Part shown: positions 1 to 64,000 of the stretch, piece by piece
Numbering within the stretch: the first letter of the stretch is position 1
Layout of the letters: each line of letters starts with the position of its first letter
DNA from: a virus
Lineage: Duplodnaviria > Heunggongvirae > Uroviricota > Caudoviricetes
Strand: one strand, 5' to 3'
DNA length: 64,000 nt
IMG/VR virus record: IMGVR_UViG_3300025011_000017
Notes under the pieces: generated by a model
Told to the model about the DNA's origin: nothing
Database searches by the model: none
The model's input: only the letters and a program-made list of their open reading frames with translations
Program-made: the position numbers and the translations under genes

Positions 1-115
1 TGATAGGTGTGTGTATTGTGGAAGTAATGGGCATTCACATTTATGCAATGATGGAATTGCTAGGAATTTTTGTCTAGAGTGCAAGGAAAGAGCAGAGAAA
101 GAATTTTTAGATTAG
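1..115 (+). CDS. 3' end of a Cys-rich (CxxC...CxxC) small protein continuing upstream of the window
   Basis: Open frame from window edge (codons from nt 2) ending TAG 113-115; translation ...DRCVYCGSNGHSHLCNDGIARNFCLECKERAEKEFLD. Confidence 0.35.
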   Translation, partial: DRCVYCGSNGHSHLCNDGIARNFCLECKERAEKEFLD

Positions 116-168
116 GTTTATTTTGAAGATAAAATAGTAATTCGATAGTAGAAAGGGAGTATAAAATT

Positions 169-546
169 ATGAGTGTAGAATATTATCCATGTAATTGTTG
201 CGGAGAAAGTGTTTATGATGAATATGTAGAACGTTGTGTAAAGTGTGGGAAGCGTATTTGCACATCTTGTGTGGTAAATGATGATATTAATTCTGAATAT
301 GCAGGTAGATATTGTGTTAAATTTGATGGATCAGAAGAACAAAAAGAAGAATACAGGATTACTGAAAAAGATATAGAAAAAGGATGGGTACAAATAGGAA
401 AGCCAATTGATAATACAGGTATCGACCCGAAGTATTGTCCTTTCTGTAATGGAGACAAGATTCATAATGATGATTTATTAAATTATCTTTTAATTAAGTA
501 TAATTTATCTAAAGATGAAGCAAAAAGAGTATTAACAAAGATATAG
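169..546 (+). CDS. Cys-rich zinc-ribbon-like hypothetical protein
   Basis: ATG with upstream AAAGGGAG; multiple CxxC pairs; 125 aa. Confidence 0.5.
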   Translation: MSVEYYPCNCCGESVYDEYVERCVKCGKRICTSCVVNDDINSEYAGRYCVKFDGSEEQKEEYRITEKDIEKGWVQIGKPIDNTGIDPKYCPFCNGDKIHNDDLLNYLLIKYNLSKDEAKRVLTKI

Positions 547-657
547 AACAACCATTCTATTATCTGAAAGGTAGGTTTTTATGGAAATAATCATTGGAAT
601 GATAACAATTACAGCAATTTCATGTCTAGTAATACTATTAATAAAGGAAATAAATTA

Positions 658-855
658 ATGATAGATGAAATAAAATATAAAGAAGCATATGAATTTTTAA
701 GGGATAGATTTATTGAAAATATGAAGACTGAGTATTTTCCAACAGTAGAAGGCAAAGGAGGTTGTGATTATTGTCCAGTTGCTTATAGCTGTATGATTGA
801 TAATCATAATGAAGCAACTTGTGCAGATTGGTTTGATAAAGTTTTTAAAAGATAG
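658..855 (+). CDS. hypothetical small Cys-containing protein
   Basis: ORF track 622..855; ATG at 658 has better RBS spacing (AAAGGAAA N8). Confidence 0.4.
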   Translation: MIDEIKYKEAYEFLRDRFIENMKTEYFPTVEGKGGCDYCPVAYSCMIDNHNEATCADWFDKVFKR

Positions 856-868
856 GGAGTTGATTTAA

Positions 869-1060
869 ATGGATTTTAGAAAATTTGCTGAATGTATTAA
901 TAATAGTCATACTTGGAGAAACGTTCTTACGTTAGGTAAAAAATACGAAGTCTTGCGTTCTTTTCCTGATCCACATACAGGATACTTAATGGTTGAAATT
1001 ATGCGAGATGATGGAGAAATAGGTACTTATAGAGGTGATAGATTTATAATTACTGATTAA
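869..1060 (+). CDS. hypothetical protein
   Basis: RBS TAGGGAG upstream of ATG; 63 aa. Confidence 0.4.
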   Translation: MDFRKFAECINNSHTWRNVLTLGKKYEVLRSFPDPHTGYLMVEIMRDDGEIGTYRGDRFIITD

Positions 1061-1078
1061 TTAAAGGAGGAAATTAAA

Positions 1079-1537
1079 ATGAATATTGTAATTAATGAAG
1101 AGGCATTAAGGCAAAAATGTAATCCAGTTACATCACTTGATGATATGAGTAAAATCATAAGCCAAGTAAAAGAAATGCATGAATTAATGGTTAATTCTAA
1201 TGGATGTGGAATTGCCGCGCCACAAGTAGGAATTAATAAACAAATATTTTTAGCAGTATTAAGTAATGGAAGTAGGCTAGAATTATTTATTAATCCTCAG
1301 ATTTTAGATAAAAGCAAAGAAACTGATGAGGATACTGAGGGCTGTTTAAGTATTCCAAATTGTTACGGAACAGTAGTAAGACACAAATCAATTAAAGTCA
1401 AGTATTTTAATGGGAAAGAAATTAAGACAAGAGTATTTGAAGGACTTGATGCAAGAATAGTCCAACATGAATACGATCATCTTGAAGGAATATTATATAC
1501 TGATAAAGCGACAAATATAATAAAGGAAGTGGTATAA
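1079..1537 (+). CDS. def: peptide deformylase
   Basis: Motifs GCGIAAPQVG, EGCLS, QHEYDHLEG (PDF motifs I-III); strong RBS AAAGGAGG. Confidence 0.85.
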   Translation: MNIVINEEALRQKCNPVTSLDDMSKIISQVKEMHELMVNSNGCGIAAPQVGINKQIFLAVLSNGSRLELFINPQILDKSKETDEDTEGCLSIPNCYGTVVRHKSIKVKYFNGKEIKTRVFEGLDARIVQHEYDHLEGILYTDKATNIIKEVV

Positions 1538-1929
1538 TGTTATTAATTAATTATTGCAAAACAGGAATAGCTTATGCTGATTTTGAAATTTTCACCGAGG
1601 TTGAAAGATGGATATCAGTTAATAAAAGATGGTCATTAAATAGTCCTGAGACAGATGTAAGGTTAGATGTTTCCGCGCAAAATATAGTTTATGCTTTTAA
1701 GCTTGCTATTATTAATGATCAAATTACTAAAGATCAAATAAAGATTTTTTGTAATGGAGTTGATATGGAGGTTGATGAGTTTGGAGCGTTTCACGTGATA
1801 CCAAAAGAATTTGATTTGATATGTGGGTTATTAAGAGATGTTGTTTCTGGAGGATGTAAAAAAAGAATATCTAAGGATATGTTGTCTGACTCTTGGGAGG
1901 AAGCAGAAAGAATAGTTGGACTAATATAA
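1537..1929 (+). CDS. hypothetical protein
   Basis: Start overlaps def stop (TAATG); 130 aa. Confidence 0.45.
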   Translation: MLLINYCKTGIAYADFEIFTEVERWISVNKRWSLNSPETDVRLDVSAQNIVYAFKLAIINDQITKDQIKIFCNGVDMEVDEFGAFHVIPKEFDLICGLLRDVVSGGCKKRISKDMLSDSWEEAERIVGLI

Positions 1930-1954
1930 CAAGTAATAGAACAGGAATTTTATA

Positions 1955-2485
1955 TTGAAAGGAAGTTATAAATTGAATTATTATATATCTGATTTACATT
2001 TTTTTCATGCAAATATTATTAAATTTTGCAATCGACCATTTCATTCAGTTGAAGAAATGAATACAATACTAATTAAGAATTGGAATAATAAGGTTAGTGA
2101 AAGTGATAATATCTATATCTTAGGGGATATATCTTGGGGTACTGTTGAACAAACAATTTCAGTTATCAATCAATTGAAAGGTAATAAATTTTTAATTAGA
2201 GGTAATCATGACCATATTATTAAATATGCAGAAGTAAGTAAGCTGTTTAATTGGATTAGAGATTATATTATGATTAAAGATAATGGACAAAAAGTAGTAT
2301 TATTTCATTATCCTATTAATGTTTGGGATTGTCAGTTTCATGGCTCTATTCATTTATATGGTCATGTGCATAATAATTATGAGCAACATTCAGAACTTCT
2401 CACTTTGAAAAATGCTTATAATGTTAGCGTGGAAATGAATGATTATGAGCCAAAAACATTACAAGAAATTATAAAAAGAGTATAA
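1955..2485 (+). CDS. calcineurin-like metallophosphoesterase
   Basis: Motifs ISDLHF, GDISWG, GNHDH; true start may be TTG 1973 (RBS AAAGGAAG). Confidence 0.65.
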   Translation: MKGSYKLNYYISDLHFFHANIIKFCNRPFHSVEEMNTILIKNWNNKVSESDNIYILGDISWGTVEQTISVINQLKGNKFLIRGNHDHIIKYAEVSKLFNWIRDYIMIKDNGQKVVLFHYPINVWDCQFHGSIHLYGHVHNNYEQHSELLTLKNAYNVSVEMNDYEPKTLQEIIKRV

Positions 2486-2525
2486 TAGAAAGTCTATTCT
2501 ATCATATTAAATAATGGAGGTTAAT

Positions 2526-2705
2526 ATGGACAATAATGAAAAGAAAATAAGGTCAGAGAATAGAAAAAAGTGGAGAGGTCGTGAATTAACCCTTACCTCT
2601 ACAGAAGAGTTATACAATGCTGATCCAAATTGTAAACATGAGACTGTTGGATTGTTAAGTGGTGGAATAAAGTGTATACATTGCAATGGTTGGTTTTGTT
2701 ATTAG
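2526..2705 (+). CDS. small Cys-rich hypothetical protein
   Basis: GGAGG N6 ATG at 2526 (track ORF 2514..2705); C-terminal CxxC. Confidence 0.4.
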   Translation: MDNNEKKIRSENRKKWRGRELTLTSTEELYNADPNCKHETVGLLSGGIKCIHCNGWFCY

Positions 2706-2742
2706 AAATAGAAGACTTATTTTATTACTAGGAGGAATTTTT

Positions 2743-2955
2743 ATGGCAGGTGGAGCTTTAAGAAGAGATTGCGAAAATTGTAATAATCAAGTAGAAGTAT
2801 CGCAGTTTTCTTATCGTTGTAAGTTTGGAGAAAAAGTGTTTAAAGAATGCCAATTAGATTATCCTAAAGAAATAAAGATGTGTAGAAAAATGTCTGAGAT
2901 AGATCGAAACTTAGTATTTAAAAAAGATCGCTTTGTCTTATTAGAAGGAATTTAA
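2743..2955 (+). CDS. hypothetical protein
   Basis: Track ORF 2686..2955; AGGAGG-ATG at 2743 is the likely start. Confidence 0.4.
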   Translation: MAGGALRRDCENCNNQVEVSQFSYRCKFGEKVFKECQLDYPKEIKMCRKMSEIDRNLVFKKDRFVLLEGI

Positions 2956-2971
2956 AGATAGGAGGAATATT

Positions 2972-3187
2972 ATGTTTTATGTAATAAGAAATGAACAAAA
3001 TAAATATTTTGAAATAACTGAATATCATGGAAATTATGTTTTTGTAAGCAATAATCCTTTATACGCTCAAAGATATATTGATCTTAAAGTAGCAAATAAA
3101 GAAGTAAAAAGATTAAATAAAGATTTTAGAACTTGTAATGAAAAACTTTGCGTTTGTAGAGCGGATATTAATATATCTAAGGTATAA
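2972..3187 (+). CDS. hypothetical protein
   Basis: RBS TAGGAGG; 71 aa. Confidence 0.4.
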   Translation: MFYVIRNEQNKYFEITEYHGNYVFVSNNPLYAQRYIDLKVANKEVKRLNKDFRTCNEKLCVCRADINISKV

Positions 3188-3208
3188 AAAAGAAAGAGGG
3201 GTTGTAAA

Positions 3209-3511
3209 ATGTCAAAATTATTTAAATTTACTTTATGTTTTATTGGAGCGTCTTTATTATTAGTAGGATGTGGATCTACAGGAAAAGAATCTGCTCCTAT
3301 AATACCTTCACCAATAGTTAATCAATTTACTATTACTAAAGATTTAGGTGAATTAGTAGATATAAATGATTGTAAACAACATGTATATATTATTGAAGAT
3401 CGAGAAACAAATATTCAATATTTATGGGTGCGTGAAACTAGAGTTTTTGGTGGTGCAGGAGGAATAACTCCATATTTAGGGAAAGAAGGCCAAATAACTA
3501 GGTCTAAATAA
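3209..3511 (+). CDS. putative lipoprotein
   Basis: Signal peptide with lipobox LLLVGC; RBS AGAGGGG. Confidence 0.5.
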   Translation: MSKLFKFTLCFIGASLLLVGCGSTGKESAPIIPSPIVNQFTITKDLGELVDINDCKQHVYIIEDRETNIQYLWVRETRVFGGAGGITPYLGKEGQITRSK

Positions 3512-3532
3512 ATTTTGAAAGGAATTAATAAA

Positions 3533-3691
3533 ATGCAAACTAAATCTGTTGATAAATGTATTTGTCCATATTGTGAAGTTATTTTTTATGTTAGCTATTC
3601 TTTATTAGACGAACCGTGTTTAACTTGTCCATCATGCCATAAAGTAATGGGGGTTGATTTTTCAATAGAGTATACTTGTACAACCCTTTAA
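3533..3691 (+). CDS. small Cys4 zinc-ribbon protein (52 aa)
   Basis: CPYC...CLTCPSC; RBS AAAGGAAT; below ORF-track length cutoff. Confidence 0.3.
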   Translation: MQTKSVDKCICPYCEVIFYVSYSLLDEPCLTCPSCHKVMGVDFSIEYTCTTL

Positions 3692-3858
3692 GAAAGTAGG
3701 TAATATATAATTTTTACATGTGAATGTTGCAATATAGCGCATAAAGAAAGTGAAAGATTTAAAAATTTATACACTATAAAATCTAAACTAAGACCATTTG
3801 TAATTATTTGTATAAGTTGTGCTAGAAAAATATTAAAAAGGGATGTGTCTATTTTGTT

Positions 3859-4002
3859 ATGAAGATACCTATAACTGAACCATGTAAAAGATGTGGAGGA
3901 TCTGGGTTTTCTAGATATGGAACTGGTTACAATGCTGTTTGCGATGAGTGTGGAGGAATTGGGGAAACATTAATTGGATGGAAAGAAGATGATAAAAAGT
4001 GA
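3859..4002 (+). CDS. small DnaJ-type CxxCxGxG zinc-finger peptide (47 aa)
   Basis: CKRCGGSGF...CDECGGIGE repeats; weak RBS. Confidence 0.3.
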   Translation: MKIPITEPCKRCGGSGFSRYGTGYNAVCDECGGIGETLIGWKEDDKK

Positions 4003-4191
4003 TGTTTATTATTTGTTATATAATATTTTTAATAATAAGTTTTAATATTATTAAAGATTATTATATAAACTATAATATAATTGACACAATTGATTGCAAA
4101 ATTAAAGTAAGAGATTTAATTATTCTTATAGTTCCTGTTGGAAATTTTATGTTTTATATGTATTTTATGTACAAATTATTTATTAAATGAG

Positions 4192-4371
4192 GAGATGTTT
4201 ATAATACTGAAGTTAATTATTCTATATATTATTATGTTAGTTTTATTTTATGGTTTTTCATGTAATTATGGATTTCATATCAAACCAAATAAACATAAAG
4301 TAATAAGTACACTTATATTTTCTGGACTTATAATTGCAATACCATTATTATCATTGACAAATATACAATAA
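4192..4371 (+). CDS. small hydrophobic membrane protein
   Basis: ATG inside track ORF 4138..4371; shares the 16-nt initiation-region repeat aggagatgtttataat with the gene at 4410. Confidence 0.3.
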   Translation, partial: EMFIILKLIILYIIMLVLFYGFSCNYGFHIKPNKHKVISTLIFSGLIIAIPLLSLTNIQ

Positions 4372-4382
4372 TGTGATATAAT
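4354..4382 (+). promoter_or_regulatory. sigma-A-type promoter family copy (TTGACA-N17-TGaTATAAT)
   Basis: TTGACA 4354-4359; TGaTATAAT with hexamer 4377-4382. Confidence 0.45.
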
Positions 4383-4418
4383 TATAGTAGTATTTTTATA
4401 TAGAAGGAGATGTTTATA

Positions 4419-4589
4419 ATGTCATTATTTGCTAATCAACCTATGATTTGCTGTATATGTGGAAAAGAATTTAATTTTGGTTTTAATTATCATGGTGTTC
4501 CTGCTTGCTCAAATCATTGTTGGGATGAATATCAATGGAGGAGAACGTTATTTATAATGGGAAAAGAGTATATAAAATATAATGATTGA
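4419..4589 (+). CDS. small Cys-rich protein (56 aa)
   Basis: GAAGGAG RBS; CCICGKEF...CSNHC; alternative start ATG 4410. Confidence 0.35.
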   Translation: MSLFANQPMICCICGKEFNFGFNYHGVPACSNHCWDEYQWRRTLFIMGKEYIKYND

Positions 4590-4786
4590 ATTTAGAGATG
4601 ACCTTGAAACTCTTAGATATGTATTAAGTCTTTGTGACCCTAGATATGATTCTGGCGAAGGAATGGTATGTCAATTTTGTGAAGCAACGGAAGGTGAGAC
4701 TCATAAACCTAATTGTATTTACGGAAAATTAACAAATTGGTAATAGAACGTGGATTCTATTACTTATTAAAAGGAGGTAAAAATTA

Positions 4787-5176
4787 ATGTCAAAATGTAA
4801 ACATTGTGGAGAAGAAGTAGATTGGTTTGATTTAGATATTAGTATTTTTGGTCATAAATGCAAGCAAAAATACGACGTAAAAATAAAATCAGATCTAACT
4901 TGTACGGAATGTAATTTTTGCAATGAAACTGTCCGTTTTTATGATGAAAATGGTGTTTCTGATGCTTTTGAACCTAAAAAATACGTATTATGTATTGATT
5001 GCGCAAAGGAAAAATTTCAATCTAAAAAACATACGGAAAAAGAGATTTTAGAGCTTGCAGACCAATTAGCAAAGTCTTGTCGTTACATTATTGAAGGAAA
5101 TGTAATGGGTTTAGGGATATACTTAGAAGTGATGAGAAAAATGTTAATAAATTATAATAACGCTAGAAAAGAATAG
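4787..5176 (+). CDS. Cys-rich zinc-ribbon hypothetical protein
   Basis: Strong RBS AAAAGGAGG; CKHCGEE...CTECNFC...CIDC. Confidence 0.5.
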   Translation: MSKCKHCGEEVDWFDLDISIFGHKCKQKYDVKIKSDLTCTECNFCNETVRFYDENGVSDAFEPKKYVLCIDCAKEKFQSKKHTEKEILELADQLAKSCRYIIEGNVMGLGIYLEVMRKMLINYNNARKE

Positions 5177-5213
5177 AATCGCAATTCTATTACTAAATAA
5201 AGGAGGAGCTTTA

Positions 5214-5438
5214 TTGGCTAATACTGATAAATTCTTAGGAATATTAACGAACGAAGAACTATATGATGCTTTTGAAGAGATTCGTGAGATGAAATTAACT
5301 GGAACTTTAGGAAGCGGTGTAGTAAGAAAAGTATGGAAATCTCTTAACGAATTATTCTCTACTACATTTAGTTTAGATTATGTTTTTCACGAAATAACTT
5401 ATGAAATAGCTAAAAGATGGCATGAAGAAGGATTATAA
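5214..5438 (+). CDS. hypothetical protein
   Basis: TTG start with AAAGGAGGAG RBS; 74 aa. Confidence 0.4.
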   Translation: MANTDKFLGILTNEELYDAFEEIREMKLTGTLGSGVVRKVWKSLNELFSTTFSLDYVFHEITYEIAKRWHEEGL

Positions 5439-5469
5439 AATTATTTTGTATCTGAAAGGAGAAAGTTAT

Positions 5470-5760
5470 ATGTTTGAAGTAAATAAGTTAAGCGATTCTG
5501 AGTTAATAGAAAAAGCTCATGCGACTGATGTGGTTAATATACTAGAATTTGATATTAAGGATATTCCATCTGAAGGATTAGTAGAAAAACCTTATCTTGA
5601 AGAAACTGTAATTGAACTTAAATATAACCCAAATTATGGAGATGATAGAATATGTGTGTGCGGTCATTCTTATTACAGACATTTTGATTCTTATGAAAAT
5701 ATGGATGCCATTGGTTGTAAATATTGTTATGATTGTCGAAATTTTGTTGAAAAAATTTAA
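5470..5760 (+). CDS. hypothetical protein
   Basis: Track 5422..5760; ATG 5470 follows GAAAGGAGAAAG RBS. Confidence 0.4.
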   Translation: MFEVNKLSDSELIEKAHATDVVNILEFDIKDIPSEGLVEKPYLEETVIELKYNPNYGDDRICVCGHSYYRHFDSYENMDAIGCKYCYDCRNFVEKI

Positions 5761-5769
5761 GACTTAAGT

Positions 5770-5798
5770 TTGACAGTTATTTGAAAAAATGTTACAAT
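5770..5798 (+). promoter_or_regulatory. promoter (TTGACA-N17-TGtTACAAT)
   Basis: TTGACA 5770-5775; TACAAT 5793-5798. Confidence 0.45.
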
Positions 5799-5828
5799 AT
5801 ATCTAATAAATAAGAAGGAGGTAATGAA

Positions 5829-5999
5829 ATGAATCGAAAATATTTACTTATGGTTGTAGTGATTGCTTTATGTAGTGCGTTCTTGGTCGGTTGCGATGAC
5901 AGCAGTAGTAAATCTATGACCAATAAACAAGTTCAGCAAATGCATCAGTGGGAAGCGGATAATGCTAAAAGAGCATGGGATAACGCTCCTGCAAAATAA
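5829..5999 (+). CDS. small lipoprotein (56 aa)
   Basis: AGGAGGTAATGAAATG; signal peptide with lipobox LVGC; preceded by promoter 5770-5798 and followed by a hairpin. Confidence 0.45.
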   Translation: MNRKYLLMVVVIALCSAFLVGCDDSSSKSMTNKQVQQMHQWEADNAKRAWDNAPAK

Positions 6000-6036
6000 A
6001 GTTAATTTCTACGTCAGAACGGCGTAGAAATAATAC

Positions 6037-6065
6037 TTGACACATACAGAGTAATGTATTATATT
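6037..6065 (+). promoter_or_regulatory. promoter upstream of NUMOD4/HNH gene
   Basis: TTGACA 6037-6042; AATGTATTATAT -10 region. Confidence 0.4.
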
Positions 6066-6096
6066 ATATTTAATGAAAGGAAGGTGGTTTTAAATT

Positions 6097-6654
6097 ATGT
6101 ATAAAAATGAAAAATGGAAACCTATTAAAAATTATGAAGGTCTTTATGAGATATCTAATTTTGGAAGAATCTTCAGTCTAAGAAGAAATAAAATGTTAAA
6201 ACATATTAAAAGTGGTGGTGTATTATTTGTTTCGTTATGTAATAAATTTTCAAAATATTATCGTGTATCACATTTAGTAGCGGAGACGTTTATACCAAAT
6301 ACGTATAATTCAAAATGTTTACGACATAAGGATGGAGATAATTTAAATGTTAATTTAGAGAATATTGAGTGGGTTGTAAATAAAAAATTGTTAAATATTA
6401 AGAAAGAAAAGGTTTGTAAATGGGTTATATTATGTAAACAATTAGGTATAACGGCATATACCATAGGGGAGATGATTGAAAAATTAAAACTAGAAGGATA
6501 CGAAAAAACACATAGGCAATCCATAAGTCTTTGCTTGAAGGGAAAACAAAAACATCATTATGGTCTAACATTTATAAATATAAAACCTGAAATATCAGAA
6601 AATATTCTTATAAATGATTTAATTAATAAATATTATGAGGATAAAGCGTCTTAA
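6097..6654 (+). CDS. HNH-family homing endonuclease (NUMOD4 / HNH_3 type)
   Basis: N-terminal WKPIKNYEGLYEISNFGRIFSL (NUMOD4) and RVSHLVAETFIPN (HNH_3-like); own promoter at 6037. Confidence 0.65.
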   Translation: MYKNEKWKPIKNYEGLYEISNFGRIFSLRRNKMLKHIKSGGVLFVSLCNKFSKYYRVSHLVAETFIPNTYNSKCLRHKDGDNLNVNLENIEWVVNKKLLNIKKEKVCKWVILCKQLGITAYTIGEMIEKLKLEGYEKTHRQSISLCLKGKQKHHYGLTFINIKPEISENILINDLINKYYEDKAS

Positions 6655-6663
6655 ATAAAAAGC

Positions 6664-6692
6664 TTGACACAATTAAAGTAATGTGATATACT
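6664..6692 (+). promoter_or_regulatory. promoter family copy
   Basis: TTGACA 6664-6669; TGaTATACT 6684-6692; 17-bp spacer. Confidence 0.5.
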
Positions 6693-6715
6693 TGTTTTAT
6701 GGAAGGAGGTAAGAA

Positions 6716-6976
6716 TTGAAACTTCTTTATTGTGGTTATTGTGGAGATGTATTTAATATAGGTTATGAATCAAAGAAATGTAGTTGCGGTAGAACGAGTG
6801 GATTATACTTAGATAATGTAAATGCAAGATATAGCGGTAAACATGCTGTACCATTAGGATTTGCAAATAATTCTTTTGACAATGCTTTAAAAAGACAACC
6901 GAACTCAGGAATGGGAAAAGAATTTTCAGCATTTGTAATTCCAGTAATATGTGACACTTTTGTTAAACGAATATAA
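6716..6976 (+). CDS. hypothetical Cys-containing protein
   Basis: TTG start after GGAAGGAGG; own promoter 6664-6692. Confidence 0.4.
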   Translation: MKLLYCGYCGDVFNIGYESKKCSCGRTSGLYLDNVNARYSGKHAVPLGFANNSFDNALKRQPNSGMGKEFSAFVIPVICDTFVKRI

Positions 6977-7006
6977 AATAATGTAAAATTTAAGGAGTGA
7001 AATGAA

Positions 7007-8608
7007 ATGACAGTAAAAAAAGACATTTTAGGTGATGATTGTTATCCAGATTTTCTAAGATCTATAAGAGATAATTTTAACTCGGTTATTGGTGAAAGTG
7101 CAAAATTACTTACTACTGATGCAGTACAATTATTTGAAGCGTTTTTGAGTGGAATTCCAGTTGTCGCACGACAACATTATACTTGTAGAGCATGTAAAAA
7201 ATTCGTTGATAACTTCGGTGGATTAGTAATTAGTTCTGATGAAGGCGTGATTAAGTCAGCACTTTGGAATGAGGATTTAGTACCTAAATACTTTAAAAAA
7301 TCAGTAAAGGCTATGAAAAATATTGTTTTGAAATCTAGGGTAAATGGTATTTTTAAATCAGATGCTAAAGTTTTAGGCCAACCAGTTACAGGAGAATGGC
7401 ATCACATGTCAGTAGAGTTACCTTCCGCTATGGTTTATCGTTCAAGATTAAAAACAGTTGATCAAGAAATAGCAAGTTTGCTAGAAGAACACAGGATTTT
7501 AATTGCAGGTTTATTGGAATACTCAATTGAAACAGTAAACCAAGCAGTTACACTCTTAAAGACAGGATCTTTAACTAGGTCTGATAGATTTATTGCTATA
7601 GCAAATTGGATAAAAGACCTTCATGAAAAATGCTCTAATGCTAAAAATAGTAATGAGCGTAACAATATTATATGGTTAGCAGTTGTCACAGCACCTTCTG
7701 GATATTGCCATATTAAGAGTTCGATAATTGGTTCTTTACTAGATGATATATCGGCAGGACTATCTTTTGAATCTATTAGTCGTAGATTCGCAGACAAAAT
7801 GGATACTTATCAGCGTCCACAGTCTGCACCAAAAGCAGGAAATATTGCACAGGCAGAAAAAATATTTAAAACATTAGGATTAGAAAATTCTCTTTTCCGC
7901 AGATTTGCTGAATTTGAAGAAGTTCAAACAATGTGGAGCGCAAAAGTCAAGAAGCAGAAACAACAAGTAGAAAGTAATGGAGTATTCTCTCATGTTCAAA
8001 ATAAGGGTAGTGAAAAACGAAGTTCCGCAATGAATATTCCTCCTGTTATTATGACATGGAGAAGATTTCTTGAAACAGTTCTTCCACTAGCTGAAAACAT
8101 TGAATTTCTCGTAAAGGATGAAGTAGATAATTATTCTGCAATTACTACAGCATTACATGGTGATGCACCTCCGATTATACAGTGGGACAGTGAATTTGTA
8201 CGCAATCCTTTTTCGTGGTATATAATTTTTGGTGGATCGCTACCTAAAAGATGGGGATTGTCAGCAGGATATCGTAAAGTAACTGGAGTTTGTTATCAGC
8301 CTTCGATGTGGAATGGTGGTTCAGAACATCAAGGAGAAGCTGTAATGTTTCTTTTAGATGGAGCAAAGGATAGTGAGCATAAGAACGCTGAAAATATTGG
8401 TAATGCGTTGTTTCCAGAAATACTAAAATCAGAACTAAGAGAAGTTCGTTCGACAATTGAAGCATTTGCAAAAAAGGCAAATATTGAAGGATACGACAAA
8501 TCTTCTGCTTGTGGAATTAGATTACGAAAAGGAACTAATTTTAATTCTACGTTCCGAGTGACAACAAATACTGGAACGGCGATATACACATTAGATAGAT
8601 GGGATTAA
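7007..8608 (+). CDS. large hypothetical protein (533 aa)
   Basis: Long uninterrupted ORF with RBS; no recognisable motif. Confidence 0.55.
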   Translation: MTVKKDILGDDCYPDFLRSIRDNFNSVIGESAKLLTTDAVQLFEAFLSGIPVVARQHYTCRACKKFVDNFGGLVISSDEGVIKSALWNEDLVPKYFKKSVKAMKNIVLKSRVNGIFKSDAKVLGQPVTGEWHHMSVELPSAMVYRSRLKTVDQEIASLLEEHRILIAGLLEYSIETVNQAVTLLKTGSLTRSDRFIAIANWIKDLHEKCSNAKNSNERNNIIWLAVVTAPSGYCHIKSSIIGSLLDDISAGLSFESISRRFADKMDTYQRPQSAPKAGNIAQAEKIFKTLGLENSLFRRFAEFEEVQTMWSAKVKKQKQQVESNGVFSHVQNKGSEKRSSAMNIPPVIMTWRRFLETVLPLAENIEFLVKDEVDNYSAITTALHGDAPPIIQWDSEFVRNPFSWYIIFGGSLPKRWGLSAGYRKVTGVCYQPSMWNGGSEHQGEAVMFLLDGAKDSEHKNAENIGNALFPEILKSELREVRSTIEAFAKKANIEGYDKSSACGIRLRKGTNFNSTFRVTTNTGTAIYTLDRWD

Positions 8609-8718
8609 AGAGTGATTAACTTCACTCTCCCTTAAAAATAAAATTAAAGGCTATTTTAGTAAATTGATCAGCGATGGTTAAAATGCAAATCTTATGAGGA
8701 TCGAGGGGCGAAAAGATT

Positions 8719-8901
8719 ATGAGAAATTCAATTAGTATTATAAACGATGTTAATATGATGGATTGTGGAGATGAATTTTGTACGTGTCAAATATGTGGTG
8801 ACAATAAAGAAAATGGTGGGACTTGTTCACATTGCTTTACCTGTATTAATGGACAAAAGGCTGAAGGAAGTAATTTAGAGTGTTTTTCAGACAAGAAGTA
8901 A
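8719..8901 (+). CDS. small Cys-rich protein
   Basis: RBS GAGGGGCG; CGDEFCTCQICGD...CSHCFTC. Confidence 0.4.
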   Translation: MRNSISIINDVNMMDCGDEFCTCQICGDNKENGGTCSHCFTCINGQKAEGSNLECFSDKK

Positions 8902-8961
8902 TTTTTAAAAATCAACCATCTATTGTGACAGAGATAAATTAAAAAAAAGGAGATTAAAAAC

Positions 8962-9150
8962 ATGAATAAATATCATTATTTTATTTGCTACAATACTTAT
9001 GAGGGAGGAATTTCTAATTGTAATCTTGATTTAGATTATGAAATTACCTCAATTGATCACGTAGAAGAAATTGAAAAAACAATTGCTCGAAGTTTTGGTG
9101 TTTCCGATGTAGCTATGATGGGATGGCAATTGTTAAGGAAGGATGTTTAA
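8962..9150 (+). CDS. hypothetical protein
   Basis: RBS AAAAAGGAG; 62 aa. Confidence 0.4.
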   Translation: MNKYHYFICYNTYEGGISNCNLDLDYEITSIDHVEEIEKTIARSFGVSDVAMMGWQLLRKDV

Positions 9151-9151
9151 G

Positions 9152-9739
9152 ATGAAAAAGAGTAAATTAATAGCAACACTAGGGTTAGCGTTATGTTTAG
9201 TAATTGGTAATTCATCAATAATATTAGCAGGAACAGCATCTTCCTCTAAAAGTAGTTCTTCTGCAAGGAGTAGCGTTTCTACATCAAAACCATCAAGTGG
9301 CATATCATTATCTAAACCATCGTCTTCGCCAACGGTATCTAAACCTAGTGTTACTAAACCATCGTCATCTGCTCCTGTTGTATCTAAACCATCTACTACA
9401 ACTAAATCAAGTCCTGTTGTTTCTAGACAAAATTCATCTATTCCTACTAAACAACCTGTAGTTAGCAACTACAATCCTAGCACAAGAACGTATTCTACAA
9501 TGACTCCTTACACAGTTCCAAGGACTTCGTACTACTATGGTGGAAATTATCATCCTGCATTTACTCCTAGTTGGTATAATCCATATTGGTATAATCCTAC
9601 GTATTGGGGTGGAGCGCATCCTGCACCAGTAGCTACAGGAATTGGAAATTATATTGGAGGATTTATACTTAATACGTTGCTATTTTTTGGGATAATCGGC
9701 ATAATTATATGGTTTATTAAGAGAAAGAAAAGAGTGTAA
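9152..9739 (+). CDS. Ser/Thr/Pro-rich low-complexity membrane-anchored protein
   Basis: Signal peptide MKKSKLIATLGLALCLV, SKPSSS-type repeats, C-terminal TM plus KRKKRV stop-transfer; start ATG 9152 (track 9143). Confidence 0.5.
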   Translation: MKKSKLIATLGLALCLVIGNSSIILAGTASSSKSSSSARSSVSTSKPSSGISLSKPSSSPTVSKPSVTKPSSSAPVVSKPSTTTKSSPVVSRQNSSIPTKQPVVSNYNPSTRTYSTMTPYTVPRTSYYYGGNYHPAFTPSWYNPYWYNPTYWGGAHPAPVATGIGNYIGGFILNTLLFFGIIGIIIWFIKRKKRV

Positions 9740-9770
9740 TATATTTAGAAATTTTAGGAGGTGATGCAAA

Positions 9771-9902
9771 TTGCTTGTAGGATTAATAATTATTATGATA
9801 TTATTTATTTTAGCAACACCACTATATTCTAAGATTGGTAAAAAAGTTGAAAAATTTGAAAATAAAATCAAAGAGGAGATAGAAGAAAATGAGAAATTAT
9901 GA
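9771..9902 (+). CDS. small single-TM membrane peptide (43 aa)
   Basis: TTG after TTAGGAGGTG; hydrophobic N-terminus, charged C-terminus; overlaps start of SPFH gene. Confidence 0.3.
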   Translation: MLVGLIIIMILFILATPLYSKIGKKVEKFENKIKEEIEENEKL

Positions 9903-10815
9903 TTTAGAGGACAAATTAGAGAATATGGGAAAAGTAATTAAAGGAAATAATCGCTTTTTCAAAGGTTTAGCTACAACAGTAATAGGTGCGTTAGTGTTAT
10001 TAATAGGAATCTCTTCTTCGGTTACAAAAGTGCATCCTGGTCATGCAGGAATAGTTTACAATGTTAGTGGAGGCTTAGAAGAAACAACTTTAAGTCAAGG
10101 TTGGCACATAGTAGCTCCTTGGAAAAGTGTGAGAGAATATCCTATTTCAACAGAAACAGTATGGTTAACTCAAGCTAAAACAGAAGGATCTCCAAATGAT
10201 GATTCGTATAATACCTCAACAATGGAAGGAAAACCTGTTAACGTAGATGCATATTTCACTTATCATGTTAGTGTAGATAAACTTCCTGCTATATTTAATC
10301 GTTTTAAAGGAGCAGACATTGACAGTATTCAATCAGGATATCTTAAACAACAAGTAAAAACAGCCTCTCAATCAATTACCTCTAGTTATAGCGTTCTTGA
10401 TTTATATGGTAATAAAAGAACAGAAATTCAAGATAAAATTCATCAAATATTGATTAAAGAATTAACTCCATTTGGATTAGAAGTTGAAACATTTAGCTTT
10501 GGAGAGATTCGTCCTGATGGCGATACTATGAAAGCAATTCAAGCAAAAGTTGATGCTCAACAAAAGTTACAACAAATGGAAATTGAATTAACTCAATCAA
10601 CAGTTACAGCAAACAAGGCTAAAGTAGACGCTCAAGGTATTGCTGATGCTACAGTTATTAGAGCAACGAGTGAAGCGAAGGCCAATCAATTATTACAACA
10701 ATCGTTAACTCCTGAATTAGTTCAAAAATTATGGATTGATAAATGGAACGGACAACAATCTCAAGTCGTTGGTGGAAATAATCAAATGATTAATGTTCCT
10801 GCTATCTCAAAGTAA
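9889..10815 (+). CDS. SPFH/band-7 (prohibitin/flotillin-like) domain membrane protein
   Basis: N-terminal TM then HPGHAGIVYNVSGG...GWHIVAPW band-7 signature; coiled-coil C-terminal region. Confidence 0.7.
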   Translation: MRNYDLEDKLENMGKVIKGNNRFFKGLATTVIGALVLLIGISSSVTKVHPGHAGIVYNVSGGLEETTLSQGWHIVAPWKSVREYPISTETVWLTQAKTEGSPNDDSYNTSTMEGKPVNVDAYFTYHVSVDKLPAIFNRFKGADIDSIQSGYLKQQVKTASQSITSSYSVLDLYGNKRTEIQDKIHQILIKELTPFGLEVETFSFGEIRPDGDTMKAIQAKVDAQQKLQQMEIELTQSTVTANKAKVDAQGIADATVIRATSEAKANQLLQQSLTPELVQKLWIDKWNGQQSQVVGGNNQMINVPAISK

Positions 10816-10822
10816 GAAACGA

Positions 10823-10852
10823 AGAGGGAGTAATTTAATACTCCCTCTATTA
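10823..10852 (+). terminator. stem-loop terminator after SPFH gene
   Basis: 10-bp perfect stem AGAGGGAGTA / TACTCCCTCT, 6-nt loop; weak U tract. Confidence 0.45.
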
Positions 10853-10860
10853 AAAAGGGT

Positions 10861-11067
10861 GTGTTAAAAATATCTAGTTCAAGTAGTTCTTCTGATGGAA
10901 TTGGATTTGTTGGATTATTAACAGTATTATTTATAGGCTTAAAGTTAACTAATTACATTGCTTGGTCATGGCTATGGGTTCTAAGTCCATTATGGATTTC
11001 ATCTATATTTGTTATTATTCTTCTTGTAGGAGTAATTATTGCTTGGGTAAGCAAAGGTAGTCTTTGA
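10861..11067 (+). CDS. small 2-TM membrane protein
   Basis: Hydrophobic ORF after terminator hairpin; start uncertain. Confidence 0.3.
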   Translation: MLKISSSSSSSDGIGFVGLLTVLFIGLKLTNYIAWSWLWVLSPLWISSIFVIILLVGVIIAWVSKGSL

Positions 11068-11438
11068 TGGCTAAATTATGCCCTTTAATTAATAAAAAAG
11101 TATTATATTTAGTCTGTATGGAATGTGAAAATAAAATTTGTAAAGAATAAGAAAGGAAGTATTACTATAGAAATTATTAATAAGATAAGAGGGATTTAGA
11201 TATAGGTAAAAGAATATTTTCTCAGCAAGAGATAGACGATATGGTAGATATGTATCAAAACGGAGATTCGTTTAAAGATATATCTATAGAAGACTGATCA
11301 ACAGTGGTCATTATTGATCAATAAGCAAAAATCATATATAAATCAAAGAAGATCTAAAATTGGAGAAGAATTAACTAGAGATATTATAGTCAAATATATT
11401 GACGATAATAATATAAATATTAAGGAGAGTGTATTAAG

Positions 11439-12059
11439 ATGAATAAAAACTTAACCTTTATATCCATGATTCTTGACAGAAGCGGCTCGATGTCTGGATT
11501 AGTAAATGATACAATTGGTGGATATAACTCATTTATTGAATCTCAACAAGACGAAGTTGGGGAAGCATTGTTAACAACAGTTTTATTCGACAACCATTAT
11601 GAAATATTGCATAACGGTGTGGATATCCAAGAAGTAAGACCTCTAACAAGAAGAGATTATTTTACTAGAGGAACAACTGCTCTTATGGACGCAATTGGTA
11701 AAACAATTAATTCTGTGCAAAACAGGATTGATTGGATGAATGAAAATGACAAGCCAAGTAAAGTTATTTTTGTTATTACTACAGATGGAGCAGAAAATGC
11801 TAGTAGAGAGTTTAGTCAAAGTCAAATTAAGAAAATGATTGAACAACAAACTGAACTTGGTTGGCAATTCATATTCTTAGGAGCAAATATTGATGCTGTA
11901 AGAACAGCAAGAAGTTATGGAATTAGCGAACAATCAGTTTCAAATTATACAGCAAATTCTAGAGGAACAGAATCTATATATAACAGTATGAGTAAAAATG
12001 TGGCGAGTTATCGAGGTAGTGGAATGGTACTTGATAATTGGCAGAGCGAAATTAAATAA
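11439..12059 (+). CDS. von Willebrand factor A (vWA) domain protein (TerY-like)
   Basis: MIDAS motif ILDRSGSMSG; T/D spacing typical of vWA. Confidence 0.6.
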   Translation: MNKNLTFISMILDRSGSMSGLVNDTIGGYNSFIESQQDEVGEALLTTVLFDNHYEILHNGVDIQEVRPLTRRDYFTRGTTALMDAIGKTINSVQNRIDWMNENDKPSKVIFVITTDGAENASREFSQSQIKKMIEQQTELGWQFIFLGANIDAVRTARSYGISEQSVSNYTANSRGTESIYNSMSKNVASYRGSGMVLDNWQSEIK

Positions 12060-12085
12060 TAATTAAAAGGAGTTGTTGACGTAAT

Positions 12086-12280
12086 ATGGTTACTATGTCA
12101 GAAGATAGACGAAGAAGAGAAGAAAAAGAAAGTCAGATTGGCACTTTAAGTTCTGGTTATGGTTTAAGATCTAGTTCTAAAGGTAAAGAATTAGAAGGTG
12201 AAAATTGTCATTATTGCGGAAGTTATTCTTATTCTCTAAATAGAGATGGAGCTTGTAGTTCTTGTAGGGGAAAAGTATAA
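12086..12280 (+). CDS. small Arg/Ser-rich protein with C-terminal CxxC...CxxC
   Basis: RBS AAAAGGAG; 64 aa; followed by 14-bp-stem terminator. Confidence 0.4.
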   Translation: MVTMSEDRRRREEKESQIGTLSSGYGLRSSSKGKELEGENCHYCGSYSYSLNRDGACSSCRGKV

Positions 12281-12289
12281 ATAATCAAA

Positions 12290-12326
12290 TGGATATTCTA
12301 TTATTTTGTAATAGAATATCCATTGG
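12290..12326 (+). terminator. rho-independent terminator
   Basis: 14-bp stem TGGATATTCTATTA / TAATAGAATATCCA, 5-nt loop, followed by T-rich tract. Confidence 0.6.
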
Positions 12327-12331
12327 AAAAT

Positions 12332-12427
12332 TTATTTATTAATCGAATAATAAATTAGCATACTTATAATTGGTATAAATATAACTATTAAACCTAAAAT
12401 TGTAATTATAATTTTTTTAATATTCAT
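12332..12427 (-). CDS. 31-aa hydrophobic peptide MNIKKIIITILGLIVIFIPIISMLIYYSINK (type I toxin-like / small membrane peptide); only minus-strand gene
   Basis: ATG 12427..12425 (minus) preceded by AAGGGAGAAGGAAAT RBS; single TM helix with polar C-terminal tail; lies in an otherwise ORF-free 280-bp gap. Confidence 0.45.
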   Translation of the reverse strand: MNIKKIIITILGLIVIFIPIISMLIYYSINK

Positions 12428-12559
12428 AATATTTCCTTCTCCCTTTTATTTTAATTAAAAAGACCTTGCCTAAAGACAAGGTTGAAGTAGGACGAGAGAT
12501 TTTAGTTTGACGATTAGTAGTGTATCCAAGAAGTAAATAAATATACAAGGAGTAATAAA

Positions 12560-13084
12560 ATGAAGTACAAACCAACAATTGTAATAAGTGCGTTCCCTGC
12601 TTGTGGAAAGTCTTATATGTTTAATAACTATAATGGCAAACCATTTACTATGTTAGATAGTGATTCTAGTCAATTTAGTTGGATTAAAGATGTAAATGGA
12701 GAGAATACTAAAGAAAGAGATCCTAATTTCCCTGATAATTATATTAAACATATAAAAGATAATATTGGTAAAGTAGATATTATTTTTGTTAGTAGTCATG
12801 ATATTGTTCGAAAAACATTGAACGATAATGATATCAATTTCTTTATGGTATATCCATCTAAAAGTATGAAAGAGGAATGGATTAGACGTTTTAGGGAAAG
12901 AGGTAATGATGAGAATTTTATAGACTTTATTAGTGATAATTGGGATATTTTTATTGACGATATTCAAAGAGAAAATAAGTGCTTAAAGAAACAATTATCA
13001 GTTAATATTCCTTATATTACTAATGCGTATATTGCGAGTTGTTTTGATACTTGCTACCACTATAAATTTATAGAGGAGTTGTAA
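12560..13084 (+). CDS. P-loop NTPase/kinase-like hypothetical protein
   Basis: Deviant Walker A AFPACGKSY near N-terminus; RBS ACAAGGAG. Confidence 0.4.
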   Translation: MKYKPTIVISAFPACGKSYMFNNYNGKPFTMLDSDSSQFSWIKDVNGENTKERDPNFPDNYIKHIKDNIGKVDIIFVSSHDIVRKTLNDNDINFFMVYPSKSMKEEWIRRFRERGNDENFIDFISDNWDIFIDDIQRENKCLKKQLSVNIPYITNAYIASCFDTCYHYKFIEEL

Positions 13085-13086
13085 AG

Positions 13087-14412
13087 ATGGAAAAAATATA
13101 TTCTATTCTTAAAGAGATACAAGAAACATCAAGTAGAAATCAAAAAGAAAAAATATTAAAAAATAATTCTGAAAATCAATTACTTAAAGATATATTAAAA
13201 TTTGTATTTTCTCTTGAAGTAAAAACGGGAATTAAGCGTAAAAAATTAGAAAAAGAAGTTACGTCTGACCAACTAGTTGATATTGAAGGGTTTTATGGAC
13301 TTAGAGAATATATTATTAATAATGGAACTGGATCTGATAAAGTTATTGCCAACATACAGAAATTTTTATCTGAACAAACAGAAGATTTAAAAGATTTATA
13401 CACACGTATTATTCTTCAAGACTTACGATGTAATCTGAGTGAAAAAACTATCAATAGTGCTTTTGGATATGAATTTATATATATCCATAAATTAGAGAAA
13501 GGAGAAGTAGCAGAACCAAAACATCTTAAATTACTTGAAGAAAAAGAATTTGGTATATATAAAAAAATAGATGGATATAGAGCAGAGATTGTAGTAGGAT
13601 ATGACAAGATTAAAATAATGTCATCTGGAGGTGAATTATATAAAGAATTAATTGACATTGAAAGAGCGTTTTTAGATGCTAATTTACCTAAAGGAGTATT
13701 TGCATGTGAATTGTTAGCAATTGATCCTTCGGGACAAATGACACGAATGGAAATATTTAATAAAACTGGATCTATATTACGGAGAGATGGAATAAAAGTT
13801 GGAATTGAAGTTAATGTATTTAATTTTATTCCTGACGATGGATTTTTTAAGGGAGAGCATCCATTTTCTTGTCGTAGAAGAAAGGAATTAGCGAAACAAT
13901 TAGTTGATAAAATTAATTCTCCGTTTGTAAAAAATATTGATCCTCTATATATCGGAAAAGATTTGTCTCAAATTGATTATTGGTTTGAGAAGATGATTTT
14001 AGCTGAAGATGAAGGAATAATGGTTTTACCTCTAGATCAAAGGTATGTTGGGAAAAAATCGTATACACAAATGTTGAAGATTAAAACTGAAAATGAGTGC
14101 GACATTCGCGTAATTGGTTTTGAAAAAGGAGCTAAAGGTAAGGAGTTTGAGAATACTTTAGGAACTTTAATTTGTGACTTTAAGGGAAATCCAATTAGAG
14201 TAATGTGTGGATATAAAATAAAATATAACTCAAATAAATATGATGATCGAATGGTTAGGGATTATATTTGGACTCATCAAGAAGAACTGTTAGATAAAAT
14301 CGTGAAGGTGCGTTATATGGATATCTCCATAAACGACAGTGGTGGAACAGACTTGAGAATGGCAAGACTTATTGAATATCGTGATGATAAATCAGAATCA
14401 TCATATAACTAG
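13087..14412 (+). CDS. lig: ATP-dependent DNA ligase
   Basis: Motif I KKIDGYRAEI (KxDGxR), motif III FACELLAID, motif IV EGIMVLP, motif V MLKIK. Confidence 0.8.
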   Translation: MEKIYSILKEIQETSSRNQKEKILKNNSENQLLKDILKFVFSLEVKTGIKRKKLEKEVTSDQLVDIEGFYGLREYIINNGTGSDKVIANIQKFLSEQTEDLKDLYTRIILQDLRCNLSEKTINSAFGYEFIYIHKLEKGEVAEPKHLKLLEEKEFGIYKKIDGYRAEIVVGYDKIKIMSSGGELYKELIDIERAFLDANLPKGVFACELLAIDPSGQMTRMEIFNKTGSILRRDGIKVGIEVNVFNFIPDDGFFKGEHPFSCRRRKELAKQLVDKINSPFVKNIDPLYIGKDLSQIDYWFEKMILAEDEGIMVLPLDQRYVGKKSYTQMLKIKTENECDIRVIGFEKGAKGKEFENTLGTLICDFKGNPIRVMCGYKIKYNSNKYDDRMVRDYIWTHQEELLDKIVKVRYMDISINDSGGTDLRMARLIEYRDDKSESSYN

Positions 14413-14426
14413 AAAGGACGATATGA

Positions 14427-15203
14427 TTGAGAAAAGATTTAGCAAGCAATCAACTGAGTAAAATCGGCGAGATATGCGACCTGAACGGAAATATAATAGA
14501 GATTATCGAGTATTTAAGTACACATTGCGTAACCGTCAAATTTGAAGATGGTTACACAAATACAGGATCGTATAAAAGTTTCAAAAAAGGAGAGATAAGA
14601 AACCCAAATCCATACTTAAAAAGGTTTTATGGGGTTGGATATTTAGGAGAGGGAAACTATAAAACCTCTATAAATGGAGAAAAAACTCCACAATATTTAA
14701 AATGGTTTGCCATTTTCGTTAGGTGTTACAGCGAAAACCTTGCCTTAAAAGAACCAACATATGCAAACTGTGAAATATGTGAAGATTGGCATAACTTTCA
14801 AAATTTTGCAAAATGGTATGATGAAAATTATTACAGCATTGACGGCAGGGTAATGGAGTTAGATAAAGATATACTGGTAAAGGGAAATAAATTATATAGT
14901 CCTGACAATTGCGTATTCGTATCTAATGATATTAATAGTTTGTTTACTAAGCGTAAGAATAAACGAGGAGATTATCCATTAGGAGTATCTAGGAATGAAG
15001 GATGTGATAGTTACAAATCGCAATGCAACAATGAAGGGAAAAGAGTATATCTAGGGAGTTACAGCACACCTCAACAGGCATTTTTAGTATATAAAACATT
15101 TAAAGAACAGGTCATTAAAAAAACTGCTGATAAATATATTAATCAGATACCTAAAAGGTTGTATGATGCATTATATGCATATCAAGTAGAAATGAACGAC
15201 TGA
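14427..15203 (+). CDS. HNH/AP2-domain homing endonuclease
   Basis: AP2-like RNEGCDSYKSQCNNEGKRVYLGSYSTPQQAF; free-standing gene between ligase and a remnant of the ligase 3' end. Confidence 0.6.
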   Translation: MRKDLASNQLSKIGEICDLNGNIIEIIEYLSTHCVTVKFEDGYTNTGSYKSFKKGEIRNPNPYLKRFYGVGYLGEGNYKTSINGEKTPQYLKWFAIFVRCYSENLALKEPTYANCEICEDWHNFQNFAKWYDENYYSIDGRVMELDKDILVKGNKLYSPDNCVFVSNDINSLFTKRKNKRGDYPLGVSRNEGCDSYKSQCNNEGKRVYLGSYSTPQQAFLVYKTFKEQVIKKTADKYINQIPKRLYDALYAYQVEMND

Positions 15204-15216
15204 ACAGGTAAGTGAT

Positions 15217-15291
15217 AATGGTGAAATTGATTTAAGAATAGCTAGATTAGTTTGTTATAGAGATGATAAGATAATTGAAAGCTATAATTAA
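15217..15291 (+). pseudogene. remnant or duplicate of the ligase 3' end (NGEIDLRIARLVCYRDDKIIESYN*)
   Basis: 24-codon frame about 65% identical to ligase C-terminus SGGTDLRMARLIEYRDDKSESSYN*; lies immediately after the HNH gene. Confidence 0.55.
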
Positions 15292-15304
15292 GAAAGGATG
15301 AATA

Positions 15305-15760
15305 ATAATAATTAAAATAGTTGATGGAGATATTTTACAAGCATCGGAAAAACTGGTGGTGCATCAGGTTAACTGTATGGGAGTTATGGGTGGTGGCATC
15401 GCATTACAAATTAGAAATCAGCTTCCTAAAGTTTACAATGAATATAAAAGATTATGTAGTAATACTGATCCAAAACAATTATTAGGAACAATTCAATGCG
15501 TAGAAGATGATTTTGGCAGAGTATTTGTTAATTTATTCGGACAATTAAATTATGGTAGAGATAAACAATATACTGATTATGTGGCTTTAAGAAGAGGTTT
15601 GTTAAATGTTTATAATATAGCAAATCAGTATAATGTGTCAGTTGCAATTCCATTTAATATTGGTTGCGGTCTTGCGGGTGGAGATTGGAATGAAGTTTAT
15701 AAAATGATAGAAGAAATTTTCGGAGATTATGATGTAACTTTATATAGATTGGAAGTATAG
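15305..15760 (+). CDS. Macro domain protein (ADP-ribose binding/hydrolase)
   Basis: VDGDILQASEKLVVHQVNCMGVMGGGIALQI matches macro GDIT...VNAAN...GGGV motifs; conserved N-terminus lies upstream of the first canonical start (GTG 15356); start near 15305-15311 (ATA/ATT) or ATG 15298 with +1 shift in an (AAT)4 run. Confidence 0.6.
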   Translation: MIIKIVDGDILQASEKLVVHQVNCMGVMGGGIALQIRNQLPKVYNEYKRLCSNTDPKQLLGTIQCVEDDFGRVFVNLFGQLNYGRDKQYTDYVALRRGLLNVYNIANQYNVSVAIPFNIGCGLAGGDWNEVYKMIEEIFGDYDVTLYRLEV

Positions 15761-15773
15761 AAAGGAGTAACAA

Positions 15774-15941
15774 GTGGATAATAATGTTATAGGATCGTTA
15801 TATTTAGTTAAAGTTGATTCAAATGAAAATAATAATAAATATTACAAAATGATTCCAAATGGCAATGGTACATTTACAACTCAAAATGGAAGAATTGGAG
15901 TAGATCATTTTCAAACCACTACTTATCCTATTAGCAGATGA
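15774..15941 (+). CDS. WGR-domain N-terminal fragment of PARP-like protein (terminated by in-frame TGA)
   Basis: GTG with AAAGGAG RBS; NKYYKMIPNGNGTFTTQNGRIG (WGR core); remainder of WGR (KLKRKGY) continues in the same frame after TGA 15939-15941. Confidence 0.55.
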   Translation: MDNNVIGSLYLVKVDSNENNNKYYKMIPNGNGTFTTQNGRIGVDHFQTTTYPISR

Positions 15942-15962
15942 AATGAAAAATTAAATGAAAAA

Positions 15963-16988
15963 TTGAAGAGAAAAGGATACACAGACCAAACTAGATTAGT
16001 TGCAGAAATTACATCTTCTTCTAAAAATAAAGAATATTTAGATATTGAAAATTCTTCTATCTCAGCAATTGTCGCAAGATTACAAGCTATGGCTAAACAA
16101 GCTATTGCAGACAACTATACAATATCTTCAAATAAAGTAACTCAGACAATGATAGATGAAGCTCAAATAACATTAAATAATTTAATGACAGCAGATTCAA
16201 TCGAAGCGTTTAACAAAATATTAGTTGAGTTATTTCAAATTATTCCTCGTAAAATGAAAAAAGTAAAAGATAATTTAGCTAAAATAGATAAAGATTTTGG
16301 AGAAATTATTCAAAAAGAACAAGATTTGCTTGATGTGATGAAGGGTCAGGTGGTTATTACATCTGTACAAGATGAAACTGAGCAAGAAATAGTTAATAAT
16401 CAAACTATATTAGACGCTTTAGGATTAAGATTTGAAGAGATTACACAAGAAGAAGAGAGGATGATTAAGAGAGAACTTGAGGATATTAGCAATAGATATT
16501 ATCAAGCATGGAAAGTGATTAATATTAGAACTCAGGAGAGATTTAATAAATTTATTATCAATGAAAAAATTGAAGACAACAGGTTATTATTTCATGGTAC
16601 TCGTTCAGAGAACGTATGGAGTATAATTAACTCTGGATTAGTTTTAAGACCTTCCGCTAAAATTACAGGAAAAATGTTTGGATATGGAATTTATTTTGCT
16701 CCAAAAGCCCAAAAATCATTAGGATATACGTCTATTTCAGGGTCTAGATGGTCTAAAGGAAACGATAAAACTGGATTTATGGCATTATTTGACGTTGCTT
16801 ATGGAAAACCATACGATGTACACTCATTTGATAATAAGTATTATAAGTTTAACTATGAAGAATTGCAAAAAGCTAGTAAGGGTAGTAATTGTTTACATGC
16901 ACACAAAGGCAAGATGTTATTTAATGATGAGATCATAGTATACAAAGAAAATCAAATGACCATAAAGTATTTGATAGAATTAAAATAA
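15963..16988 (+). CDS. PARP-like ADP-ribosyltransferase catalytic region (helical domain + ART; H-Y-E triad present)
   Basis: [39 protein letters not shown] close to PARP1 [48 protein letters not shown] matches the catalytic-Glu motif; same frame as the WGR ORF. Confidence 0.75.
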   Translation: [341 protein letters not shown]

Positions 16989-17002
16989 AATAAAGGAGAG
17001 GC

Positions 17003-18019
17003 TTGAAAGTGAAAAATTTAAATTGGTACGAAAATATACCTGTTATGATTAACAATCATGGTGATCCATTAACAGATAATCAAATAGAAAGCACGATACA
17101 CAAAATTAGATCATTAATAGGGTGTAATAATGTGGTGGGGATTTGCACAAAAGCAGTACCAAATGAGAATGCATATCAACAACTTAAACAAATAGCAAAT
17201 ATAAAAGATATAAAATTATTTATGGCGTACTCTTTGACAGGATTAAATGAAGGAAATTATAGTTTTGAAGAAAGAGAAGAAGCCATAATGAGATTATATG
17301 ATATGTTTGGTCAAATGAATATAATGTTCAGGCCACTTATAAAGGGTAGAAATGATTCACATGAAAATATCGAGCGCATTGTGGATGTTGCCGCCAAAAC
17401 TGGTAACAATATAATTTTGGGTGGATTGCATAACAAAAAATTATTAAAGCAGTTGAAAAACGACAGCAAAGATTATTTTATTGATTGTTGCAATGCTAAT
17501 GGAGTAAGATACTTTAATAAAACATCTTGCGTTGTAGCATATCAATACAATACACCTTGTAAGGTTCATGATATTGTGGGTAATAAGCCAAAGAATTTAG
17601 ATATTATTGATAAGCTTGGATATAAATATTCATTATACAATGGTCATATACTATTAGATTGGGCATCGTCAGGAGATATGAACTTTGTAAGGCATATAAC
17701 AGAGTCTCTGCCATATACCAAAAAATTAATATCTAGATTAAATAAAATATCGTCTAATGAAAACCATAATTATGAATTAACTTCTGGTTGGTTATCTTGG
17801 AGCAATAATGCAGATTGTCCTATAAAATGTGATTATTGCGTCATATCATTAATAGACTATTTAGCTGATAAGACTCCCGTGGGATGTCATCCAAAAGATT
17901 TGCAAAATATAACAATTAGTAATATTTTTAGTGGTGATGCGGTAGATATAATGGCAAAGGATAGATATATTTCATATAATGATTACAGAGTTCCACAAGA
18001 TTGCATAAAATATAAATAA
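17003..18019 (+). CDS. hypothetical protein (338 aa)
   Basis: RBS AAAGGAGAGG; start TTG 17003 or GTG 17009. Confidence 0.5.
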   Translation: MKVKNLNWYENIPVMINNHGDPLTDNQIESTIHKIRSLIGCNNVVGICTKAVPNENAYQQLKQIANIKDIKLFMAYSLTGLNEGNYSFEEREEAIMRLYDMFGQMNIMFRPLIKGRNDSHENIERIVDVAAKTGNNIILGGLHNKKLLKQLKNDSKDYFIDCCNANGVRYFNKTSCVVAYQYNTPCKVHDIVGNKPKNLDIIDKLGYKYSLYNGHILLDWASSGDMNFVRHITESLPYTKKLISRLNKISSNENHNYELTSGWLSWSNNADCPIKCDYCVISLIDYLADKTPVGCHPKDLQNITISNIFSGDAVDIMAKDRYISYNDYRVPQDCIKYK

Positions 18020-18034
18020 AGGAGAGATTTATTA

Positions 18035-18340
18035 ATGATTAATCAAGCACAACAAACAGAGGTAAAAGATATCGTCTATAAAAAAGGTAGACAAAAATAT
18101 TCAGAAAGAACTAATTTACTTCCCAATCATGTAAAAGATGGTTCATTTACAATTAAAGAGAAGAAAGAGCGTATTATTCATTCGAATAACAGAACCATTG
18201 TAATTCTTAACGATGGCACAAAAGGTATTGCTAAATGTATGCCAACCGACACCTACGACAAACTTAAAGGAGTTAAAATTGCATATCTTCGAGCAAAAAT
18301 TGAATCGCTTCAAAAAGAACTTCAGGAACTTTGTAAATAA
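18035..18340 (+). CDS. hypothetical protein; paralog of the gene at 48012
   Basis: C-terminal ILNDGTKGIAKCMPTDTYDKLKGVKIAYLRAKI vs ILDDGSKGVAKLNPKDTYNGEIGYGVAYFRAKI. Confidence 0.5.
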   Translation: MINQAQQTEVKDIVYKKGRQKYSERTNLLPNHVKDGSFTIKEKKERIIHSNNRTIVILNDGTKGIAKCMPTDTYDKLKGVKIAYLRAKIESLQKELQELCK

Positions 18341-18343
18341 GGG

Positions 18344-18372
18344 TTGACAAGTAGAAAGTAATGTAGTAAACT
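18344..18372 (+). promoter_or_regulatory. promoter family copy
   Basis: TTGACA 18344-18349; TAAACT 18367-18372. Confidence 0.4.
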
Positions 18373-18507
18373 TAAAGAGTAGTAAGTAGTAAATATTTAC
18401 TACTCAATTATATAATGAGGAGGAGAAATAATTTAAACTGTAATACCTGAGAGTCATAGAGATATATTGCCAGATAATGCAGAATTTATAAAAGGAGGAT
18501 TAATTTA

Positions 18508-18726
18508 ATGTTTGTTAAATGTATCAAAGATGCTGTGATGGAAGATGAAAATGGAGAAATTTGTTTTTTAGGAAATAAAATTTACGAAGCAAAAGAACTT
18601 AAACACTGTGAATTAATGATAATAGACGAACAAGGATACGAGCATATTGTTTCTAATGAAGAAGGAGATATGTTTTTAGATGAATATTTTATATTAAATG
18701 TGGAGGTAGATAAAAATGAAGGTTAA
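18508..18726 (+). CDS. hypothetical protein
   Basis: RBS AAAAGGAGG; promoter at 18344. Confidence 0.45.
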   Translation: MFVKCIKDAVMEDENGEICFLGNKIYEAKELKHCELMIIDEQGYEHIVSNEEGDMFLDEYFILNVEVDKNEG

Positions 18727-19303
18727 ATGCATTAAGAGAGTTGATACATTGTTAGGAGAATGTGCTTTTACTGAAGGAAAAACATATATAACCGAAATTA
18801 ATCTTTTTGGTGATATATGTGCAATAAATGGTAGAGGATTGAACCAAACAATTAAAACGTCTAAAAATAGTAAGTGGTTTGATGATCATTTTGTAATTAT
18901 AGAAGGAGAGGTTGATACGGAAATGAAAGCATCAGATTTAAAAACAGGAATGATTGTGGTTACAAGAAATGGTAGAAAATATGTTTTTTTAGACAATTTA
19001 GTAAATGAAATTGCTGATTTAGAAAAAGTATTTTTATCAAATGTAGAGTTGTCATGGAATAACTTTAATGTTGATGATAATTTTATAAATATTAATGGTC
19101 ATGACGGGTATGACATAATGGAAGTATACTCTCCTGTAAGAATATGTGGTATTTCGGATTTTTTTATTAAAAATAGTATGGATGGATATAGTTTAATATG
19201 GAAAAGAAAATCCAAAGAAGAAATCGATGCAGAAAATTTAGTTAAATGTCTGCAAAAACAATTAGATGAAGCTAATAAACGTCTTGATTCGTTTAAAAAA
19301 TAG
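18716..19303 (+). CDS. hypothetical protein
   Basis: Overlapping start with internal GGAGGTAG RBS; 195 aa. Confidence 0.45.
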   Translation: MKVKCIKRVDTLLGECAFTEGKTYITEINLFGDICAINGRGLNQTIKTSKNSKWFDDHFVIIEGEVDTEMKASDLKTGMIVVTRNGRKYVFLDNLVNEIADLEKVFLSNVELSWNNFNVDDNFININGHDGYDIMEVYSPVRICGISDFFIKNSMDGYSLIWKRKSKEEIDAENLVKCLQKQLDEANKRLDSFKK

Positions 19304-19314
19304 TATAAAATAGG

Positions 19315-19345
19315 AATGTTAGTGTGTGTGCGCTAACATTTCTAA
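19315..19345 (+). terminator. putative terminator hairpin
   Basis: AATGTTAG / CTAACATT stem with GT-rich loop, then TTCT. Confidence 0.4.
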
Positions 19346-19366
19346 TAAAGAAAGGAAGTAAAAATA

Positions 19367-19609
19367 ATGAATAAATTAAAATTAATTATGGTTTTGGCAA
19401 TTGGGGTATTTATAGGAGGATGTTCATCTCAATCAACTTCTAATATAAAAGCGAATGAAACCAATGGAGATATGAAAACTGTAGATACAATTATGATTGA
19501 TACATTTTATGGAAAAATTGAAATAACAAAAATCGTTGATTCTGTAAATAATAATGTAATATACGCATCAAGGAGTTCAGATGTTTCTATGGCGGTCGCA
19601 TCGAAATAA
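19367..19609 (+). CDS. putative lipoprotein
   Basis: Signal peptide with lipobox FIGGC. Confidence 0.45.
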   Translation: MNKLKLIMVLAIGVFIGGCSSQSTSNIKANETNGDMKTVDTIMIDTFYGKIEITKIVDSVNNNVIYASRSSDVSMAVASK

Positions 19610-19645
19610 AATCAAGATTTGATTATTAAAAGGAGAATGAGTATG

Positions 19646-20302
19646 GATATAAATTTATTTTCGTTAATAGTAAAAAAGTTAGGTGATTCTGATTTAGAGG
19701 ATTTTAGTTATACACATAATGGAAAAATTTATGGATTTAAAGACATTGGTAGCGGAGATTGGGACGATCAAGGTAAGTACCAGTATAAATACGATGAAGG
19801 TCAGTTGATGGAAATGGATAAAAAGTATAGCGAGATTCAATTATTTTCGTATGGTGTAACTCGTTCTGTACAAAGAAGCGGTTCGTATTTTTCAAGTTAT
19901 AATTATGATAATGATCCTTATGAGATGTTTGAAATTATATCAGTTGAAATTCCAGAGGTTATTATTCCTGCTCATATGGAAGATAAATGGAATAAGTTAG
20001 ATATTGATTTAGATAATATTATAGATCAAGAAGAAGAAAATAGGAAACAAGCTGAATCTGAAAAATTGAGATTAGAAGAAGAAGCTAAAGCTGAAAAAGA
20101 TAGATTAGCCAAACTTTACCCTATGAATAATCTAGAAATAATTAAATTAGTTAATAATAACTTAAAGAAGAAAAAGATATTAAAATTCGGATTACAAGAA
20201 ATGAGAAAAGAGTATTTTGATATTGTAGTTAAGAAAAAATTGGAAAGCAAAGAATGGATTGACTTTCATAGTCTTGAATTTAAAAAAGTAATCGAAGATT
20301 AG
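19646..20302 (+). CDS. hypothetical protein with coiled-coil C-terminal region
   Basis: Track 19619..20302; ATG 19646 has proper spacing from AAAGGAG. Confidence 0.45.
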   Translation, partial: DINLFSLIVKKLGDSDLEDFSYTHNGKIYGFKDIGSGDWDDQGKYQYKYDEGQLMEMDKKYSEIQLFSYGVTRSVQRSGSYFSSYNYDNDPYEMFEIISVEIPEVIIPAHMEDKWNKLDIDLDNIIDQEEENRKQAESEKLRLEEEAKAEKDRLAKLYPMNNLEIIKLVNNNLKKKKILKFGLQEMRKEYFDIVVKKKLESKEWIDFHSLEFKKVIED

Positions 20303-20327
20303 ATTATTAGGAAGGAGTGATATAAAT

Positions 20328-20531
20328 ATTACACCATTAGTTAATCCTGATTATAAAATTTATTTTACTCCAACTAAAGATAAACCAATTAGAATATTAT
20401 ATGAAGAATATCCTTGTCCTATAAATCCTGAAATTAGATGTGAAAAGTCAGAAATTATCGTTGAAGGAATGGAATGCAAAATAGTTTGTTTTGATTTTAA
20501 AAACTGTAAATATTATGAGGTGAGTAATTAA
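20328..20531 (+). CDS. possible small Cys-rich protein initiating at ATT (no ATG/GTG/TTG in frame)
   Basis: Open frame 20292-20531 after AGGAAGGAG; ...CPINPEIRCEKSEIIVEGMECKIVCFDFKNC; stop abuts next gene. Confidence 0.2.
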   Translation: MTPLVNPDYKIYFTPTKDKPIRILYEEYPCPINPEIRCEKSEIIVEGMECKIVCFDFKNCKYYEVSN

Positions 20532-20945
20532 ATGAAAGAAATTAAATTTAGATCTTGGATAAAAGAAGAAAATATAATGCTTTATGGATTAAATGCAACG
20601 GAGAATGGTTATTTTACGCATGGATTTAGGCATAGAAAAAGTGAAGTTAAAATGATGCAATATGTTTGTCTTTTAGATATAGATAGAAACGAAATTTATG
20701 AAGATGATATTTTAGAGTATACTTTTCCTAATGGTGACGTAAGAAAATTTATTGTAAGTATTGAAACAGTCATTAGAGAAATAGTTACCTATCCTAATTT
20801 TTATCCTAAGACATGCAGAGTGGCAATAACAGGAGTAGTATTTAAATGGGATGGGTATAAAATGTTTCCATGTATAAATGGAGATGGAGTTTGTGACAAC
20901 GAGAAAATGAAAATTATTGGAAATATACATGAAGGGATTAATTAA
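20532..20945 (+). CDS. YopX-family phage protein
   Basis: N-terminal MKEIKFRSW... typical of YopX. Confidence 0.5.
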   Translation: MKEIKFRSWIKEENIMLYGLNATENGYFTHGFRHRKSEVKMMQYVCLLDIDRNEIYEDDILEYTFPNGDVRKFIVSIETVIREIVTYPNFYPKTCRVAITGVVFKWDGYKMFPCINGDGVCDNEKMKIIGNIHEGIN

Positions 20946-20964
20946 AAGAGGAGGTAAAGTAAAA

Positions 20965-21072
20965 ATGCATATTTGTTTATCCGTTAAAGATAATTGTAAA
21001 AACATAGAAGAAAGTTATGGAGAAATTTGTGTAAGATGTAATAAGTGTGGAAGATTTAATAAAAATAAGTAG
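20965..21072 (+). CDS. 35-aa Cys4 zinc-ribbon mini-protein
   Basis: Very strong RBS AAAAGAGGAGGTAAAG; MHICLSVKDNCKNIEESYGEICVRCNKCGRF. Confidence 0.4.
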   Translation: MHICLSVKDNCKNIEESYGEICVRCNKCGRFNKNK

Positions 21073-21111
21073 TAATAAAACGACGATTCTATTGCTAAAG
21101 GAGTAAAAATA

Positions 21112-21324
21112 ATGAAAATGTGGAGAATAGCAGAATTTGCAGATGAGGGAAAATTTAATCAAGGTGATTTGCTTATTGCTATAAATTTACCAATAAATCT
21201 TATAATTGAATATAATAATGGTGGTTTTGTCTATCATACACTGATGAGTGATACGACTTCAAGAAAACCTGTAGTATTAGACTTAGAGGACATGGAAACT
21301 GAATTTGGATGGGCGATAGAATAA
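21112..21324 (+). CDS. hypothetical protein
   Basis: RBS AAAGGAG; 70 aa. Confidence 0.4.
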   Translation: MKMWRIAEFADEGKFNQGDLLIAINLPINLIIEYNNGGFVYHTLMSDTTSRKPVVLDLEDMETEFGWAIE

Positions 21325-21387
21325 TGATTCTATTATCAATTTAAAAGACCAGAAGAACCAAATTATGATTATTAAAAGGAGAAATAT

Positions 21388-21693
21388 ATTATTAATATTT
21401 TATTAGAAAAGGTAAATGAATTAACGTATTATGATCATAAAACTCTTACAGAAAGAGCATTAAAATGTTCTGAAGAAGTGGGAGAATTAGCACAAGCTGT
21501 ATTATCACATACAAATGCTTGTGGGTGCGGATATAAAGGATTAGGAGCAAAAGAAGTTCTAGAAGAAAGCGTAGATGTTATTATTGTCGCGTTATCAGTA
21601 ATATGTAGTGTCGAGGATGGGGTTTATAACTTTAATGAAGAATTTGATAGAAAGATGGGAAAATGGGAAATTAAAATTAAGGAAAGAAATTAA
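21388..21693 (+). CDS. MazG-like nucleotide pyrophosphohydrolase
   Basis: LLEKVNELTYYDHKTLTERALKCSEEVGELAQAV (MazG EExGE core); N-terminal region lies upstream of first canonical start (GTG 21478), so ATT 21388 after AAAGGAG (6-nt spacing) is the likely start. Confidence 0.5.
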   Translation: MINILLEKVNELTYYDHKTLTERALKCSEEVGELAQAVLSHTNACGCGYKGLGAKEVLEESVDVIIVALSVICSVEDGVYNFNEEFDRKMGKWEIKIKERN

Positions 21694-22014
21694 ATGATAA
21701 ATATTTTTATGGATGACATGCGACCCTCTCCAGAAGGATTTATATTAGTCAAAAATGCTTCCGAGTGTCGTTTAGTAACTAGGTATAATAAGATCAAAAC
21801 AATGTCACTAGACCATGATTTAGGGGAAAAAGAAACGGGATATGATTTTTGTAAGTGGTTAGTAGAAGTAGGTATTGAAGATCCAAGTATTTATCCTGAA
21901 GAAATATATCTTCATACTGCTAACGGAGTAGGTAGAGATAATATGTATCAACTCTTAATGAGATATAAACCAAATTATGTTAAGGTGCATCGTTCACCAA
22001 TACCATTTGAATAG
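21694..22014 (+). CDS. hypothetical protein
   Basis: TAAATG coupling; 106 aa. Confidence 0.45.
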   Translation: MINIFMDDMRPSPEGFILVKNASECRLVTRYNKIKTMSLDHDLGEKETGYDFCKWLVEVGIEDPSIYPEEIYLHTANGVGRDNMYQLLMRYKPNYVKVHRSPIPFE

Positions 22015-22025
22015 GAGGAAATAGT

Positions 22026-22775
22026 ATGAGAAATATAGCATTTAAATGTCTTTCAGGATCTTGGAGATATAATTTACAAACAGATAATTCTGATAAAGAT
22101 TATAAAGTATTTGTTCTTCCTACATTCGAAGACTTATATAATAAAATAACTTATGCTGAAAGTTTTATAGGAAAGTTTATAGATTTAGATTGTCATGATA
22201 TTAGAAAAATTGTTGATTTATATTGGAAGTCCAATATTGATTATATTCAAACATTATATTCTAACGAAATTGAATTTTCTGGAATACCTGAAATAGATAA
22301 AAGAATAAAGGAATTATTTTCTTTAAGAAGCGAAATAGTCACAATGAATCTTCCTCATTTATATTCAGCGTGTCATGGAATGCATTTAAATAAAATGAAG
22401 GATTTAACTAAAGGGACAGAGAATACTATTTACCTAGTTAAAAAATATGGGTATGATACAAAAATGGGCTTACATGCATACAGAATGTTAGATTTTATTA
22501 AAAGATTTTTAAATACTAATTTTAAGGATTTTAATAAATCTGTAATGTATGATGAATTAGAGCGAGAAGCAATGCTTAAAATTAAAAATGGATTTTACAC
22601 TCTTGAAGAATATAGAGATATTATTTATGTAGAATATCAACAATTTAGGAAATATGAAGAGATATATAAATCACAACCAGTTAATGAAGAACTTAAAGAA
22701 TGGATTAGTGAATTAATATATCTAATTGTAAGGGATTATATCAAAATTTATATGAATAGGAGATATTCTGCATGA
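22026..22775 (+). CDS. Pol-beta superfamily nucleotidyltransferase-like protein
   Basis: GSWRYNLQTDNSDKDY fits GS...[DE]h[DE]h NTase motif. Confidence 0.4.
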   Translation: MRNIAFKCLSGSWRYNLQTDNSDKDYKVFVLPTFEDLYNKITYAESFIGKFIDLDCHDIRKIVDLYWKSNIDYIQTLYSNEIEFSGIPEIDKRIKELFSLRSEIVTMNLPHLYSACHGMHLNKMKDLTKGTENTIYLVKKYGYDTKMGLHAYRMLDFIKRFLNTNFKDFNKSVMYDELEREAMLKIKNGFYTLEEYRDIIYVEYQQFRKYEEIYKSQPVNEELKEWISELIYLIVRDYIKIYMNRRYSA

Positions 22776-23038
22776 AAAGAGAATATAAGGAAAAGAAGAT
22801 AATTTATAGCCACTTATGGAGCTATTTTCCTATACTTGTTTGGAAAGAATGTTTCTTGTGCCACAGAGAATTTGTTAGGGAGTGGGGTTGGAAGGTATTT
22901 ACCTATCCTATAACGAATGGGGCTTATACAGCTAGATATGTATGTAATGAATGCGGTAAAACAAAAGAGAGTATTAGTGAAATATTATTAAATCATAGAT
23001 TCGGTATAGGACAAAAAAGAGTTAATATTTTGACTTGA
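22772..23038 (+). CDS. Cys-containing hypothetical protein
   Basis: ATGA overlap with preceding gene. Confidence 0.4.
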   Translation: MKREYKEKKIIYSHLWSYFPILVWKECFLCHREFVREWGWKVFTYPITNGAYTARYVCNECGKTKESISEILLNHRFGIGQKRVNILT

Positions 23039-23063
23039 CACTAGTGTAAAGTAATGTTATAAT
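23035..23063 (+). promoter_or_regulatory. promoter family copy (perfect TTGACA-N17-TGtTATAAT)
   Basis: TTGACA 23035-23040; TATAAT 23058-23063. Confidence 0.55.
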
Positions 23064-23092
23064 GACTTATGACATAATGAGAGGAGTATAAA

Positions 23093-23362
23093 ATGACAAA
23101 AGATAAATTAATCTCGGTATTTGATAAGGCAAAGAAGAATGATATAGGTTTTATTGGAGTATCTATTAGTATAGATAATAACCCAAATCTTGAAATAATT
23201 ATTAATCCAACCGCTAATTTTGAATCAAAATTAGAATATTATAAAAAAACATATGATAAAAATTTAAATCATTTGTTCGCAAAAGATATTCAAATTATTG
23301 ATTGTGTCAGCGGAGATTCATTTGGAGAAATAGAAGATAAAATTATTACTATTTCTATATAA
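23093..23362 (+). CDS. hypothetical protein
   Basis: RBS GAGAGGAG; promoter 23035-23063. Confidence 0.45.
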   Translation: MTKDKLISVFDKAKKNDIGFIGVSISIDNNPNLEIIINPTANFESKLEYYKKTYDKNLNHLFAKDIQIIDCVSGDSFGEIEDKIITISI

Positions 23363-23377
23363 GAAGGAGAGATAAAT

Positions 23378-23614
23378 TTGATTGATCGTAAAACTGGTAA
23401 AGAATTTAGAGAAAGTGGTTTACTTTGGCTTATTAATACAACATTACATGTATTTGGTTGGGCGATAGTTTGGAATCAAGATACAGATGAAATGTATCCT
23501 GCAAGAGTTAAATTTAGAGGATTTGATGAGAAAAATAATACTAAAGGATATATAAATGTTACAAAGTATCTTCAAGAAAATATAAAAGAATTGACGGAAG
23601 AAGCTAATGGATAA
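23378..23614 (+). CDS. hypothetical protein
   Basis: TTG after AGAAGGAGAG. Confidence 0.4.
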   Translation: MIDRKTGKEFRESGLLWLINTTLHVFGWAIVWNQDTDEMYPARVKFRGFDEKNNTKGYINVTKYLQENIKELTEEANG

Positions 23615-23819
23615 TAAAGATACAAAATTAGCTGAAATCAGAGGATTAAACAACGAATGGGAAAATATTAATCCAATTGACATCAAAGATGGTATGACAT
23701 TTAGAATGTATGAACTAGATGGTTATCCTGTAACCCATAAAGGAGAATACTATTGGGTGGCAGATGGAGATGCATTTTATAACGAAGACAACGTAGTAAC
23801 TATCAACTGTAAGGAATAA
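23607..23819 (+). CDS. hypothetical protein
   Basis: Overlapping start; 70 aa. Confidence 0.4.
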   Translation: MDNKDTKLAEIRGLNNEWENINPIDIKDGMTFRMYELDGYPVTHKGEYYWVADGDAFYNEDNVVTINCKE

Positions 23820-23907
23820 TAGAATTAATCTTTTATATTACCTTCAAGTTAAAGCTAATATATATTAAACGGAAAGGAAGGTGATTATTTTAAAGAAAGG
23901 ATAAAAA

Positions 23908-24042
23908 ATGGAAGAAATAAAAAAATGGATATTAGAACAGATTAAAAATTGTAAAGAATCTCATAATGAAAGTACCTACATGTGGTCTAAGGGTTATAGG
24001 AAAGCACTTTTAGACGTTTTGAATATGATAAAAATATATTAG
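23908..24042 (+). CDS. small hypothetical protein (44 aa)
   Basis: RBS AAAGAAAGGA; below track cutoff. Confidence 0.25.
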   Translation: MEEIKKWILEQIKNCKESHNESTYMWSKGYRKALLDVLNMIKIY

Positions 24043-24057
24043 AAAGGATGTAATTTT

Positions 24058-24405
24058 GTGTGTAATTATATTAATGCTGACGGAGATTGTTTATTGGAAT
24101 ACGTAGAATGTCTTAGAGATACTAGTGAATCATGCGATATTGCAATTGATTATCAGATAAAAAGAGTAATAAATAATAAATTCGCTATGGAATATAAAAG
24201 TGACTGGACAAGAAAGCAAAAGATGACTTGTCATAAAAATTATTGTAAATTTAATGTTTTAAAAATATGCACAAAAGAATATATCACTCTAAATGAAGAC
24301 GGAAAATGTTCAGAAGAACCACCTTTAAATTTAATGGCATGGCATAAAATAATTCCATCACCGTTAAAACCAATGCAAAGAGAACGAAGATTAACGTATC
24401 ATTAA
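24058..24405 (+). CDS. Cys-rich hypothetical protein
   Basis: GTG start; 115 aa. Confidence 0.4.
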   Translation: MCNYINADGDCLLEYVECLRDTSESCDIAIDYQIKRVINNKFAMEYKSDWTRKQKMTCHKNYCKFNVLKICTKEYITLNEDGKCSEEPPLNLMAWHKIIPSPLKPMQRERRLTYH

Positions 24406-24425
24406 AATATAATAATGGAGGTAGA

Positions 24426-24788
24426 ATGATGAAATCAAGAGTTTCGAGTCAACGTCAACAAATTTTAACTATGCTTAGAGAAGCAGGGAGTAAAGGAGTG
24501 ACCAACACACAGTTACAAACTGTGGGTGTATGTTGGCATAATTGTACAAGAGGTTTGTATGATATGGGATACAAAATAACTAACGAACATATTGGTAATG
24601 GTATATATAAATATGTTTTAGTTAAGGAGCCAGAAAAAATCATTACAAATAGACCAAAAGCAGGAACTATCTTATTTGATGCTATTATTGGTAAAATTAC
24701 TGCTAATAAATTAATAGATATTCTTAAAGAATTTAATTTAACTATTGCCAGAAAGCAACATTATTATAAAGAGAGGAGTTGTAAGTAA
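24426..24788 (+). CDS. putative winged-helix DNA-binding protein (paralog 1 of tandem pair)
   Basis: QRQQILTMLREAGSKGVTNTQLQ...LYDMGYKI; paralogous to next gene. Confidence 0.45.
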   Translation: MMKSRVSSQRQQILTMLREAGSKGVTNTQLQTVGVCWHNCTRGLYDMGYKITNEHIGNGIYKYVLVKEPEKIITNRPKAGTILFDAIIGKITANKLIDILKEFNLTIARKQHYYKERSCK

Positions 24789-25183
24789 TGTTTTTTGTAA
24801 CCCCAGAAATACAAAAGAAAATTGCAAGTCAACGAGAGCAAATTTTAAATGCTTTAAGAATTGCAGGTAAGTATGGAATGTTTAATATCGATCTTCAAGA
24901 ATTAGGTATGCATTGGCATACACGTATTAGAGAATTATATCGTATGGGGTATAAAATAGAGTGTGAATTTATTGGTAGTGGATTATATAAATATATATTA
25001 ATTAAAGAACCAATAAAGGCATTTCCTTTAAAATCAGAAAAAGGAATAGACATATTGGTAGATATTATTAATACAAAATATAAGGGAAAGGTGTCTATTA
25101 AAGACTTGCAGGAGATATTTAAATCTGAAAAATTACAATGTAATCGTAAGGTGGTTTTTAATACGATAAAAGCACAAGCATAA
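24788..25183 (+). CDS. putative winged-helix DNA-binding protein (paralog 2)
   Basis: QREQILNALRIAGKYGMFNIDLQ...LYRMGYKI; TAATG coupling. Confidence 0.45.
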   Translation: MFFVTPEIQKKIASQREQILNALRIAGKYGMFNIDLQELGMHWHTRIRELYRMGYKIECEFIGSGLYKYILIKEPIKAFPLKSEKGIDILVDIINTKYKGKVSIKDLQEIFKSEKLQCNRKVVFNTIKAQA

Positions 25184-25338
25184 ATAACAATATAAAATAA
25201 TTTATAATAAAGGAGAGATAAACTTGTCAATTAAAATTACGGTTAAAAATAAAGGTGAAAAAGTATACAATCTTCCAATAATTGGGGTTTCGGTTGTTGA
25301 TAAATAGAAAACCTATTCTATTGTGAAGGAGAAATTAA

Positions 25339-25851
25339 ATGTCAAAAATTGAAGAACTTTTGAATTCTATTGGTATTAATATTAAAGACAATGATAGTAA
25401 AATAAAATCTATGGAAACTATATTGGATGAAATATCTGATAAATATAGTAAATTAAAAAAACGCGTGTTTTTAGGTGGAACCTGTGCTAATAGTTTATGG
25501 AGAGATAAATTAATACCAATGTTAACTATTGATTATTTTAATCCAGTAGTTTCTAATTGGACTCCAGAGTGTCAATTAGAAAAATTAAAGCAAAGAGAAG
25601 AATGTGATTTTGTACTATATGTTTTAACTAGAATTTATAGCACCTTCTCAATCGCAGAAGTAGTGGATGATAGCAATAAACGTCCAGAAAAAACTATCTT
25701 ATGTATAATGAACGAGAAGTTACCTAATGGCAAGTGGGCGTTGGACAGTCAAGAGTTAAAACATTTAGATGCTATAGGTCGTTTAGTTAAAAGAAATGGT
25801 GGATTATATTTTAATTCATTAGAAGAAGTGGCTAATTATTTAAATAAATAA
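25339..25851 (+). CDS. hypothetical protein (tentatively nucleoside 2-deoxyribosyltransferase-like fold)
   Basis: VFLGGT ... DFVLYVL...TFSIAEV loosely fits NDT-like pattern; weak. Confidence 0.3.
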   Translation: MSKIEELLNSIGINIKDNDSKIKSMETILDEISDKYSKLKKRVFLGGTCANSLWRDKLIPMLTIDYFNPVVSNWTPECQLEKLKQREECDFVLYVLTRIYSTFSIAEVVDDSNKRPEKTILCIMNEKLPNGKWALDSQELKHLDAIGRLVKRNGGLYFNSLEEVANYLNK

Positions 25852-25869
25852 TAGAAAGAGGTTATAAAG

Positions 25870-26292
25870 ATGTATATGAAAACTTATGAAATGTTAAAGA
25901 GGCTTGAAGAAAATCCTAAAGCAAGATTTGTATCGAACAAAGAACCAAATAACCCAATATTTATTAATGAAAAAGGTATATTAGTTTGGGGAAAACAAGG
26001 AAATCCTTTTGAAGTAAATATTATAAGTACTTTTTATGCAGGTACATTAGAAGTTTATAAATGGAAAGAAATTAAAGAATCTGTAATTCCTAAATTTGAG
26101 GTAGGAAATGAATTTGTTTGGAAGAGTGCAAATAAATATAAAATAAAAATATTATCTATTGGAGACGAAATTTCTGATGATAATGAAGTAATTTATTTCA
26201 TAAAAATGACAAATGAAAAACAATCTTCTGAGATAACGTTTGATGTTATTTGTGAAGAACTTATTATTAAAAATTATGATTTAGTAAAATAA
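25870..26292 (+). CDS. hypothetical protein
   Basis: RBS AGAAAGAGG; 140 aa. Confidence 0.45.
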   Translation: MYMKTYEMLKRLEENPKARFVSNKEPNNPIFINEKGILVWGKQGNPFEVNIISTFYAGTLEVYKWKEIKESVIPKFEVGNEFVWKSANKYKIKILSIGDEISDDNEVIYFIKMTNEKQSSEITFDVICEELIIKNYDLVK

Positions 26293-26333
26293 AAGTTATG
26301 GCCGAGTTATACCATTATTTATTATTTTATCTA

Positions 26334-26362
26334 TTGACAAGCAGTAAGTAATGGTATATACT
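26334..26362 (+). promoter_or_regulatory. promoter upstream of Prs-like/Nampt-like operon
   Basis: TTGACA 26334-26339; TATACT 26357-26362. Confidence 0.5.
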
Positions 26363-26380
26363 TAATAAAAAGGAGGATAA

Positions 26381-27181
26381 ATGATAAAAATTAATGGCAA
26401 TCATATAGGAGAAGATTGTTACCCTAATAACGAAAGAATATTTAGATTACCCCTTGAGAGGTTTTATCAGGATGAAGATTTTATCATAGAACTTAAATAC
26501 ACAACAGATATTGATCTTTCTATCCTTAATATGTGCAAAAGGTATTTAGAAAATAACTTTTATAATTCAAAAGTAACATTGGTAATGAAATATATTCCAT
26601 ACTCTAGAATGGATAGGAATATTAACGGTTACATGTTTAGTCTTAAATATTTTTGCAAATTCATAAATGAACTATATTTTGATGAGGTAATAGTTTTAGA
26701 TCCTCATTCTAATGTTGCTACAGCATTATTGGATAGATGTGTTGAGATTGATTTAAATCCGTATATTGATAAAATAATGCGAAGATTGCAAATAGACTAT
26801 GTATTATTTCCAGATAATGGTAGTTTAAAAAAGTATACCGAAATACTTACTTTAAGAAAACTCTACTTTTACGGAAATAAGAAACGCAATCTTCAAACTG
26901 GAAAAATACTTTACTATGAACTTATTGATTGTCCAGATCTAAAAGGTAAAAATATTTTAATTATTGATGATTTATGCTCAAAGGGTGGAACGTGTCATCA
27001 TGCTTCGTTGAAACTGAAAGAATTAGGAGTAAATGAGATATACTTGTATTTTTCTCATTGTGAAGATTCAATTTATGATGGTGCGCTATTAAATTCTGGA
27101 TTAATTTCGAAGATATTTACTACCGATAGTATTCTAAGTAACTGGACTAATAGTTTACTTAGTAATATAGAACAAATATAA
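26381..27181 (+). CDS. Prs-family ribose-phosphate pyrophosphokinase-like protein (candidate ADP-ribose pyrophosphokinase of an NARP1-like pair)
   Basis: PRPP-binding loop GKNILIIDDLCSKGGT aligned with Prs GKTAILIDDIIDTAGT; own promoter 26334-26362. Confidence 0.6.
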   Translation: MIKINGNHIGEDCYPNNERIFRLPLERFYQDEDFIIELKYTTDIDLSILNMCKRYLENNFYNSKVTLVMKYIPYSRMDRNINGYMFSLKYFCKFINELYFDEVIVLDPHSNVATALLDRCVEIDLNPYIDKIMRRLQIDYVLFPDNGSLKKYTEILTLRKLYFYGNKKRNLQTGKILYYELIDCPDLKGKNILIIDDLCSKGGTCHHASLKLKELGVNEIYLYFSHCEDSIYDGALLNSGLISKIFTTDSILSNWTNSLLSNIEQI

Positions 27182-27199
27182 AATAAAGGGGATATTAAA

Positions 27200-28912
27200 A
27201 TGAAATGTGATCCGATGTTTTGGGCAGATTTTTACAAAATTAGTCACTATTTGATGGGAGAAAAGGGTACGGAAAAACTTTATTCCACGTTTACACCACG
27301 ACATTCTAGAATAGAGGGAATTAATGAAGTAGTATTTTTTGGACTCCAAGGCTTCATTAAAGATTATATCATAGAGCAGTTTAACGTAGGATTTTTTAAA
27401 GTAAAAAAATCAAAAGTAATAAAAAGATATAAACGTCTTATATCATGTACTTTAGGAGATGGTTGTGCTGACTCTTCCCATATTGAAGCATTACATGATC
27501 TTGGGTATCTTCCTATTAGAATTAAGGCTGTCAAAGAAGGAACTTTGATTCCTATGAGAGTACCTGTATTTACAATTGAAAGTACAGATGAAAATTTTTA
27601 TTGGTTGCCTCTGTTTATGGAAACATTTATAAGTGCAAATATATGGAAAGTAATCACTTCTACAACTATTGTTAAAAAATACAGGGATATTTGTGAAAAA
27701 TGGTCAGAAAAAACATGTGATGATAGGTCGCATATTCAATGGCAATGTCATAATTTTAGTTATCGTGGAATGTCGGGAAATGAAGACGCTACTACTACAG
27801 GAGCAGGACATCTATTATATTTCACGGGTACAGATACGATTCCTTCTATTCTATATTTAGAAGATTATTATGGAACCAATGTAGAAAAAGAGCTTGTAGG
27901 AGCGTCAGTTCTTGCTACTGAGCATAGTATCCAATGTGGATATCAAGATGATATGAGATATTTTAAGAGAATGATTACAGAGGTTGCTCCAAATGGCATA
28001 GTTTCTGTTGTCGCAGATGGATATGATTATTGGAATTTCATTGGTAATATTGTTCCTGCTTTAAAAGAAGATATTATGAATAGAGATGGGAAGGCTGTAA
28101 TTCGTCCTGATTCTGGTTCGCCAATTAAAATCATTTGTGGGACAGTAATTGTTGAAAGTTTAACTAATCAAAATTATTGTGAAACATTAGAAAAATGTAA
28201 GACATGGATGCTAGATGGAATTAAAGAAGAAGTAAGAGTTGAAACTCCTCATGGAGAATATGGCGATTCCGAAGTAACTAGATACTTTAAATTTGACAAT
28301 AAAATATATAAAATCGTTGTTGAATTTGATTGGAATAGATACGATAAACAATATTATTATATGGATGGTAGTCGTGTAATAAGTTGTGATGAAATAGAAT
28401 TAACTATTGAACAAAAAGGTTCGGTAGAAGCATTATGGGATACGTTTGGAGGTACTGTTAATAGTAAGGGATATAAAGTATTAGATAGTCATGTGGGATT
28501 AATATATGGCGATTCAATTACTCCTGAATATGCAGAAGAAATTCTTAAACAACTAGAAGAAAAAGGTTTTGCAAGTTCGAATATTGTTTTTGGAGTGGGG
28601 TCTTATTCATTAGGATACTACACAAGAGATACCTTTGCGTTTGCTATGAAGGCGACTTACACCGTAATTAATGGAGAAGAGAGATTCATATTTAAAGATC
28701 CTAAAACAGATAATGGAATTAAAAAATCTCAAAGAGGTATGGTTGTAGTTCTACAAGATCTTGATACTGGTGAAATTTATTTTAAAGATGGATTAAATGC
28801 TGAAGAAAGAGATAATTATAAAGAATATGATTTACTTGAAGATGTTTTCGTTGACGGAAAAATGGTAAGGGAACAAACTTTGGCAGAAATAAGAGCAATC
28901 GTCTTAAAGTAA
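27200..28912 (+). CDS. nicotinamide phosphoribosyltransferase family protein (Nampt/Namat-like)
   Basis: Collinear with human NAMPT motifs: FWADFYKISHY / LPIRIKAVKEGTLIP / HNFSYRGMSGNEDATTTGAGHLLYFTGTDT / IRPDSGSP. Confidence 0.85.
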   Translation: MKCDPMFWADFYKISHYLMGEKGTEKLYSTFTPRHSRIEGINEVVFFGLQGFIKDYIIEQFNVGFFKVKKSKVIKRYKRLISCTLGDGCADSSHIEALHDLGYLPIRIKAVKEGTLIPMRVPVFTIESTDENFYWLPLFMETFISANIWKVITSTTIVKKYRDICEKWSEKTCDDRSHIQWQCHNFSYRGMSGNEDATTTGAGHLLYFTGTDTIPSILYLEDYYGTNVEKELVGASVLATEHSIQCGYQDDMRYFKRMITEVAPNGIVSVVADGYDYWNFIGNIVPALKEDIMNRDGKAVIRPDSGSPIKIICGTVIVESLTNQNYCETLEKCKTWMLDGIKEEVRVETPHGEYGDSEVTRYFKFDNKIYKIVVEFDWNRYDKQYYYMDGSRVISCDEIELTIEQKGSVEALWDTFGGTVNSKGYKVLDSHVGLIYGDSITPEYAEEILKQLEEKGFASSNIVFGVGSYSLGYYTRDTFAFAMKATYTVINGEERFIFKDPKTDNGIKKSQRGMVVVLQDLDTGEIYFKDGLNAEERDNYKEYDLLEDVFVDGKMVREQTLAEIRAIVLK

Positions 28913-28928
28913 GACAAAAAGTATATAA

Positions 28929-28973
28929 TTGGACTCTAAAAGTTAAAAAATATCTCTTTTAGAGTCCAATTTA
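28929..28973 (+). terminator. rho-independent terminator after Nampt-like gene
   Basis: 14-bp stem TTGGACTCTAAAAG / CTTTTAGAGTCCAA followed by TTTAAT. Confidence 0.6.
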
Positions 28974-28996
28974 ATAATGAAAGGAGTATTCTATAG

Positions 28997-30418
28997 TTGA
29001 ATATAGGTATATTTTATACAGAAAATAATATTAATTATTATCTTTGTACCTGTGGAAATAATTGGTCTATAAGTCAAACAGATTTAGTTGAAGATACTGA
29101 TAGGTTTTGTAATAAATGTGGATGTCATCACTTTAAAAATGTTGCTCCTAATTTTAATGGAGGAAATATTACTTACGAGGCAATTGTTTTAATTGAAAAA
29201 CAAGATTGGGGATTTATCCTTGAAAGAGAAAAGTTTAATTTAAAATACAACAAAAAAATAAATACACTTGTATTTTTAGAGTCTGTTTATTGTTGGAAAT
29301 TAATATATTCTTTTAAAGATGATTTATTTGTTTATTCTAAATCAGATGGTATTCAATATAAAATAAATATTGAATTTTTAAAATTATTCTTTAAAGGATA
29401 TAATGATCAAGATATGCTTATTGATTTAATATCTACTCCTAATAATAAAAAGTTATTTGAGTATGCGATATCTAAATTTGGATATGTTGGAAGGTATTCT
29501 AATAAATTATCTTATGGATTATCGAGATTTGTTAAATATAAAAAGATAGAATTATTTTTTAAATGTGGATATAATATGTATACAATTTATAACTTGATGG
29601 ATAGATATAATTCAAAAGACATTGATTTTAGTAAAAATAAACCAACAGAAATATTAGGAGTTCCTAAATATGCAATACAATATATTAAACCACATAACTT
29701 TTCGCCATATACTTTAGGAGGAATTAGGGAGTTACACAAGAATTTTGGCGGAAATGATTGTAAAATAATATTATCATATTTACGAGAAGAAACTGATTCA
29801 ATGATAAGTTTTCTTGGAAGTTCTAATATAGCTGAATTTATAAATTTGATAAAAAATTGTAATTACAAACCAAAACAATTAATTAGATATTTAACAAGGG
29901 GTATAAAACTCGAACAAGGTATACTTGATCCTATAGATGGCTTAACATTACTTAAAGATTATGTGTCAATGAGTAATAGAATGGGAGTAGAATATAATAA
30001 ATATAGCAAAAGTTTAAAGAAAGATCATGATATTTGCTCTATGAATTATAAAGTAACTGAAGATTCAAGAAAAAAAGAGTATTTTAGGAATGTAATATCT
30101 AGCAATAAATATAAAGAATTAATTTATAATAACAAAGAATACAGTATTATTATTCCACAAGAACCTATAGATATGATTTCCGAAGGAAAGCTACTCTCGC
30201 ATTGTGTGGCAAGTTATGTTGATGATGTGATAAACGGTAAATGCAAGATATTATTTATGAGAAAAACAGATTCCTTAGAAAGCTCCTTGTTAACCATTGA
30301 AATTCGCGAAAATAATATTATCCAAATTAAAGGATTTAGTAATAGAAGTCGTACAGAAGAAGAAGATTTATTTATAAAAAAATGGTCAAAAGAAAAAGAA
30401 TTAGGTATTTCTGCATAA
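28997..30418 (+). CDS. hypothetical protein (473 aa) with C-terminal HCVASY motif
   Basis: TTG after AAAGGAG; Cys/His-rich N-terminus. Confidence 0.5.
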   Translation: MNIGIFYTENNINYYLCTCGNNWSISQTDLVEDTDRFCNKCGCHHFKNVAPNFNGGNITYEAIVLIEKQDWGFILEREKFNLKYNKKINTLVFLESVYCWKLIYSFKDDLFVYSKSDGIQYKINIEFLKLFFKGYNDQDMLIDLISTPNNKKLFEYAISKFGYVGRYSNKLSYGLSRFVKYKKIELFFKCGYNMYTIYNLMDRYNSKDIDFSKNKPTEILGVPKYAIQYIKPHNFSPYTLGGIRELHKNFGGNDCKIILSYLREETDSMISFLGSSNIAEFINLIKNCNYKPKQLIRYLTRGIKLEQGILDPIDGLTLLKDYVSMSNRMGVEYNKYSKSLKKDHDICSMNYKVTEDSRKKEYFRNVISSNKYKELIYNNKEYSIIIPQEPIDMISEGKLLSHCVASYVDDVINGKCKILFMRKTDSLESSLLTIEIRENNIIQIKGFSNRSRTEEEDLFIKKWSKEKELGISA

Positions 30419-30447
30419 TATTAATATAAAATAATGGAGGAATTAAA

Positions 30448-31539
30448 ATGAAATTACAATTAGTAGAATATATCAAAAATAATTCAGACTGGGAAACTAA
30501 ACTAACCCAAAAACCATATTGTCTAACAATTAAACGTAAAGATAACTTGATAATGTTTTGCTATAATCAAATAGAGTCTAATTTTAATCTGCTATTAGTC
30601 AAGCAAAGCAGAGGAATTGTCCTTGAAGATACAACATTTAAACCTGTCTGCGTACCATTCTTTAAATTTTTTAATTTTGGTGAAACGAACGCAAGTGAAA
30701 TTGATTGGAATACTGCTAAAATTAATGAAAAACTCGATGGATCGTTGATCAAGCTATGGTTTTATGAAGACGAATGGAGAGTGTCTACCAACGGCACAAT
30801 TGATGCCAAAGACGCAAATTTATCAAGTGAAGTTAGTGAATATCAGAATTATTATGATCTGTTTTTAGTAGCACTTAGAGGCACAAGTATACAGTTACAT
30901 GAATTAGATCGACAATATACTTTTATGTTTGAATTAATGTCACCTTATAATCGCGTAGTAGTTCCGCATAAAAATATCCAAATACTTCATATTGGAACTC
31001 GATGCAATACAACTCTCGAAGAAGTAAATATTGATATTGGAGTACAGAAACCTAAATCATATAGCTTCAAATCAATAGAAGAGTGTATGGAGGTTGCTAA
31101 AGAATTACCGTTTACGCAAGAAGGATACGTTGTTGTAGACGATGACTGGCGTAGAATTAAAATAAAAAGCCCTGCATACGTGGCAGTTCATCATCTCGCT
31201 AATAACAATATTATCACTAAGAAAAGAATCGTAGATTTAATAAAGTTAAATGAAGACTCTGAGTTTCTTGCTTATTTTCCTGAATATAAAGATGCAGTAG
31301 AAGATATTCGTAAGAAGATTAGTGCTTTTGTATCAGATATGGATTGGTGCATCGAGTGTCAACAAGAAATTAAGAATAAGAAAACTATTAATCGAAAAAA
31401 ATTTGCGGAATTTGCTTTAAGTACAAAATGTAGTCCTGTTTTATTTAGTTGGTTAGATGGGAAAATATCCAATACTCAAGAATGGCTTTATGCACAGACA
31501 AGTGAGAAAATAGTTGAATGGATTGAAGGAGTGAAATAA
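30448..31539 (+). CDS. RNA ligase, Rnl1-like
   Basis: Motif I EKLDGSL, motif IV QEGYVVV, motif V IKIKS. Confidence 0.6.
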   Translation: MKLQLVEYIKNNSDWETKLTQKPYCLTIKRKDNLIMFCYNQIESNFNLLLVKQSRGIVLEDTTFKPVCVPFFKFFNFGETNASEIDWNTAKINEKLDGSLIKLWFYEDEWRVSTNGTIDAKDANLSSEVSEYQNYYDLFLVALRGTSIQLHELDRQYTFMFELMSPYNRVVVPHKNIQILHIGTRCNTTLEEVNIDIGVQKPKSYSFKSIEECMEVAKELPFTQEGYVVVDDDWRRIKIKSPAYVAVHHLANNNIITKKRIVDLIKLNEDSEFLAYFPEYKDAVEDIRKKISAFVSDMDWCIECQQEIKNKKTINRKKFAEFALSTKCSPVLFSWLDGKISNTQEWLYAQTSEKIVEWIEGVK

Positions 31540-31540
31540 A

Positions 31541-32428
31541 ATGGTTAAATTCTATATGATGATTGGATTACCTGCAAGCACAAAGACAACTTATGCGTAC
31601 AAAATTGCTGAAAGAGACAAAGCGTTAGTATATTCATCTGATGACCTGAGAGTTGAACTATACGGAAATATTAACAATCAGTCACATAATGAAGCACTAT
31701 TTATAGAATTATATAAACGTATTCGTGATTCGCTAAAAGCAGGTAAGAATGTGATTCTCGATGCAACAAATATTTCGTACAAGAAAAGAATTTCATTTTT
31801 AGATACCTTAAAGAATATTGAATGTGATAAAATAGCTATATTTATGGCAACACCATACGAGGATTGTTTGAGATTAAATAAATTAAGGGAGAGAGTGGTT
31901 CCTGAATTTATAATAAAACGTATGTATGAAAATTTTAATGTACCTCAACGATTTGAAGGATTTGATTCGATAGAAATTGTATGGAACACTTTTGGTCGTA
32001 CATTTGACGGTTTTGATTTATTCGATGAATTAGATGAAATGGATCAAATTACTCCTTACCACACTCATACAATTGGCATACATTGCAAAGAGTGTTACAG
32101 GATATGTTCAAAGTTATCAGATAATTATGAACTAAGAATTGCTTCCTTGTTTCATGATATATCTAAACCATTCGTTCAACAATGGAATGATGAGAAGAAA
32201 CGTTGCACCTACTATCAGCATCATCTCGTTTCAGCTTACGATGCTATGTTTTACCTTCGCGAAATTAATCAAGATTCTCTCTTAAAGATAGTAAATTATA
32301 TTCAATTCCATATGTTACCATATAATTTAATATCTGATAAATCTAAAGAAAAATTTATCAAACTAGTCGGCAAAGAATTCTTCGACAACTTATTGTTACT
32401 TAATTATGCTGATACAAATGCTCATTAA
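31541..32428 (+). CDS. P-loop kinase - HD phosphohydrolase fusion (polynucleotide kinase/phosphatase-like end-healing enzyme)
   Basis: N-terminal MIGLPASTKTT (deviant Walker A), ILDATN; C-terminal HD motifs H..H, LFHDISKP. Confidence 0.5.
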   Translation: MVKFYMMIGLPASTKTTYAYKIAERDKALVYSSDDLRVELYGNINNQSHNEALFIELYKRIRDSLKAGKNVILDATNISYKKRISFLDTLKNIECDKIAIFMATPYEDCLRLNKLRERVVPEFIIKRMYENFNVPQRFEGFDSIEIVWNTFGRTFDGFDLFDELDEMDQITPYHTHTIGIHCKECYRICSKLSDNYELRIASLFHDISKPFVQQWNDEKKRCTYYQHHLVSAYDAMFYLREINQDSLLKIVNYIQFHMLPYNLISDKSKEKFIKLVGKEFFDNLLLLNYADTNAH

Positions 32429-32441
32429 TACTTGACAGGTA

Positions 32442-32470
32442 TAAAATAATGTGATACAATGTCTTAAAGG
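32442..32470 (+). promoter_or_regulatory. promoter family copy
   Basis: TTGACA 32442-32447; TGaTACAAT 32462-32470. Confidence 0.5.
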
Positions 32471-32477
32471 AGGTAAT

Positions 32478-32597
32478 ATGAAGGAATTTCTAATTAATTT
32501 AACAAATGCAATTGTTACGATAATATTATTTATTTTATGTACTCCTATGGGATGGATGGGGTTAATAATTTTAGGATCTATGTTTGGAGGAAAGTAA
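32478..32597 (+). CDS. 39-aa hydrophobic membrane peptide
   Basis: AAAGGAGGTAATATG; downstream of promoter 32442-32470. Confidence 0.35.
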   Translation: MKEFLINLTNAIVTIILFILCTPMGWMGLIILGSMFGGK

Positions 32598-32696
32598 AGT
32601 GCTGTGAATTATGTCAGAATTATTATGATAAGCATAATTGGGTATTGCGTAATGTTATTTTATATAATTTATAAAGATAGTAAAGGAGAATGAAAG

Positions 32697-33119
32697 ATGG
32701 AATTAGCGTTAAGAATTGGAGATTCAATTAATATTAAAACTAGCAGAATGGAGATATGTATAAAAGTAGATGTTTTAGGAGGAATGTATCTTGATTACAA
32801 AAAAAATAGTTATAAATTAAGTACATTACTTGAAAAGAAAGAGGGCGAACAAAAGGAATATAAAATTGGTGATGAAGTAGTTATACACAATCAAAATTAT
32901 GCCTATACTACTTATTTTGATTGGGCAAGAAAACATATTCCATATGGATATGATTGGACTAGTAAACTCCCAGATGAAAATGTAACTTATAAAATTGTAT
33001 GCAAAGAAAAACATGGAATTCAAAGTGATATAATGTGTTACGGAGTTGTAAAAGTTAATGGATGGAATACAAAAACATGTTATATTGTAAGCGAAAAAGC
33101 ATTTAAGAAAGAGGTATAA
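32697..33119 (+). CDS. hypothetical protein
   Basis: RBS AAAGGAGAATG; 140 aa. Confidence 0.45.
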   Translation: MELALRIGDSINIKTSRMEICIKVDVLGGMYLDYKKNSYKLSTLLEKKEGEQKEYKIGDEVVIHNQNYAYTTYFDWARKHIPYGYDWTSKLPDENVTYKIVCKEKHGIQSDIMCYGVVKVNGWNTKTCYIVSEKAFKKEV

Positions 33120-33122
33120 TTT

Positions 33123-33470
33123 ATGTTTATTCAAAATTTAATAAATTATGATTTAACTGGGGTCAAAGAAATCAGGTGTAGCGAAGAGTTTTATGCAGGT
33201 TTATATCCTCAAGTAGAATCAAGTGTTATTGGTCATAATCTATATTTTAAGAGTATACCAGTAATTGTTGATAAATCAATTCGTATTACAAGGGAATGTA
33301 ATATAATTTATATTTCTGAGAACAAGAGCTTAGCTAATTCACTTACAAATGAGCTTAATGAACTTATCCCAGTATTAGAAAATGCAAGACTTTCTTCCGA
33401 TTTTAATTTATATAATAATATTTTAAAATCTTATAGAGAAATTATGTGCTTAATGAAAAATTTAGGGTAA
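33123..33470 (+). CDS. hypothetical protein
   Basis: Coupled start; followed by hairpin terminator. Confidence 0.45.
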   Translation: MFIQNLINYDLTGVKEIRCSEEFYAGLYPQVESSVIGHNLYFKSIPVIVDKSIRITRECNIIYISENKSLANSLTNELNELIPVLENARLSSDFNLYNNILKSYREIMCLMKNLG

Positions 33471-33481
33471 GATAAATTAAT

Positions 33482-33522
33482 AGGAGAAAACTAAGTCTCT
33501 CATACTCTTGTTTTCTCCTATT
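33482..33522 (+). terminator. putative terminator
   Basis: 10-bp stem AGGAGAAAAC / GTTTTCTCCT, 18-nt loop, T-rich tail. Confidence 0.45.
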
Positions 33523-33789
33523 ATCTCCTATTTGCTACCAAAGTTGTTTCTAAAAGTAGTAATAGAATCTTGCTTCTATATTTATTTTGAAAGAAGGTAA
33601 TTATCATTAATAAAAATAGTTTTATTGACTTTTTTATTGCATTAGTTTTAATAATTCAATTAAATGGATTTATTGAAACGTGGAAAATGGATAATATTAA
33701 TATATTAATCATATTAATCTCAGGGATTATAATGTCTATTATTTTGGGGTTCAAAGATTTAGATATTAAATAATTTAGGGAGGTAAAAT

Positions 33790-33981
33790 ATGTTCAAAAT
33801 TATTGATCGTAGAAATAATACTTATACTGTTTATAGTACAAGATCAAGAATAGTAGAAAAAAATGACTATAGTTTTATTTGTGTTAAGATTAAAGTTGAA
33901 GTAACTGAATTTTTAATTAGAAGGTCTATGTTATGGGTTTGGGTAGATTCTGAAGATTATACTCCATTATTCGATTGCTAA
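33790..33981 (+). CDS. hypothetical protein
   Basis: RBS TAGGGAGG; 63 aa. Confidence 0.4.
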   Translation: MFKIIDRRNNTYTVYSTRSRIVEKNDYSFICVKIKVEVTEFLIRRSMLWVWVDSEDYTPLFDC

Positions 33982-34006
33982 AATAAAATAAAAGGTGGAA
34001 ATAAAA

Positions 34007-35098
34007 ATGATAGTTAATGAAAAAAATAACATGGTGACTATGATCGACAGGAAAAATAGATTTGTCGAGAAGTTTAATCGTGAGACAGGTTTCTATATTA
34101 GATCTGGAGTAATGGACAAAGATGGCAATGACACTGGTGTAGATCCATTTATGAGACAGTTTCCCTCGCTACTGGATATTGGAATTATGGGACATTGCAA
34201 GAATGCTTTAAGATGTACAGTTGGTTGCTATCAAGGAAAAATGAATAAACCTAATATGTCTCTTGAAAACTTTAAGAAAATAGTTGATCAATCTAAGGGA
34301 AAAGTATTTGAAATGGCATTAGGAGGAAGTGGTAGTCCAAATGAACACGAAGACTTTATCGAAATTCTCAAATATGCTAGAGGAAACGGTATTGTGCCTA
34401 ATTACACTACCTCTGGAATTGATTTAACTGACGAGCAAATTAAAGCTACAAAAGATTTCTGCGGTGCAGTTGCCGTGAGCCATTATGATCAACCTTACAC
34501 TTATGACGCAATCAATAGATTTATTGAAGCAGGATGTAAAACTAATATACATTTTGTCTTAGGAAATGATTCCATTGATGATGCAATTAGAAGGCTTAAA
34601 GAAAATGATTTTACCAAAGGCATTAATGCTGTAATATTTCTTATGTATAAACCAGTTGGTTGTGTAAAAGAAGGAAATGTTTTAAAATTTGATGATCCAA
34701 GAGTTGCAGAATTTTATAATTTAATTGACACTGGAGAGTTTGATTTTAAAGTTGGTTTAGATGCCTGTCATTTACCTGCTTTAATGAATTTCTCAAAAAA
34801 TATAAGTGTTAATTCAGTAACTCCTTGTGACGGGGCGAGTTTTTCTGGATACGTGACTCCTGATTTTAAAATGTTACCTTGTTCATTTGATACAGTTACA
34901 TTAAAATATGCTGTAGATTTAAATGAATATACAATCCAAGAAGCATGGGATAGTGATAAATTTGAGTTATTCAGAAACTATCATAAAAATAGTTGTTCAG
35001 GATGTGCAAATCAAAACGATTGTAGAGGTGGATGTGTCTTGACACAAGAAATAAATAGATTATGTAATAGAAAGGAGAAAGACATTTATGAAATTTAA
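34007..35098 (+). CDS. radical SAM / SPASM-domain enzyme (non-canonical CX5CX3C cluster motif)
   Basis: GIMGHCKNALRCTVGCYQG, glycine-rich FEMALGGSGSPNEHED (GGEP-like), NYTTSG; C-terminal CSGCANQNDCRGGCV SPASM/twitch signature plus extra Cys (CDGASFSG...LPCSFD); start ATG 34007 (track GTG 33995). Confidence 0.6.
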   Translation: MIVNEKNNMVTMIDRKNRFVEKFNRETGFYIRSGVMDKDGNDTGVDPFMRQFPSLLDIGIMGHCKNALRCTVGCYQGKMNKPNMSLENFKKIVDQSKGKVFEMALGGSGSPNEHEDFIEILKYARGNGIVPNYTTSGIDLTDEQIKATKDFCGAVAVSHYDQPYTYDAINRFIEAGCKTNIHFVLGNDSIDDAIRRLKENDFTKGINAVIFLMYKPVGCVKEGNVLKFDDPRVAEFYNLIDTGEFDFKVGLDACHLPALMNFSKNISVNSVTPCDGASFSGYVTPDFKMLPCSFDTVTLKYAVDLNEYTIQEAWDSDKFELFRNYHKNSCSGCANQNDCRGGCVLTQEINRLCNRKEKDIYEI

Positions 35099-35432
35099 GA
35101 GTGATTATACTACTAATTCTAGTAGCACATGTTTTACTATTACTAATAAATCTAACAAAGACAAAACTTTGGTTGATTTTGTGACAGAAAATCCACAATT
35201 GGTTAAAGAATTTGTTGATGAATATCGTGGTGGAGATGATAAATATTTTACCCAAGGAAGAATGTTAATTGATGCAGAAAAAAGAAGTGAAATATTTCCT
35301 GCTAATTCATCTATAAATAGTGGCTATGGAGATGAAGATGGAGATGTATTAGGACATGTATTTGACTATATTCTTAGAGATGGTGGTAAGTCCGAAAGTT
35401 TTGAATGGGAATTCAAGGAATATTGGAGGTAA
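35088..35432 (+). CDS. paralog 1 of TNSSSS-motif small protein family (114 aa)
   Basis: MKFKSDYTTNSSSTCFTI...; start overlaps rSAM gene end by 11 nt. Confidence 0.5.
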   Translation: MKFKSDYTTNSSSTCFTITNKSNKDKTLVDFVTENPQLVKEFVDEYRGGDDKYFTQGRMLIDAEKRSEIFPANSSINSGYGDEDGDVLGHVFDYILRDGGKSESFEWEFKEYWR

Positions 35433-35434
35433 AA

Positions 35435-35719
35435 ATGAAGATTAAAACTGATTATACTACTAACTCGTCTAGCTCATCATTTATTTGTACTAAATGTAAA
35501 AATTTAATTCATGATTTTGATAACGATGCAGATTATGAAAGGGAAATGTGCGATTCTTGTTATCAAGATTTAAGTCCAGAAGATAGAAAAAGGTTGGATA
35601 ATGGCGAAGATATTAATTATAATAAAGTGGAAAGTTATTTGGAGTTTTTATGTCAAAAAATGATTTATGATAAGAAAGAAATAATGAATAATTATAAAGA
35701 GTGGAGGAAGTCACATTGA
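35435..35719 (+). CDS. paralog 2 of TNSSSS-motif family (94 aa; CxxC...CxxC)
   Basis: GGAGGTAAAAATG; MKIKTDYTTNSSSSSFICTKCKN...CDSCYQ. Confidence 0.5.
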   Translation: MKIKTDYTTNSSSSSFICTKCKNLIHDFDNDADYEREMCDSCYQDLSPEDRKRLDNGEDINYNKVESYLEFLCQKMIYDKKEIMNNYKEWRKSH

Positions 35720-36132
35720 AAACACGGTTAGATTTTGTAACAAATAGCTCAAGCAGTTCTTTTATTGCAGTTTTTGCAAGAATTTCAGATAAATCAAAAG
35801 CACAACCAATTATCGAAAAATATGACTATGAGGTTTATACAGGCGAAGAACTTTTAATAGCAATGGGGAATAGAATATGGAGTAAATTATTTGAATGGGA
35901 TTGGGCAGGAGTAGACCTTACTCCTTCAGAAGAATATGTGCAAAAGAATATCACTTCTGAATTCATCTTTTTTAGTGACAATGAAGATATTGATGAATCG
36001 GATGGAGAACCTAATTATGATATTGATACAGATGATTTTTCAGAAGAAACAATGAAAGCAATTGATGCAGTAAATAAAGAAAATGGATTTACTGATATCA
36101 AATCAGGATTTGGTGCAGGGAGGGATGGTTAA
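35716..36132 (+). CDS. paralog 3 of TNSSSS-motif family (138 aa; acidic C-terminal tail)
   Basis: TTG after GGAGGAAG; LKTRLDFVTNSSSSSFIAVF...; overlaps paralog 2 stop. Confidence 0.5.
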   Translation: MKTRLDFVTNSSSSSFIAVFARISDKSKAQPIIEKYDYEVYTGEELLIAMGNRIWSKLFEWDWAGVDLTPSEEYVQKNITSEFIFFSDNEDIDESDGEPNYDIDTDDFSEETMKAIDAVNKENGFTDIKSGFGAGRDG

Positions 36133-36492
36133 TTGAAGATACGCTTAGATTATATTACAAATAGTTCTAGTTCATCCTATACTTGTATTATTTGTGACAA
36201 TACGGAGTCTGGAATGAATGTAGGAATGTCTGAATTAGGAATGATTCAATGTGAGAACGGTCATACGATGTGTGAAGATCATGCAACAGGAGAAATTGAT
36301 GATACGTATGATTTTCCTGCTGAAAGTTGTCCAGTATGCACATTTGATAATCTTATAGATAAAGATATTTCTAAGTATCTTTTGAAAAAGTATAATATAA
36401 ATTTATCCGACCTTAAAACAGAAATGAAGACAATTTTTACTAATTACAATGAATTCGAGCAATATATTATAGTTGACAAAAGTATAAAATAA
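36133..36492 (+). CDS. paralog 4 of TNSSSS-motif family (119 aa; Cys/His-rich)
   Basis: TTG after GGGAGGGATGG; LKIRLDYITNSSSSSYTCIICDN...CPVC. Confidence 0.5.
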   Translation: MKIRLDYITNSSSSSYTCIICDNTESGMNVGMSELGMIQCENGHTMCEDHATGEIDDTYDFPAESCPVCTFDNLIDKDISKYLLKKYNINLSDLKTEMKTIFTNYNEFEQYIIVDKSIK

Positions 36493-36495
36493 TGC

Positions 36496-36524
36496 TTGAC
36501 ACGGGATTAAAATAATGATATACT
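36496..36524 (+). promoter_or_regulatory. promoter upstream of vWA/Ter module
   Basis: TTGACA 36496-36501; TGaTATACT 36516-36524. Confidence 0.5.
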
Positions 36525-36626
36525 AAAAGAGTAGTAAAACCTATCGCCTCCAACTCTTTAAAGAGCAAAATTAATCTCGTCAATTAATTTTGCTCTAATA
36601 AAAAATAAAAGGAGAAATGAAAAACT

Positions 36627-37421
36627 ATGGGATTATTTGATAAACTATTTGGTAAAAAAACTCAAACTCAAACTCAAACTCAAACTCAAACTCAAACTCA
36701 AACACAGGTAGTAACACCAACAATTTTAACACCTATTATACCAGAGGTAAACAATATTAGAAAACTAGATTTACGTAAAGAAACTCTTAAAATTTCACTT
36801 GTAAAGAATTCAATGGAAAATGTTGTGGCGAGAGTAGCATTAGTTTTGGACAAATCTGGATCAATGGACTATTTATATAATAGGGGAGTTGTTCAGTCAG
36901 TAGTCGAAAGAATATTACCCATAGGGCTTAAATTTGATAAAGATGATGAGTTAGATGTATGGGTATTTCATAATACCTTTAAAAGAATGACTTCTGTTAC
37001 AGAAAATACATTTCATGACTACGTAAATCGTGAAATTATACCTAAATATGGTTGGGGTGGAACGAGTTATGCACCTGTAATTAAAGATATTATGAACAGG
37101 TATATAATTGAAGAACCATCTGACATTCCGACATTTGTAATATTTATTACAGATGGAAATAATAACGATAAAGAAGAAACAACAAAAGCTATTATTAAAG
37201 CGTCTAATTATAATATTTTCTGGCAATTTATTGGAATTGGACATGAAAAGTTTACGTATCTCAAAGATTTGGATACAATGGATGGACGCTTAATCGATAA
37301 TGCTAATTTCTTTGAGATAAAAGATATTAACAAGATTAATGACGAACAACTCTATGATCTTTTACTGAATGAATATCCGTCTTGGGAAAAACTTGCTCTA
37401 AAAGCAAAATTAATTAGATAA
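36627..37421 (+). CDS. vWA-domain protein (TerY-like) with N-terminal (Thr-Gln)8 repeat
   Basis: MIDAS LVLDKSGSMDY; (ACTCAA)n encodes TQTQTQ...; promoter 36496-36524. Confidence 0.65.
   Translation: MGLFDKLFGKKTQTQTQTQTQTQTQTQVVTPTILTPIIPEVNNIRKLDLRKETLKISLVKNSMENVVARVALVLDKSGSMDYLYNRGVVQSVVERILPIGLKFDKDDELDVWVFHNTFKRMTSVTENTFHDYVNREIIPKYGWGGTSYAPVIKDIMNRYIIEEPSDIPTFVIFITDGNNNDKEETTKAIIKASNYNIFWQFIGIGHEKFTYLKDLDTMDGRLIDNANFFEIKDINKINDEQLYDLLLNEYPSWEKLALKAKLIR
36656..36704 (+). repeat. (ACTCAA)n hexanucleotide microsatellite, about 8 units, in frame within the vWA gene
   Basis: aaactcaaactcaaactcaa... encodes (TQ)8. Confidence 0.8.
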
Positions 37422-37427
37422 GTGTTA

Positions 37428-37456
37428 TTGACAAACTTAAAATAATGTGTTATACT
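37428..37456 (+). promoter_or_regulatory. promoter upstream of terD
   Basis: TTGACA 37428-37433; TGtTATACT 37448-37456. Confidence 0.5.
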
Positions 37457-37497
37457 TACGGAGTAAACAAAATACAATAAAAAGGGGAGAAAATTAA

Positions 37498-38073
37498 ATG
37501 TCAATTGATTTAGTAAAAGGTCAAAAACTCGACTTAACGAAAGGTACTTCTTTAAAAAATATTAAGGTTGCTCTAGGATGGGATGCTCAAAAACATGTAG
37601 GAAAAGATTTTGATCTAGATGCTTCAGTTTTTTGTTGTAACGAAAAAGGTAAATGTGTAAATGACACTGATTTTATTTTTTATAAAAATTTAAAACATCC
37701 TTCAGGGGCAATTATTCATACAGGTGATGATAAAACAGGTGAAAATGAAGGCGATGATGAGACGATAATTGTTGACTTCTCCAAAATACCAGAAAATATT
37801 AGCAAGCTTGACTTTGTAGTAACTATTTACGATGCGTTAGCACGTAGTCAAAATTTTGGACAAGTAAATAATGCGTATGTTCGTGTATTGGACTCTGATC
37901 AAAATGACAAAGAATTACTTCGTTTTGACCTTGGAGAAGATTTCAGCTTAGAGACAGGAGTTTCAGTTTGTGTAATTTATCGTAAAGATGGAGAATGGAG
38001 ATTTCAAGCTGTTGGATCAGGATATAACAATGGTCTTGAGGGATTTTGTAGGGAACATGGTTTAGATGTTTAA
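37498..38073 (+). CDS. terD: TerD-family stress protein
   Basis: MSIDLVKGQKLDLTKG..., Ca-binding GDDKTGENEGDDETI motifs; promoter 37428-37456. Confidence 0.75.
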   Translation: MSIDLVKGQKLDLTKGTSLKNIKVALGWDAQKHVGKDFDLDASVFCCNEKGKCVNDTDFIFYKNLKHPSGAIIHTGDDKTGENEGDDETIIVDFSKIPENISKLDFVVTIYDALARSQNFGQVNNAYVRVLDSDQNDKELLRFDLGEDFSLETGVSVCVIYRKDGEWRFQAVGSGYNNGLEGFCREHGLDV

Positions 38074-38096
38074 ATAAAAATAAGGGGGAAAATTAA

Positions 38097-38243
38097 ATGG
38101 AAAAGAAAAATAAGGTAAAATTAGTTCATCTTAAAGGTTGTGAAGGTTGTAGTAATAGTTGTCAATTTAAAAGTTTAAATTCAATTGATGGTGGATTAAA
38201 AGAAATATTTTCATGTAATACGGTTAATTTTAAAACATTTTAA
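38097..38243 (+). CDS. 48-aa Cys-containing small protein
   Basis: Strong RBS AAGGGGGAAAATTAAATG; CEGCSNSC. Confidence 0.35.
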   Translation: MEKKNKVKLVHLKGCEGCSNSCQFKSLNSIDGGLKEIFSCNTVNFKTF

Positions 38244-38288
38244 TGTTTAAATTAATTAAAAAAATTACCAAACGAAAGAGGAAAAGAA

Positions 38289-39023
38289 ATGAATGATTTT
38301 TTTACTAATATTTTGCTTAATTTACAGCATTTTAATTTACATGAATTGGGACTAGTAATACAAAGTCCTAAAGATATTTTCCTTATCATGACACTATTTT
38401 TTATGGAAATATTTTTGTCCATAGATAATGCTCTTGTTTTGGCAATTATGGTAAAACATTTGCCTCCAAAAGAGCAAAAGAAAGCATTAAAATATGGAAT
38501 AGTAGGAGCTTATACTTTTAGGCTAATAGCAATTACGTTGGGTCTGTATCTTGTAAAAATTATGTGGATAAAATTATTAGCCGCATTATATTTAGCAAAA
38601 ATAGTATTTGATTTTTTTAGAAATAAAGACGAAAATCAAAATGGTGTTAAGGACGTCATGGAAAAAAGTTTAATTGCAACAATTATTTCAGTTGAACTAG
38701 CAGACATAGCTTTTAGTGTAGATAGTGTCGTAGCCGCATTTGGTATCTCAGATATTCCTTGGGTTATTGCAATTGGCGGTATGGTTGGAATTTTGGCAAT
38801 GCGAGGTATTGCACAATTGTTTGTAAAATTAGTTGCTAAAATTCCTGAGTTAGAAACTACGGCACATGTATTGATTGGTATTATTTCCTTAAAGATGTTT
38901 TTGGGAGTGTTTAGTATTCATCCTCCAGAGTGGTTATTCTTTGCTACATTAATTAGCACATTTGTCGGGACATTCTTCGTACATCAATATCGACAAAAAA
39001 ATATTTCACAAACTGCTAAATAA
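38289..39023 (+). CDS. terC: TerC-family integral membrane protein
   Basis: LSIDNALVLAIMV signature, multiple TM helices. Confidence 0.65.
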   Translation: MNDFFTNILLNLQHFNLHELGLVIQSPKDIFLIMTLFFMEIFLSIDNALVLAIMVKHLPPKEQKKALKYGIVGAYTFRLIAITLGLYLVKIMWIKLLAALYLAKIVFDFFRNKDENQNGVKDVMEKSLIATIISVELADIAFSVDSVVAAFGISDIPWVIAIGGMVGILAMRGIAQLFVKLVAKIPELETTAHVLIGIISLKMFLGVFSIHPPEWLFFATLISTFVGTFFVHQYRQKNISQTAK

Positions 39024-39026
39024 AGC

Positions 39027-39055
39027 TTGACAAGTAGTAAATAATGTGTTATACT
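39027..39055 (+). promoter_or_regulatory. promoter downstream of terC
   Basis: TTGACA 39027-39032; TGtTATACT 39047-39055. Confidence 0.5.
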
Positions 39056-39102
39056 AAAAGAGTAGTAAATTTAAAGTTTAAAGTTAAAAGGAGTTAAAAA
39101 AT

Positions 39103-39726
39103 ATGGAAATTACGATTACAAGAGCCTTAGCAGAGAAGAAAATGCTTTTAAAGCGAATCGAAAATGGCACATTGTCTCTTCAATCTGTAAGCGTATGTAC
39201 TGGCAAGAAACCTGTCAATGGATTTTCAAGTAATGAAGATTTTGTTAAAAATTCAGATGCAATGTATCAATCTGTGGTATCTTTAATAGGACGTTTGGAA
39301 GCAATTGAAACTGAAGTAGCAAATTCTAATGCAACGACAATGGTTACAATTTGTGAAAAAGAAATGACTGTAGCATCGGCAATTAAGCGTAAAACATTGA
39401 TTAAGCTAGATGAAACGTTGTTACGTAAGATGAAAAATGATTACCAAAGAATGTTAGATCATGTAGAAAAAGAGTCTTTAAAGTTGCAAGTTAGGTTAGA
39501 TGATCTTATTACAAAAAGTTTTACTAGCGGAACTCGTCCTAAAGAAGATGATATTCTTGCAATTAGTAGACCATTTATGGAAGCAAATGAAGTAAAAATG
39601 GTAACAATGAGTGGTCTTAAAGAAAAGATTGAAGTAATGGGAAATGAGATTGACGAATTTTTGCTCAATGTAGATTTTGCCTTATCGGAATCAAATTCAA
39701 CTACGAAGATTACAATTCCTGACTAA
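39103..39726 (+). CDS. hypothetical helical protein (207 aa) downstream of Ter genes
   Basis: RBS AAAAGGAG; promoter 39027-39055. Confidence 0.5.
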   Translation: MEITITRALAEKKMLLKRIENGTLSLQSVSVCTGKKPVNGFSSNEDFVKNSDAMYQSVVSLIGRLEAIETEVANSNATTMVTICEKEMTVASAIKRKTLIKLDETLLRKMKNDYQRMLDHVEKESLKLQVRLDDLITKSFTSGTRPKEDDILAISRPFMEANEVKMVTMSGLKEKIEVMGNEIDEFLLNVDFALSESNSTTKITIPD

Positions 39727-40254
39727 TATAAAGTAATGTTTATTGCTACTTAGTCGAAGATTGTTAAAAGTAAATGCCCTTGGGGATTGGGTCAAATCCC
39801 TTTAAGAATGTATTTGATAGCTATATCAAATAATTAAAGATGAAGAACTTAGATGATACATCTAAATCTTATAACTTTATTTATATTATATAATATGATT
39901 GTCAAAGTTTAAAGATTATAAGTTCAAATCTGAAAGATTAATGCTTAAAATTTTTTATGATGAGTTGGATAGAATATTTATCCATCCATCACTCAAGTCT
40001 TAATATATTCAAGACTTACAAGTTTTAGCAAATCTTAGAAAAATGGTAAAATGAGGGGTTCATTTATTGCCCTCGATGATCACCACTAAGCAGATTAGGT
40101 AGCAACCAATTTTGAGAGGATATAGTGAAAACTGTATCCTCCCACTTATCTCAAAAATTAAGGATGTGATGGAAAAGATTTGATTGTGTAAATAATAATA
40201 AAGTAGTGTGTTGGAGAAACAATAATAAAAAATATGAAAGAGGTTTTTAATTAA

Positions 40255-41154
40255 TTGAGTGAAGTTACAACAATGCGTAAGAGTTTAAATCAAGTGAATA
40301 TTGAGGGTTATGTCAATTCAAACAATCTAGTGCTTAAAACTGATAAAGTTGGCAAAGAGCTTATTACAGGAAGTATTGATATTATAGTAGGAGAAAGCAA
40401 TATTATTCCAGTAGAAGTTTTCTCATATAAGCTTAAAAAAGATGGCACAGAAAATAAGATTTACAAGAGTCTCGTCACAGTAATGAACGAGTACAAAGAT
40501 TCAACAATGGTAGATGGTGGATATATAAATGCTGATAAAGTTAATGTCTCAGGTGGAGAAATTCGTGTTAATGAGTTTCTGACAAAAGAGAAAACAGTAG
40601 CAGTTGCGGTCAAATACAATACAAACTTTTTAAACCGTTCGGATGCAGAAGCATTTGCTCCAAAGGCTAATTTTAAAATTGAAATGATTGTCACTAGTTT
40701 GCGCGGTGAAGTCAAAGATGAAGAAGATACTGGTCGTGGTCTGATTGGTGGATATTATGTAGATTATAATGGTGACTTGCAACCTATTACTTTAGTAGCA
40801 AATGCTAAAAACTGGTCTAAAATGGAAGATAAAATAGAAAAAGGTAGCACAATTATTTTTTGGGGAGATATTGTAAACTTCTTAAAAACAGAAACAATTA
40901 CAGTAGAAGCAGATTTTGGAGACGATCAAGAATATATTCGTACAAGAGTTACAAAAGAGCGTTTAATTACGGGTGCTAAGATTCAAGATGATGATAAAGC
41001 ATATAATATCGACGATATAAAGGCAGGTATTGCTCGACATGCTGAGAAAATTGAGCAATTAATGACTACTCCAAGAATTAATGAACAATTGCCTCCTACT
41101 ACAGAAACGGAAACTAAAGTTGAAACTAAAGAAGAGAAGTTTGAATGGGAATAA
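40255..41154 (+). CDS. hypothetical protein (possible ssDNA-binding protein; acidic C-terminus EEKFEWE)
   Basis: TTG start; first gene after the 528-bp non-coding region and before ATPase/helicase/primase genes; function is inferred from context only. Confidence 0.35.
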   Translation: MSEVTTMRKSLNQVNIEGYVNSNNLVLKTDKVGKELITGSIDIIVGESNIIPVEVFSYKLKKDGTENKIYKSLVTVMNEYKDSTMVDGGYINADKVNVSGGEIRVNEFLTKEKTVAVAVKYNTNFLNRSDAEAFAPKANFKIEMIVTSLRGEVKDEEDTGRGLIGGYYVDYNGDLQPITLVANAKNWSKMEDKIEKGSTIIFWGDIVNFLKTETITVEADFGDDQEYIRTRVTKERLITGAKIQDDDKAYNIDDIKAGIARHAEKIEQLMTTPRINEQLPPTTETETKVETKEEKFEWE

Positions 41155-41181
41155 TAAGTATAAAATGATGTATAAAAGGTT

Positions 41182-41210
41182 TGAGAGTTTATCCTGAAAA
41201 CTCTCACTTA
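41182..41210 (+). terminator. putative terminator hairpin
   Basis: TGAGAGTT / AACTCTCA stem. Confidence 0.4.
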
Positions 41211-41231
41211 TAATAATAGGAGGTTTATTGT

Positions 41232-42314
41232 TTGGCAGTATTAGATCTTTCCACCTTAGAGGTAAATATTCCAAGTAGAGATTTTGGTGAATATTCAATT
41301 TCACTTGCGGCATATCCAAAATTTGGTAAAAGTGAATTTTGTACAAAATTTGAAAAACCATTGATTTTTGACTTTGAAGAAGGTACAAAAGGGAAGGTAA
41401 CATTCCGTGTTCAAATTACAAAGTGGTCTGAAGTAAAAGGTTATATAAAACAATTAACAAAAGAACCTAGTCTTAAAGAAAGATATAGAACGGTTTGTTT
41501 TGATACTACAAATTACGCACTAGAAGCGTGTAAAAGTTGGTGTATCGACCAATATATGGACTTAAATCCTGCAAAAATTATCTCAACTTTCAATGAAATA
41601 CCCTGGGGCGGCGGTTGGGAGATGTTGACTAAAGAATTTAAAACTGAAATCAACAAATTAAAACGTGCAGGTTACGGAGTTGTATTAGTTTCTCATATTA
41701 AAGATAAAATATTTGACAAGGAAACTGAAGCTGAACACACAAAAACAGTCCCAGACCTTTCTGATAAAGAGCGTAATATGATCTCTGCTATCGCTGATTT
41801 TCTTCTACTTGGGGAATTTGAAAGAGAAACAATTGAACCTGCGGTCAGGGATGGTAACAAGGTAGTTAAGGAAGCAGTAATTAAAACAAATCGTGTTTTG
41901 TATTTGAGAACTACTGAATCTGCCGAAGCAGGATTCAGATGGGGATCTTCGAAAATACCTGAAAAAATCCCTTTTGACTTCAATACTCTTAAAAATATAT
42001 TTTCTATGGCAGTAGAAAGTGAAATTGCAGATGGATTAGAAAAATTCGGTCTTACAGAAGAAAAGGCAGATGAAATTCGTAAAAACATTGATGCAGAAAA
42101 ATTGCGTGACGAAGAAGAGTCCTTTAAAGAAAACTTATCAGAACTTCTTGCTCAAATTACAAATCTGTTAAAAACTCTTAAAGCTAGTGGGGTTAAAGTT
42201 GCCGATATGAAGGATGTCCTTGCACCTCTCGAAGTTAAAGATCCAAACAAAGTAGATAACGTAGAGTTAGCTAATAAGGTAATCAAAGCTCTAGAATCTC
42301 TCCTTGTCCAGTAA
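41232..42314 (+). CDS. RecA-fold P-loop ATPase (AAA_24/Sak4-like)
   Basis: Walker A AYPKFGKSEF, Walker B VCFDTTN; GGAGG N8 TTG. Confidence 0.45.
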   Translation: MAVLDLSTLEVNIPSRDFGEYSISLAAYPKFGKSEFCTKFEKPLIFDFEEGTKGKVTFRVQITKWSEVKGYIKQLTKEPSLKERYRTVCFDTTNYALEACKSWCIDQYMDLNPAKIISTFNEIPWGGGWEMLTKEFKTEINKLKRAGYGVVLVSHIKDKIFDKETEAEHTKTVPDLSDKERNMISAIADFLLLGEFERETIEPAVRDGNKVVKEAVIKTNRVLYLRTTESAEAGFRWGSSKIPEKIPFDFNTLKNIFSMAVESEIADGLEKFGLTEEKADEIRKNIDAEKLRDEEESFKENLSELLAQITNLLKTLKASGVKVADMKDVLAPLEVKDPNKVDNVELANKVIKALESLLVQ

Positions 42315-42825
42315 AGTTGTTATTGTATTAGTCTTAACCGCAATGTTAGGACTAATACAAGCAAGTTCACTACAGGCAGATAAGACAAATACAATTCCAT
42401 TAGTAAAAGTTTTTAACAGAAGAGTTAAAGTACCATTACCAATACCAGAAATTAAGGAAGTAGTTCAACAAAGAAAATTTACTATTACAGCATATGATTT
42501 ATCATTTCAATCTACCCAAAAATCAAGAGGAAGTAAGGATTATGGTATTACTAGTTCAGGATATAGTCTCAAAGGTCATACACTTACCTCGGCTAGAGTA
42601 ATAGCAACCGACCCCAAGATCATACCGACTGGCAGTAAAGTCAGGCTTACATTCTTAGATGCAAAGTATTTAAAGTATAATGGAATTTATATTAGTCGCG
42701 ATCAAGGAGAAGGGATTAAAAATTATCATGTCGATTTGTTTATAGGTGATTATGTAGGGTCTAATAAAAATGCAAGAGATTTTGGAGTAACACAATGTGA
42801 ATTGGAAATAATTAAGGAGAGTTAA
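42304..42825 (+). CDS. secreted 3D-domain protein (MltA/YuiC-like cell-wall hydrolase fold)
   Basis: Signal peptide; C-terminal GEGIKNYHVDLFIGD three-Asp motif. Confidence 0.55.
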   Translation: MSSKVVIVLVLTAMLGLIQASSLQADKTNTIPLVKVFNRRVKVPLPIPEIKEVVQQRKFTITAYDLSFQSTQKSRGSKDYGITSSGYSLKGHTLTSARVIATDPKIIPTGSKVRLTFLDAKYLKYNGIYISRDQGEGIKNYHVDLFIGDYVGSNKNARDFGVTQCELEIIKES

Positions 42826-43140
42826 ATGGGAAGGAAAGCTACAAATTTAGAAGGTATGGTGTTTGGAAGACTTAAAGTTTTATATAGAGATATCACAAAA
42901 ACAAAAGGAGTTTATTGGATATGTCAATGTTCATGTGAAAATAAAACCATAAAATCTATTCATGCAGGAAGTTTAGTTCCTAGTAAATCTGTTAAAGGCA
43001 CACAAAGTTGCGGTTGTTTTGCAAAAGAAAATATGAGTAAAGTAAAGAAAAAATACAATAAGTATGATCTATCGGGAGAATATAGTTACGATAATAGTAT
43101 GAAATTAAAGAAGGTGGTAAATAAATTGCAAGTATCATAA
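42826..43140 (+). CDS. truncated paralog of the N-terminal Zn-binding domain of the HNH/AP2 endonucleases
   Basis: MGRKATNLEGMVFGRLKVLYRDITKTKGVYWICQCSCENKTI...SCGCF parallels N-termini of 58295 and 59602 genes but lacks AP2/HNH part. Confidence 0.5.
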   Translation: MGRKATNLEGMVFGRLKVLYRDITKTKGVYWICQCSCENKTIKSIHAGSLVPSKSVKGTQSCGCFAKENMSKVKKKYNKYDLSGEYSYDNSMKLKKVVNKLQVS

Positions 43141-43145
43141 ATTCT

Positions 43146-43625
43146 ATGTGGAACTTACATTCTCCTGCTGAAAGAATCGAAGAACTCAGAAGATTAGGAG
43201 TTAATGTAGGAAGTGGAGTATTTATTGATTATGGGGTATGGGTAGATGGTGGGAATCCTCAAGGTGTTACAATCGAAGATAATGCTTGTATTTGTTACAA
43301 TACTACCATTATAGCACATGATAGTTCTCTTTCAGTTATTACAAATTTTCCAACCATATGCAAAAAGACAAAAATTTGTAAAAACGTATATCTAGGAACA
43401 GGATGTACTATACTTGCAGGAGTTACGGTGGGTGAAAATTCAATCATAGGTGCTTCAAGTGTTGTTACAAAAGATATTCCTCCAAACTCTGTAGCTTATG
43501 GATCGCCATGCAAAGTTGTTAAATCACTAGAACAATTTCTAGCAGAAAAAACAGCAGAAATGTTTACTAATCCCGAAGGAATTGAGTATTTACACCACGT
43601 TCCAGAATCTCGTCCAATAATTTAA
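43146..43625 (+). CDS. hexapeptide-repeat (LbH) acetyltransferase
   Basis: Repeated [LIV]G.... hexapeptides: GTGCTILAGVTVGENSIIGASSVV. Confidence 0.65.
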   Translation: MWNLHSPAERIEELRRLGVNVGSGVFIDYGVWVDGGNPQGVTIEDNACICYNTTIIAHDSSLSVITNFPTICKKTKICKNVYLGTGCTILAGVTVGENSIIGASSVVTKDIPPNSVAYGSPCKVVKSLEQFLAEKTAEMFTNPEGIEYLHHVPESRPII

Positions 43626-43640
43626 GGAGTTGATGCGTAT

Positions 43641-44162
43641 TTGATTTTGTTAATAGGATGTTCAGGTAGTGGAAAGTCAACTATCGAAAAAGAATTAGTT
43701 AAAAATGGATACGAAAAAATTGTAAGTTATACAACTCGTCCTAAAAGAGAAGGAGAGATTCATGGTATAGATTATCATTATATAAATGATAAGTATTTTG
43801 AACTTCTTCTTGAAGAAAAATTCTTCGCTGAACACACGGTATATAACGGATGGTATTATGGAATAGCAAAACAAGATTGTCTTGATAATAAAATTTGCGT
43901 AATCGAACCTAATGGATATAGACAACTACTAAAAATACCAAATTTAAATATTAAATCTTTCTATATTGATGTTTCTGAACGAGAAAGATTAAAACGCATG
44001 GTGGATAGAGGGGATAATCTTTTAGAAATATTTAGAAGAATATTTTCAGATCAAGGACTATTCCAGTTTATGGATAAAGAAGTTAATTTTGTCGTTATTA
44101 ATAATGACATTGATAAATGTGTTCAAGAAATAATAAGTAAAATTGAAATGGAGAGTGTTTAA
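43641..44162 (+). CDS. guanylate kinase-like (d)NMP kinase
   Basis: Walker A GCSGSGKST and GK signature TTRPKREGEIHGIDYHYI. Confidence 0.7.
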   Translation: MILLIGCSGSGKSTIEKELVKNGYEKIVSYTTRPKREGEIHGIDYHYINDKYFELLLEEKFFAEHTVYNGWYYGIAKQDCLDNKICVIEPNGYRQLLKIPNLNIKSFYIDVSERERLKRMVDRGDNLLEIFRRIFSDQGLFQFMDKEVNFVVINNDIDKCVQEIISKIEMESV

Positions 44163-44545
44163 TGGCTAAGTTATTAAATCAAATAATCGAATCAGAAATT
44201 GTACGTGAACATGAAGAATGGGATGAAGAGTTAGGCACTGTGGTAGTTGGTCAAAGAATTGTCAAACAATATTGGACAGCAGATGGTGTATTTTTAGCTG
44301 AATCAGATCCGTATTATTGTTTATGTAAAGTTTTACACATGGAAGAAGCAATTGATGAACTTATAGAAGAGATCAAAAAATTGGAAGATAATGATATAGA
44401 TGAGCCAGAACCTAAATATCAAGAAACAGAAACAGAAACAGAAAATGAAACAGATAATTTAACTTTAAGATTAAATATTGGTGAAGATTTGAAAAAAGCA
44501 TTCACAGAGCTTAATAGTTTAATAAACGATATTAAAGGAGTTTAA
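44162..44545 (+). CDS. acidic hypothetical protein
   Basis: Coupled start TAATGG; 127 aa. Confidence 0.45.
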   Translation: MAKLLNQIIESEIVREHEEWDEELGTVVVGQRIVKQYWTADGVFLAESDPYYCLCKVLHMEEAIDELIEEIKKLEDNDIDEPEPKYQETETETENETDNLTLRLNIGEDLKKAFTELNSLINDIKGV

Positions 44546-44604
44546 TAGCATTTTCCCCGAAACCTAACAAGGAAGTAGGGGAAACATTTTAGAAAGGAGA
44601 ATTT

Positions 44605-45285
44605 ATGTCACCAAAACTATCATGTAAATGTCAAATATGCAAAGAAGAACTTAGTATAAAAAATAAATATGTCTTAGAATATGTTACAAGAAAAGGAACA
44701 TTTTCTAAAAAACAAGGGCATGAAAATTGTGTCAACGATTGGTATAAATTATATACATTTAAAAAACCAAAGAAAGAAAAGAAAGATAAAATAATACTTG
44801 CAAGACCAAGAAAGTGTCAGATCTGTAATATACTTGTAGATGCTGACAATATTTTTACTTTAAAATACACAAATAACAACGGCAATCCAAGTGAAAAAAA
44901 GGGACATGAATCTTGCGTGAAAAGTTGGATAAAAGATCGTGAAGATAAAGAGTCTATTAATGAAATGTTGAAATATATATTCAATATTCCAGATATACCT
45001 AAAAGCTTTTTTGTTCAATTAAGTGTATTACATCAATCTTACAGTTGGAGTGTAATAAGGATAACAATAGAAGAAAAAGAAAAAGCTATGACCTCAAATT
45101 TTGATAAAGGATGGAGATATATTTTTGCAATTATTAGTAATAGTATAGCACAAATATATAAAGAGTTACAAAAACAAGAAGAAAGAGTGATTTCTGAACC
45201 ATCGTTTACTAAAGTATTTGATATTAATTCTCTTCAAGGAAAACAACTAGATAACACAGATTATAGCAGGATACTCGATGATTAA
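44605..45285 (+). CDS. hypothetical protein with duplicated Cys/His module
   Basis: RBS GAAAGGAG; internal repeat CxxC...GHENCV / GHESCV. Confidence 0.45.
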   Translation: MSPKLSCKCQICKEELSIKNKYVLEYVTRKGTFSKKQGHENCVNDWYKLYTFKKPKKEKKDKIILARPRKCQICNILVDADNIFTLKYTNNNGNPSEKKGHESCVKSWIKDREDKESINEMLKYIFNIPDIPKSFFVQLSVLHQSYSWSVIRITIEEKEKAMTSNFDKGWRYIFAIISNSIAQIYKELQKQEERVISEPSFTKVFDINSLQGKQLDNTDYSRILDD

Positions 45286-45297
45286 AGGGGTCTTTCA

Positions 45298-46794
45298 ATG
45301 GATGAACTATTTCCTATAACTGATATTGCAACAGAAGGATTGGTATTAGGATGCTTGTATAAAAATGCAGACTTATTGACAGAATATGAGGACTTAATAT
45401 TTCCAGAATACGATTTTTATAATGAAGACATAAGATTCTTGTATAATTTACTTAGAGAGATTTGGCATAACGGAAATACAAGAATCGACGAAACAACAGT
45501 TAATATTGCAGTAAGTAAAAGTTCTGATAAAGCTGAAAGATTAAAAAAAATTAGAGGCTTTCCTACAATACAAAAATTAATGGATAAAGTTAATTTAGAT
45601 GATTTTAACACATATTATACAGATATGAAGAAGTATAATCTTCTTAGAGCGTTGGATAAACAAGGGTTTCCAATAAAACAACGTTGGGATAAGATTTCAA
45701 AGCTAAATCCAGAGGCAATTTATAAATATTTCGATCATGGACTATCAAAAACATTTACCTACTATGAAGGTGTCTCAGGAAGCACTATTTTGGGTAAAAA
45801 CATGCTAGAAAGGTACGAAAAGTGGAAAAAAGAGCCTGATATTGGCATAGAATTACCATTTTATATCCTAAATAGTGCTATACGAGGTTGGAGAACAGGA
45901 AAGCTAAATAGTACAGGATTACACTCAGGTTGCGGTAAGTCAAGAATTATGGTAAATATAGCAATGCATATTGGCATAGTTCAACAAATTCCATTGCTTA
46001 TTATTGTTAATGAACAGGATGAAGAAGAATGGGCATCAATGTTGCTATGTGCTGTAGTAAATAATCTATATGGCCCAAGTTCTGGAATTTATATTGACGA
46101 AGAAAAAATAATAACTGGTCAGTGTTCGCCTGAAGAGGATGCTATTTGTAAAAAAGCGGCAGAAATGATTGAGCGAAGATCTAAAATTCATTTTCAAGAA
46201 GCAGTAATTTATGACTACAAAACGCTTAAAAGGGTTCTAAAAGTTCATAAATTACGTGGAGTTAACCATTTTATCCTAGATACATTTAAACCTTTTAGGG
46301 GAGAATCTGGAGCGTCATGGGAAGCATTTGTTAAAACTTCAGAAGAACTTAAAAAGATTTGTGGATCAAAGAAAAAGGGTGGACTAGACATGGGAGGTTG
46401 GTTAACCTTTCAGCTTACTGATGATAGTTTATTTGATAAAATTCTTACAAGCACAAGCGTTGCCAGTGGAAAGCAAATTAAGCATAATTTAGATAATATG
46501 GGTTTATACAGAGAATTATCTTATACTGAAAAACAGAGTATTCAATGTTCTGTTTATGAAAAAAATAATCCATTTAATGGTAAAGTAATTGATTTAGATC
46601 CTCGTAAGATGTATTATATAATGTTTAATGATAAGAATCGTGGAGGTAAAGATAAACAAAAAATAATACTAGAAGTAGATAAAGGTAAATTGATTTTTAA
46701 AGAGATTGGATTTGCTAAATTTAAAAAACAAGAAGACGAAGATATGTTAGAAAAACGTCCAAAATCTAATTCTAGTTTCAAAGTTAGGCACTAA
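45298..46794 (+). CDS. DnaB-like replicative helicase
   Basis: N-terminal EGLVLGCL, Walker A GLHSGCGKSR, RecA-fold C-domain. Confidence 0.65.
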   Translation: MDELFPITDIATEGLVLGCLYKNADLLTEYEDLIFPEYDFYNEDIRFLYNLLREIWHNGNTRIDETTVNIAVSKSSDKAERLKKIRGFPTIQKLMDKVNLDDFNTYYTDMKKYNLLRALDKQGFPIKQRWDKISKLNPEAIYKYFDHGLSKTFTYYEGVSGSTILGKNMLERYEKWKKEPDIGIELPFYILNSAIRGWRTGKLNSTGLHSGCGKSRIMVNIAMHIGIVQQIPLLIIVNEQDEEEWASMLLCAVVNNLYGPSSGIYIDEEKIITGQCSPEEDAICKKAAEMIERRSKIHFQEAVIYDYKTLKRVLKVHKLRGVNHFILDTFKPFRGESGASWEAFVKTSEELKKICGSKKKGGLDMGGWLTFQLTDDSLFDKILTSTSVASGKQIKHNLDNMGLYRELSYTEKQSIQCSVYEKNNPFNGKVIDLDPRKMYYIMFNDKNRGGKDKQKIILEVDKGKLIFKEIGFAKFKKQEDEDMLEKRPKSNSSFKVRH

Positions 46795-46808
46795 GGTAGG
46801 TGTAATAA

Positions 46809-47825
46809 ATTGACGCACAAGAAATAAAAGATAAAGTAATTTCTGATAATAATATTGAATTAATATTAGATAAAATTGGATGCCAAAACATTAGAGATAG
46901 GGGGTCACATATATCCGCAAGTAGACCAAACGGTGGAGATAATTTATATGGAGTTGTAGTATATAAGGATACATTGGTCACTCAGTGCAATACTGTTGAT
47001 TTTGATGGAACTGATTTAATTTCATTAGTAGAATTTTTTAAGGAGTTTCAGTATTTTACCTATGCTTTAAAGTTTATTTGTGATATTTGTGGATACGATT
47101 ATTATTCCAACACGTATGTCAAAGAAGAAAAGGAATTATTAATATGGTTAGATAAATTAGATAACTTATCCTCTGAAAATTTAATAGATATTCCGTTAAA
47201 ACCTATTCCTGAAGGAGTTTTAAATAAATATATCCATACTCCACACGAAAAGTATTTTAATGAAGGAGTGTCTATACAAGCTCAAAATGAATTTGAAATA
47301 ATGTTTAGTCTTACAGATGAGAGAATAGTTTTGCCAATTAGGGACGAATTAGGATCTTTGATTGGGGTAAAATGTAGGACTACTTTACGAGAAGAGGAAA
47401 TAGAAGGAAGAAAATTTATTTACCATTATCCATGTTCGGAAAAAAAGATTTTGTACGGTTTGCATAAAACTCTTCCTTTTATTAAGTATTATAATGAAGT
47501 TATAGTAGTAGAAGGAGAAAAAAGTGTAATGTTGTTATGGTCATATGGTTATAAAAATGCTGTAGCTCTTGGCAACAAATATCTTAGTGAAGTTCAATTA
47601 GATAAATTAATTAAACTTAATGTTCCAATCGTTATTGCTTTGGATAAAGATGTAAATAAAATAGAAGGTCACATTAAAAAAATAGTTGACCGACTTAAAA
47701 TATTTACTGAAGTAAGTGTAGTTTGGGATAAGTGGAGCATTCTTAAAGAAAAGGAAAGTCCTTGTGATAATAAAGAAAATTGGGAAGAGTTATATTCAAA
47801 AAAGTTCTTGACAAGTATAAGATAA
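46809..47825 (+). CDS. DnaG-like primase (TOPRIM domain); likely ATT start
   Basis: TOPRIM VVVEGEKSVM and IALDKD; frame open from 46809 encoding GCQNIRDRGSHISASRPNGGDNLYG upstream of the first canonical start (TTG 46974); AAGGTAGGTG N6 ATT. Confidence 0.55.
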   Translation: MDAQEIKDKVISDNNIELILDKIGCQNIRDRGSHISASRPNGGDNLYGVVVYKDTLVTQCNTVDFDGTDLISLVEFFKEFQYFTYALKFICDICGYDYYSNTYVKEEKELLIWLDKLDNLSSENLIDIPLKPIPEGVLNKYIHTPHEKYFNEGVSIQAQNEFEIMFSLTDERIVLPIRDELGSLIGVKCRTTLREEEIEGRKFIYHYPCSEKKILYGLHKTLPFIKYYNEVIVVEGEKSVMLLWSYGYKNAVALGNKYLSEVQLDKLIKLNVPIVIALDKDVNKIEGHIKKIVDRLKIFTEVSVVWDKWSILKEKESPCDNKENWEELYSKKFLTSIR

Positions 47826-47836
47826 TGTGATATACT
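47808..47836 (+). promoter_or_regulatory. promoter overlapping primase 3' end
   Basis: TTGACA 47808-47813; TGaTATACT 47828-47836. Confidence 0.5.
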
Positions 47837-47864
47837 AAAAATGTGGAAGAGAGGTGGTGAAGTA

Positions 47865-48008
47865 ATGAGACATGTAAACTTTAGTAAAATTACAAAGAGT
47901 TCAAATTATGCTAATAAAGTATCATTGATGGCAAAGAGTAAAGGAATTAGTTATTGGGAAATGATGGATGAATTACATCCACAACTCAAATCTACAGATG
48001 TAAAGTAA
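47865..48008 (+). CDS. 47-aa hypothetical protein
   Basis: GAGAGGTGGTGAAG RBS just downstream of promoter 47808-47836. Confidence 0.35.
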   Translation: MRHVNFSKITKSSNYANKVSLMAKSKGISYWEMMDELHPQLKSTDVK

Positions 48009-48011
48009 TGA

Positions 48012-48353
48012 ATGAAAGGATTGTTAAATATTAATAAGCAACCTCAAAAAGTAATCCAATATGAAATACAACCATATGATGTGAACGCTATAATTTCATA
48101 TAATGGTCAAGTAATTAAACGACAAACGATAAGGAAGGATGTAAAAAAGTGTAAATCTATTCATAACGGTACTACAACAATAGTTATTCTAGATGATGGA
48201 TCTAAAGGAGTGGCTAAACTTAATCCTAAAGATACCTATAATGGAGAAATTGGATATGGTGTTGCATATTTTCGAGCAAAAATTAAACAAGCCGAAAAAC
48301 AATTAGAACTTTTGTATAGTGGTAAATTTATTAATGAAAAAATTGAATACTAA
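48012..48353 (+). CDS. hypothetical protein; paralog of the gene at 18035
   Basis: Shared C-terminal motif (see 18035 entry). Confidence 0.5.
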   Translation: MKGLLNINKQPQKVIQYEIQPYDVNAIISYNGQVIKRQTIRKDVKKCKSIHNGTTTIVILDDGSKGVAKLNPKDTYNGEIGYGVAYFRAKIKQAEKQLELLYSGKFINEKIEY

Positions 48354-48385
48354 AAATAAAAATAAAATGAAAAGAGGAAATTGAA

Positions 48386-48658
48386 ATGAATATTTTGGGT
48401 AAAAAGAAAGTTAATGGTGCAATTGAAAATGTTTTATCAAAGGGTACAAAGTCTAAAGAACGTAAAACAAGTTTACTTTCTGGTCTACAATCAACTTTAA
48501 CAGGTTTAAAGGAAGAAGAACAAATTTTACGTGGCGTTAGATCAGAAATGCAGGAAATTATGGAAAATCTTAAAGCTGAAGATGTATTATTTGAACAAGA
48601 ATTAGAATCTATTTCAACAGTAAGGTCGAATATTGAAAAACTTCTTGGAAATGCATAA
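48386..48658 (+). CDS. hypothetical coiled-coil protein
   Basis: RBS AAAAGAGGAAA; 90 aa. Confidence 0.45.
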   Translation: MNILGKKKVNGAIENVLSKGTKSKERKTSLLSGLQSTLTGLKEEEQILRGVRSEMQEIMENLKAEDVLFEQELESISTVRSNIEKLLGNA

Positions 48659-48719
48659 CAGTTAATTATGGACAGGGTAAAACCTGTCCTCCCAATTCAA
48701 GAAAGGAATTAGTGATAGA

Positions 48720-50357
48720 TTGGCAATTTGGAAACAGAAAATAGCTAAAATTGAATACGATAAGGAAGATGATATTTTATCTAAGTTAGCTAGTATTAAT
48801 GGAATAGAAGATTTGCAATCGTGGTTAAAACCATCAGAAGACAGTTGCTTTTCACCATATTCACTTGAAAATATATCAGAAGCAGTAGATAAAATAATAG
48901 ACGCAATTGATTGTGGTTTTAGGATAACGGTGTTTGCCGACATAGACGCAGATGGAATAACATCTATGGTAGAACTAGTAAGATATCTTCGTAAAGTTGT
49001 AGATGATCCAGAGCAGATTAAATTCGCTCACAGTCAAAGATCTGAGGGACATGGGATCGAAACAATGATAGATCAAGAATTTCCTGATACAGATTTACTA
49101 GTTATTGTAGATAGTTCTACGAACTCAGTAGAAGGATGTGGATATTTTGCAGATTTAGGTATGGATATAATAGTGATCGACCACCATCCTAGTAATATTT
49201 TTAACCCTTACGCCCTAATTGTAAATCCTCAAATGTGTGATTACGAAAATAAAGAATTATCAGGAGCAGGTGTAGTTTACAAAGTTCTTCAAGTATTAGA
49301 TGATAAGTTAAATGAAGATTACGCTTTTGAATTTATTGATCTTGCAGGTTTAGGAATTTATGGTGATGTAATGGCGATGGATATACCAGAAAATCGTTGG
49401 TTCGTATACAATTCCTTAAAGAACGTCACAAATTATGGCTTACAAGCACTTCTAAGAAATAGTGCGATATTCGATCTTAAAGCAACTGATTATGGTTTTA
49501 CAATAGTTCCGATAGTAAATGCGTGTGCAAGATTAGACAAAATAGAATTAATAATAGAATTATTACTTTGTGATAATCCAGAAGATGCAAAAGAATTAGC
49601 CAAGCAATGTATAAAGCTTAATAAACTTCGTAAGAAAATGCAAAAAGAACTTTCAGATGAATTAATTCCAGAAGTTGATCCATCTAAGAAAGTATCTATA
49701 ATAATTACAGATAAGAGTAGCAAAGGTTTTAATGGTCTTATAGCAACTAATGTAGCAGAAAAATTTCAACGTCCATGTTTAATTATGACACATACTAAAA
49801 ATGGTATGGTAGAGGGTTCTGGAAGAAGTTATAATGACTTCGACCTCAGAGAATTTCTTGATAATAGTGATTTGTTTGAATATTGCTCTGGACATGGTGC
49901 TAGTTTTGGAGTAGGTTTTAAGTTTGAAAATCTAGAAAAAATAGACATCTATATACAAGAGCAATTAGATGTAAAATCATTTGAACAAAAAGAAAATGTT
50001 ATATATTATGACTTGGAGATTGATGCAGAAGATATTACAGAAGAGTTTATTAAGAAAGTAGCATATTTTAATTTCGTGTCAGGAAAAGGTTTTAGAGAGG
50101 CTAAATTCTTAATTAAAAATTATACTGTTGAAGAAAGGAAATTGTTAGGAGTAAACGAAGACACTATAAAATTGACTGGCGCTAGGGATTTAATAGCAAT
50201 GAAGTTCAAAACAAATAGTAATTATGCAGATGAAACAGAGTTCAGTTCTATTGATATTATTGGTACGTTAAATATTAATAAGTGGTATCATAGAGGATTG
50301 CGTGAGTGGCAAAAAAACAACCAAATATTTATGGAAGATTTTAGGTATTCAGAATAA
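48720..50357 (+). CDS. DHH-family phosphoesterase (RecJ-like)
   Basis: VFADIDADGITS (motif II) and IVIDHHPS (DHH). Confidence 0.7.
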   Translation: MAIWKQKIAKIEYDKEDDILSKLASINGIEDLQSWLKPSEDSCFSPYSLENISEAVDKIIDAIDCGFRITVFADIDADGITSMVELVRYLRKVVDDPEQIKFAHSQRSEGHGIETMIDQEFPDTDLLVIVDSSTNSVEGCGYFADLGMDIIVIDHHPSNIFNPYALIVNPQMCDYENKELSGAGVVYKVLQVLDDKLNEDYAFEFIDLAGLGIYGDVMAMDIPENRWFVYNSLKNVTNYGLQALLRNSAIFDLKATDYGFTIVPIVNACARLDKIELIIELLLCDNPEDAKELAKQCIKLNKLRKKMQKELSDELIPEVDPSKKVSIIITDKSSKGFNGLIATNVAEKFQRPCLIMTHTKNGMVEGSGRSYNDFDLREFLDNSDLFEYCSGHGASFGVGFKFENLEKIDIYIQEQLDVKSFEQKENVIYYDLEIDAEDITEEFIKKVAYFNFVSGKGFREAKFLIKNYTVEERKLLGVNEDTIKLTGARDLIAMKFKTNSNYADETEFSSIDIIGTLNINKWYHRGLREWQKNNQIFMEDFRYSE

Positions 50358-50378
50358 ACAGTAAAAAGAGGTTGGCAT

Positions 50379-52595
50379 TTGAGTATAATAAATGAGAACG
50401 CACAAAAGTTATTAGCACAAAGATATTTTCTTAGAGATGAAGAAGGTAGATTATTAGAAGATACGGCAGAAGAAATGTTTGCTAGAGTAGCAAGAGCGAT
50501 ATCTAAAGCTGAAAAAACTCCAGAATTACAAAAAAAGTGGAGACAAATATTTTTTGATACTATGAAGGCTTTAGAATTTATTCCAAGTAGTCCACAATTA
50601 ATGAATTCTGGAACATCAATGCAACAAATTAGTTCATGTTTTATTCTTGATGTAGAAGATAGTATTGAAAGTATTATGGATATAGCAAAAGATAGTGCTA
50701 TTATCTTCAAATCTGGTGGCGGAGTTGGGATGAGTATGCGGAATATTCGTCCCAAGGGAGATATTATTAGTACATCTAAAGGAGAAGCGTCAGGCGTAGT
50801 TAGTTTTATGAATATTTATAATATTCTTGTAGATGTTATTAAAAATGGAGGAAGAAGAAAAGGAGCAATCCTAATTACTATTCCAGTTTTTCATCCAGAA
50901 ATCATGAACTTCATATCATGTAAAACAGATACTTCTGCATTAAATAATATGAATATTAGTGTTGGTATTACGACTAAATTCATGGAAGCAGTTATTAATG
51001 ATGAAGATTTTGAACTGATTAATCCTAAAACAAATAAAGCACTAGAAGTAGTTAGAGCAAAATATCTATTTGATAAAATAGTAGAACATGCTCATGCTAC
51101 AGGAGAACCTGGAATTATTTTCTTAGATGTAAGTAATAAAGATAATCCTAATCCACAATTAGGAAATATTGATACAGGAAATCCGTGTAGTGAGTTTCAA
51201 GCTGTAAAAAATTCTAGTTGTAATCTTGGTAGCATTAATCTTAGTTCAGTAGTAAGTAAAAATGGTACAGTAAATTGGGTAAAATTGTACGACCTTATTA
51301 ACATTGGAATTAGATTTTTAGATGATGGAATTGACATAAATCAATTACCATTACAAAAGTTAGTTGAAGTAAATCAAAAAACTAGACCTGTTGGACTAGG
51401 AGTTATGGGATTTGCTAACTTATTGTTTAAATTAAAAATTCCATATAATTCAATAGAAGCAGAGAGGTTCACTGATGAATTATTCACGAATATAAGAAAA
51501 CAATCTGACTTCTATACTGAGTTATTAGGTAGTGAAAAAGGTTATTTCCCAGAATGTAAAAATAGTATCTATAAAGATAGAGGAAGAAGAAATTCTACAA
51601 CTTTATCAATTGCCCCAACAGGTTCAATTAGCTTTATTATAGATGAAACAGGTGGAATCGAATGTGAATATGCTCTAGTTTCTGTACGAAGAACGGAAAA
51701 TGGAGATCTTTATTATCAAATAAATTCGGTCTTTAAAGCCGAATTAGAAAAGAGAGGTTTATATTCAGAGGAACTTATAGATAAGATAGCAGAAAATCAT
51801 GGTTCAATCCAAAGTATGATGGAGATTCCAGAAGATATGAGAAAGGTATTTGTTGTAGCACATGATATTTCTCCAGAATGGCATTTAAGAATTTTATCCA
51901 ATGTAGCTAAACACGTTGATTTATCTTGTAGTAAAACTATTAATTTCCCTAATGACGCTACAGTAGAACAAGTTTCGGATGCATATATGCAAGCATATAA
52001 ACTAGGTACTATTAAAGGTATTACAGTTTATAGAGATGGGTCAAGAGAGAATCAAACTCTTACAGCAGGTAAGATGAAAGAAGACATTCAAGTTCAAAAG
52101 TTTGTCTTTCCTTCAGAAACATTAAAGTATGCTGATGCTACAAGATTTAAGGTAGATAGTGGATGTGGATCATTTTGGTTGTTCTTATGTTATGACGATA
52201 ATGGCGATTTACGTGAGATATTTTCACAATCTTCGAGTAGTGGTGGGTGTCAGGGAATGACAGAGGCTTTGAGTAGAATTACATCATTAGCATTAAAATC
52301 TAATATTCATCCAGATGTAATTATAGATCAATTAAAATCCGTAAAATGTCCAGTTAGCCTATTAATGAAAAAAGAAAAAGGATTAAACTCTAAGTCCTGT
52401 TCTGATGCTATTGGTAATGCTGTAAGGGATTTTATAAGAAAAGAAAACACAAAAATTATTCCAACTGATAATCTTCTTATTGAGTGTAATGCTACAGAGT
52501 ATGAAAAATGTCCTGAATGTGGAGAAAAATTAAGAATGACTCAAGGTTGTGTAGTTTGTCCTAATATGGATTGTGGTTGGTCGCGTTGCGGATAA
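50379..52595 (+). CDS. nrdJ: class II (adenosylcobalamin-dependent) ribonucleotide reductase with C-terminal Cys4 zinc ribbon
   Basis: N-terminal QRYFLRDEEG, active-site GNPCSEF, C-terminal CPECGEK...CVVCPNMDCGW. Confidence 0.75.
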   Translation: MSIINENAQKLLAQRYFLRDEEGRLLEDTAEEMFARVARAISKAEKTPELQKKWRQIFFDTMKALEFIPSSPQLMNSGTSMQQISSCFILDVEDSIESIMDIAKDSAIIFKSGGGVGMSMRNIRPKGDIISTSKGEASGVVSFMNIYNILVDVIKNGGRRKGAILITIPVFHPEIMNFISCKTDTSALNNMNISVGITTKFMEAVINDEDFELINPKTNKALEVVRAKYLFDKIVEHAHATGEPGIIFLDVSNKDNPNPQLGNIDTGNPCSEFQAVKNSSCNLGSINLSSVVSKNGTVNWVKLYDLINIGIRFLDDGIDINQLPLQKLVEVNQKTRPVGLGVMGFANLLFKLKIPYNSIEAERFTDELFTNIRKQSDFYTELLGSEKGYFPECKNSIYKDRGRRNSTTLSIAPTGSISFIIDETGGIECEYALVSVRRTENGDLYYQINSVFKAELEKRGLYSEELIDKIAENHGSIQSMMEIPEDMRKVFVVAHDISPEWHLRILSNVAKHVDLSCSKTINFPNDATVEQVSDAYMQAYKLGTIKGITVYRDGSRENQTLTAGKMKEDIQVQKFVFPSETLKYADATRFKVDSGCGSFWLFLCYDDNGDLREIFSQSSSSGGCQGMTEALSRITSLALKSNIHPDVIIDQLKSVKCPVSLLMKKEKGLNSKSCSDAIGNAVRDFIRKENTKIIPTDNLLIECNATEYEKCPECGEKLRMTQGCVVCPNMDCGWSRCG

Positions 52596-52634
52596 AATAA
52601 TAGGAGGTAATTTATAATTAATAAACAATACGAA

Positions 52635-53006
52635 ATGGTGAAATTATTCCATCAAAGTTTCAATCACCCTATAGCAGATAAACCTACTTTTATGCCAATC
52701 GAAAGAGCAAATATGAGATATAAATGGATGCTCGAAGAAATAAATGAATTTTTAGAGGCAAATGATATTTGTTGCCAAGTGGATGCAATTATCGATAATA
52801 TTTATTTTAGTCTAGGAACTCTCGTAGAAATTGGTATTAGTCCAGATAAAATATTTAAGATTGTTCAAGACGCTAATATGAAGAAATTATTTCCTGATGG
52901 AAAACCACATTATAGTCCAGAAGGTAAAGTAATTAAACCTGATAATTGGAAACCTCCAGAACCCAAGATTAAAAAAGTTATAGATAAGTTAATGAGAGGT
53001 GTGTAA
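52635..53006 (+). CDS. all-alpha NTP-pyrophosphohydrolase-like hypothetical protein
   Basis: ATG is 27 nt from GGAGG; frame open from 52611, so ATA 52614 / ATT 52617 may be the real start. Confidence 0.4.
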   Translation: MVKLFHQSFNHPIADKPTFMPIERANMRYKWMLEEINEFLEANDICCQVDAIIDNIYFSLGTLVEIGISPDKIFKIVQDANMKKLFPDGKPHYSPEGKVIKPDNWKPPEPKIKKVIDKLMRGV

Positions 53007-53233
53007 TGCTAGAAATTGGCGAAAAACAAAAATATGTTGTAGGACAAGAGATTAAAGTAAAGCGTACAGATGGCTCATGGAGTGATGCAAAAGTAACAGG
53101 AGTCTATCACAGTGGCATAGATGTTGAATTTTTAGTTGGTAATACTTTTAGAGGACAAGAACACGGTGGAGATCCTAACAGAAAAGCGTTTAAATTTATT
53201 ACAACACAATTATATAATACAAATATAAAATAA
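53006..53233 (+). CDS. hypothetical protein
   Basis: TAATG coupling; 75 aa. Confidence 0.4.
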   Translation: MLEIGEKQKYVVGQEIKVKRTDGSWSDAKVTGVYHSGIDVEFLVGNTFRGQEHGGDPNRKAFKFITTQLYNTNIK

Positions 53234-53251
53234 TGAAAGTGAGATTATAGA

Positions 53252-53830
53252 ATGAATATTACAGAACCATATATTAAATTTGCAAAATTAACGGAGACAA
53301 CAAAAATTCCAACTAAACGAGAAGAAGATTCTGGTTATGATGTTTATTGTAATATTGATAAAGATTATTATATCAATCCATTTACAACTCGCAGTATCCC
53401 AACAGGTATTGCTTCAGAAATTCCTAAAGACTGGACTTTTATTCTATTCGAAAGAGGCAGTACGGGCAGTAAAGGAATTAAACGATCAGCAGGAGTTTGT
53501 GATTCAGGATTCCGTGGAGAATGGCAAGTATTCCTGACAAATACAGCTTACAAAACTGTTGTTCTTAGCGTTAATCCTGAAAGAACAAAGCAATATCTAC
53601 TAAATTACCTAGAAGCAAAAGGTAGGGCAGAATTTGGATCTAAATATAATCCTATGGTAGCAAAAGTAGCAGATAAGGTTGAGAAAAATTACATCATATA
53701 TCCAGTTACTAAAGCTATTGCACAAGCAGTTCTGTTTTATACTCCACATGTGACACCACAAGAAGTTCCGTTTGAAGGGTTAAGTACATCTGAACGAGGA
53801 GATAAAATGTTGGGAAGCACAAATGCCTAA
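53252..53830 (+). CDS. dut: dUTP diphosphatase
   Basis: dUTPase motifs DSGYDVY, RGSTGSKG, GVCDSGFRGE; followed by strong terminator. Confidence 0.8.
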   Translation: MNITEPYIKFAKLTETTKIPTKREEDSGYDVYCNIDKDYYINPFTTRSIPTGIASEIPKDWTFILFERGSTGSKGIKRSAGVCDSGFRGEWQVFLTNTAYKTVVLSVNPERTKQYLLNYLEAKGRAEFGSKYNPMVAKVADKVEKNYIIYPVTKAIAQAVLFYTPHVTPQEVPFEGLSTSERGDKMLGSTNA

Positions 53831-53840
53831 ATAGTAAACA

Positions 53841-53875
53841 AGTGGGTAGAAAAAATATCTACCCACTACTTTTAA
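53841..53875 (+). terminator. rho-independent terminator after dut
   Basis: 10-bp stem AGTGGGTAGA / TCTACCCACT, 7-nt loop, followed by ACTTTT. Confidence 0.6.
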
Positions 53876-53900
53876 AAGTAAAAATAAGGAGTGTTAAATA

Positions 53901-54035
53901 ATGACAGATATTAAACAACAAGAAACTTTTAAATTTAAGGATTGTATTTCTAAAATTTCAGCATCAGACGTTAATAATCCAATCTTAAATCAAATTTTAT
54001 CTCATTTAAATCCAACTGAATTTAAGAGAGGTTAA
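53901..54035 (+). CDS. 44-aa hypothetical protein
   Basis: AAAATAAGGAGTG RBS. Confidence 0.3.
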   Translation: MTDIKQQETFKFKDCISKISASDVNNPILNQILSHLNPTEFKRG

Positions 54036-54039
54036 TTTA

Positions 54040-54357
54040 TTGGCTGTAAAAAAAGTTAAAAGTGAAAATTTACTCAACAAGAAAAGTACAAAAAAAAAGA
54101 AAATCACTATTACTACTACTATAAAATTAAACAATACTACCGTAAAGAGGAAATCTAAACCAAAGAATGTAAGTCCTTTAATAGAAAACGGTAAATCATA
54201 TTGTCCAATTTGTAAAAAACAAGAATGTACCATGTTGGATTATGGCTTTAGGGATGAGGATGAACATTGGTTTAAATGGTTATGTAAGCCGTGCAATGTA
54301 ACATTTGAAGTAAAAAAGTTTATTAATGATAACTCAGAGTTTATCATAAGGGAATGA
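54040..54357 (+). CDS. Lys-rich protein with C-terminal Cys4 zinc ribbon
   Basis: TTG after AAGAGAGG; CPICKK...CKPCN. Confidence 0.4.
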   Translation: MAVKKVKSENLLNKKSTKKKKITITTTIKLNNTTVKRKSKPKNVSPLIENGKSYCPICKKQECTMLDYGFRDEDEHWFKWLCKPCNVTFEVKKFINDNSEFIIRE

Positions 54358-54896
54358 TGATAAGTATTAAAAAGGTTTTAATTTATGGTGCAGAATGTAC
54401 AGGGAAATCAACTTTAGCCGAACAATTGGCTAAACATTTTAAGACAGTTTTTATTCCAGATCCTAGAAGGCTATATATTAAAAAAAATGATTATTGTTTT
54501 ATATATAATGATTTAAAAAAAATTGCTCAAATTCATGTAAAAACACAGCAAAAAGCTGAAAAAAAAGCAAATAAAATATATTTTATTGATACTGATGCAA
54601 TTACTTTATCGATTTATAGCGAATCTTATTTTCAAAATATTGATCCTGAATTCGAAAAAATTATCAATAAACAAAATTATGATCTAATACTTTTTACTCA
54701 TTCTAATATACCTTGGGTAGAAGACCATATGAGAGATTATGGAGACGCAAATAAACGTAAAGAACTTCATAAAACATTTAAAGATGAGTTGAAAAAAAGA
54801 GGGTTAAAGTATGTTGACATAAAAAGTAAATTTTGGGATAAAAGATTAGATACTGCTATAAATGCAGTAAATAAACTTTTATTAGAGGGTGATTAA
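54354..54896 (+). CDS. AAA_28/NadR-type kinase-like P-loop protein (possible nicotinamide riboside kinase)
   Basis: IYGAECTGKSTLAEQLAKHF...IYFIDTDAITL parallels NadR RNK domain GGESSGKS...IAFIDTD. Confidence 0.45.
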   Translation: MMISIKKVLIYGAECTGKSTLAEQLAKHFKTVFIPDPRRLYIKKNDYCFIYNDLKKIAQIHVKTQQKAEKKANKIYFIDTDAITLSIYSESYFQNIDPEFEKIINKQNYDLILFTHSNIPWVEDHMRDYGDANKRKELHKTFKDELKKRGLKYVDIKSKFWDKRLDTAINAVNKLLLEGD

Positions 54897-55444
54897 TGAT
54901 ATTGAGATTGGGTGTAATTGGCTCTAGGAGTTTCAATGATTATAAGTTGTTATGTAATACGCTTCAAGAATATAAGCATTATAAACTTGAAATTGTAAGT
55001 GGTGGAGCAAAGGGAGCAGATAGTTTAGCCAAGCGATATGCTGAAGAAAATCTGCTTCCATATAAAGAATTTTTACCAGATTGGGATTCATTTGGAAAAC
55101 AAGCGGGGTTTATTAGAAATGCAGACATTATAGCTAATAGTGATGAAGTGGTGGCCTTTTGGGATAAAAAAAGTAGTGGAACCGCAAATAGTATTCATCT
55201 TGCAGGTAAAAAAGGAATACCAGTTAAAATTATTCATTTTGAAGAAGAAAAGCTTATTAAATCAAATAAAGAATTATTCAATGCATGGAAAAATTTAGCC
55301 GAAACAATAGGCTGGATAGGTGGAATAGTTCAAAATGACTATTTGGCCTCAAAGGAAGATGTTTTAGGATGGATTCAATTAGTTAATAACTCGTTTGCTA
55401 AATTCAAAGAATTAGCTTCAAAAACTAGAGAATATATAAAATAA
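54896..55444 (+). CDS. DUF2493/YspA-type SLOG-family Rossmann protein
   Basis: GVIGSRSF...IVSGGAKGADSLAKRYA matches GsR...GGArGAD signature. Confidence 0.5.
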   Translation: MILRLGVIGSRSFNDYKLLCNTLQEYKHYKLEIVSGGAKGADSLAKRYAEENLLPYKEFLPDWDSFGKQAGFIRNADIIANSDEVVAFWDKKSSGTANSIHLAGKKGIPVKIIHFEEEKLIKSNKELFNAWKNLAETIGWIGGIVQNDYLASKEDVLGWIQLVNNSFAKFKELASKTREYIK

Positions 55445-55454
55445 GGAGAAATAA

Positions 55455-55718
55455 ATGGAATTAAACGAAGATATTGTTATGGTAATGATTATTACCTCTC
55501 AACTTATAGATACTGGAAAAACTCACGGACAAATAAAATCTCTTTTTGATGGTAAATTTCAACAATTTATTAAACTTACAGATGAGATGGATAAAGATCC
55601 TCTAATGGCTGAAAAAGTTGATTTAATGCTTATAAAAATGTTTTCTGATTCTTTAAGTAGAATTGAATTTGAAGAAAATAATATTGTTATAAAGGAGGAT
55701 AAAAATGAAGATCAGTAA
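55455..55718 (+). CDS. hypothetical protein
   Basis: RBS ATAAGGAG; 87 aa. Confidence 0.4.
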   Translation: MELNEDIVMVMIITSQLIDTGKTHGQIKSLFDGKFQQFIKLTDEMDKDPLMAEKVDLMLIKMFSDSLSRIEFEENNIVIKEDKNEDQ

Positions 55719-55941
55719 AGACATGATAACTTTAATAGCTCTTTTGACTCTGGCAGATGATATGGGGTTTGATGATAATAAAGCAAATGAAATTATAGGA
55801 AAAGATAGAATAGATAAAATTGATAATTTGTTTTCTAAAATATTTAATGATTCAAATAGTGAATATGATGAATATATATTAAATTTATCATTTAATATGA
55901 TTAAAGATATTATTGATAAGATTGATACTGATAATAAATAA
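55705..55941 (+). CDS. hypothetical protein
   Basis: RBS AAGGAGG; 78 aa. Confidence 0.4.
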   Translation: MKISKDMITLIALLTLADDMGFDDNKANEIIGKDRIDKIDNLFSKIFNDSNSEYDEYILNLSFNMIKDIIDKIDTDNK

Positions 55942-55954
55942 GGAGAATAATAAA

Positions 55955-56854
55955 ATGGAACAAAAGAAATATACTGATGTTATACGTCTTGGTCACAAAA
56001 CAACAGTAGGAGTATTAACAAAAGGCGACAATATAATAATTCAAGAGAAGATTGACGGTTCGAATGCAGGATTCAGAAGAGTTGGCGATAAACTTATCGC
56101 TTACTCTCGTAACAATGAATTACACGAAGGATTGACTCTTAATGGGTTTTATCAATTTGTTCAATCTCTAAATCCACAAATTTTTGTAGAAGGTTATATT
56201 TATTTTGGAGAATGGCTTCGTGCAAAACACAAAATAGATTATTCAAAACGAACAGCAGATTTTTATATGTTTGATTTATACGATGTGGATAATGAATGTT
56301 ATTGTGATTATACAGATGCTAAATTTGTGGCTGAATTAATTGGATTAACCTTTGTACCCATTTTTTATGAAGGAGAATACATTGATTTTGAACATCTTAT
56401 GTCTTTTGTAGGTAAATCAGATATTGCAGAACATGGTGAAGGAATTGTAGTTAAAAATACAAATTATCGTAATCAATATGGTAATCAAATTTATGTTAAA
56501 TTAGTTACAGAAGAATTTGCAGAAACACAGAAACAAAAACTTCCAAAAGATCCTACTGGATATGGTTTAAATAAATTTGTGGCAGAATTTCTAACTCCTG
56601 CAAGAGTAGAAAAATTTATGTACAAATTAGTAGATGAACAATTTATTCCTGAAGATTATGGAATTGAACTTATGGGAACTATCCTAAAAGAACTTGGATC
56701 AAGAATATATGATGATCTTCTTAAAGAAGAGTCTGATAATCTTTCAGAAGAAGATTCTGATGAAAAAGATATTAAAAAGTCTATTGGAAAAGTTTTACCT
56801 TTACTTGTTAAATCAATTGTGTTAGAAAATCAAAAGAATTATCAACAAGTATAA
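55955..56854 (+). CDS. Rnl2-like RNA ligase family nucleotidyltransferase
   Basis: Motif I EKIDGSNAGF, III YIYFGEWL, IV HGEGIVVKN, V YVKLV; ATG 55955 after ATAAGGAG (track 55913). Confidence 0.55.
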   Translation: MEQKKYTDVIRLGHKTTVGVLTKGDNIIIQEKIDGSNAGFRRVGDKLIAYSRNNELHEGLTLNGFYQFVQSLNPQIFVEGYIYFGEWLRAKHKIDYSKRTADFYMFDLYDVDNECYCDYTDAKFVAELIGLTFVPIFYEGEYIDFEHLMSFVGKSDIAEHGEGIVVKNTNYRNQYGNQIYVKLVTEEFAETQKQKLPKDPTGYGLNKFVAEFLTPARVEKFMYKLVDEQFIPEDYGIELMGTILKELGSRIYDDLLKEESDNLSEEDSDEKDIKKSIGKVLPLLVKSIVLENQKNYQQV

Positions 56855-56890
56855 AGTATTGTATAATACTAAATTAAAGGAGGTTAATGA

Positions 56891-57514
56891 ATGGAAGTAG
56901 TTAAAAAAGTTAATCATGCGTGTTTTGGTGGAGTTTGTGATTGTGATGATTATGGTGAAATGATGAAAGTTCCACCAATAGAAAATGTAGAATATTTATC
57001 AGAGTTAAAGCAACGTAAATTATTTATTAATGATGATATAGATGATTATATCGCAATGGAAATCAGTAGACGAATTATCAAATGGAACGAAGAGGATAGT
57101 GATAAATATGTAAGAAAAGAAATTACAATTTATATTAATACTAACGGTGGATGTTTATATAATTGCATGGGGTTAATTTCAGTTATGCTATCTTCAACAA
57201 CTCCTATTCATACAATTATATTAGCAAAAGCATTTTCAGCAGGATCATTAATCTTCCTTGCAGGTCATAAACGCTCAATGTATCGCTATACAACATTGTT
57301 AATTCATGAAGGTAGCACTTTTGCTTGGGGAGCAATGTCTAAAGTTAAAGAGCAAATTGAGTTTTTCGAAAGAGTTACTAAAAATCAAGTTAAAGACTTC
57401 GTATGTTCTAGAACAAATATTTTACCTAAATTATATGATAAAAATTACAAAACTGAACTGTATCATTCAGCAGATGAATGTTTATCTTTTGGTATAACTC
57501 ACGAAATTATTTAA
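56891..57514 (+). CDS. ClpP-family serine protease
   Basis: INTNGGCLYNCMGLIS, catalytic AFSAGSLIFLAG, LIHEGS. Confidence 0.65.
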   Translation: MEVVKKVNHACFGGVCDCDDYGEMMKVPPIENVEYLSELKQRKLFINDDIDDYIAMEISRRIIKWNEEDSDKYVRKEITIYINTNGGCLYNCMGLISVMLSSTTPIHTIILAKAFSAGSLIFLAGHKRSMYRYTTLLIHEGSTFAWGAMSKVKEQIEFFERVTKNQVKDFVCSRTNILPKLYDKNYKTELYHSADECLSFGITHEII

Positions 57515-57521
57515 TTACTAA

Positions 57522-57560
57522 AACTGAACGTAGATTAAATCCTACGTTCAGTTATTTAAA
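57522..57560 (+). terminator. rho-independent terminator after clpP-like gene
   Basis: 12-bp stem AACTGAACGTAG / CTACGTTCAGTT, 8-nt loop, ATTT tail. Confidence 0.6.
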
Positions 57561-57572
57561 CTTAAAGGAGAA

Positions 57573-58298
57573 ATGTATTTGGAAATTAAAGTTACTTTGT
57601 TAAATAAACAGGAATTGATAGATAATAACGCATTTTCACAAATTGGGGATTTTGCAAGAATTGGAACTGGAAGTATGAATGATTCTGAGGTAATTGGAAA
57701 ACATTGTGTTGAAAGTTCACATGGATCGCCGCAGAGAGTACCTAGATTTATCTTTCAGATAGAAGGTGTGAGTAGAACGGAAACCCATCAACACGTTCGT
57801 CATAATGTAGGAATCGCTCATAATCAACGAAGTCAAAGGTATTGCATAGAAGATGGGTTCGATTATTATAAACCAAAGGAGTTTAATGGTAAAAAATATT
57901 TAATTCTTTTAGAGCAAAAGGATGAAGATACTATGTTGGAATTATCTTATGATGATATGATGCAATTAATTAGGAAATTTTATATAAAATCAATAGAAGA
58001 TAATATTTCTCCAGATGAAGCGAGAGAAATATTAGCAAATGCAGTTGGATCTAAAATTAATTCTTATTTTACTTATCAAGCTTTAATTCATTTTTGTAAT
58101 GAACGTTTGTGTTCAAGAGCTAGTAGACAGATTAGAGAAGTTGCTAGACAAATGGTAGAAGAAGTTAAATCAGTTGATCCTAAAGCATCTGAGTATCTTG
58201 TACCTAAGTGCCATTTTAATGCTTTAGGATACTGTCCAGAAGATAAAAGGAAATCCTGTGGACTTAGATCGCTAAAGGCCGATGTGATACTTGAATGA
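57573..58298 (+). CDS. thyX: flavin-dependent thymidylate synthase
   Basis: ThyX signature RHNVGIAHNQRSQRY (RHRxxSxxxxSxRY). Confidence 0.8.
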   Translation: MYLEIKVTLLNKQELIDNNAFSQIGDFARIGTGSMNDSEVIGKHCVESSHGSPQRVPRFIFQIEGVSRTETHQHVRHNVGIAHNQRSQRYCIEDGFDYYKPKEFNGKKYLILLEQKDEDTMLELSYDDMMQLIRKFYIKSIEDNISPDEAREILANAVGSKINSYFTYQALIHFCNERLCSRASRQIREVARQMVEEVKSVDPKASEYLVPKCHFNALGYCPEDKRKSCGLRSLKADVILE

Positions 58299-58984
58299 AA
58301 ATGAAAGATATAACTGGAGAAACATATGGTAAATGGAAAGTTTTATATGAAGATATTCCAAGAAAAAATGGAACTTACTGGATGTGTCAATGTTCATGTT
58401 ACAAAAAAACAATTAGATCTGTATGCGGCAGTAGTTTAATATCAGGACGTAGTAACAGTTGTGGCTGTTTTAGGAAGCATAATATATTTATTGAAATAGG
58501 AGACTTTTACTATGTAATTTCGAGTAATAATATAGGATTTTTGATAGATAAAGATGATTATGATAAAGCTTTAAGGTATAATTGGTATGTAGGTGATCGC
58601 GGATATGTTGTGTCAACTGTAAAAAAAAGTAAAGGTAAGGGTAAGTGGAAATTGCATAGGATATTAATGGATTGTCTAGAAGATGATGTGACAGATAAAG
58701 TGGTAGATCATATTAATGGTAATAAATTAAATAATACAAAATATAATTTAAGATTATGTACTCAGGTACAAAATAATCGTAATATGCGATTATCTAAAAA
58801 TAATACAAGTGGAGTTTCTGGAGTTTATCTACTACAGTCTGGAAAATGGTCAGCCCGTATATCGTATAATGGGAAGAAATTTAGTCTAGGATCATTTTCT
58901 ACATTTGAAGAAGCTGTAATAGTTCGCAAAGAAGCTGAAAATAAATATTTTGGAGAATTTAGATATGTAGGAAGTGATAGATAA
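58295..58984 (+). CDS. HNH/AP2-domain homing endonuclease
   Basis: N-terminal Zn module CQCSC...SCGCF, HNH region VDHINGNKLNN, AP2 KWSARISYNGKKFSLGSFSTFEEA; ATGA overlap with thyX. Confidence 0.65.
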   Translation: MKMKDITGETYGKWKVLYEDIPRKNGTYWMCQCSCYKKTIRSVCGSSLISGRSNSCGCFRKHNIFIEIGDFYYVISSNNIGFLIDKDDYDKALRYNWYVGDRGYVVSTVKKSKGKGKWKLHRILMDCLEDDVTDKVVDHINGNKLNNTKYNLRLCTQVQNNRNMRLSKNNTSGVSGVYLLQSGKWSARISYNGKKFSLGSFSTFEEAVIVRKEAENKYFGEFRYVGSDR

Positions 58985-59536
58985 ATGATAAAATTAAACA
59001 CTTTTTGGGATATGGATAATACAATCACACGTTTTAATGAAAAGTTAGATGAATTATATCCTAAAGTATATGGTACTCCTAGACCAGATGACCCTACCGT
59101 ATATAAAGTATGTGATAACTCTCGCTCAATATTTAAAACTGAAGGGTTTTTCGAGTCACTTATTCCGTTTTATAATGCTCTAGCTATTATGGAATATTTA
59201 CATGATACAGGTCATGTTGTGCATATTATTACTAGTCCAATGGGAATGGGTTCTGTAGCTAAAGAAAAATACGATTGGTTAAGTAGATATCTTCCTTGGT
59301 TAGATAGAGATAATATTTTTATGACAGGACGCAAAGATTTAGTTGGAGATACAAATTCTATATTAATTGATGACGCGCCTAAATTTTTATCAACTTGGAA
59401 AGGAATCACTATTGGAATTGACGCTCCTTATAATCAAGATACCGTTACTGACTATCGTATTTATGACAATAATTACAATTTTCTTTATGGTATATTTCAA
59501 AGTTTAGCTTATGGAGACTTGACAAGTGTAAAATAA
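58985..59536 (+). CDS. HAD-family 5'(3')-deoxyribonucleotidase-like
   Basis: N-terminal DMDNTI (DxDxT); TAAATG coupling. Confidence 0.5.
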   Translation: MIKLNTFWDMDNTITRFNEKLDELYPKVYGTPRPDDPTVYKVCDNSRSIFKTEGFFESLIPFYNALAIMEYLHDTGHVVHIITSPMGMGSVAKEKYDWLSRYLPWLDRDNIFMTGRKDLVGDTNSILIDDAPKFLSTWKGITIGIDAPYNQDTVTDYRIYDNNYNFLYGIFQSLAYGDLTSVK

Positions 59537-59547
59537 TGTGTTATAAT
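59519..59547 (+). promoter_or_regulatory. promoter overlapping nucleotidase 3' end, upstream of HNH gene
   Basis: TTGACA 59519-59524; TGtTATAAT 59539-59547. Confidence 0.5.
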
Positions 59548-59601
59548 TAGGTGTAGGGAAAATCTCTACATCTAATAATAATTGTATAAGTATATAATAA
59601 T

Positions 59602-60309
59602 GTGTGGAAGGGGTTTAAATTGGGAAAATTTATTGATTTAACAGGTAAAATTTTTGGTAAACTATTAGTCTTGGAAAGAGCAGGTTCAAATAAGTCAAAA
59701 GGAGCCTTATGGAAATGTAGATGTTCTTGTTTAGATAATACTATTGTTACTGTAAGTTCTAACTCATTGATTAGTGGAAATACTACGTCCTGTGGGTGCT
59801 TTAAGAAAAAGAGGGTATCCGAAACTCATAGGAAATATAACACATATATACTGACTGGAATATATGGAGTAGGACGTACAGTTGAGGGTGAAGAGTTTTA
59901 CTTTGATTTAGAAGATTATGATAGAATAAATAAATATTATTGGAGCATTAATCGTAATGGATACGTATATAATGAATTAAATAAAATATTTTTGCATAAA
60001 TATGTTGTTAATAGTCCTAAAAATATGCAAGTTGATCATATCAATCATAATATTAAAGACTGTAGAAAAGAATTTTTGAGGATTTGTAGTAATCAACAAA
60101 ATAATTTTAATAAAGATAAATATAAAAACAATACCAGTGGTTTTAAAGGAGCGTATTTCGATAAGAGATGTGGAAAATGGTTTGCTTCAATTAAAATAAA
60201 CTATAAGAACAAATTTTTAGGGTATTCTAATACTCCTGAAGAAGCAAACGAATTACGCAAAAAAGCTGATATAAAATATTTCGGAGAATTCAGGTACGTA
60301 GAAGTATGA
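59602..60309 (+). CDS. HNH/AP2-domain homing endonuclease
   Basis: CRCSC...SCGCF, VDHINHN, AP2 KWFASIKINYKNKFLGYSNTPEEA; probable start TTG 59620 (GGAAGGGG RBS). Confidence 0.65.
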   Translation: MWKGFKLGKFIDLTGKIFGKLLVLERAGSNKSKGALWKCRCSCLDNTIVTVSSNSLISGNTTSCGCFKKKRVSETHRKYNTYILTGIYGVGRTVEGEEFYFDLEDYDRINKYYWSINRNGYVYNELNKIFLHKYVVNSPKNMQVDHINHNIKDCRKEFLRICSNQQNNFNKDKYKNNTSGFKGAYFDKRCGKWFASIKINYKNKFLGYSNTPEEANELRKKADIKYFGEFRYVEV

Positions 60310-63300
60310 ATAATAACTATGTTGCATATCACCTTCACTCATGCGATGGATCTTTATTAGATAGTGCCACCAAATTTGGTGCTTATGTAGATAAAGCAAA
60401 AGAATTAAAGATGAGATCTATGGCATATTCGGAGCATGGTAATATTTTCCATTGGATTGCTAAGAAACAATTGCTTGAGAAAAATAATATTAAATATATT
60501 CACGCTCAGGAGTTTTATGTTACTGAAACACTTAATGAAAAAATTAGAGATAATTATCATGTGATATTAATAGCTAAAAATTTAGATGGTGTAAAATATT
60601 TGAATAAATTGTCATCTATAGCATTTACCAGATCAGATAATCATTTCTATTATAAACCACGAATATCATTCGAGGAGCTTATCAATACAAGCAAGGATAT
60701 CATAGTTTGTACAGCGTGTCTTGGTGGAATACTATGGAAAGGAATTCAAAAAAAATCTCCTATAGTAGAACCGTTTATAGAGTTCTTGACTAAAAATAAA
60801 CATAGATGTTTTCTTGAGATTCAGTCGCATTCTTGCCCTGAGCAACACGATTATAATTTATATTTATACGAGTTAAGCAAACTTCATTCCATCCCTTTGA
60901 TCGCAGGAGGAGATTTTCATAGCGTTGACGAAGAACATGCACAAGCTAGAAAACTACTTATGATAGCTAAAAATATTACTTTTAAGAAGAAAAAAGGTCA
61001 AAAAGAAGATATAATTATAGAAGAAGGGTCAGAGGATAACAACGAACCTGAGAATGAAGATATGATAGAATTAGACTTCGATCTTACTTTTAAGAGTTAT
61101 GATGAATTTGTTGAATCATTCAAAGTTCAAAACTGTCTACCTGAAGATGTTTATCTTCAAGCAATAGAGAATACAAACATTATGTCTAATATGGTAGAAG
61201 AATTTAAATTAGATTATTCCCATAAATATCCCAAAATGTATGATACTCAAGAAGAATCTGAACAAAAATTCAAAGAATTAATAGAAAAAGGTATGAAATG
61301 GAGAGGCTTTCACAAATTTCCTAAAGAATTAAGAAAAATATATTACAAAAGAATAAATACTGAATTTAAAGCTTTTAAGAAAACTGGAACAATAGAATAT
61401 ATGTTATTTCAAGAAGATATTACTACTTGGGCTAGGAATAATGATATTTTAATTGGTTACGGCAGGGGTTCGGTTACAGGAAGTTTGATAGCATATACAT
61501 TAGGTATCACAGAAATGGATAGTGTAAAACATAAATTAATCTTCACACGTTTCATTAATCCTGATAGAGTTTCACTTGCAGATATAGATATTGATTTTCC
61601 TCCTTCAAGAAGAGATGAAGTTATTGCTTATATTGCAAGTAGACATAATATTAATTTCTCTGAAATAATTACATTTAACACTGTTCAAATGAAAGGTTCT
61701 ATTAGAGAAGTTGGCAGAGCATTAAAAATAGATTTCATAATAATAGATGAAATATCTAAAAATATAGAAACAAGAGAAGAGGAATTTAGAGAAAAATATC
61801 CTGAACTATTCAAATATGTAGATCTACTTATAGGTGTAAATGTTAGTGTTGGCTCTCATCCTAGCGGATTTTTGACATCACCTATTACTCTAGAAGATAA
61901 TATAGGTACATTTTATACTAGCGAAAGTAAATATCCTGTTTCACAATGTAATATGAAAGAAGTAGACTCTTTAAATTACGTTAAACTTGACTGTCTTGGA
62001 CTTGACAATATTGAAATTATCAATGAAACTTGTCGTTCAGTGGGAATACCTAGACTTACTCCTGATAATATGGATATTGAAGACGATGCAGTTTGGGATA
62101 ATATGAAAGAAAGTGGACTTGGTATATTCCAATTCGGCGAAAAATACGCACACGACATTTTAACAAAAGTATTAAATGCAATTAATATTATCAGACAAAA
62201 AAATCCTAAAGTGAGCAGAATTGATTTAATGTCTATGACAAATGGTGCTATACGTCCTTCTGGAGCATCTTATCGAGATATGTTATGTGAAGGTAAATTT
62301 AAAGATAACGGACATCCTGAACTAAATAATTTCTTGATGGATACCCAAGGTTTTCTAATTTATCAAGAGCAAATCATGAAATTTCTTACAGACTTTTGTA
62401 ATCATACTGAAGCTGAGTCAGATACAGTTAGGCGAGGATTTGCCAAAAAGACGGGGACAGAACAATTTTTACCAAAAATACAAGAAGGTTTTATTAATAC
62501 ATTTTTAGAAAAATATAAGGTTCCAATAAATGAAGCTACAGAAATGTTACAATCTTTCTTAAAGGTTATTGAAGACGCTTCAGATTATGGTTTTAGCTTA
62601 AATCATAGTCAACCTTACAGTTATATTGGATATGCTTGTGCTTATCTTAGACATTATTATCCAAAAGAATATCTTACAGTAATGTTAAATGTAAATGTAG
62701 GAAAAATGGATAAAACTAGTGATATTATGAAATACGCAAATACAAAGCATATAGATATTTTTCCAATCAAATTTCGTAAATCTAAAGAGATATATTCTTG
62801 TAATAATGAAGGCATCTATAAGGGTATAGCTAGTATTAAATATCTTAATAATCAAATAGCTAGAGATTTATTTGAATTTGGAAAAAATCAATATGAAGAC
62901 TTTGTAGATTTATTGATTCGTATCAAAGAAGAAATTAAATGCGATACCAGACAAACTAGTATATTAATAAAATTAGGATTTTTTAATGAATTTGGAGGAA
63001 GTGCAACATTATTAAAAATATATGAATATTTTACTAAAAAATATAAAAAAACTCATATAGATAAAACAAAAATAAAACGAATTGCAGAAATAAAAGAATA
63101 TGCTTTAACTTTAGAAAATTTAGAGTTCTCTGTTCGCGAAAGAGTAGAGTTCGAAATGGAATTTCTTGGATATGTACAAACAAAATTAAAAGATATTCAA
63201 GATAACTATTATGTTGTAACTAATTTAAACTTAAAATACACTCCAATTCTAAAAACTTATTGTTTCACCACAGGACAAGAAGATACCTTTAAAATTTATA

Positions 63301-63506
63301 AAAATAATTTTAGAGAAGATCCAGTAAATATAGGAAGTATTATAAAAGTTTATAATACTCAAGTGAAAGAAAGGGTTAAACCAGACGGTCAAGGTGGATG
63401 GGTTGGAATAGGAGAACCTGAAACTATTATTACAAGTTATAGCGTAATTCAAGTTGAAGAAGATAAATTAATAGATAAAGTAGAAGAAATCCTTGCAATA
63501 ACGTAA
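60306..63506 (+). CDS. dnaE: DNA polymerase III alpha subunit (DnaE-type, N-terminal PHP domain)
   Basis: PHP motif YVAYHLHSCDGSLLD, 1066 aa, core GYGRGSVTGSLIAYTLGIT. Confidence 0.8.
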   Translation: MNNNYVAYHLHSCDGSLLDSATKFGAYVDKAKELKMRSMAYSEHGNIFHWIAKKQLLEKNNIKYIHAQEFYVTETLNEKIRDNYHVILIAKNLDGVKYLNKLSSIAFTRSDNHFYYKPRISFEELINTSKDIIVCTACLGGILWKGIQKKSPIVEPFIEFLTKNKHRCFLEIQSHSCPEQHDYNLYLYELSKLHSIPLIAGGDFHSVDEEHAQARKLLMIAKNITFKKKKGQKEDIIIEEGSEDNNEPENEDMIELDFDLTFKSYDEFVESFKVQNCLPEDVYLQAIENTNIMSNMVEEFKLDYSHKYPKMYDTQEESEQKFKELIEKGMKWRGFHKFPKELRKIYYKRINTEFKAFKKTGTIEYMLFQEDITTWARNNDILIGYGRGSVTGSLIAYTLGITEMDSVKHKLIFTRFINPDRVSLADIDIDFPPSRRDEVIAYIASRHNINFSEIITFNTVQMKGSIREVGRALKIDFIIIDEISKNIETREEEFREKYPELFKYVDLLIGVNVSVGSHPSGFLTSPITLEDNIGTFYTSESKYPVSQCNMKEVDSLNYVKLDCLGLDNIEIINETCRSVGIPRLTPDNMDIEDDAVWDNMKESGLGIFQFGEKYAHDILTKVLNAINIIRQKNPKVSRIDLMSMTNGAIRPSGASYRDMLCEGKFKDNGHPELNNFLMDTQGFLIYQEQIMKFLTDFCNHTEAESDTVRRGFAKKTGTEQFLPKIQEGFINTFLEKYKVPINEATEMLQSFLKVIEDASDYGFSLNHSQPYSYIGYACAYLRHYYPKEYLTVMLNVNVGKMDKTSDIMKYANTKHIDIFPIKFRKSKEIYSCNNEGIYKGIASIKYLNNQIARDLFEFGKNQYEDFVDLLIRIKEEIKCDTRQTSILIKLGFFNEFGGSATLLKIYEYFTKKYKKTHIDKTKIKRIAEIKEYALTLENLEFSVRERVEFEMEFLGYVQTKLKDIQDNYYVVTNLNLKYTPILKTYCFTTGQEDTFKIYKNNFREDPVNIGSIIKVYNTQVKERVKPDGQGGWVGIGEPETIITSYSVIQVEEDKLIDKVEEILAIT

Positions 63507-63524
63507 AAAACATGTTATAATTAA

Positions 63525-63552
63525 GTAGTGGATGATTATTCTTCCACTACTA
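63525..63552 (+). terminator. putative terminator hairpin after dnaE
   Basis: GTAGTGGA / TCCACTAC stem. Confidence 0.35.
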
Positions 63553-63581
63553 ATATAAAATAATGAAAGGAATTGATTAAA

Positions 63582-64000
63582 ATGTCTTTCGAAACAGAAT
63601 TCGCTTGGTTAAAAGGTTATGCTAAAGGATCTAAATTTGAAAATCTTCCATCTTGTTTATATCTTGCAGAAAAATTACATGACGGACAAAAACGTAAAAA
63701 CGGAGAACCTTATTTAATTCACCCTGTACGTGCTACTTGCGCTTTAGCATCTTTAGATATTGACGATGATATTATACTATCTACTACAATATTACACGAT
63801 GCTATAGAGGATTGTGTTACTGCTGAAGAGTTAGAGTTAATTTATAAAGTTCATATACAAATAGTAAATAATATAGTTATACTAAGCAAGGAAGATGGTA
63901 TTTCCGAAGAAGTTCATTATAAAGCAATGGAAAAACATCCTCAATGTATTTTAGCTAAACTTGCGGATCGTTGTAATAATATTTCAACAATGGTTGGAGC
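63582..64000 (+). CDS. RelA/SpoT-type HD-domain (p)ppGpp hydrolase-like protein (5' part; continues beyond window)
   Basis: LHDGQKRKNGEPYLIHPV...ILHDAIED HD motifs of SpoT hydrolase domain; RBS AATGAAAGGAAT. Confidence 0.55.
   Translation, partial: MSFETEFAWLKGYAKGSKFENLPSCLYLAEKLHDGQKRKNGEPYLIHPVRATCALASLDIDDDIILSTTILHDAIEDCVTAEELELIYKVHIQIVNNIVILSKEDGISEEVHYKAMEKHPQCILAKLADRCNNISTMVG

Follow-up and report, generated by a model that had tools for sequence, protein, structure and literature searches.

A groundwater phage that is SPbeta-like, uncultured and low in GC (29%) carries, within the 64,000-nucleotide stretch of DNA that we analyzed (the window), an ordinary new instance of NARP1, the known two-gene phage system composed of Adps and Namat. 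We consider it very probable that the two genes form a NARP1 operon that rebuilds NAD+. This is the reading that the initial annotation had proposed, and all of the tests that separate NARP1 from a Prs plus NadV/NatV pair fell on the NARP1 side. The features of the locus are as follows.

26334 to 26362, plus strand: sigma-70-type promoter-like site, TTGACA-17-TATACT, matching at 11/12 positions, in the 88-bp gap 5' of adps.
26381 to 27181, plus strand: adps, predicted Prs-like ADP-ribose pyrophosphate synthetase of 266 aa (ORF, homology, clade).
27200 to 28912, plus strand: namat, predicted Nampt-like nicotinamide ADP-ribose transferase of 570 aa (ORF, homology, clade).
28927 to 28971, plus strand: hairpin with a 16-bp perfect stem at the 3' end of the operon (direct folding).

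Both ORFs are found where they had been placed initially, on the same strand and 18 bp apart, and each is preceded by a Shine-Dalgarno sequence rated good (AAGGAGG at 26370-26376 for adps and AAAGGGGA at 27185-27192 for namat). The operon had also been described as having its own promoter and terminator, and for these the picture is more qualified. The promoter-like site is present and is the top such site across 25500-29800, but that region shows no overall enrichment of such sites (29 versus 30.2 expected from shuffles). Only 7 nt separate the end of its -10 box from the adps Shine-Dalgarno, and because the predicted leader is so short (~11-13 nt), read-through from upstream may contribute as well. 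The hairpin is also present (dG -20.6 kcal/mol, z -6.2, equaled by 0/200 shuffles), but its 13-nt loop is followed by TTT only, a weak T tract, and for these reasons a consensus terminator scanner missed it. It is probably a transcription terminator or an RNA-stabilizing end to the operon. The neighbors of the operon are an NDT-like gene, a 140-aa ORF of no known family, PcfJ and RNA ligase, and a tRNA scan found none. When the locus was compared by megablast with 50,697 phage records, nothing matched, and the phage therefore has no close cultured relative among them.

The activities and anti-defense role that we propose for this operon are drawn by analogy from its homologues. ADP-ribose (ADPR) would be released when SIR2-, TIR- or SEFIR-type defense NADases cleave NAD+. 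Adps would then move the beta,gamma-pyrophosphate of ATP onto the 1'' hydroxyl of the terminal ribose to form ADPR-pyrophosphate (ADPR-PP), using Lys167 of the catalytic hairpin and the DDLCSKGGT loop. On Namat, presumed to be a Nampt-fold dimer, nicotinamide would replace the pyrophosphate, giving NAD+ directly, without NMN or an NMNAT, and Arg37, Tyr469 and Tyr473 would clamp the adenine of ADPR-PP, creating a preference for it over PRPP. NAD+ would in this way stay available to the phage even where abortive-infection systems of the host deplete it. The observations behind this scheme are the gene structure, the family and clade membership of both proteins, the conservation of published residues, the synteny and the lack of a nearby NMNAT.

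Within the Prs family, we assign the 266-aa protein to the Adps branch. The Prs-like loop motif that had drawn attention to it is indeed there (GKNILIIDDLCSKGGT, residues 189-204), but its resemblance to true Prs is distant, with five bacterial Prs scoring only 31-62 bits at 21-23% identity, versus 146 bits (37% identity) for SPbetaL1 Adps and 157 bits for Tsamsa Adps. The Pfam Pribosyltran match was sub-threshold, the score against TIGR01251 was 82 bits (below the cut-off of 113), and all 13 of the NCBIfam families matched, 11 of which are Prs models, were far under their cut-offs. The protein scored 221 bits against phrog_619, and 219 bits against an Adps HMM that was built without it, versus 40 bits against a Prs HMM. 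The placement of the protein relative to Prs and Adps, a check suggested in the initial annotation, was carried out with a quick neighbor-joining (NJ) tree of 84 sequences, based on capped symmetric distances and with few outgroups (the five Prs). In that tree the 266-aa protein and the Namat-linked Adps proteins were monophyletic with respect to the Prs in 100/100 bootstraps, and a clade containing the 266-aa protein and SPbetaL1 Adps without any Prs was likewise recovered in 100/100.

Every catalytic or ADPR/ATP-contact residue shared by the validated Adps enzymes is also found in the 266-aa protein. R76, H109, D145, K167, D196 and D197 are the equivalents of R87, H121, D161, K185, D212 and D213 in ICP1 Adps (PMC13586617), and the lysine (codon at nt 26879-26881) corresponds to K162 of SPbetaL1 Adps and K185 of ICP1 Adps, which are mutationally essential (PMC13586617). 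The PP loop DDLCSKGGT is encoded at nt 26966-26992. At 266 aa, versus 315 aa for E. coli Prs, the protein is missing the C-terminal alpha11-alpha12 regulatory/filament helices of Prs, and its alignment with Prs stops ~14 residues past TTDSIL. The adenine contacts of ICP1 Adps (F18, F92 and D216) are not conserved in it. We rejected these three residues as a diagnostic for Adps, as they are also absent from the validated SPbetaL1 enzyme, and because they vary even there, no sequence signature proves specificity for ADPR. Conserved ribose-5-phosphate-binding residues, which the initial annotation would have taken as a mark of a bona fide Prs, do not discriminate either, because Adps has them too and employs them on ADPR (PMC13586617). 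SPbetaL1 Adps produces ADPR-PP in vitro (bioRxiv 10.1101/2024.02.11.579819), and the 37% identity to it does suggest a preference for ADPR in the protein encoded here.

The second protein had been recognized as a member of the Nampt family, and its matches to NAPRTase and NAMPT_N bear this out. Within that family we classify it as a Namat rather than a Nampt. It shares 54% identity with SPbetaL1 Namat (PDB 9w5x), and its scores fall from 555 bits against 9w5x to 421 against H. ducreyi NadV, 218 against Xcc Nampt and 192 against human NAMPT. Sequence and fold searches of the PDB alike ranked the Namat entries 9w5x and 9w5w first, and its AF2 model (pLDDT 94.8) gave a Foldseek TM of 0.96 to 9w5x. 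In a quick NJ tree with few outgroups, the 570-aa protein grouped with Adps-linked proteins, including SPbetaL1 Namat, and four NARP2-type Nampts fell outside; the Nampt versus Namat placement had been suggested as a check. The following two features carry the predicted selectivity for ADPR-PP.

27308 to 27310, plus strand: codon of Arg37, putative stacking residue of the selectivity-clamp loop (SCL), which aligns with R40 of SPbetaL1 Namat.
28598 to 28630, plus strand: selectivity-clamp helix (SCH) motif GSYSLGYYTRD, residues 467-477, with Y469 and Y473 at the adenine-stacking positions.

The role of the SCL stacking residue is taken from work on R40 of SPbetaL1 Namat (PMC12774641). The clamp residues R37, Y469, Y473, T475 and D477 are all conserved (PMC12774641), as are the core residues D10, Y12, F186, R189, D212, H242, R302 and D304, whose SPbetaL1 counterparts are D13, Y15, F189, R192, D215, the catalytic His, R306 and D308. 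The SCH departs from the consensus at non-stacking positions only, having Leu rather than an aromatic residue at position 5 and Gly at position 6. The equivalent motifs are GGGLLQQLDRD in KVP40-like Nampt, GGALLQKVDRD in Xcc Nampt and GAQTYQRNTRD in H. ducreyi NadV, so that positions 3 and 7 in Nampts are G/Q and Q/K/R, respectively. In NARP2-type Nampts that adjoin an NMNAT gene the motif is of the GG..LQ..DRD type, and these Nampts lie outside the clade of the 570-aa protein. Motif length was tried as a separator of Namat and Nampt and rejected, as a motif of 11 residues is also found in bacterial and phage Nampts. The 54% identity to SPbetaL1 Namat points to a preference for ADPR-PP. Namat enzymes do retain Nampt activity and make NMN from PRPP in vitro (PMC12774641), and by analogy some NMN synthesis may also be carried out by the Namat encoded here.

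That in vitro activity is one of the points in favor of a classical salvage route, in which a true PRPP synthetase and a Nampt/NadV would produce NMN and either a phage NMNAT (NARP2-like) or host NadD/NadR would finish the synthesis. Such a route would also account for the matches of both proteins to Prs and Nampt family models, the second of which passes NCBIfam NF006629 (520 bits versus a cut-off of 405). The Prs-like protein, however, is under the cut-off of every Prs model by a wide margin and is held in the Adps group by the bootstraps given above, and the 570-aa protein has an adenine clamp that is lacking in the KVP40-like, Xcc and H. ducreyi enzymes. Osterman et al. found NARP1 and NARP2 together in no phage and a Namat homologue adjoining 97% of Adps-clade genes. 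An NMNAT is further required by the phage-encoded form of the route, and the initial annotation had reported none in the window. This holds for the window together with 3 kb upstream and 9.7 kb downstream of it: Pfam, tblastn and HMM searches of these ~77 kb found no NMNAT, NadR or PnuC. The called genes of the ~77 kb include zero of PF01467 type (CTP_transf_like/NMNAT), and tblastn and HMM searches from the NMNATs of Ralstonia phage RSP15 and Sinorhizobium phage phiM7, in which Nampt and NMNAT genes form adjacent pairs, gave nothing better than E 0.46 over the same span. The contigs carrying the phage are 101-183 kb, so about 24-106 kb of the genome lies beyond the span searched, which leaves the salvage route some room. 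Taking these points together, we regard classical salvage as most improbable. Other NAD+ pathways do not fit the span either: there are no Pfam matches in the ~77 kb to the PnuC-like transporter and NadR-like bifunctional enzyme that define NARP3, and for NARP2 the ~77 kb has no NatV-type NMNAT and both the tree and the SCH motif place the 570-aa protein outside the KVP40 Nampt clade. Elsewhere in the window, an AAA_28 protein (54354-54896) consists of a 180-aa kinase-like domain only.

The Namat also contains an insertion, which had been described as ~60 aa at about 28200-28400. The insertion is present and is absent from Nampts, of which human NAMPT had been named, but its size and position needed revision.

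28148 to 28417, plus strand: variable insertion module of ~81 aa, residues ~317-406, between the RPDSG strand and the C-terminal half.

In the AF2 model, the insertion has a strand at 318-320, a helix at 330-348 and strands at 358-365, 368-379 and 387-399 (pLDDT 81-95), and is thus confidently modeled as a helix plus three-strand module. It is missing from SPbetaL1 Namat, as it is from Nampts, and found in Tsamsa-like and Felixounavirus Namats, and among relatives at 76-81% identity it is polymorphic (present or absent). The insertion is a common trait of Adps-associated Namat homologues and hence not novel. It was considered as an intein and rejected, being without Cys/Ser...His-Asn junctions. 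Genuine inteins do occur in the Namats of relatives, at sites other than that of the insertion.

The gene pair recurs in relatives: an Adps gene was found in the flank of 76 of the 80 IMG/VR Namat relatives, usually directly upstream, and in one relative Adps and Namat were called as a single fused ORF. The closest cultured homologues, those of Tsamsa and Kirov, are Adps-associated in the supplementary tables of Osterman et al. Two further genes in the window are of interest as possible accessories to the operon.

15356 to 15760, plus strand: Macro-domain protein, Adpp-like, possible unlinked accessory gene (PF01661, 33.5 bits; phrog_335 'phosphatase', 144 bits).
25339 to 25851, plus strand: NDT-like (nucleoside 2-deoxyribosyltransferase-like, PF15891), possible accessory gene outside the two-gene operon.

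The Macro gene is the only one found, lies 10.6 kb upstream of NARP1 and adjoins a WGR+PARP gene pair. That pair raises the question of whether NARP1 chemistry could serve an ADP-ribosylation cycle of the phage's own, with a PARP-like writer and a Macro eraser, by recycling the ADP-ribose and nicotinamide that it yields and so sustaining NAD+ for it, instead of or besides countering NADases. The phage does encode a protein with a PARP catalytic domain (15963-16988; PF00644, 86 bits), a WGR-like ORF and the Macro protein, and in one relative (L014) a PARP homologue (476 bits) is located 6 kb downstream of Namat. Against this, PARP was found together with NARP1 in only 1/80 surveyed loci. The PARP module belongs to a separate gene block 10 kb away, the Macro protein is of the family embedded in NARP1 operons and fits the role of Adpp equally well, and NARP1 alone has been shown experimentally to suffice for anti-defense in PARP-less phages (bioRxiv 10.1101/2024.02.11.579819). 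We therefore think it unlikely that the operon serves such a cycle.

An extended but dispersed NARP1 is another possibility, and one to which we give some tentative weight. The core pair would here be joined by the unlinked Adpp-like Macro protein, converting ADPR-1''-P to ADPR (anti-aRES), with or without the NDT-like glycosidase, and more NAD+ breakdown products would be recycled. The function of Adpp is published (bioRxiv 10.64898/2026.01.28.702374) and the Macro protein scored 129 bits against an HMM of the Macro genes embedded in NARP1 operons, in addition to its phrog_335 match. NDT-like genes sit between adps and namat in the two closest relatives (L009 and L017), and PF15891 genes occur within 3.5 kb of Namat in 16/81 loci. 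On the other hand, no Macro-domain Adpp lies within two genes of adps or namat, which is the published definition of NARP1-AP, and the Macro gene also adjoins the PARP. The NDT-like family has no known substrate, searching PDB sequences with the NDT-like protein returned nothing above noise, and three prophages have close homologues with no NARP1 nearby, for which reason an obligate NDT-NARP1 link was rejected.

A more general form of this idea, which we hold to be rather doubtful, is that the enzymes that widen the input of NARP1 operons are not limited to the published ones, the Macro phosphatase Adpp and the RyR glycosidase RyDEP, but recurrently include the NDT-like PF15891 family and a 140-aa HAD-type phosphatase. 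The NDT-like enzyme would then cleave the glycosidic bond in an ADPR-derived product or signal (e.g., N-linked cyclic ADPR) to give linear ADPR for Adps, and the HAD enzyme, found in related loci only, would be a non-homologous analogue of Adpp. The HAD-like "cluster A" holds the equivalent position in L017, and L014 has a HAD-like protein as well. The 140-aa ORF at 25870-26292 was examined as a homologue of this cluster and rejected (hhalign probability 0.5%, no Pfam or PHROG match). In the literature searched, no paper ties the NDT-like or HAD-type family to NARP1.

The core NARP1 pair described here adds one operon to the 859 already catalogued. Its value lies partly in showing that published sequence rules (the Adps clade, the catalytic Lys and the Namat clamp) can tell NARP1 apart from Prs+Nampt annotations when applied to raw metagenomic sequence; under NCBI-style models, the second gene would be named "nicotinate phosphoribosyltransferase". 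A prediction from our reading is that the phage should resist NAD+-depleting SIR2-, TIR- and SEFIR-type defenses. The leads to follow are the uncharacterized NDT-like and HAD-like families embedded in NARP1 operons, the variable insertion site and intein sites in Namat, and the Adpp-like Macro gene beside a phage PARP.

Relative to known systems, the two proteins share their fold and catalytic core with cellular enzymes, the first with Prs (E. coli and others), from which it differs in its low identity and missing C-terminal regulatory helices, and the second with bacterial NadV (H. ducreyi, 9ke8), in which the two adenine-stacking positions are occupied by Gln and Arg. NARP2, the Nampt/NadV plus NMNAT/NatV pathway of Vibrio phage KVP40, has the Nampt fold and the NAD+ end product in common with the locus; it differs in its NMNAT, for which a Prs-like partner stands here, and in its Nampt clade, which lacks the adenine clamp. 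NARP1-AP (Adps-Adpp-Namat, as in Vibrio phage Gary) is similar in that the phage here encodes a Macro protein of the operon-embedded family, but this gene is distant and sits by WGR+PARP. The NARP1 loci of Tsamsa, Kirov and Felixounavirus (tootiki here; Bas63 is also a Felixounavirus) have adjacent Adps and Namat genes, and their Namats, of ~570-593 aa, have the insertion at the same site, that of Tsamsa being clearly homologous to the one here (TPHGEYG..., RYDKQYY). The Namat here shares 50-51% identity with those of Tsamsa and Kirov and 40% with those of the Felix-like phages, and the hosts and phage lineages differ. A further parallel is NARP1 of SPbetaL1 (Adps WIT26982.1, Namat WIT26983.1; structures 9w5x and 9w5w), whose enzymes are experimentally validated, whereas those of the window are known from sequence. 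SPbetaL1 Namat is without the ~81-aa insertion and its SCH reads GSFTYQYNTRD rather than GSYSLGYYTRD, but the two loci have the same gene order, tight spacing and SPbeta-type background, the same catalytic Lys and DDL[SC]S.GGT loop in Adps, and the same clamp Arg, aromatic stackers and catalytic core in Namat.

The adps-namat pair of the window very probably constitutes a NARP1 operon that rebuilds NAD+, a reading that rests on the gene structure and synteny seen here, on the families of the two proteins and on their conserved residues. Two ORFs of 266 and 570 aa were found on the same strand, 18 bp apart, where the initial annotation had placed them, and the PRPP-loop motif GKNILIIDDLCSKGGT it had noted is present in the first protein. 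The features of the region are:

25339-25851: NDT-like protein, PF15891 (nucleoside-2-deoxyribosyltransferase-like), two genes upstream of adps
25870-26292: ORF of 140 aa, 3' of the NDT-like gene and 5' of the promoter-like site
26334-26362, + strand: promoter-like site TTGACA-17-TATACT, 11/12 positions matched, inside the 88-bp gap 5' of adps
26381-27181, + strand: adps, 266 aa, with a strong Shine-Dalgarno sequence ahead
27200-28912, + strand: namat, 570 aa, with a strong Shine-Dalgarno sequence ahead
28927-28971, + strand: hairpin with a perfect 16-bp stem, 14 bases past the namat stop (dG -20.6 kcal/mol, z -6.2)
28997-32428: PcfJ-like protein (473 aa), T4 Rnl1-type RNA ligase (363 aa) and kinase (AAA_33/KTI12) + HD protein (295 aa)

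The site proposed earlier as the operon's own promoter was the top-scoring promoter-like site of 25500-29800, a span in which such sites are not enriched as a class (29 found vs 30.2 expected from shuffled sequence). The end of its -10 hexamer lies 7 nt from the Shine-Dalgarno sequence (26357-26376), implying a leader of only ~11-13 nt. Because that leader would be very short, it is possible that the operon is transcribed by read-through from upstream, with the NDT-like gene, instead of or besides from this site, which we retain as a candidate. The hairpin taken as the terminator is likewise present and plausibly serves as one, although not of canonical form, since only TTT comes after the stem.

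Comparison with reference sets identified the 266-aa protein as an Adps and not a Prs. It fell below the Pfam Pribosyltran cut-off and under the cut-offs of all 13 NCBIfam families matched, 11 of them Prs models (best, TIGR01251, 82 bits vs a cut-off of 113), and matched the phage family phrog_619 at 221 bits. The Adps of Bacillus phage SPbetaL1, which makes ADPR-PP from ADPR and ATP and gave no measurable product in a Prs-type control reaction (bioRxiv 10.1101/2024.02.11.579819), matched it at 37% identity and 146 bits. Scores against other Adps were 157 bits (Tsamsa), 100 (Felixounavirus) and 79 (the structurally characterised ICP1 protein); cellular Prs from E. coli and four actinobacteria scored 31-62 bits, and the best solved Prs, an archaeal one, 63. 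An HMM trained on homologues encoded beside Namat, leaving out the window protein and the two sequences closest to it, gave the protein 219 bits, vs 40 for a Prs HMM. In a neighbour-joining tree of 84 sequences, the Namat-linked proteins and the window protein split from five Prs, and a Prs-free clade joined the window protein to SPbetaL1 Adps, each in 100/100 bootstraps.

The functional residues of ICP1 Adps known from structures and mutagenesis, R87, H121, D161, K185, D212 and D213 (PMC13586617), have counterparts in R76, H109, D145, K167, D196 and D197, and K167 also aligns with the essential K162 of SPbetaL1 Adps. Like Adps in general, the protein does not have the C-terminal alpha11-alpha12 module of Prs (266 aa vs 315 aa). 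The ICP1 adenine contacts F18, F92 and D216 are not conserved in it; these were discarded as a test of Adps identity because the validated SPbetaL1 Adps does not conserve them either. As the contacts give no test, we infer its probable ADPR specificity from clade membership and synteny.

The 570-aa protein is a Namat and not a Nampt. It had been described as collinear with Nampt, and the catalytic core is indeed intact (D10, Y12, F186, R189, D212, H242, R302, D304); its placement against both families, however, was in the Namat clade, with the clamp residues of that class. Its top matches among solved structures were SPbetaL1 Namat (9w5x and 9w5w, 555 bits; 54% identity, across both halves), followed by H. 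ducreyi NadV (421), Xanthomonas Nampt (218) and human NAMPT (192 bits). An AlphaFold2 model (pLDDT 94.8) superposed best on 9w5x, with a TM-score of 0.96 normalised to the target. According to the Namat structural study, a selectivity clamp reads the adenine of ADPR-PP. The window clamp consists of R37 and GSYSLGYYTRD (Y469, Y473, T475, R476, D477), in contrast to the selectivity-clamp helix motifs on the Nampt side: GGGLLQQLDRD in a KVP40-like Nampt, GGALLQKVDRD in Xcc Nampt and GAQTYQRNTRD in HdNadV. Among the 80 best IMG/VR relatives, all 76 with an extractable motif carry the Namat type. In the tree, the protein grouped with its homologues at related loci L009 and L017, within the clade holding SPbetaL1 Namat and Tsamsa; the Nampts of RSP15, phiM7, a KVP40-like phage and a Klebsiella T4-like phage fell outside on a long branch. 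The RSP15 and phiM7 Nampt genes each adjoin an NMNAT gene.

The insertion reported in this protein was confirmed, but it is larger than the ~60 aa at about 28200-28400 estimated initially: relative to SPbetaL1 Namat there are 81 extra residues at ~317-406 (nt 28148-28417). They are modeled as a compact module (pLDDT 81-95) that combines one long helix (330-348) with a short strand and three long strands in antiparallel arrangement. Judged by sequence comparison, the module is not peculiar to the window phage. The insertion has a clear homologue in the Namats of Tsamsa-like Bacillus phages, and extra residues stand at this site in Felixounavirus and other Namats too. Tsamsa and Kirov Namats belong to the Adps-associated class (Osterman et al.). 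Across relatives the site holds from ~0 to ~90 extra residues, and it is empty in some with 76-81% flanking identity; that close relatives do without the module argues against a catalytic requirement for it. An intein was also considered and rejected, as the module has no Cys/Ser...His-Asn junctions. True inteins do occur in close relatives, at other sites that lie in catalytic motifs: with homing-endonuclease-like inserts, they were found at RPD|S in two metagenomic relatives (P0127, with 91% flanking identity, and P0197) and at A|TEHS in a third (P0138).

An Adps homologue flanks the Namat relative in 76 of the 80 IMG/VR loci, mostly as the next gene upstream and in the same orientation; of the remaining four loci, one is cut at a contig end. 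In one metagenomic relative (P0145), Adps and Namat were called as a single fused ORF. The rival reading, salvage by Prs and Nampt, would need a separate NMNAT. Precomputed Pfam matches of all called genes from 3 kb before to 9.7 kb after the window, about 77 kb of a genome carried on contigs of 101-183 kb, included no cytidylyltransferase-type NMNAT, NadR or PnuC, and tblastn and HMM searches of this span from two phage NMNATs gave nothing better than E 0.46. This bears out the earlier statement that the window has no NMNAT and, together with the Adps placement, the Namat clamp and clade, and the synteny, supports the NARP1 reading. At 54354-54896 lies a 180-aa protein of AAA_28 (114 bits), the Pfam family to which the NadR ribosylnicotinamide kinase domain belongs; it has a kinase-like domain only, and no NMNAT domain. 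It overlaps a YAcAr/DprA-like SLOG-domain protein by one base, and the two (54354-55444) are possibly a further pair related to nucleotides or NAD.

By analogy with homologues from SPbetaL1, Bas63, Fado, ICP1 and P. foliorum, the operon would have the corresponding enzyme activities and anti-defence phenotype. Host NADases would split NAD+ into ADPR and nicotinamide. Adps would pyrophosphorylate the terminal ribose of the ADPR with the beta,gamma-pyrophosphate taken from ATP, and nicotinamide would then displace this pyrophosphate on Namat to yield NAD+ without NMN or NMNAT.

DNA-level comparison revealed no close cultured phage; identical protein copies occur on groundwater metagenome contigs of 101-183 kb. 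With ~29% GC and every gene on one strand, the window has the predicted gene content of a large SPbeta-like phage (YorF, YorH, YopX, Pol III alpha-type polymerase, RNR, ThyX, dUTPase, DnaB, RecJ, an amidase and a 1945-aa protein). The PcfJ-like, RNA ligase and kinase+HD genes directly downstream give the operon region the look of a block of counter-defence and auxiliary genes; the RNA ligase and the kinase+HD protein are together reminiscent of a tRNA-repair module. Another RNA ligase (PF09414) is encoded at about 55913-56854, and two genes of tellurite-resistance families, TerD-like (191 aa) and TerC/DUF475-like (244 aa), lie at 37498-39023.

Two accessory families recur near NARP1 genes, and our literature search found no published link of either to the system. 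The NDT-like protein was modeled with an NDT fold (pLDDT 90.3; top structural matches NDT-family enzymes, then TIR domains), and its Glu107 is invariant across 117 homologues. In the closest relatives, L009 and L017 (Namat 75% and 70% identical), a homologue lies between adps and namat (7499-7999 and 7160-7585, respectively). PF15891 genes occur within 3.5 kb of Namat in 16/81 loci, and in six cases the gene is part of the operon itself. A tight link is weakened by close homologues in three Brevibacillus/Clostridium prophages, which lie among nucleotide-metabolism genes with no NARP1 nearby. The second family, a HAD-type, phosphatase-like protein of ~140 aa with DxDxT...T...K...DD motifs, is absent from the window and was found in 16/81 related loci, in nine of which it separates adps from namat. 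It matches phrog_1238 (mis-named 'phosphoheptose isomerase') and PDB 2obb and 1xpj, and might take the part of the Macro phosphatase Adpp without being homologous to it. Examples are:

L017, 7589-8011: HAD-type protein
L014, 7496-7924: HAD-type protein
L013, 1723-2127: HAD-type protein
L008, 7057-7455: HAD-type protein (Tsamsa gp194)

The 140-aa ORF of the window matched no Pfam or PHROG family, and its identification with the L017 gene at the equivalent position was rejected, as no similarity was detectable.

A Macro gene is present in a separate row:

13087-14412: ATP-dependent DNA ligase, just before the row
15356-15760: Macro protein (PF01661; phrog_335 'phosphatase', 144 bits)
~15774-15941: small WGR-like ORF
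15963-16988: PARP catalytic-domain protein (PF00644, 86 bits)

The Macro protein scored 129 bits on an HMM of Macro genes inside or beside NARP1 operons of other loci. That family is of the Adpp type described in the literature, whose enzyme turns the ADPR-1''-phosphate that aRES produces into ADPR (bioRxiv 10.64898/2026.01.28.702374). Locus L014 has a PARP homologue as well, at 6 kb from its Namat gene. Since the window Macro gene is 10.6 kb from the operon, directly ahead of the WGR-like and PARP genes, it could instead serve the PARP module, and the arrangement differs from NARP1-AP, in which Adpp is within two genes of NARP1. Some potential for novelty is confined to the accessory-gene leads. 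The operon itself adds one more example, unsurprising to a specialist, of a known system that is present in ~4% of sequenced phages.

Follow-up and report, generated by a model that had tools for sequence, protein, structure and literature searches.

Introduction

Radical-SAM/SPASM enzymes that act on peptides and proteins are the closest described counterparts of the phage locus analyzed here. RiPP maturases of the SuiB/StrB type, known for the Lys-Trp cross-link of streptide, combine a partial TIM barrel with a SPASM domain bearing two sets of auxiliary-cluster cysteines, as do SkfB, CteB, PqqE, and ChlB, and their substrate genes adjoin the maturase gene and share a conserved recognition sequence. 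The radical-SAM/SPASM enzyme anSME/AtsB converts Ser or Cys to formylglycine on full-length sulfatases, within a short Ser-containing motif. In the QhpD/QhpC pair, a SPASM enzyme with one dedicated substrate forms Cys-based thioethers and thereby cross-links a subunit of about 100 residues of quinohemoprotein amine dehydrogenase, which stays intact and functional. Glycyl-radical-enzyme activases of the PflA type have no SPASM domain and act on a Gly loop at the C-terminus of a large enzyme. The internal proteins of phage T4 (IPI–III and Alt), which are diverse, fast-evolving, tandemly encoded, and in some cases anti-defence factors, share an N-terminal capsid-targeting sequence, which the prohead protease cuts and for which no radical-SAM enzyme is required.

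Here we describe a cassette in a 64,000-nucleotide stretch of DNA from a virus of the Caudoviricetes (the window), in which a radical-SAM/SPASM gene is followed by four ORFs with a common N-terminal tag. It resembles the SuiB/StrB-type systems in its barrel, its SPASM cysteines, the adjacency of the putative substrate genes, and the conserved recognition sequence, but the phage enzyme has loop insertions in its Cys motif (CX5CX3C) and a short beta-sheet where a PqqD-like RRE, for which Pfam gave no match, would be expected, the putative substrates are folded proteins of 94–1062 aa, what is conserved is an N-terminal tag of 16 residues and not a leader before a variable core, and the system is borne by phages and prophages with neither a conserved protease nor a conserved exporter. 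For a Ser-rich target, the chemistry of anSME/AtsB is the simplest precedent; the tag, however, lacks the sulfatase motif (C/S)-x-(P/A)-x-R, with neither Pro/Ala nor Arg standing in register, no sulfatase domain is found in the tagged proteins by Pfam, and the tag is strictly N-terminal and sits on many unrelated proteins. With the T4 internal proteins the analogy is one of logic alone, without sequence similarity, and the phage tag, in contrast to the capsid-targeting sequence, has no conserved cleavage motif and shows both linkage to and co-variation with radical-SAM enzymes. On balance, and by a modest measure, we favor the reading that this is a two-component phage system, consisting of a tag carried by folded, otherwise unrelated proteins and a radical-SAM/SPASM enzyme that modifies the tag; the pairing, found in many uncultured phages and prophages, probably constitutes a previously undescribed means of modifying whole proteins chemically.

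Organization of the Cassette

The ORF coordinates in Table 1 agree with those of the preliminary description, as do the cluster motif, glycine loop, and SPASM cysteines of the enzyme and the starts and translational coupling of the four consecutive ORFs that share an N-terminal TNSSS motif. The enzyme ORF spans 33995/34007–35098, its ATG at 34007 lying 8 nt past AAGGTGGA. A GGAG-type Shine-Dalgarno sequence precedes each of the tagged ORFs, which begin with MKFKSDYTTNSSSTCF, MKIKTDYTTNSSSSSF, (L/M)KTRLDFVTNSSSSSF, and (L/M)KIRLDYITNSSSSSY, respectively, and the same starts are used in database gene calls of identical proteins (P0019, P0024, P0001, and P0002).

Table 1. Positions of the cassette features within the window
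Feature	Coordinates	Strand	Remark
Radical-SAM/SPASM enzyme, 363 aa ("type-1" maturase)	34007..35098	+	
N-terminal four-stranded beta-sheet of enzyme, residues 2–32	34010..34102	+	AF2 secondary structure
Radical-SAM cluster motif C64-x5-C70-x3-C74-Y, non-canonical spacing	34196..34228	+	3 Cys invariant, 119 homologues
GGSGSP loop, GGE-like SAM-binding motif variant	34322..34339	+	G106, G107, G109 invariant
SPASM domain, 8 conserved Cys (C254, C274, C292, C330, C333, C339, C343, C353)	34766..35065	+	PF13186 match
Tagged protein 1, 114 aa, ATG, small alpha/beta domain	35088..35432	+	Start overlaps enzyme stop
Tag of protein 1, MKFKSDYTTNSSSTCFT	35088..35138	+	N-terminal
Tagged protein 2, 94 aa, ATG, two CxxC pairs	35435..35719	+	
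Tag of protein 2, MKIKTDYTTNSSSSSFI	35435..35485	+	N-terminal
Tagged protein 3, 138 aa, TTG start, acidic C-terminal half, ending GAGRDG	35716..36132	+	Overlaps preceding stop
Tag of protein 3, MKTRLDFVTNSSSSSFI	35716..35766	+	N-terminal
Tagged protein 4, 119 aa, TTG start, Zn-ribbon type (C18xxC21, CENGHT-C, C66PxC69)	36133..36492	+	Abuts ORF 3
Tag of protein 4, MKIRLDYITNSSSSSYT	36133..36183	+	N-terminal
Promoter-like site TTGACA-17-TATACT, TG-extended, directly past last tagged gene	36496..36524	+	Scan score 11/12, best

The promoter-like site behind the last tagged gene is a probable 3′ boundary of the cassette; it is a consensus match alone, the total count of such sites in the region being not above the shuffled expectation. 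The genes around the cassette are accessory or counter-defence-like: NAD salvage and RNA repair genes in the window, and DNA methylases and Lar in its relatives. Ter genes were considered as a component of the system and rejected, being unconserved across groups; they adjoin the cassette only in the window, as vWA-TerF, TerD, and TerC, and in a single lineage of related phages, where just a vWA-TerF-like gene is present. At the DNA level, blastn against 50,697 phage records returned no relative of the cassette, and tblastn searches of deposited phage genomes with tagged proteins 1 and 4 and with a relative of protein 1 carrying Ser at tag position 9 gave no match; no cultured phage model emerged.

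The Radical-SAM/SPASM Enzyme

The cluster motif of the enzyme reads H-C64-KNALR-C70-TVG-C74-Y, and the canonical CX3CX2C of PF04055 is absent. The C-terminal CX2CX5CX3C (C330-SG-C333-ANQND-C339-RGG-C343), together with C254, C274, C292, and C353, conforms to the SPASM pattern of seven or eight cysteines in total, and every cysteine of the cluster motif and the SPASM region is invariant among 119 homologues; judging from this pattern, the region is expected to hold two auxiliary 4Fe-4S sites. The HMM searches proposed in the preliminary description were divided in their outcome, with Pfam SPASM (PF13186) matching residues 274–333 above its cut-off (23.0 bits, E = 9.6e-5; cut-off 21.5), but TIGR04085 falling slightly under its own (25.0 bits; cut-off 27) and Radical_SAM (PF04055) scoring 20.2 bits against a cut-off of 29.5, in a match that begins past the Cys motif. 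A partial (beta/alpha)6 TIM-barrel core of the radical-SAM kind is present. Because of the sub-threshold Radical_SAM score and the atypical Cys spacing and GGE-like loop, it is not certain that the enzyme cleaves SAM reductively to a 5′-deoxyadenosyl radical. The cluster motif, which had been described as non-canonical, does have the CX5CX3C spacing, but this is a derived loop-insertion variant, since members of the same family at 30–50% identity carry the canonical one (L184, L189, L198, L199, L204, and L209), and a GGRGDP loop is found in family members with canonical spacing. Across the family, the spacings are C-x7-C-x6-C (n = 118), C-x5-C-x3-C (n = 19), C-x7-C-x2-C (n = 7), and C-x3-C-x2-C (n = 6).

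The closest folds to the predicted structure are those of the peptide- and protein-modifying maturases SuiB, SkfB, PqqE, CteB, and anSME, at sequence identities of merely 12–21%, and a profile search with the enzyme matches the SPASM regions of PqqE and CteB. NCBIfam equivalog scores, including those for anSME/AtsB, lie far under their cut-offs. Identity with a housekeeping family of the NrdG or QueE type, named beforehand as the counter-case, is not borne out, as no full-length alignment to such a SPASM-less family was found, and both the predicted fold and the SPASM domain support the assignment of the enzyme to the peptide or protein maturases instead. At its N-terminus, AF2 predicts strands at residues 2–4, 9–14, 19–24, and 30–32 (pLDDT 86–96), within a region in which F23, G28, F29, Y30, and R32 are conserved. 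Pfam returns no PqqD/RRE match in the enzyme, and no extra conserved gene lies nearby in 75 locus groups; the modeled sheet is a candidate docking surface for the tag.

The N-Terminal Tag and Its Cargo

All four ORFs of the window start with M-K-x-[KR]-x-D-[YF]-x-T-N-S-S-S, and the consensus across loci is M-K-h-R-x-[DG]-F-V-[TS]-N-S-S-S-[ST]-S-[FY]-h, of 16–17 residues, beginning at residue 1 in every case. In 222 distinct tags found by profile, N10, S11, S12, and S13 are about 100% conserved and K2 and F7 nearly invariant. No conserved Cys or invariant Gly occurs in these tags, unlike what would be needed by analogy with QhpD, which moreover does not face thousands of cargo proteins, or with the PflA-type activases. 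The motif is not a product of chance, given that its strict form has no other occurrence in the six frames of the window and is found 205 times on the enzyme strand and never on the opposite strand in 80 related loci. In the four tags of the window, its Ser codons come from both the TCN and the AGY family; such synonymous switching between codon families points to selection on the peptide, and a DNA repeat or translation element was rejected on this ground. Beyond position 17 no residue is conserved, positions 17–24 being variable and without a protease-cleavage motif. With its invariant N-S-S-S center, the tag resembles a reaction site more than a leader to be discarded.

Past about residue 20 the four proteins are unrelated to one another, and their divergence, the acidic tail of ORF 3, and the CxxC pairs of ORFs 2 and 4 are as first described. 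None has a significant match in Pfam, NCBIfam, PHROGs, or PADLOC, where they match only phrog_7397, weakly and at the N-terminus, and zinc-finger families below threshold. Protein 1, which by sequence belongs to the most widespread cargo family, has 79 full-length homologues at 46–75% identity. In its AF2 model (pLDDT 86), whose fold has no PDB or BFVD match, residues 1–11 are disordered (pLDDT < 50), suggesting that this part of the tag is exposed; the hydrophobic strand that always follows the Ser run forms beta1 of the domain from residue 13, so that the run may be partly buried once the protein has folded, in which case modification would be needed before or during folding. For protein 2, the identical protein P0024 is the sole full-length relative among the matches listed. 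The orthologous family of protein 3 comprises 24 sequences at 44–83% identity, and its likeness to family 4 is confined to about 20 N-terminal residues; in the latter, Cys and His are invariant and zf-RING_5 is matched weakly, under the Pfam cut-off.

The tag profile retrieves 7,711 protein clusters at 50% identity; a 40-residue version returned short proteins only and added little. A genome may carry up to 15 tagged genes. The non-tag parts fall into at least 48 mutually unrelated clusters of 35–1062 aa, with domains that include Zn ribbons, BRCT, and LRR. Far from being hypervariable, as had been proposed, the downstream parts each form a conserved orthologous family (ORF-1 type, ~115 aa; ORF-3 type, ~138 aa; ORF-4 Zn-ribbon type). 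Neither Pfam, NCBIfam, PHROGs, PADLOC, and PDB nor the literature searched holds anything that matches the system, and full-text searches with tag motif strings and with combinations of phage, SPASM, radical-SAM, and RiPP gave no relevant match, in keeping with the original view that motif and arrangement lie outside the described families.

Recurrence and Co-variation of Enzyme and Tag

The neighborhood search that had been suggested finds the motif beside the enzyme in many phages and prophages. Among 160 related loci drawn from viral contigs and, for the most part, from genomes of Clostridia, the sole conserved neighbors of the enzyme are tagged ORFs, numbering 1–10 per locus on the enzyme strand and mostly downstream (346 of 383 lie on the same strand and at most 6 kb downstream). 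When 149 loci were reduced to 75 groups by merging enzymes at least 90% identical, the only recurring genes were the enzyme (75/75) and tagged ORFs (67/75); several groups without the standard tag have variants (TNSSCASS, TNSSDSSF) or are truncated contigs. No conserved protease, exporter, immunity gene, or RRE partner was found near the cassette in these groups. The pairing has exceptions, in that a distant homologue of the enzyme in T4-like Slopekvirus phages has no tagged ORF within ±5 kb, and 11 of 42 loci of the ORF-1 family have tagged ORFs but no radical-SAM gene within ±10 kb, these being windows on larger contigs.

Tag and enzyme also co-vary, a pattern that is confounded by common descent of the loci. 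All tags beside enzymes of the C-x7-C-x6-C or C-x5-C-x3-C class have T at position 9 (335/335), and all those beside C-x7-C-x2-C enzymes have S there (19/19); position 4 is K in 39/39 tags at loci with a second radical-SAM family and R in 98% at close type-1 loci. ORF-1-like, ORF-3-like, and Zn-ribbon cargo each bear the tag variant that matches the local enzyme. The second family (KCNINCDYC motif) lies directly 3′ of a tagged ORF in 12 loci without a type-1 enzyme, and its kinship with type 1 is at the superfamily level only (a probability of 14% in hhalign, across 102 radical-SAM core columns); the radical-SAM gene of locus L001, once considered a type-1 orthologue, was rejected as such and belongs to this second maturase lineage. 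By sequence comparison, this is an unrelated family that was recruited independently and replaces type 1 in some phages. As the arrangement is conserved and co-varies across hundreds of loci, the functional link between enzyme and tag is well founded, and a protein-modification cassette, as first suggested, remains the best reading.

Alternative Interpretations

The RiPP-precursor logic of the preliminary description has fared less well. That a small modified peptide is released from the tag, with the C-terminal parts serving as follower or carrier regions, is very improbable in our judgment: the maturase has a RiPP-maturase fold, several precursor-like genes lie 3′ of it, and tagged ORFs of 30–70 aa occur in metagenomes (many on very short contigs and perhaps fragments), but the cassette has no conserved protease, transporter, or immunity gene, no conserved leader peptidase or exporter among the 75 dereplicated groups, and no export signal in what is a phage-borne system. 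In place of short precursors with a conserved leader and variable core, the tagged proteins measure 94–138 aa in the window and reach 1062 aa at other loci, their C-terminal parts are folded, conserved orthologous families under selection, and one identical product from as many as 15 genes would be redundant. With folded, conserved families and neither protease nor exporter alongside, the tagged proteins are better read as substrates with a portable modification tag. It is also improbable, if less strongly so, that they form one extremely divergent superfamily, in which strand and Ser loop belong to the core, serving the fold or binding a ligand (as a nest for phosphate or metal, possibly together with recurrent C-terminal endings, SHH among them), and the radical-SAM gene is a pathway neighbor rather than the source of an enzyme that acts on them. 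The constant strand after the Ser run, an hhalign alignment between the ORF-1 and ORF-3 families reaching ~53 columns, and C-terminal endings shared between clusters (SHH in 45/307, CNHMG in 21, and GAGRNG) speak for such kinship; however, once the first 18 residues are removed, hhalign detects no relationship among the 16 largest clusters apart from one pair, architectures and lengths differ widely, residues 1–11 lie outside the predicted fold, no known fold or family is matched, and the tracking of enzyme subtype by tag variants is left unexplained.

We regard as rather unlikely, too, that the tag serves in docking or targeting and is itself chemically unchanged. Its cargo would then be interchangeable specificity or adaptor subunits for an enzyme modifying something else, for instance a host protein, nucleic acid, or metabolite, or would be sent to one common location, for example the prohead. 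Its strictly N-terminal position on heterogeneous cargo in multiple tandem copies, the likeness to the T4 internal-protein locus, the binding modules among the cargo domains, and the accessory and counter-defence-like surroundings all suit this proposal, and co-variation fits binding as well as catalysis. Against it, the invariant N-S-S-S core with co-varying flanks resembles a reaction site with recognition residues, the sequence behind the tag holds no conserved site for protease cleavage, SPASM enzymes of the same fold class act on the peptides or proteins that they bind, and pure prohead targeting leaves the linkage to two different radical-SAM families unexplained.

Proposed Mechanism and Significance

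Under the favored reading of a modified tag, we infer the following sequence of events. The exposed, strand-prone residues 1–9 would dock on the enzyme, possibly by strand addition to its N-terminal four-stranded sheet, placing N10-S11-S12-S13 and/or the near-invariant K2 and F7 at the SAM/4Fe-4S site; a 5′-deoxyadenosyl radical would take a hydrogen atom from the tag, and the two SPASM auxiliary clusters would relay electrons as the covalent change is installed. Ranked by precedent, the candidate chemistries are formation of formylglycine by oxidation at the C-beta of Ser (anSME type), C-C or C-O cross-linking within the molecule via F7, K2, or T9 (SuiB, DarE, or TqqB type), epimerization, and radical backbone cleavage at Ser-Ser. 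No dedicated protease would remove the tag, which would stay in place as a portable handle for modification; the cargo proteins that bear it are probably effectors directed at the host. The modified N-terminus, for example an aldehyde or macrocycle, may confer a new property such as reactivity, stability, or targeting. More tentatively, and with slightly less than even confidence, we propose that this is an unrecognized large class of phage and prophage protein modification, in which a portable N-S-S-S tag on thousands of unrelated phage proteins is served by at least two co-evolved, mutually unrelated radical-SAM maturase lineages and gives a fast-evolving effector repertoire a common new property.

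If the enzyme modifies the tag, the system would represent a very large new substrate class for radical-SAM/SPASM enzymes, made up of whole proteins rather than peptides and spanning at least 7,700 clusters, and probably a new protein modification centered on Asn-Ser-Ser-Ser. It would likewise supply a 16-residue, transferable, enzyme-addressable N-terminal tag for site-specific protein chemistry, comparable to the formylglycine "aldehyde tag". For the phages themselves, it would mean that diversifying accessory and effector proteins pass through a common maturation step in phages of gut and rumen Clostridia and in large uncultured phages.

Organization of the cassette

The preliminary description of this region, a radical-SAM/SPASM enzyme with four tagged ORFs, is borne out, with the enzyme motifs and all four ORFs present (see the table). 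The enzyme carries the N-terminal cysteine set H-C64-KNALR-C70-TVG-C74-Y (CX5CX3C), a G106-GSGSP loop, and the C-terminal cysteines C330-x2-C333-x5-C339-x3-C343, as well as C254, C274, C292, and C353. The four ORFs follow it without gaps, two of them overlapping the stop codon of the gene before, and each is preceded by a GGAG-type ribosome-binding site. Their common start, M/L-K-x-[KR]-x-D-[YF]-x-T-N-S-S-S, and their divergence afterwards both hold, nothing detectable being shared past about residue 20; we refer to the 16–17-residue N-terminal segment as the tag and to the rest of each protein as its cargo. The serine codons of the tag alternate between the TCN and AGY families among the four ORFs, which places its conservation at the peptide level, and the six frames of the window contain no further copy of the strict motif. 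Directly 3' of the last tagged gene lies a promoter-like sequence of the extended -10 type, close to consensus (TTGACA-17-TG-TATACT, 36496-36524), which suggests that the Ter genes form a putative transcription unit separate from the cassette.

Features of the cassette and its surroundings in the window
Feature	Position	Strand	Remarks
PRTase-like protein	26381-27181		upstream of cassette
NAMPT	27200-28912		upstream of cassette
PcfJ-like protein	28997-30418		upstream of cassette
T4-type RNA ligase	30448-31539		upstream of cassette
AAA_33 kinase fused to HD domain	31541-32428		upstream of cassette
Radical-SAM/SPASM enzyme, 363 aa	34007-35098	+	ATG most likely at 34007; AAGGTGGA precedes start
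Tagged ORF-1	35088-35432	+	N-terminal tag
Tagged ORF-2	35435-35719	+	N-terminal tag
Tagged ORF-3	35716-36132	+	N-terminal tag
Tagged ORF-4	36133-36492	+	N-terminal tag
vWA-TerF-like protein	36627-37421		immediately downstream of cassette; begins with (TQ)7 repeat
TerD	37498-38073		downstream of cassette
TerC	38289-39023		downstream of cassette

Distribution and conservation of the enzyme–tag pair

More than 1,828 homologues of the enzyme were found, the 120 best-scoring of those listed being 52–85% identical over the full length. The neighborhoods of 160 were analyzed, 80 from viral contigs and 80 from bacterial genomes, the latter fetched from 449 matches, mostly in MAGs of Lachnospiraceae, Oscillospiraceae, and other Clostridia, with a few isolates. 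Carriers in culture include Clostridiales bacterium CCNA10, with five tagged genes near 1.00–1.02 Mb of AP018533, and Lacrimispora amygdalina (L096). In 140 of the 160 loci, between one and ten tagged ORFs lie on the enzyme strand, and for 346 of the 383 tagged ORFs in the set the distance downstream of the enzyme gene is 6 kb or less. In the first 80 loci, a search for the strict motif gave 205 matches on the strand encoding the enzyme against none on the complementary strand. When loci with enzymes at least 90% identical were merged into 75 groups and their neighboring ORFs clustered all-against-all, conservation was confined to the enzyme (75/75) and the tagged ORFs (67/75); proteases, transporters, and separate recognition proteins are not among the conserved neighbors. 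The eight groups left include some truncated contigs and some variant tags, for example TNSSCASS and TNSSDSSF.

Among phages, 172 T4-like Klebsiella, Enterobacter, and Cronobacter phages encode a 27%-identical homologue, such distant homologues being annotated "radical SAM protein" or hypothetical. In the sole T4-like phage inspected, Klebsiella phage Matisse (KT001918), the homologue CPT_Matisse164 has a C-x7-C-x2-C motif, and no tagged ORF lies within ±5 kb of it. Relatives of three queried tagged proteins were likewise absent from deposited phage genomes.

A common tag on unrelated proteins

Across the 160 loci the tag begins at Met1 and follows the consensus M-K-[IVF]-R-x-[DG]-F-V-[TS]-N-S-S-S-[ST]-S-[FY]-[IV]. 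In 222 distinct tags, collected by profile and not by regular expression, N10, S11, S12, and S13 are conserved in about 100%, K2 in 99%, F7 in 96%, and V8 in 94%. A search of 1.84 billion representative proteins with the tag profile gave 7,711 matching clusters at a threshold of E ≤ 1e-3, of which 1,329 also pass E ≤ 1e-10, and among the best 150 matches the alignment almost always starts at residue 1.

The cargo, by comparison, falls into many families. The 160 loci yield 307 distinct full-length tagged proteins of 35–1062 aa, which form at least 48 sequence clusters once the tag is removed; the 16 largest clusters, stripped of their first 18 residues, are mutually undetectable by hhalign, one pair excepted. 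Each of the four window proteins stands for a separate family. That of ORF-1 (~115 aa) includes 79 full-length relatives among the top matches; conserved orthologous families also exist for ORF-3 (~138 aa, with GAGRNG at the C-terminus) and for ORF-4, a Zn ribbon whose Cys and His residues are invariant; the ORF-2 type was rare in the homologue search. In profile–profile alignment, the match between families 3 and 4 is limited to 20 columns at the N-terminus, and that between families 1 and 3 extends over about 53. None of the four window proteins has a counterpart in Pfam, NCBIfam, PHROGs, PADLOC, or the PDB, and Pfam searches of 45 representatives from the wider set returned only BRCT (3/45) and BspA-type LRR (2/45) domains; acidic character is frequent. 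Certain C-terminal endings recur among otherwise unrelated tagged proteins (L011–L170), namely SHH (45/307), CNHMG (21), and GAGRNG/GAGRDG, the last of which terminates window protein 3 as GAGRDG, and these endings might serve as a further recognition or metal-binding element.

The enzyme and its cluster motif

The enzyme passes the Pfam gathering score for SPASM (23.0 versus 21.5 bits), as expected from the earlier reading; a Radical_SAM match is present too, but it remains below threshold (20.2 versus 29.5 bits) and begins after the cysteine motif. The NCBIfam models for PqqE and for the tungsten-cofactor and mycofactocin maturases match far below threshold, the SPASM domain model is also sub-threshold, PHROGs assigns phrog_7293 (function unknown), and PADLOC gives weak viperin (pVip) matches (E about 1e-3), so that no named family emerged beyond these domain-level, function-unknown, and weak matches. 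The AF2 model (pLDDT 93.9, pTM 0.91) comprises a four-stranded N-terminal sheet (residues 2–32), a partial TIM barrel, and a SPASM domain, and the solved structures nearest to this predicted fold are peptide- and protein-modifying radical-SAM/SPASM maturases: SuiB (score 26.2, 309 residues aligned), SkfB (23.4), PqqE (21.0), CteB (20.7), anSME (20.4), ChlB (20.2), and TigE (19.7). A housekeeping identity was rejected, PflA (12.4) and QueE (9.9) scoring far lower.

The non-canonical CX5CX3C motif is indeed present, but it is one of several spacings in the family (type-1 enzymes). The three N-terminal cysteines are invariant and the spacing differs: 118 distinct enzymes have C-x7-C-x6-C, 19 have C-x5-C-x3-C as in the window enzyme, 7 have C-x7-C-x2-C, and 6 have the canonical C-x3-C-x2-C. 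Because the cysteines are invariant, the spacing variable, and canonical members exist, the window motif derives by loop insertion from an ordinary radical-SAM site; the unusual motif is no sign of a pseudo-enzyme, and the site is predicted to be a radical-SAM one.

Co-variation and a second radical-SAM family

All tags that accompany C-x7-C-x6-C or C-x5-C-x3-C enzymes have Thr at position 9 (335/335), and all that accompany C-x7-C-x2-C enzymes have Ser there (19/19); the common ancestry of the loci inflates these counts and those given below for position 4. Position 6 changes in parallel from Asp to Gly, and the ORF-1-like, ORF-3-like, and Zn-ribbon cargo families bear whichever tag variant fits the local enzyme.

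A second line of evidence comes from searching outward from the ORF-1 family, which gave 42 loci with up to 15 tagged ORFs within 20 kb. The type-1 enzyme is found in 19 of these, a different radical-SAM family takes its place in 12, and no radical-SAM gene lies within ±10 kb in 11. This second family (L001:13503-14558, with homologues at L171, L173–L179, L183, L185, and L188) has a canonical KCNINCDYC motif, a C-terminal Gx4C...CxxCx3C cysteine set, and a Pfam Radical_SAM score of 51 bits; by sequence, the solved protein closest to it is MoaA, and it is related to the type-1 enzyme at superfamily level only (hhalign probability 14%). The gene lies directly downstream of a tagged ORF in 8/8 loci inspected. 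In these loci, tag position 4 is occupied by Lys (39/39) and position 14 often by Thr, whereas close type-1 loci have Arg at position 4 in 98%. That two radical-SAM lineages were recruited to the same tag points to radical-SAM chemistry or binding aimed at the tag, and would otherwise be hard to explain.

Paralogue expansions occur at L193:1800-10900 (15 tagged ORFs in ~9 kb) and L184:4300-19900 (12). Homing-endonuclease-type insertions accompany the maturase genes: one enzyme homologue, P0192 (626 aa), carries NUMOD3 and GIY-YIG domains, and an HNH ORF (L001:12892-13506) lies just upstream of the second radical-SAM gene.

Genomic surroundings

The accessory, counter-defence-like block at 26381-32428 suggests putative NAD salvage and RNA or tRNA repair. 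On the other side, the vWA-TerF-like gene also adjoins the cassette in a related phage lineage (L007–L009), and the Ter-type module shows no general conservation across the locus groups; accessory genes near the cassette in relatives include DNA methylases, Lar, and PAPS reductase. Essentially all plausible genes of the window (1-64000) are on the + strand, the GC content is 27–33%, and the GC skew remains above zero along the whole stretch (+0.15 to +0.42). Contigs as long as about 183 kb carry proteins identical to those of the window, a hint that the phage genome is large.

Proposed mechanism and alternatives

We lean toward a two-component, protein-level tag-and-modify system as a reasonably probable account of these patterns. 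The exposed N-terminal half of the tag, with its alternating, beta-strand-like pattern, would be what the enzyme recognizes, with specificity contacts at the co-varying positions 4, 6, 9, and 14; hydrogen-atom abstraction would take place at the invariant N-S-S-S, possibly involving K2 and F7 as well. The resulting change could be conversion of Ser to formylglycine, with anSME as precedent, a C–C or C–O macrocycle, for which SuiB-, DarE-, and TqqB-type enzymes are precedents, epimerisation, or radical cleavage at Ser-Ser. The run of serines reaches directly up to beta1 of the folded domain, and the tag occurs exclusively at the N-terminus, so modification may precede or accompany folding; since no protease is linked, the tag probably stays on the protein.

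It is unlikely that the tag is instead a docking or targeting peptide, itself unmodified, serving enzyme adaptor subunits or acting like the T4-like capsid-targeting signal: pure targeting accords poorly with an invariant core whose flanks co-vary, with the absence of a cleavage motif after the tag, and with the link to two radical-SAM families. Binding that leaves the tag chemically unaltered may nonetheless apply. More doubtful still is a single hyper-divergent superfamily in which the N-terminal strand and loop form a fold or ligand-binding element; the recurrent endings (SHH, CNHMG, GAGRNG) and the strand following the Ser run would fit, but the architectures are heterogeneous and the first 11 residues disordered. 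That the tagged proteins are genuine RiPP precursors, a reading akin to the RiPP-like alternative of the preliminary description, appears very improbable, as the short precursor, variable core, and peptidase or exporter that define a RiPP cluster are absent here, the cargo consists of conserved orthologous families, and neither a protease, a transporter, nor a separate recognition protein is conserved nearby.

Relation to known systems

The tag-and-modify system also differs from the anSME–sulfatase pair, of which both the substrate motif and the sulfatase substrate are missing. The enzyme is folded like the SPASM peptide and protein maturases, and probably acts like one, but is the equivalog of no characterised member; the literature searched contains no description of its pairing with tagged proteins. 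Because the cargo is diverse, is often acidic or built from binding modules, and is encoded among accessory genes, we suspect that these proteins are host-directed effectors. A radical-SAM maturase with genetically linked substrates, here putative, is the known part of this arrangement; what is new is the protein-sized cargo, the portable N-terminal tag, the two maturase lineages, and the carriage by phages.

Follow-up and report, generated by a model that had tools for sequence, protein, structure and literature searches.

For about 40 years, Ter genes have been associated with resistance to tellurite, phages, and colicins. Phi and PacB are classical ter-operon phenotypes, and the minimal tellurite determinant of enterobacteria requires TerB, TerC, TerD, and TerE. 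The TerY-P triad combines a TerY vWA protein with a PP2C phosphatase and a Ser/Thr kinase. Phage Ter operons have also been described, and both superinfection exclusion and membrane/metal-stress ideas are already in print for them (Iyer, Anantharaman, Krishnan, Burroughs & Aravind 2021, Viruses 13:63, PMC7824862). The terD operons of Jug phages are highly transcribed (PMC12880540). Our literature search turned up no experimental work on phage-borne Ter genes.

The same gene sets occur in the published phages CP-51, LysYB1, CcrColossus, Otagovirus, and Phapecoctavirus. In CcrColossus (gp219-222) and the Otagovirus Pyxpy02 (genes 143-148), TerD, a TerC-clan protein, and a TerF-type vWA protein are encoded in a cluster on one strand in an early/accessory region, as in the locus described here. 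Those modules include TelA, their hosts are Proteobacteria, and CcrColossus carries DUF475 instead of TerC proper (TelA-vWA-DUF475-TerD, compared to TelA-x-vWA-x-TerC-TerD in Pyxpy02). In the Herelleviridae (CP-51 gp82-83, JL, Shanette, YungSlug, and LysYB1/2), which have Bacillota hosts, TerD lies directly 5' of a TerC of 244 to 250 aa, usually with two TerD paralogues. The TerF-type vWA gene of LysYB1 is about 8 kb off and does not adjoin TerD-TerC. The phage Ter module is thus already described, and the locus reported here is a further example from a new phage lineage with a likely Clostridium-like host.

Results

Ter genes of the phage locus

We examined a 64-kb stretch (the window) of the ~180-kb genome of an uncultured phage whose host is a low-GC, probably Clostridium-like member of the Bacillota. 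Precomputed Pfam maps covered about 58 of the window's 64 kb. The phage looks large and of the lytic type, with replication and nucleotide-metabolism genes of its own. Five ORFs, each with a Shine-Dalgarno sequence, lie on the plus strand at 36627 to 39726, among the following features.

36496 to 36524, plus strand: putative promoter P1, TTGACA-N17-TGaTATACT, a perfect family match 131 nt 5' of the vWA start codon
36562 to 36596, plus strand: hairpin with a perfect 14-bp stem in the 5' UTR of the vWA gene, AGAGCAAAATTAAT-7 nt-ATTAATTTTGCTCT (MFE, -20.1 kcal/mol; z = -4.6 versus shuffles)
36627 to 37421, plus strand: TerF-type vWA/MIDAS protein, 264 aa, MIDAS intact (PF10138, 4.7e-70)
36660 to 36707, plus strand: (TQ)8 coding repeat, (ACTCAA)7 plus ACACAG, residues 12 to 27 of the vWA protein
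37428 to 37456, plus strand: putative promoter P2, a perfect family match with TG extension, 70 nt 5' of terD
37498 to 38073, plus strand: TerD, 191 aa, Ca2+-binding beta-sandwich protein (PF02342, 3.5e-73, full length)
38097 to 38243, plus strand: 48-aa protein with 4 Cys (CxxCxxxC...C) and a strong Shine-Dalgarno sequence, between terD and terC
38289 to 39023, plus strand: TerC, a polytopic LysE-superfamily membrane protein of 244 aa (PF03741, 9e-47)
39027 to 39055, plus strand: putative promoter P3, a perfect family match 76 nt 5' of the 207-aa gene
39103 to 39726, plus strand: 207-aa helical protein of the T5 ORF080/phrog_1491 family (phrog_1491, 6.6e-55), a separate transcription unit
39727 to 40254, plus strand: hairpin-rich noncoding spacer of 528 nt with inverted repeats (z = -4.0 versus shuffles)

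The initial annotation had named TerD and TerC and had staked both assignments on profile searches, with a generic membrane protein as the feared outcome for TerC. Both assignments held, at the Pfam scores listed above. TerD also matched the solved Klebsiella TerD structure 2kxt (E, 2e-57) and carries GDDKTG and GDDET motifs of the Ca2+-binding type. TerC scored 212.6 bits against NCBIfam TIGR03716 (cut-off, 138.5), a model that it has in common with MeeY (YkoY) and MeeF (YceF) of Bacillus subtilis, and the acidic/polar intramembrane motifs are kept. It has at least six hydrophobic/TM segments and SIDN and SVDS motifs and is a predicted divalent-cation (Mn2+) translocator.

The terC start lies 215 nt 3' of terD, with no promoter and no terminator between them. 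An Mn2+ riboswitch in this gap was considered and rejected. No Rfam family, including the yybP-ykoY riboswitch of the ykoY-type unit, was matched in the window at the gathering score, nor in 36400 to 40300 at an E of ≤1, and the small ORF located there has a strong Shine-Dalgarno sequence and a conserved homologue.

We found the vWA protein to match the vWA-TerF-like family PF10138 over positions 2 to 198 of the 200-position profile, compared to 3e-9 for the generic VWA model. Its MIDAS is complete (D75-x-S-x-S, T146, and D176). An N-terminal MGLFDKLFGKK peptide is followed by a low-complexity linker and then the vWA domain, an architecture shared by cellular proteins of Bacillus, Clostridium, Aneurinibacillus, and other Bacillota that are 50 to 61% identical. 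The (TQ)8 repeat, in which all seven ACTCAA hexamers are perfect, is the form that a hypervariable linker, present throughout the vWA family, takes in this phage; the repeat is also the breakpoint of two short-read assemblies. TerF itself is a vWA domain fused to TerD, whereas the window protein stands alone.

The initial annotation had called this protein TerY-like. The vWA domain, the repeat, and the Ter association all stand, but the TerY label does not: the best Pfam family is vWA-TerF-like, and no PADLOC defense model matched any Ter protein at an E of ≤0.01. The likeness to the TerY-P triad is that of a Ter-associated vWA/MIDAS protein, and the partner genes that the annotation proposed to look for, a Ser/Thr kinase and PP2C, are absent from the Pfam maps of the 64-kb window.

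Promoters and noncoding elements

P1, P2, and P3 each match 11 of the 12 sigma-70/sigmaA consensus positions and carry the TG extension. As extended -10 promoters 70 to 131 nt 5' of start codons, they are predicted to be of the host (sigmaA) type. The family TTGACA-N17-TGnTATACT has 11 matches at ≤1 mismatch in the window, all on the plus strand, against 0.8 expected. Perfect copies stand before three genes, those for vWA, TerD, and the 207-aa protein encoded after terC, as initially annotated. The further claim that each gene has its own promoter applies to the vWA, terD, and 207-aa genes but fails for the small Cys ORF and terC. Downstream of P3 lies AAAAGAGTAGTAAA, which is common to P1.

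The two arms of the vWA 5' UTR hairpin occur together at this site only. Since it has no U-tract, the hairpin is not a terminator. The 528-nt spacer, which matched no Rfam family and no tRNA, separates the module from SPbeta-like replication genes, with a YorF-like gene at 40255. We did not establish a conserved noncoding RNA 3' of the 207-aa gene, as this gap and that of phage relative L020 have no sequence similarity.

Neighboring genes and Ter components absent from the window

The initial annotation had included the small Cys ORF and the gene after terC in the Ter module. Neither belongs there. The chance probability of an open frame as long as the 48-aa ORF is about 0.009 per frame at the window's base composition. 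No counterpart is present in the phage relatives L007, L009, L010, and L020, and among 1.8 billion representatives we found a single true homologue (P0216), with all four Cys conserved and in a non-Ter context; P0215, a tandem-repeat protein, was a spurious match. The ORF is a lineage-specific insert, probably encoding a small metal-binding protein, that is not linked to Ter. We rejected it as a SCIFF ranthipeptide (TIGR03973, 16.5 bits versus a cut-off of 50), since it has four Cys and not the six of that family. The radical-SAM/SPASM gene 3 kb 5' of it, a candidate SCIFF maturase, matches generic models only, below their cut-offs.

The 207-aa protein belongs to a family with 711 phage records, and its members in T5, phiPsa300, and Seu621 have no Ter neighbors. 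A TelA/PspA-like role was rejected: matches to PspA and ZapG were weak (E, 0.004 to 0.055), and the AF2 model (pLDDT, 92.8) best fits 3kdq, a protein of unknown function, and only weakly BAR-like bundles. In T5, Otagovirus, and Vequintavirinae the family is found at a distance from the Ter genes; in Otagovirus it coexists with TelA.

Of the components of the Ter stress-response system (sensu Anantharaman, Iyer & Aravind 2012), the locus has TerD, an adjoining TerC, and a TerF-type vWA protein. TelA and TerB are absent from the Pfam maps (~58 of 64 kb), and a tblastn search of the full window with TelA proteins from two phages gave no match. Likewise, tblastn of four Metabacillus proteins of the Ter biosynthesis set (PRTase_2/TRSP, HAD, C-C bond lyase, and StiP/PELOTA) found none in the window at an E of ≤1. 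A suggested link to a Ter PRTase/nucleoside-metabolite module did not hold up, since the nearby PRTase-fold genes at 26381 to 28912 encode a Prs-like and a NAMPT-like protein, a pair typical of NARP1 NAD+ reconstitution. A second vWA gene at 11439 had also been proposed to pair with an SPFH gene at 9889. The SPFH gene is real (PF01145, 5e-29). No Pfam family matched the gene at 11439; by pairwise BLASTP (6e-7), a DRSGS...TDG motif, and phage homologues annotated as vWA, it reads as a divergent vWA. Neither of two other phages, Pyxpy02 and IMGVR 15682261, showed the pairing.

Recurrence and cellular relatives

The vWA, TerD, and TerC genes recur as a module in unrelated phages. Phage relative L010 has the order vWA-TerD-TerC; its vWA "fragment" is not a pseudogene, as a scaffold gap of Ns interrupts the gene. 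Clusters are also present in CcrColossus, Pyxpy02, and phiWec188 (TelA-like, vWA, and TerD). TerD-TerC is found in L009 and, without vWA, in L007 and L020; in L020, a 266-aa gene once taken for a vWA is a GIY-YIG endonuclease, and TerD-TerC is also present in LysYB1, YungSlug, and CP-51. L024 has vWA at the same genomic position without TerD or TerC. The numbers of TerD and vWA records are equal within genera (Pseudomonas, 39/39; Caulobacter, 13/13; Rhizobium, 10/10; Brevundimonas, 7/7). A single-protein scan of viral contigs found no TerC relatives.

Compared to the CcrColossus/Pyxpy02 type, the window has no TelA and a different order, vWA-TerD-x-TerC rather than TelA-vWA-TerC-TerD. Compared to the Herelleviridae (TerD, 54% identical; TerC, 41 to 46%), it has the 48-aa insert, which they do not, and while those phages are myoviruses of another family, the DnaE polymerase encoded in the window is similar to that of Bacillus siphophages of ~165 kb.

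All three Ter proteins have their closest kin among cellular proteins of the Bacillota, at identities of 50 to 61%. Among cellular proteins, the nearest TerC relative is that of Metabacillus, about 50% identical, and Metabacillus TerD is 54% identical. In Metabacillus fastidiosus the closest TerC sits in a classical Ter operon (TerDx4-TerC-C-C lyase-PRTase_2/TRSP-StiP/PELOTA-HAD) with the same TerD-to-TerC order, and one bacterial contig has TerD-TerD-TerC. B. subtilis yceCDEF is another such operon. The phage differs in having a single TerD, no metabolite-biosynthesis half, and a stand-alone TerF-type vWA gene. The trio probably derives from cellular Bacillota Ter operons.

Discussion

Family assignments, intact metal-binding motifs, three near-consensus sigmaA-type promoters, and the recurrence of the gene set in unrelated phages define this locus. 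We tentatively favor reading vWA, terD, and terC as a host-derived, abbreviated Ter membrane-stress module for envelope/divalent-cation conditioning and superinfection exclusion, without placing it beyond an even chance. Judging from promoter sequence, host RNA polymerase would transcribe the module early: P1 would drive vWA with possible read-through, P2 would drive terD-orf48-terC, and P3 would serve the 207-aa gene, which is unrelated. TerC would sit in the host membrane, with its Ca2+/Mn2+-dependent partners, TerD and the vWA protein, on the cytoplasmic side, and the trio would condition the infected cell's envelope and divalent-cation balance. The most likely effects would be exclusion of superinfecting phages or colicin-like agents, as in the Phi and PacB phenotypes, and buffering of envelope stress during shut-off of host stress responses. 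Having neither TelA nor TerB and none of the enzymes for Ter signal biosynthesis, the module must act constitutively or with host Ter components.

The same metal-binding motifs, intact in vWA, TerD, and TerC, would also fit metal logistics rather than exclusion. Here TerC, like MeeF/MeeY, would export Mn2+ and metalate Sec-exported or membrane enzymes, e.g., LtaS or phage-encoded exported proteins, while TerD and vWA buffer or sense Ca2+/Mn2+, keeping secretion and envelope synthesis going during infection. TerC proteins are Mn exporters and metalation factors, as experimentally shown for MeeF/MeeY (PMC10550928), the phage TerC is above the cut-off of the YkoY/MeeY subfamily model, and Jug phages pair terD with a Ca2+ P-type ATPase (PMC12880540). 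However, the nearest cellular TerC belongs to a classical Ter operon rather than a ykoY-type Mn-riboswitch unit, no riboswitch was found at phage terC, and no Mn-dependent exported phage enzyme is obvious in the window. We consider this explanation unlikely, though a serious competitor. A quite improbable reading makes the trio a "signal-less" and self-sufficient set of Ter effectors, which a virulent Bacillota phage would turn on through host promoters as infection begins. Such a set would re-plumb Mn2+/Ca2+ at the membrane, with TerC as the conduit. TerD and the MIDAS protein, the latter tethered by its short N-terminal peptide and flexible (TQ)n linker, would lie beneath the membrane as a layer that keeps out the DNA of competing phages. 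The 48-aa CxxCxxxC...C protein encoded between terD and terC would serve TerC as a small, new accessory that binds metal.

The genes may also not form one system but be independently acquired and transcribed accessory genes at a permissive insertion site between the NAD/RNA-repair and replication blocks. P1, P2, and P3 are separate within 2.6 kb, an unrelated 48-aa gene splits terD and terC, a GIY-YIG endonuclease lies between the L020 terD copies, TnpB follows TerC in L008, and the L024 vWA occupies the same position without TerD or TerC. Separate promoters, with vWA alone in L024 and TerD-TerC alone in L007 and L020, indicate that the genes may not act as one machine. Yet in bacteria, as in all of the Bacillota phages that we examined, TerC directly follows TerD, and vWA, TerC/DUF475, and TerD cluster in at least four unrelated phage lineages. 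Since each family is in <1% of phage records, chance adjacency is very unlikely, and we regard independent acquisition as very doubtful. We give hardly more than a slight chance to a moron that benefits the carrier cell in lysogeny or pseudolysogeny through xenobiotic, tellurite, or oxidative-stress tolerance, by analogy with ter islands on prophage-like elements and plasmids. The E. coli ter operon is usually on a prophage-like element (PMC8193136), xenobiotic resistance in pseudolysogeny is mentioned by Iyer et al. (PMC7824862), the close relative L024 lies within a Clostridium tagluense genome assembly, and host-type promoters could fire in the carrier state. However, the window has no integrase, repressor, or other lysogeny genes, the genome has a large lytic-type appearance with its own replication and nucleotide-metabolism genes, and TerB is absent.

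That phages have repeatedly acquired the same three to four Ter genes from their hosts implies a strong, portable function. With its compact trio, no biosynthetic half, and simple host-type promoters, the locus would be a handy minimal test construct. If the trio does prove to be a self-sufficient effector set, it would be the first tractable minimal system for the biochemical function of TerD, TerC, and TerF.

A three-gene Ter cluster with a TerF-type vWA

The initial annotation had described a five-gene Ter-like stress module in this phage. All five open reading frames were present, each with a Shine-Dalgarno sequence before it.

36627-37421, + strand: TerF-type vWA gene
37498-38073, + strand: terD
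between terD and terC, + strand: orf48, a 48-aa open reading frame with Cys residues
38289-39023, + strand: terC
39103-39726, + strand: gene for a 207-aa protein (phrog_1491)
36496, 37428, and 39027, + strand: promoters P1, P2, and P3

The vWA protein had been called TerY-like, which is the wrong type. It matched the Pfam vWA-TerF-like model at 4.7e-70 over the full profile, compared to 3e-9 for the generic VWA model, and its MIDAS motif was complete. It was 50 to 61% identical to proteins from Bacillus, Clostridium, Aneurinibacillus, Paenibacillus, Brevibacillus, and Desulforamulus. Alignment of the family gave a common architecture of an N-terminal peptide, MG(L/I/F)FD-x-F-K-K, a low-complexity linker of varying length, a conserved LNLRKETF, and the vWA domain. 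The (TQ)8 run (residues 12 to 27, encoded by (ACTCAA)7 plus ACACAG) falls exactly in this variable linker, where the related metagenomic phage contig L010 has a Pro/Ser/Ala-rich sequence. (TQ)8 is thus a local variant of a disordered tether and no special feature. Two short-read assemblies ended inside the repeat, as expected with a 42-nt tandem repeat.

TerD folds as a beta-sandwich that binds Ca2+ (structures 2kxt and 3ibz). The phage protein matched PF02342 (3.5e-73) as well as Klebsiella TerD, whose structure is solved (2kxt; 2e-57), and it contained both calcium motifs, GDDKTG and GDDET. TerC matched PF03741 at 9e-47 and the NCBIfam YkoY-subfamily model at 212.6 bits (cut-off, 138.5); it contains six or more hydrophobic segments and the motif pair SIDN and SVDS. 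Both assignments thus passed the profile searches on which the initial annotation had staked them. Outside phage-like contigs, the closest TerC relatives were cellular Bacillota proteins of about 50% identity. In Metabacillus fastidiosus, the homologue is part of a classical Ter operon (four TerD, TerC, C-C bond lyase, PRTase_2/TRSP, StiP/PELOTA, and HAD hydrolase), and an Rfam search found no Mn2+ riboswitch in the window or in 36400-40300. The location of that homologue indicates that the phage TerC derives from a Ter operon, not from a riboswitch-controlled ykoY, despite passing the “YkoY” model.

Conservation of the trio

TerD was followed directly by TerC in four related metagenomic phage contigs (L007, L009, L010, and L011; 65 to 69% identity) and in two bacterial sequences (L012 and L019). 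The same order was found in L020, a more distant phage-like contig, likewise ahead of a YorF gene, and in published Bacillus/Lysinibacillus Herelleviridae (LysYB1, YungSlug, and CP-51 gp82-83). In L010, a vWA gene precedes TerD-TerC and is interrupted by a scaffold gap, not by decay. Clusters of the same families were also present in unrelated phages: Caulobacter phage CcrColossus has TelA-vWA-DUF475-TerD, Pseudomonas phage Pyxpy02 has TelA-x-vWA-x-TerC-TerD, and Escherichia phage phiWec188 has TelA-like, vWA, and TerD genes. Record counts for TerD and vWA coincided within genera (Pseudomonas, 39/39; Caulobacter, 13/13; Rhizobium, 10/10; Brevundimonas, 7/7). The three Ter families occur in 214, 329, and 16 of 50,697 phage records. 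Since each is rare, at well under 1%, their adjacency is not due to chance.

The Ter modules of related phages have been invaded by mobile elements. L020 has a GIY-YIG homing endonuclease gene (4239-5039) between two terD genes, and L008 has an IS605 OrfB/TnpB (Cas12f-like) gene (1520-2656) just downstream of TerC.

Only three of the five genes make up the functional unit: profiles and recurrent clusters support vWA, TerD, and TerC, while orf48 and the 207-aa gene are not Ter linked. orf48 was absent from every relative. When 1.8 billion representatives were scanned exhaustively with HMMER, one true homologue emerged; it shares 53% identity and all four Cys with the orf48 product and lies on a contig of 49% GC with no Ter genes. 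orf48 is probably a genuine gene, because its Shine-Dalgarno sequence is strong and the chance of an open frame that long is about 0.009; it represents an insert specific to this lineage.

The family of the 207-aa protein spans 711 phage records, including T5 ORF080. In T5 and the other phages inspected, it lies in early regions with no Ter neighbors. The confident AlphaFold model (pLDDT, 92.8) shows a bundle of helices plus a small sheet. It was closest in structure to 3kdq, a protein without known function, rather than to TelA or PspA. The 207-aa gene, with its own promoter, is best treated as a separate unit. Many records label this family “tail fiber protein” though its members lie in early regions, which looks like a propagated misannotation. 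In all four phages inspected (the window; L013, 5995-6612; L014, 5989-6636; L015, 3989-4627), the gene is followed by about 370 to 600 nt without annotated CDS or by a tRNA array. In the window, this stretch (39727-40254) is 528 nt, non-coding, and hairpin rich (MFE z = −4.0), immediately upstream of the SPbeta-like replication genes, with no Rfam or tRNA match. It could be an origin, a regulatory region, or a new RNA. L020 has a 440-nt gap at this place, with no sequence similarity.

Promoters and transcription units

TTGACA-N17-TATACT with a TGn extension occurred in perfect form at P1, P2, and P3, so that half of the six perfect copies found in 64 kb lie inside the 2.6-kb module stretch. 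At one mismatch or fewer there were 11 copies, all on the + strand, compared to 0.8 expected, each 46 to 196 nt ahead of a Shine-Dalgarno sequence and start codon. A promoter for every gene had been proposed; this held for vWA, terD, and the 207-aa gene but not for orf48 or terC, for which none was found. No terminator was predicted inside the module. The likely transcription units are P1 to vWA, P2 to terD-orf48-terC, and P3 to the 207-aa gene. The 96-nt vWA 5′ UTR contains a perfect 14-bp hairpin (36562-36596; z = −4.6) without a U-tract; the corresponding UTR of L010 has a hairpin with an 8-bp stem and no sequence similarity to it.

Absent Ter components and other gene sets

In precomputed Pfam maps covering about 58 of 64 kb, complemented by local tblastn over the whole window, there was no sign of TelA, TerB, PP2C, or a Ser/Thr kinase, and all four enzymes of Ter biosynthesis were lacking. 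The check for TerY-associated kinase and phosphatase genes that the initial annotation had suggested was thus negative for the window. No PADLOC defense model matched. The suggested Ter link to a PRTase module did not hold either. The PRTase-fold genes lie 8 to 10 kb upstream, with their own promoter-family copy at 26334.

26381-28912, + strand: Prs-like gene (266 aa; phrog_619; TIGR01251, 82 bits, below cut-off), directly ahead of the NAMPT-like gene (570 aa; phrog_448; NF006629, 520 bits)

By its matches, this pair fits the published anti-defense NAD+ reconstitution pathway 1 (NARP1), as putative Adps and Namat, and is not a Ter PRTase. Klebsiella phage Seu621 and L024 (a contig from the genome assembly of Clostridium tagluense) both have it near the same region; its nearness to the Ter genes therefore reflects a common accessory region.

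A second vWA gene at 11439 had been paired with an SPFH gene at 9889 as a membrane-stress unit. The SPFH gene was confirmed. The gene at 11439 had no Pfam match, yet is a divergent vWA: it matched the first vWA (BLASTP, 6e-7), contains DRSGS...TDG, and belongs to phrog_7371, with homologues annotated as vWA in XacN1 and Pyxpy02. In two other phages inspected, its neighbors are genes for a recombinase, exonuclease, or phosphohydrolase, and no SPFH gene is annotated in the vicinity; in the window a DNA ligase follows. A conserved pairing of vWA and SPFH is unsupported. Between the two genes in the window, 10816-11438 (about 620 nt) has no called gene or ORF of at least 90 aa.

Other gene sets were observed in the window.

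13087-14412: ATP-dependent DNA ligase
15356-16988, just after the ligase: in succession, genes for a Macro domain (weak match), a small WGR protein (weak match), and a PARP catalytic domain (PF00644, 3e-24)
30448-32428: T4 Rnl1-type RNA ligase (PF09511), then a KTI12/AAA_33/HD protein (kinase-phosphatase-like)
33995-36492: radical-SAM/SPASM protein (generic matches only), then four paralogous small proteins of 114, 104, 143, and 119 aa
about 55913-56854: second RNA_ligase-family gene

The eukaryote-style PARP/WGR/Macro ADP-ribosylation set is unusual in a phage. The RNA ligase and KTI12/AAA_33/HD protein are a probable tRNA-repair pair against anticodon nucleases. The motif (K/R)x(D)(Y/F)xTNSSSSSF opens each of the four paralogues, two of which are Cys rich. 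None had a Pfam, NCBIfam, or PHROG match, and tblastn of the last (36133-36492) against phage records returned nothing. They may serve the radical-SAM enzyme as substrates or partners.

Phage lineage and host

The window is about 29% G+C with essentially every gene on the + strand, and none of 50,697 GenBank phage records was a near-identical match. Identical sequence was present in groundwater and other metagenome assemblies, in contigs of 70 to 183 kb. Contigs of 179 to 183 kb are among these, and the full phage genome is about 180 kb. Downstream of the Ter module lies the replication block.

SPbeta-like block: YorF, AAA_24, YorH, DnaB, RecJ, and DnaE

The DnaE-type polymerase was about 47% identical to those of Bacillus siphophages of about 165 kb. 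L024 (GCA_003865095.1, BHYK01000021.1; 88.9 kb) is phage-like and shares the gene layout of the window (Prs-like, nicotinamidase, NAMPT, NAD synthase, TerF-type vWA, RecU, AAA_24, and YorH); it probably represents a phage or phage-plasmid that was assembled together with its host, and hence offers a host clue. One gene neighboring the Ter module had its best match in a C. botulinum phage. The likely host is therefore a low-GC bacterium of the Bacillota that resembles Clostridium.

Proposed function

The ter operons of enterobacteria make cells resistant to tellurite, to phage (Phi), and to colicin (PacB). In the proposal of Iyer et al. (PMC7824862), TerC would alter membrane transport, TelA and the TerF vWA would build structures beneath the membrane, and phages would employ Ter systems to fend off superinfecting phages. 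Following that proposal, we tentatively favor a model in which the trio would be transcribed early from sigmaA-type promoters and would condition the infected cell's membrane and its balance of divalent cations, with exclusion of competitors as the most likely benefit.

TerC proteins are LysE-superfamily membrane proteins that in B. subtilis act in Mn2+ efflux and exoenzyme metalation (PMC10550928), and a purely metal-logistics role of the MeeF/MeeY type is a less probable reading of the trio. That the three are independent accessory genes sharing an insertion hotspot seems improbable to us, and a moron benefiting the host is, by a hair, more doubtful still. We found no experimental study of a phage-borne Ter gene in the literature; the nearest is the high transcription of terD operons in Jug phages (PMC12880540).

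The Ter assignment is correct, and the observation is well beyond chance. GenBank already contains phage Ter modules of like composition, and the literature has put forward the same functional hypothesis for them. New here are the phage lineage, the likely Clostridium-like host, a window with no TelA, and the extra 48-aa insert. The main value of the cluster is as a compact, promoter-defined construct for working out the function of TerD, TerC, and the TerF-type vWA.
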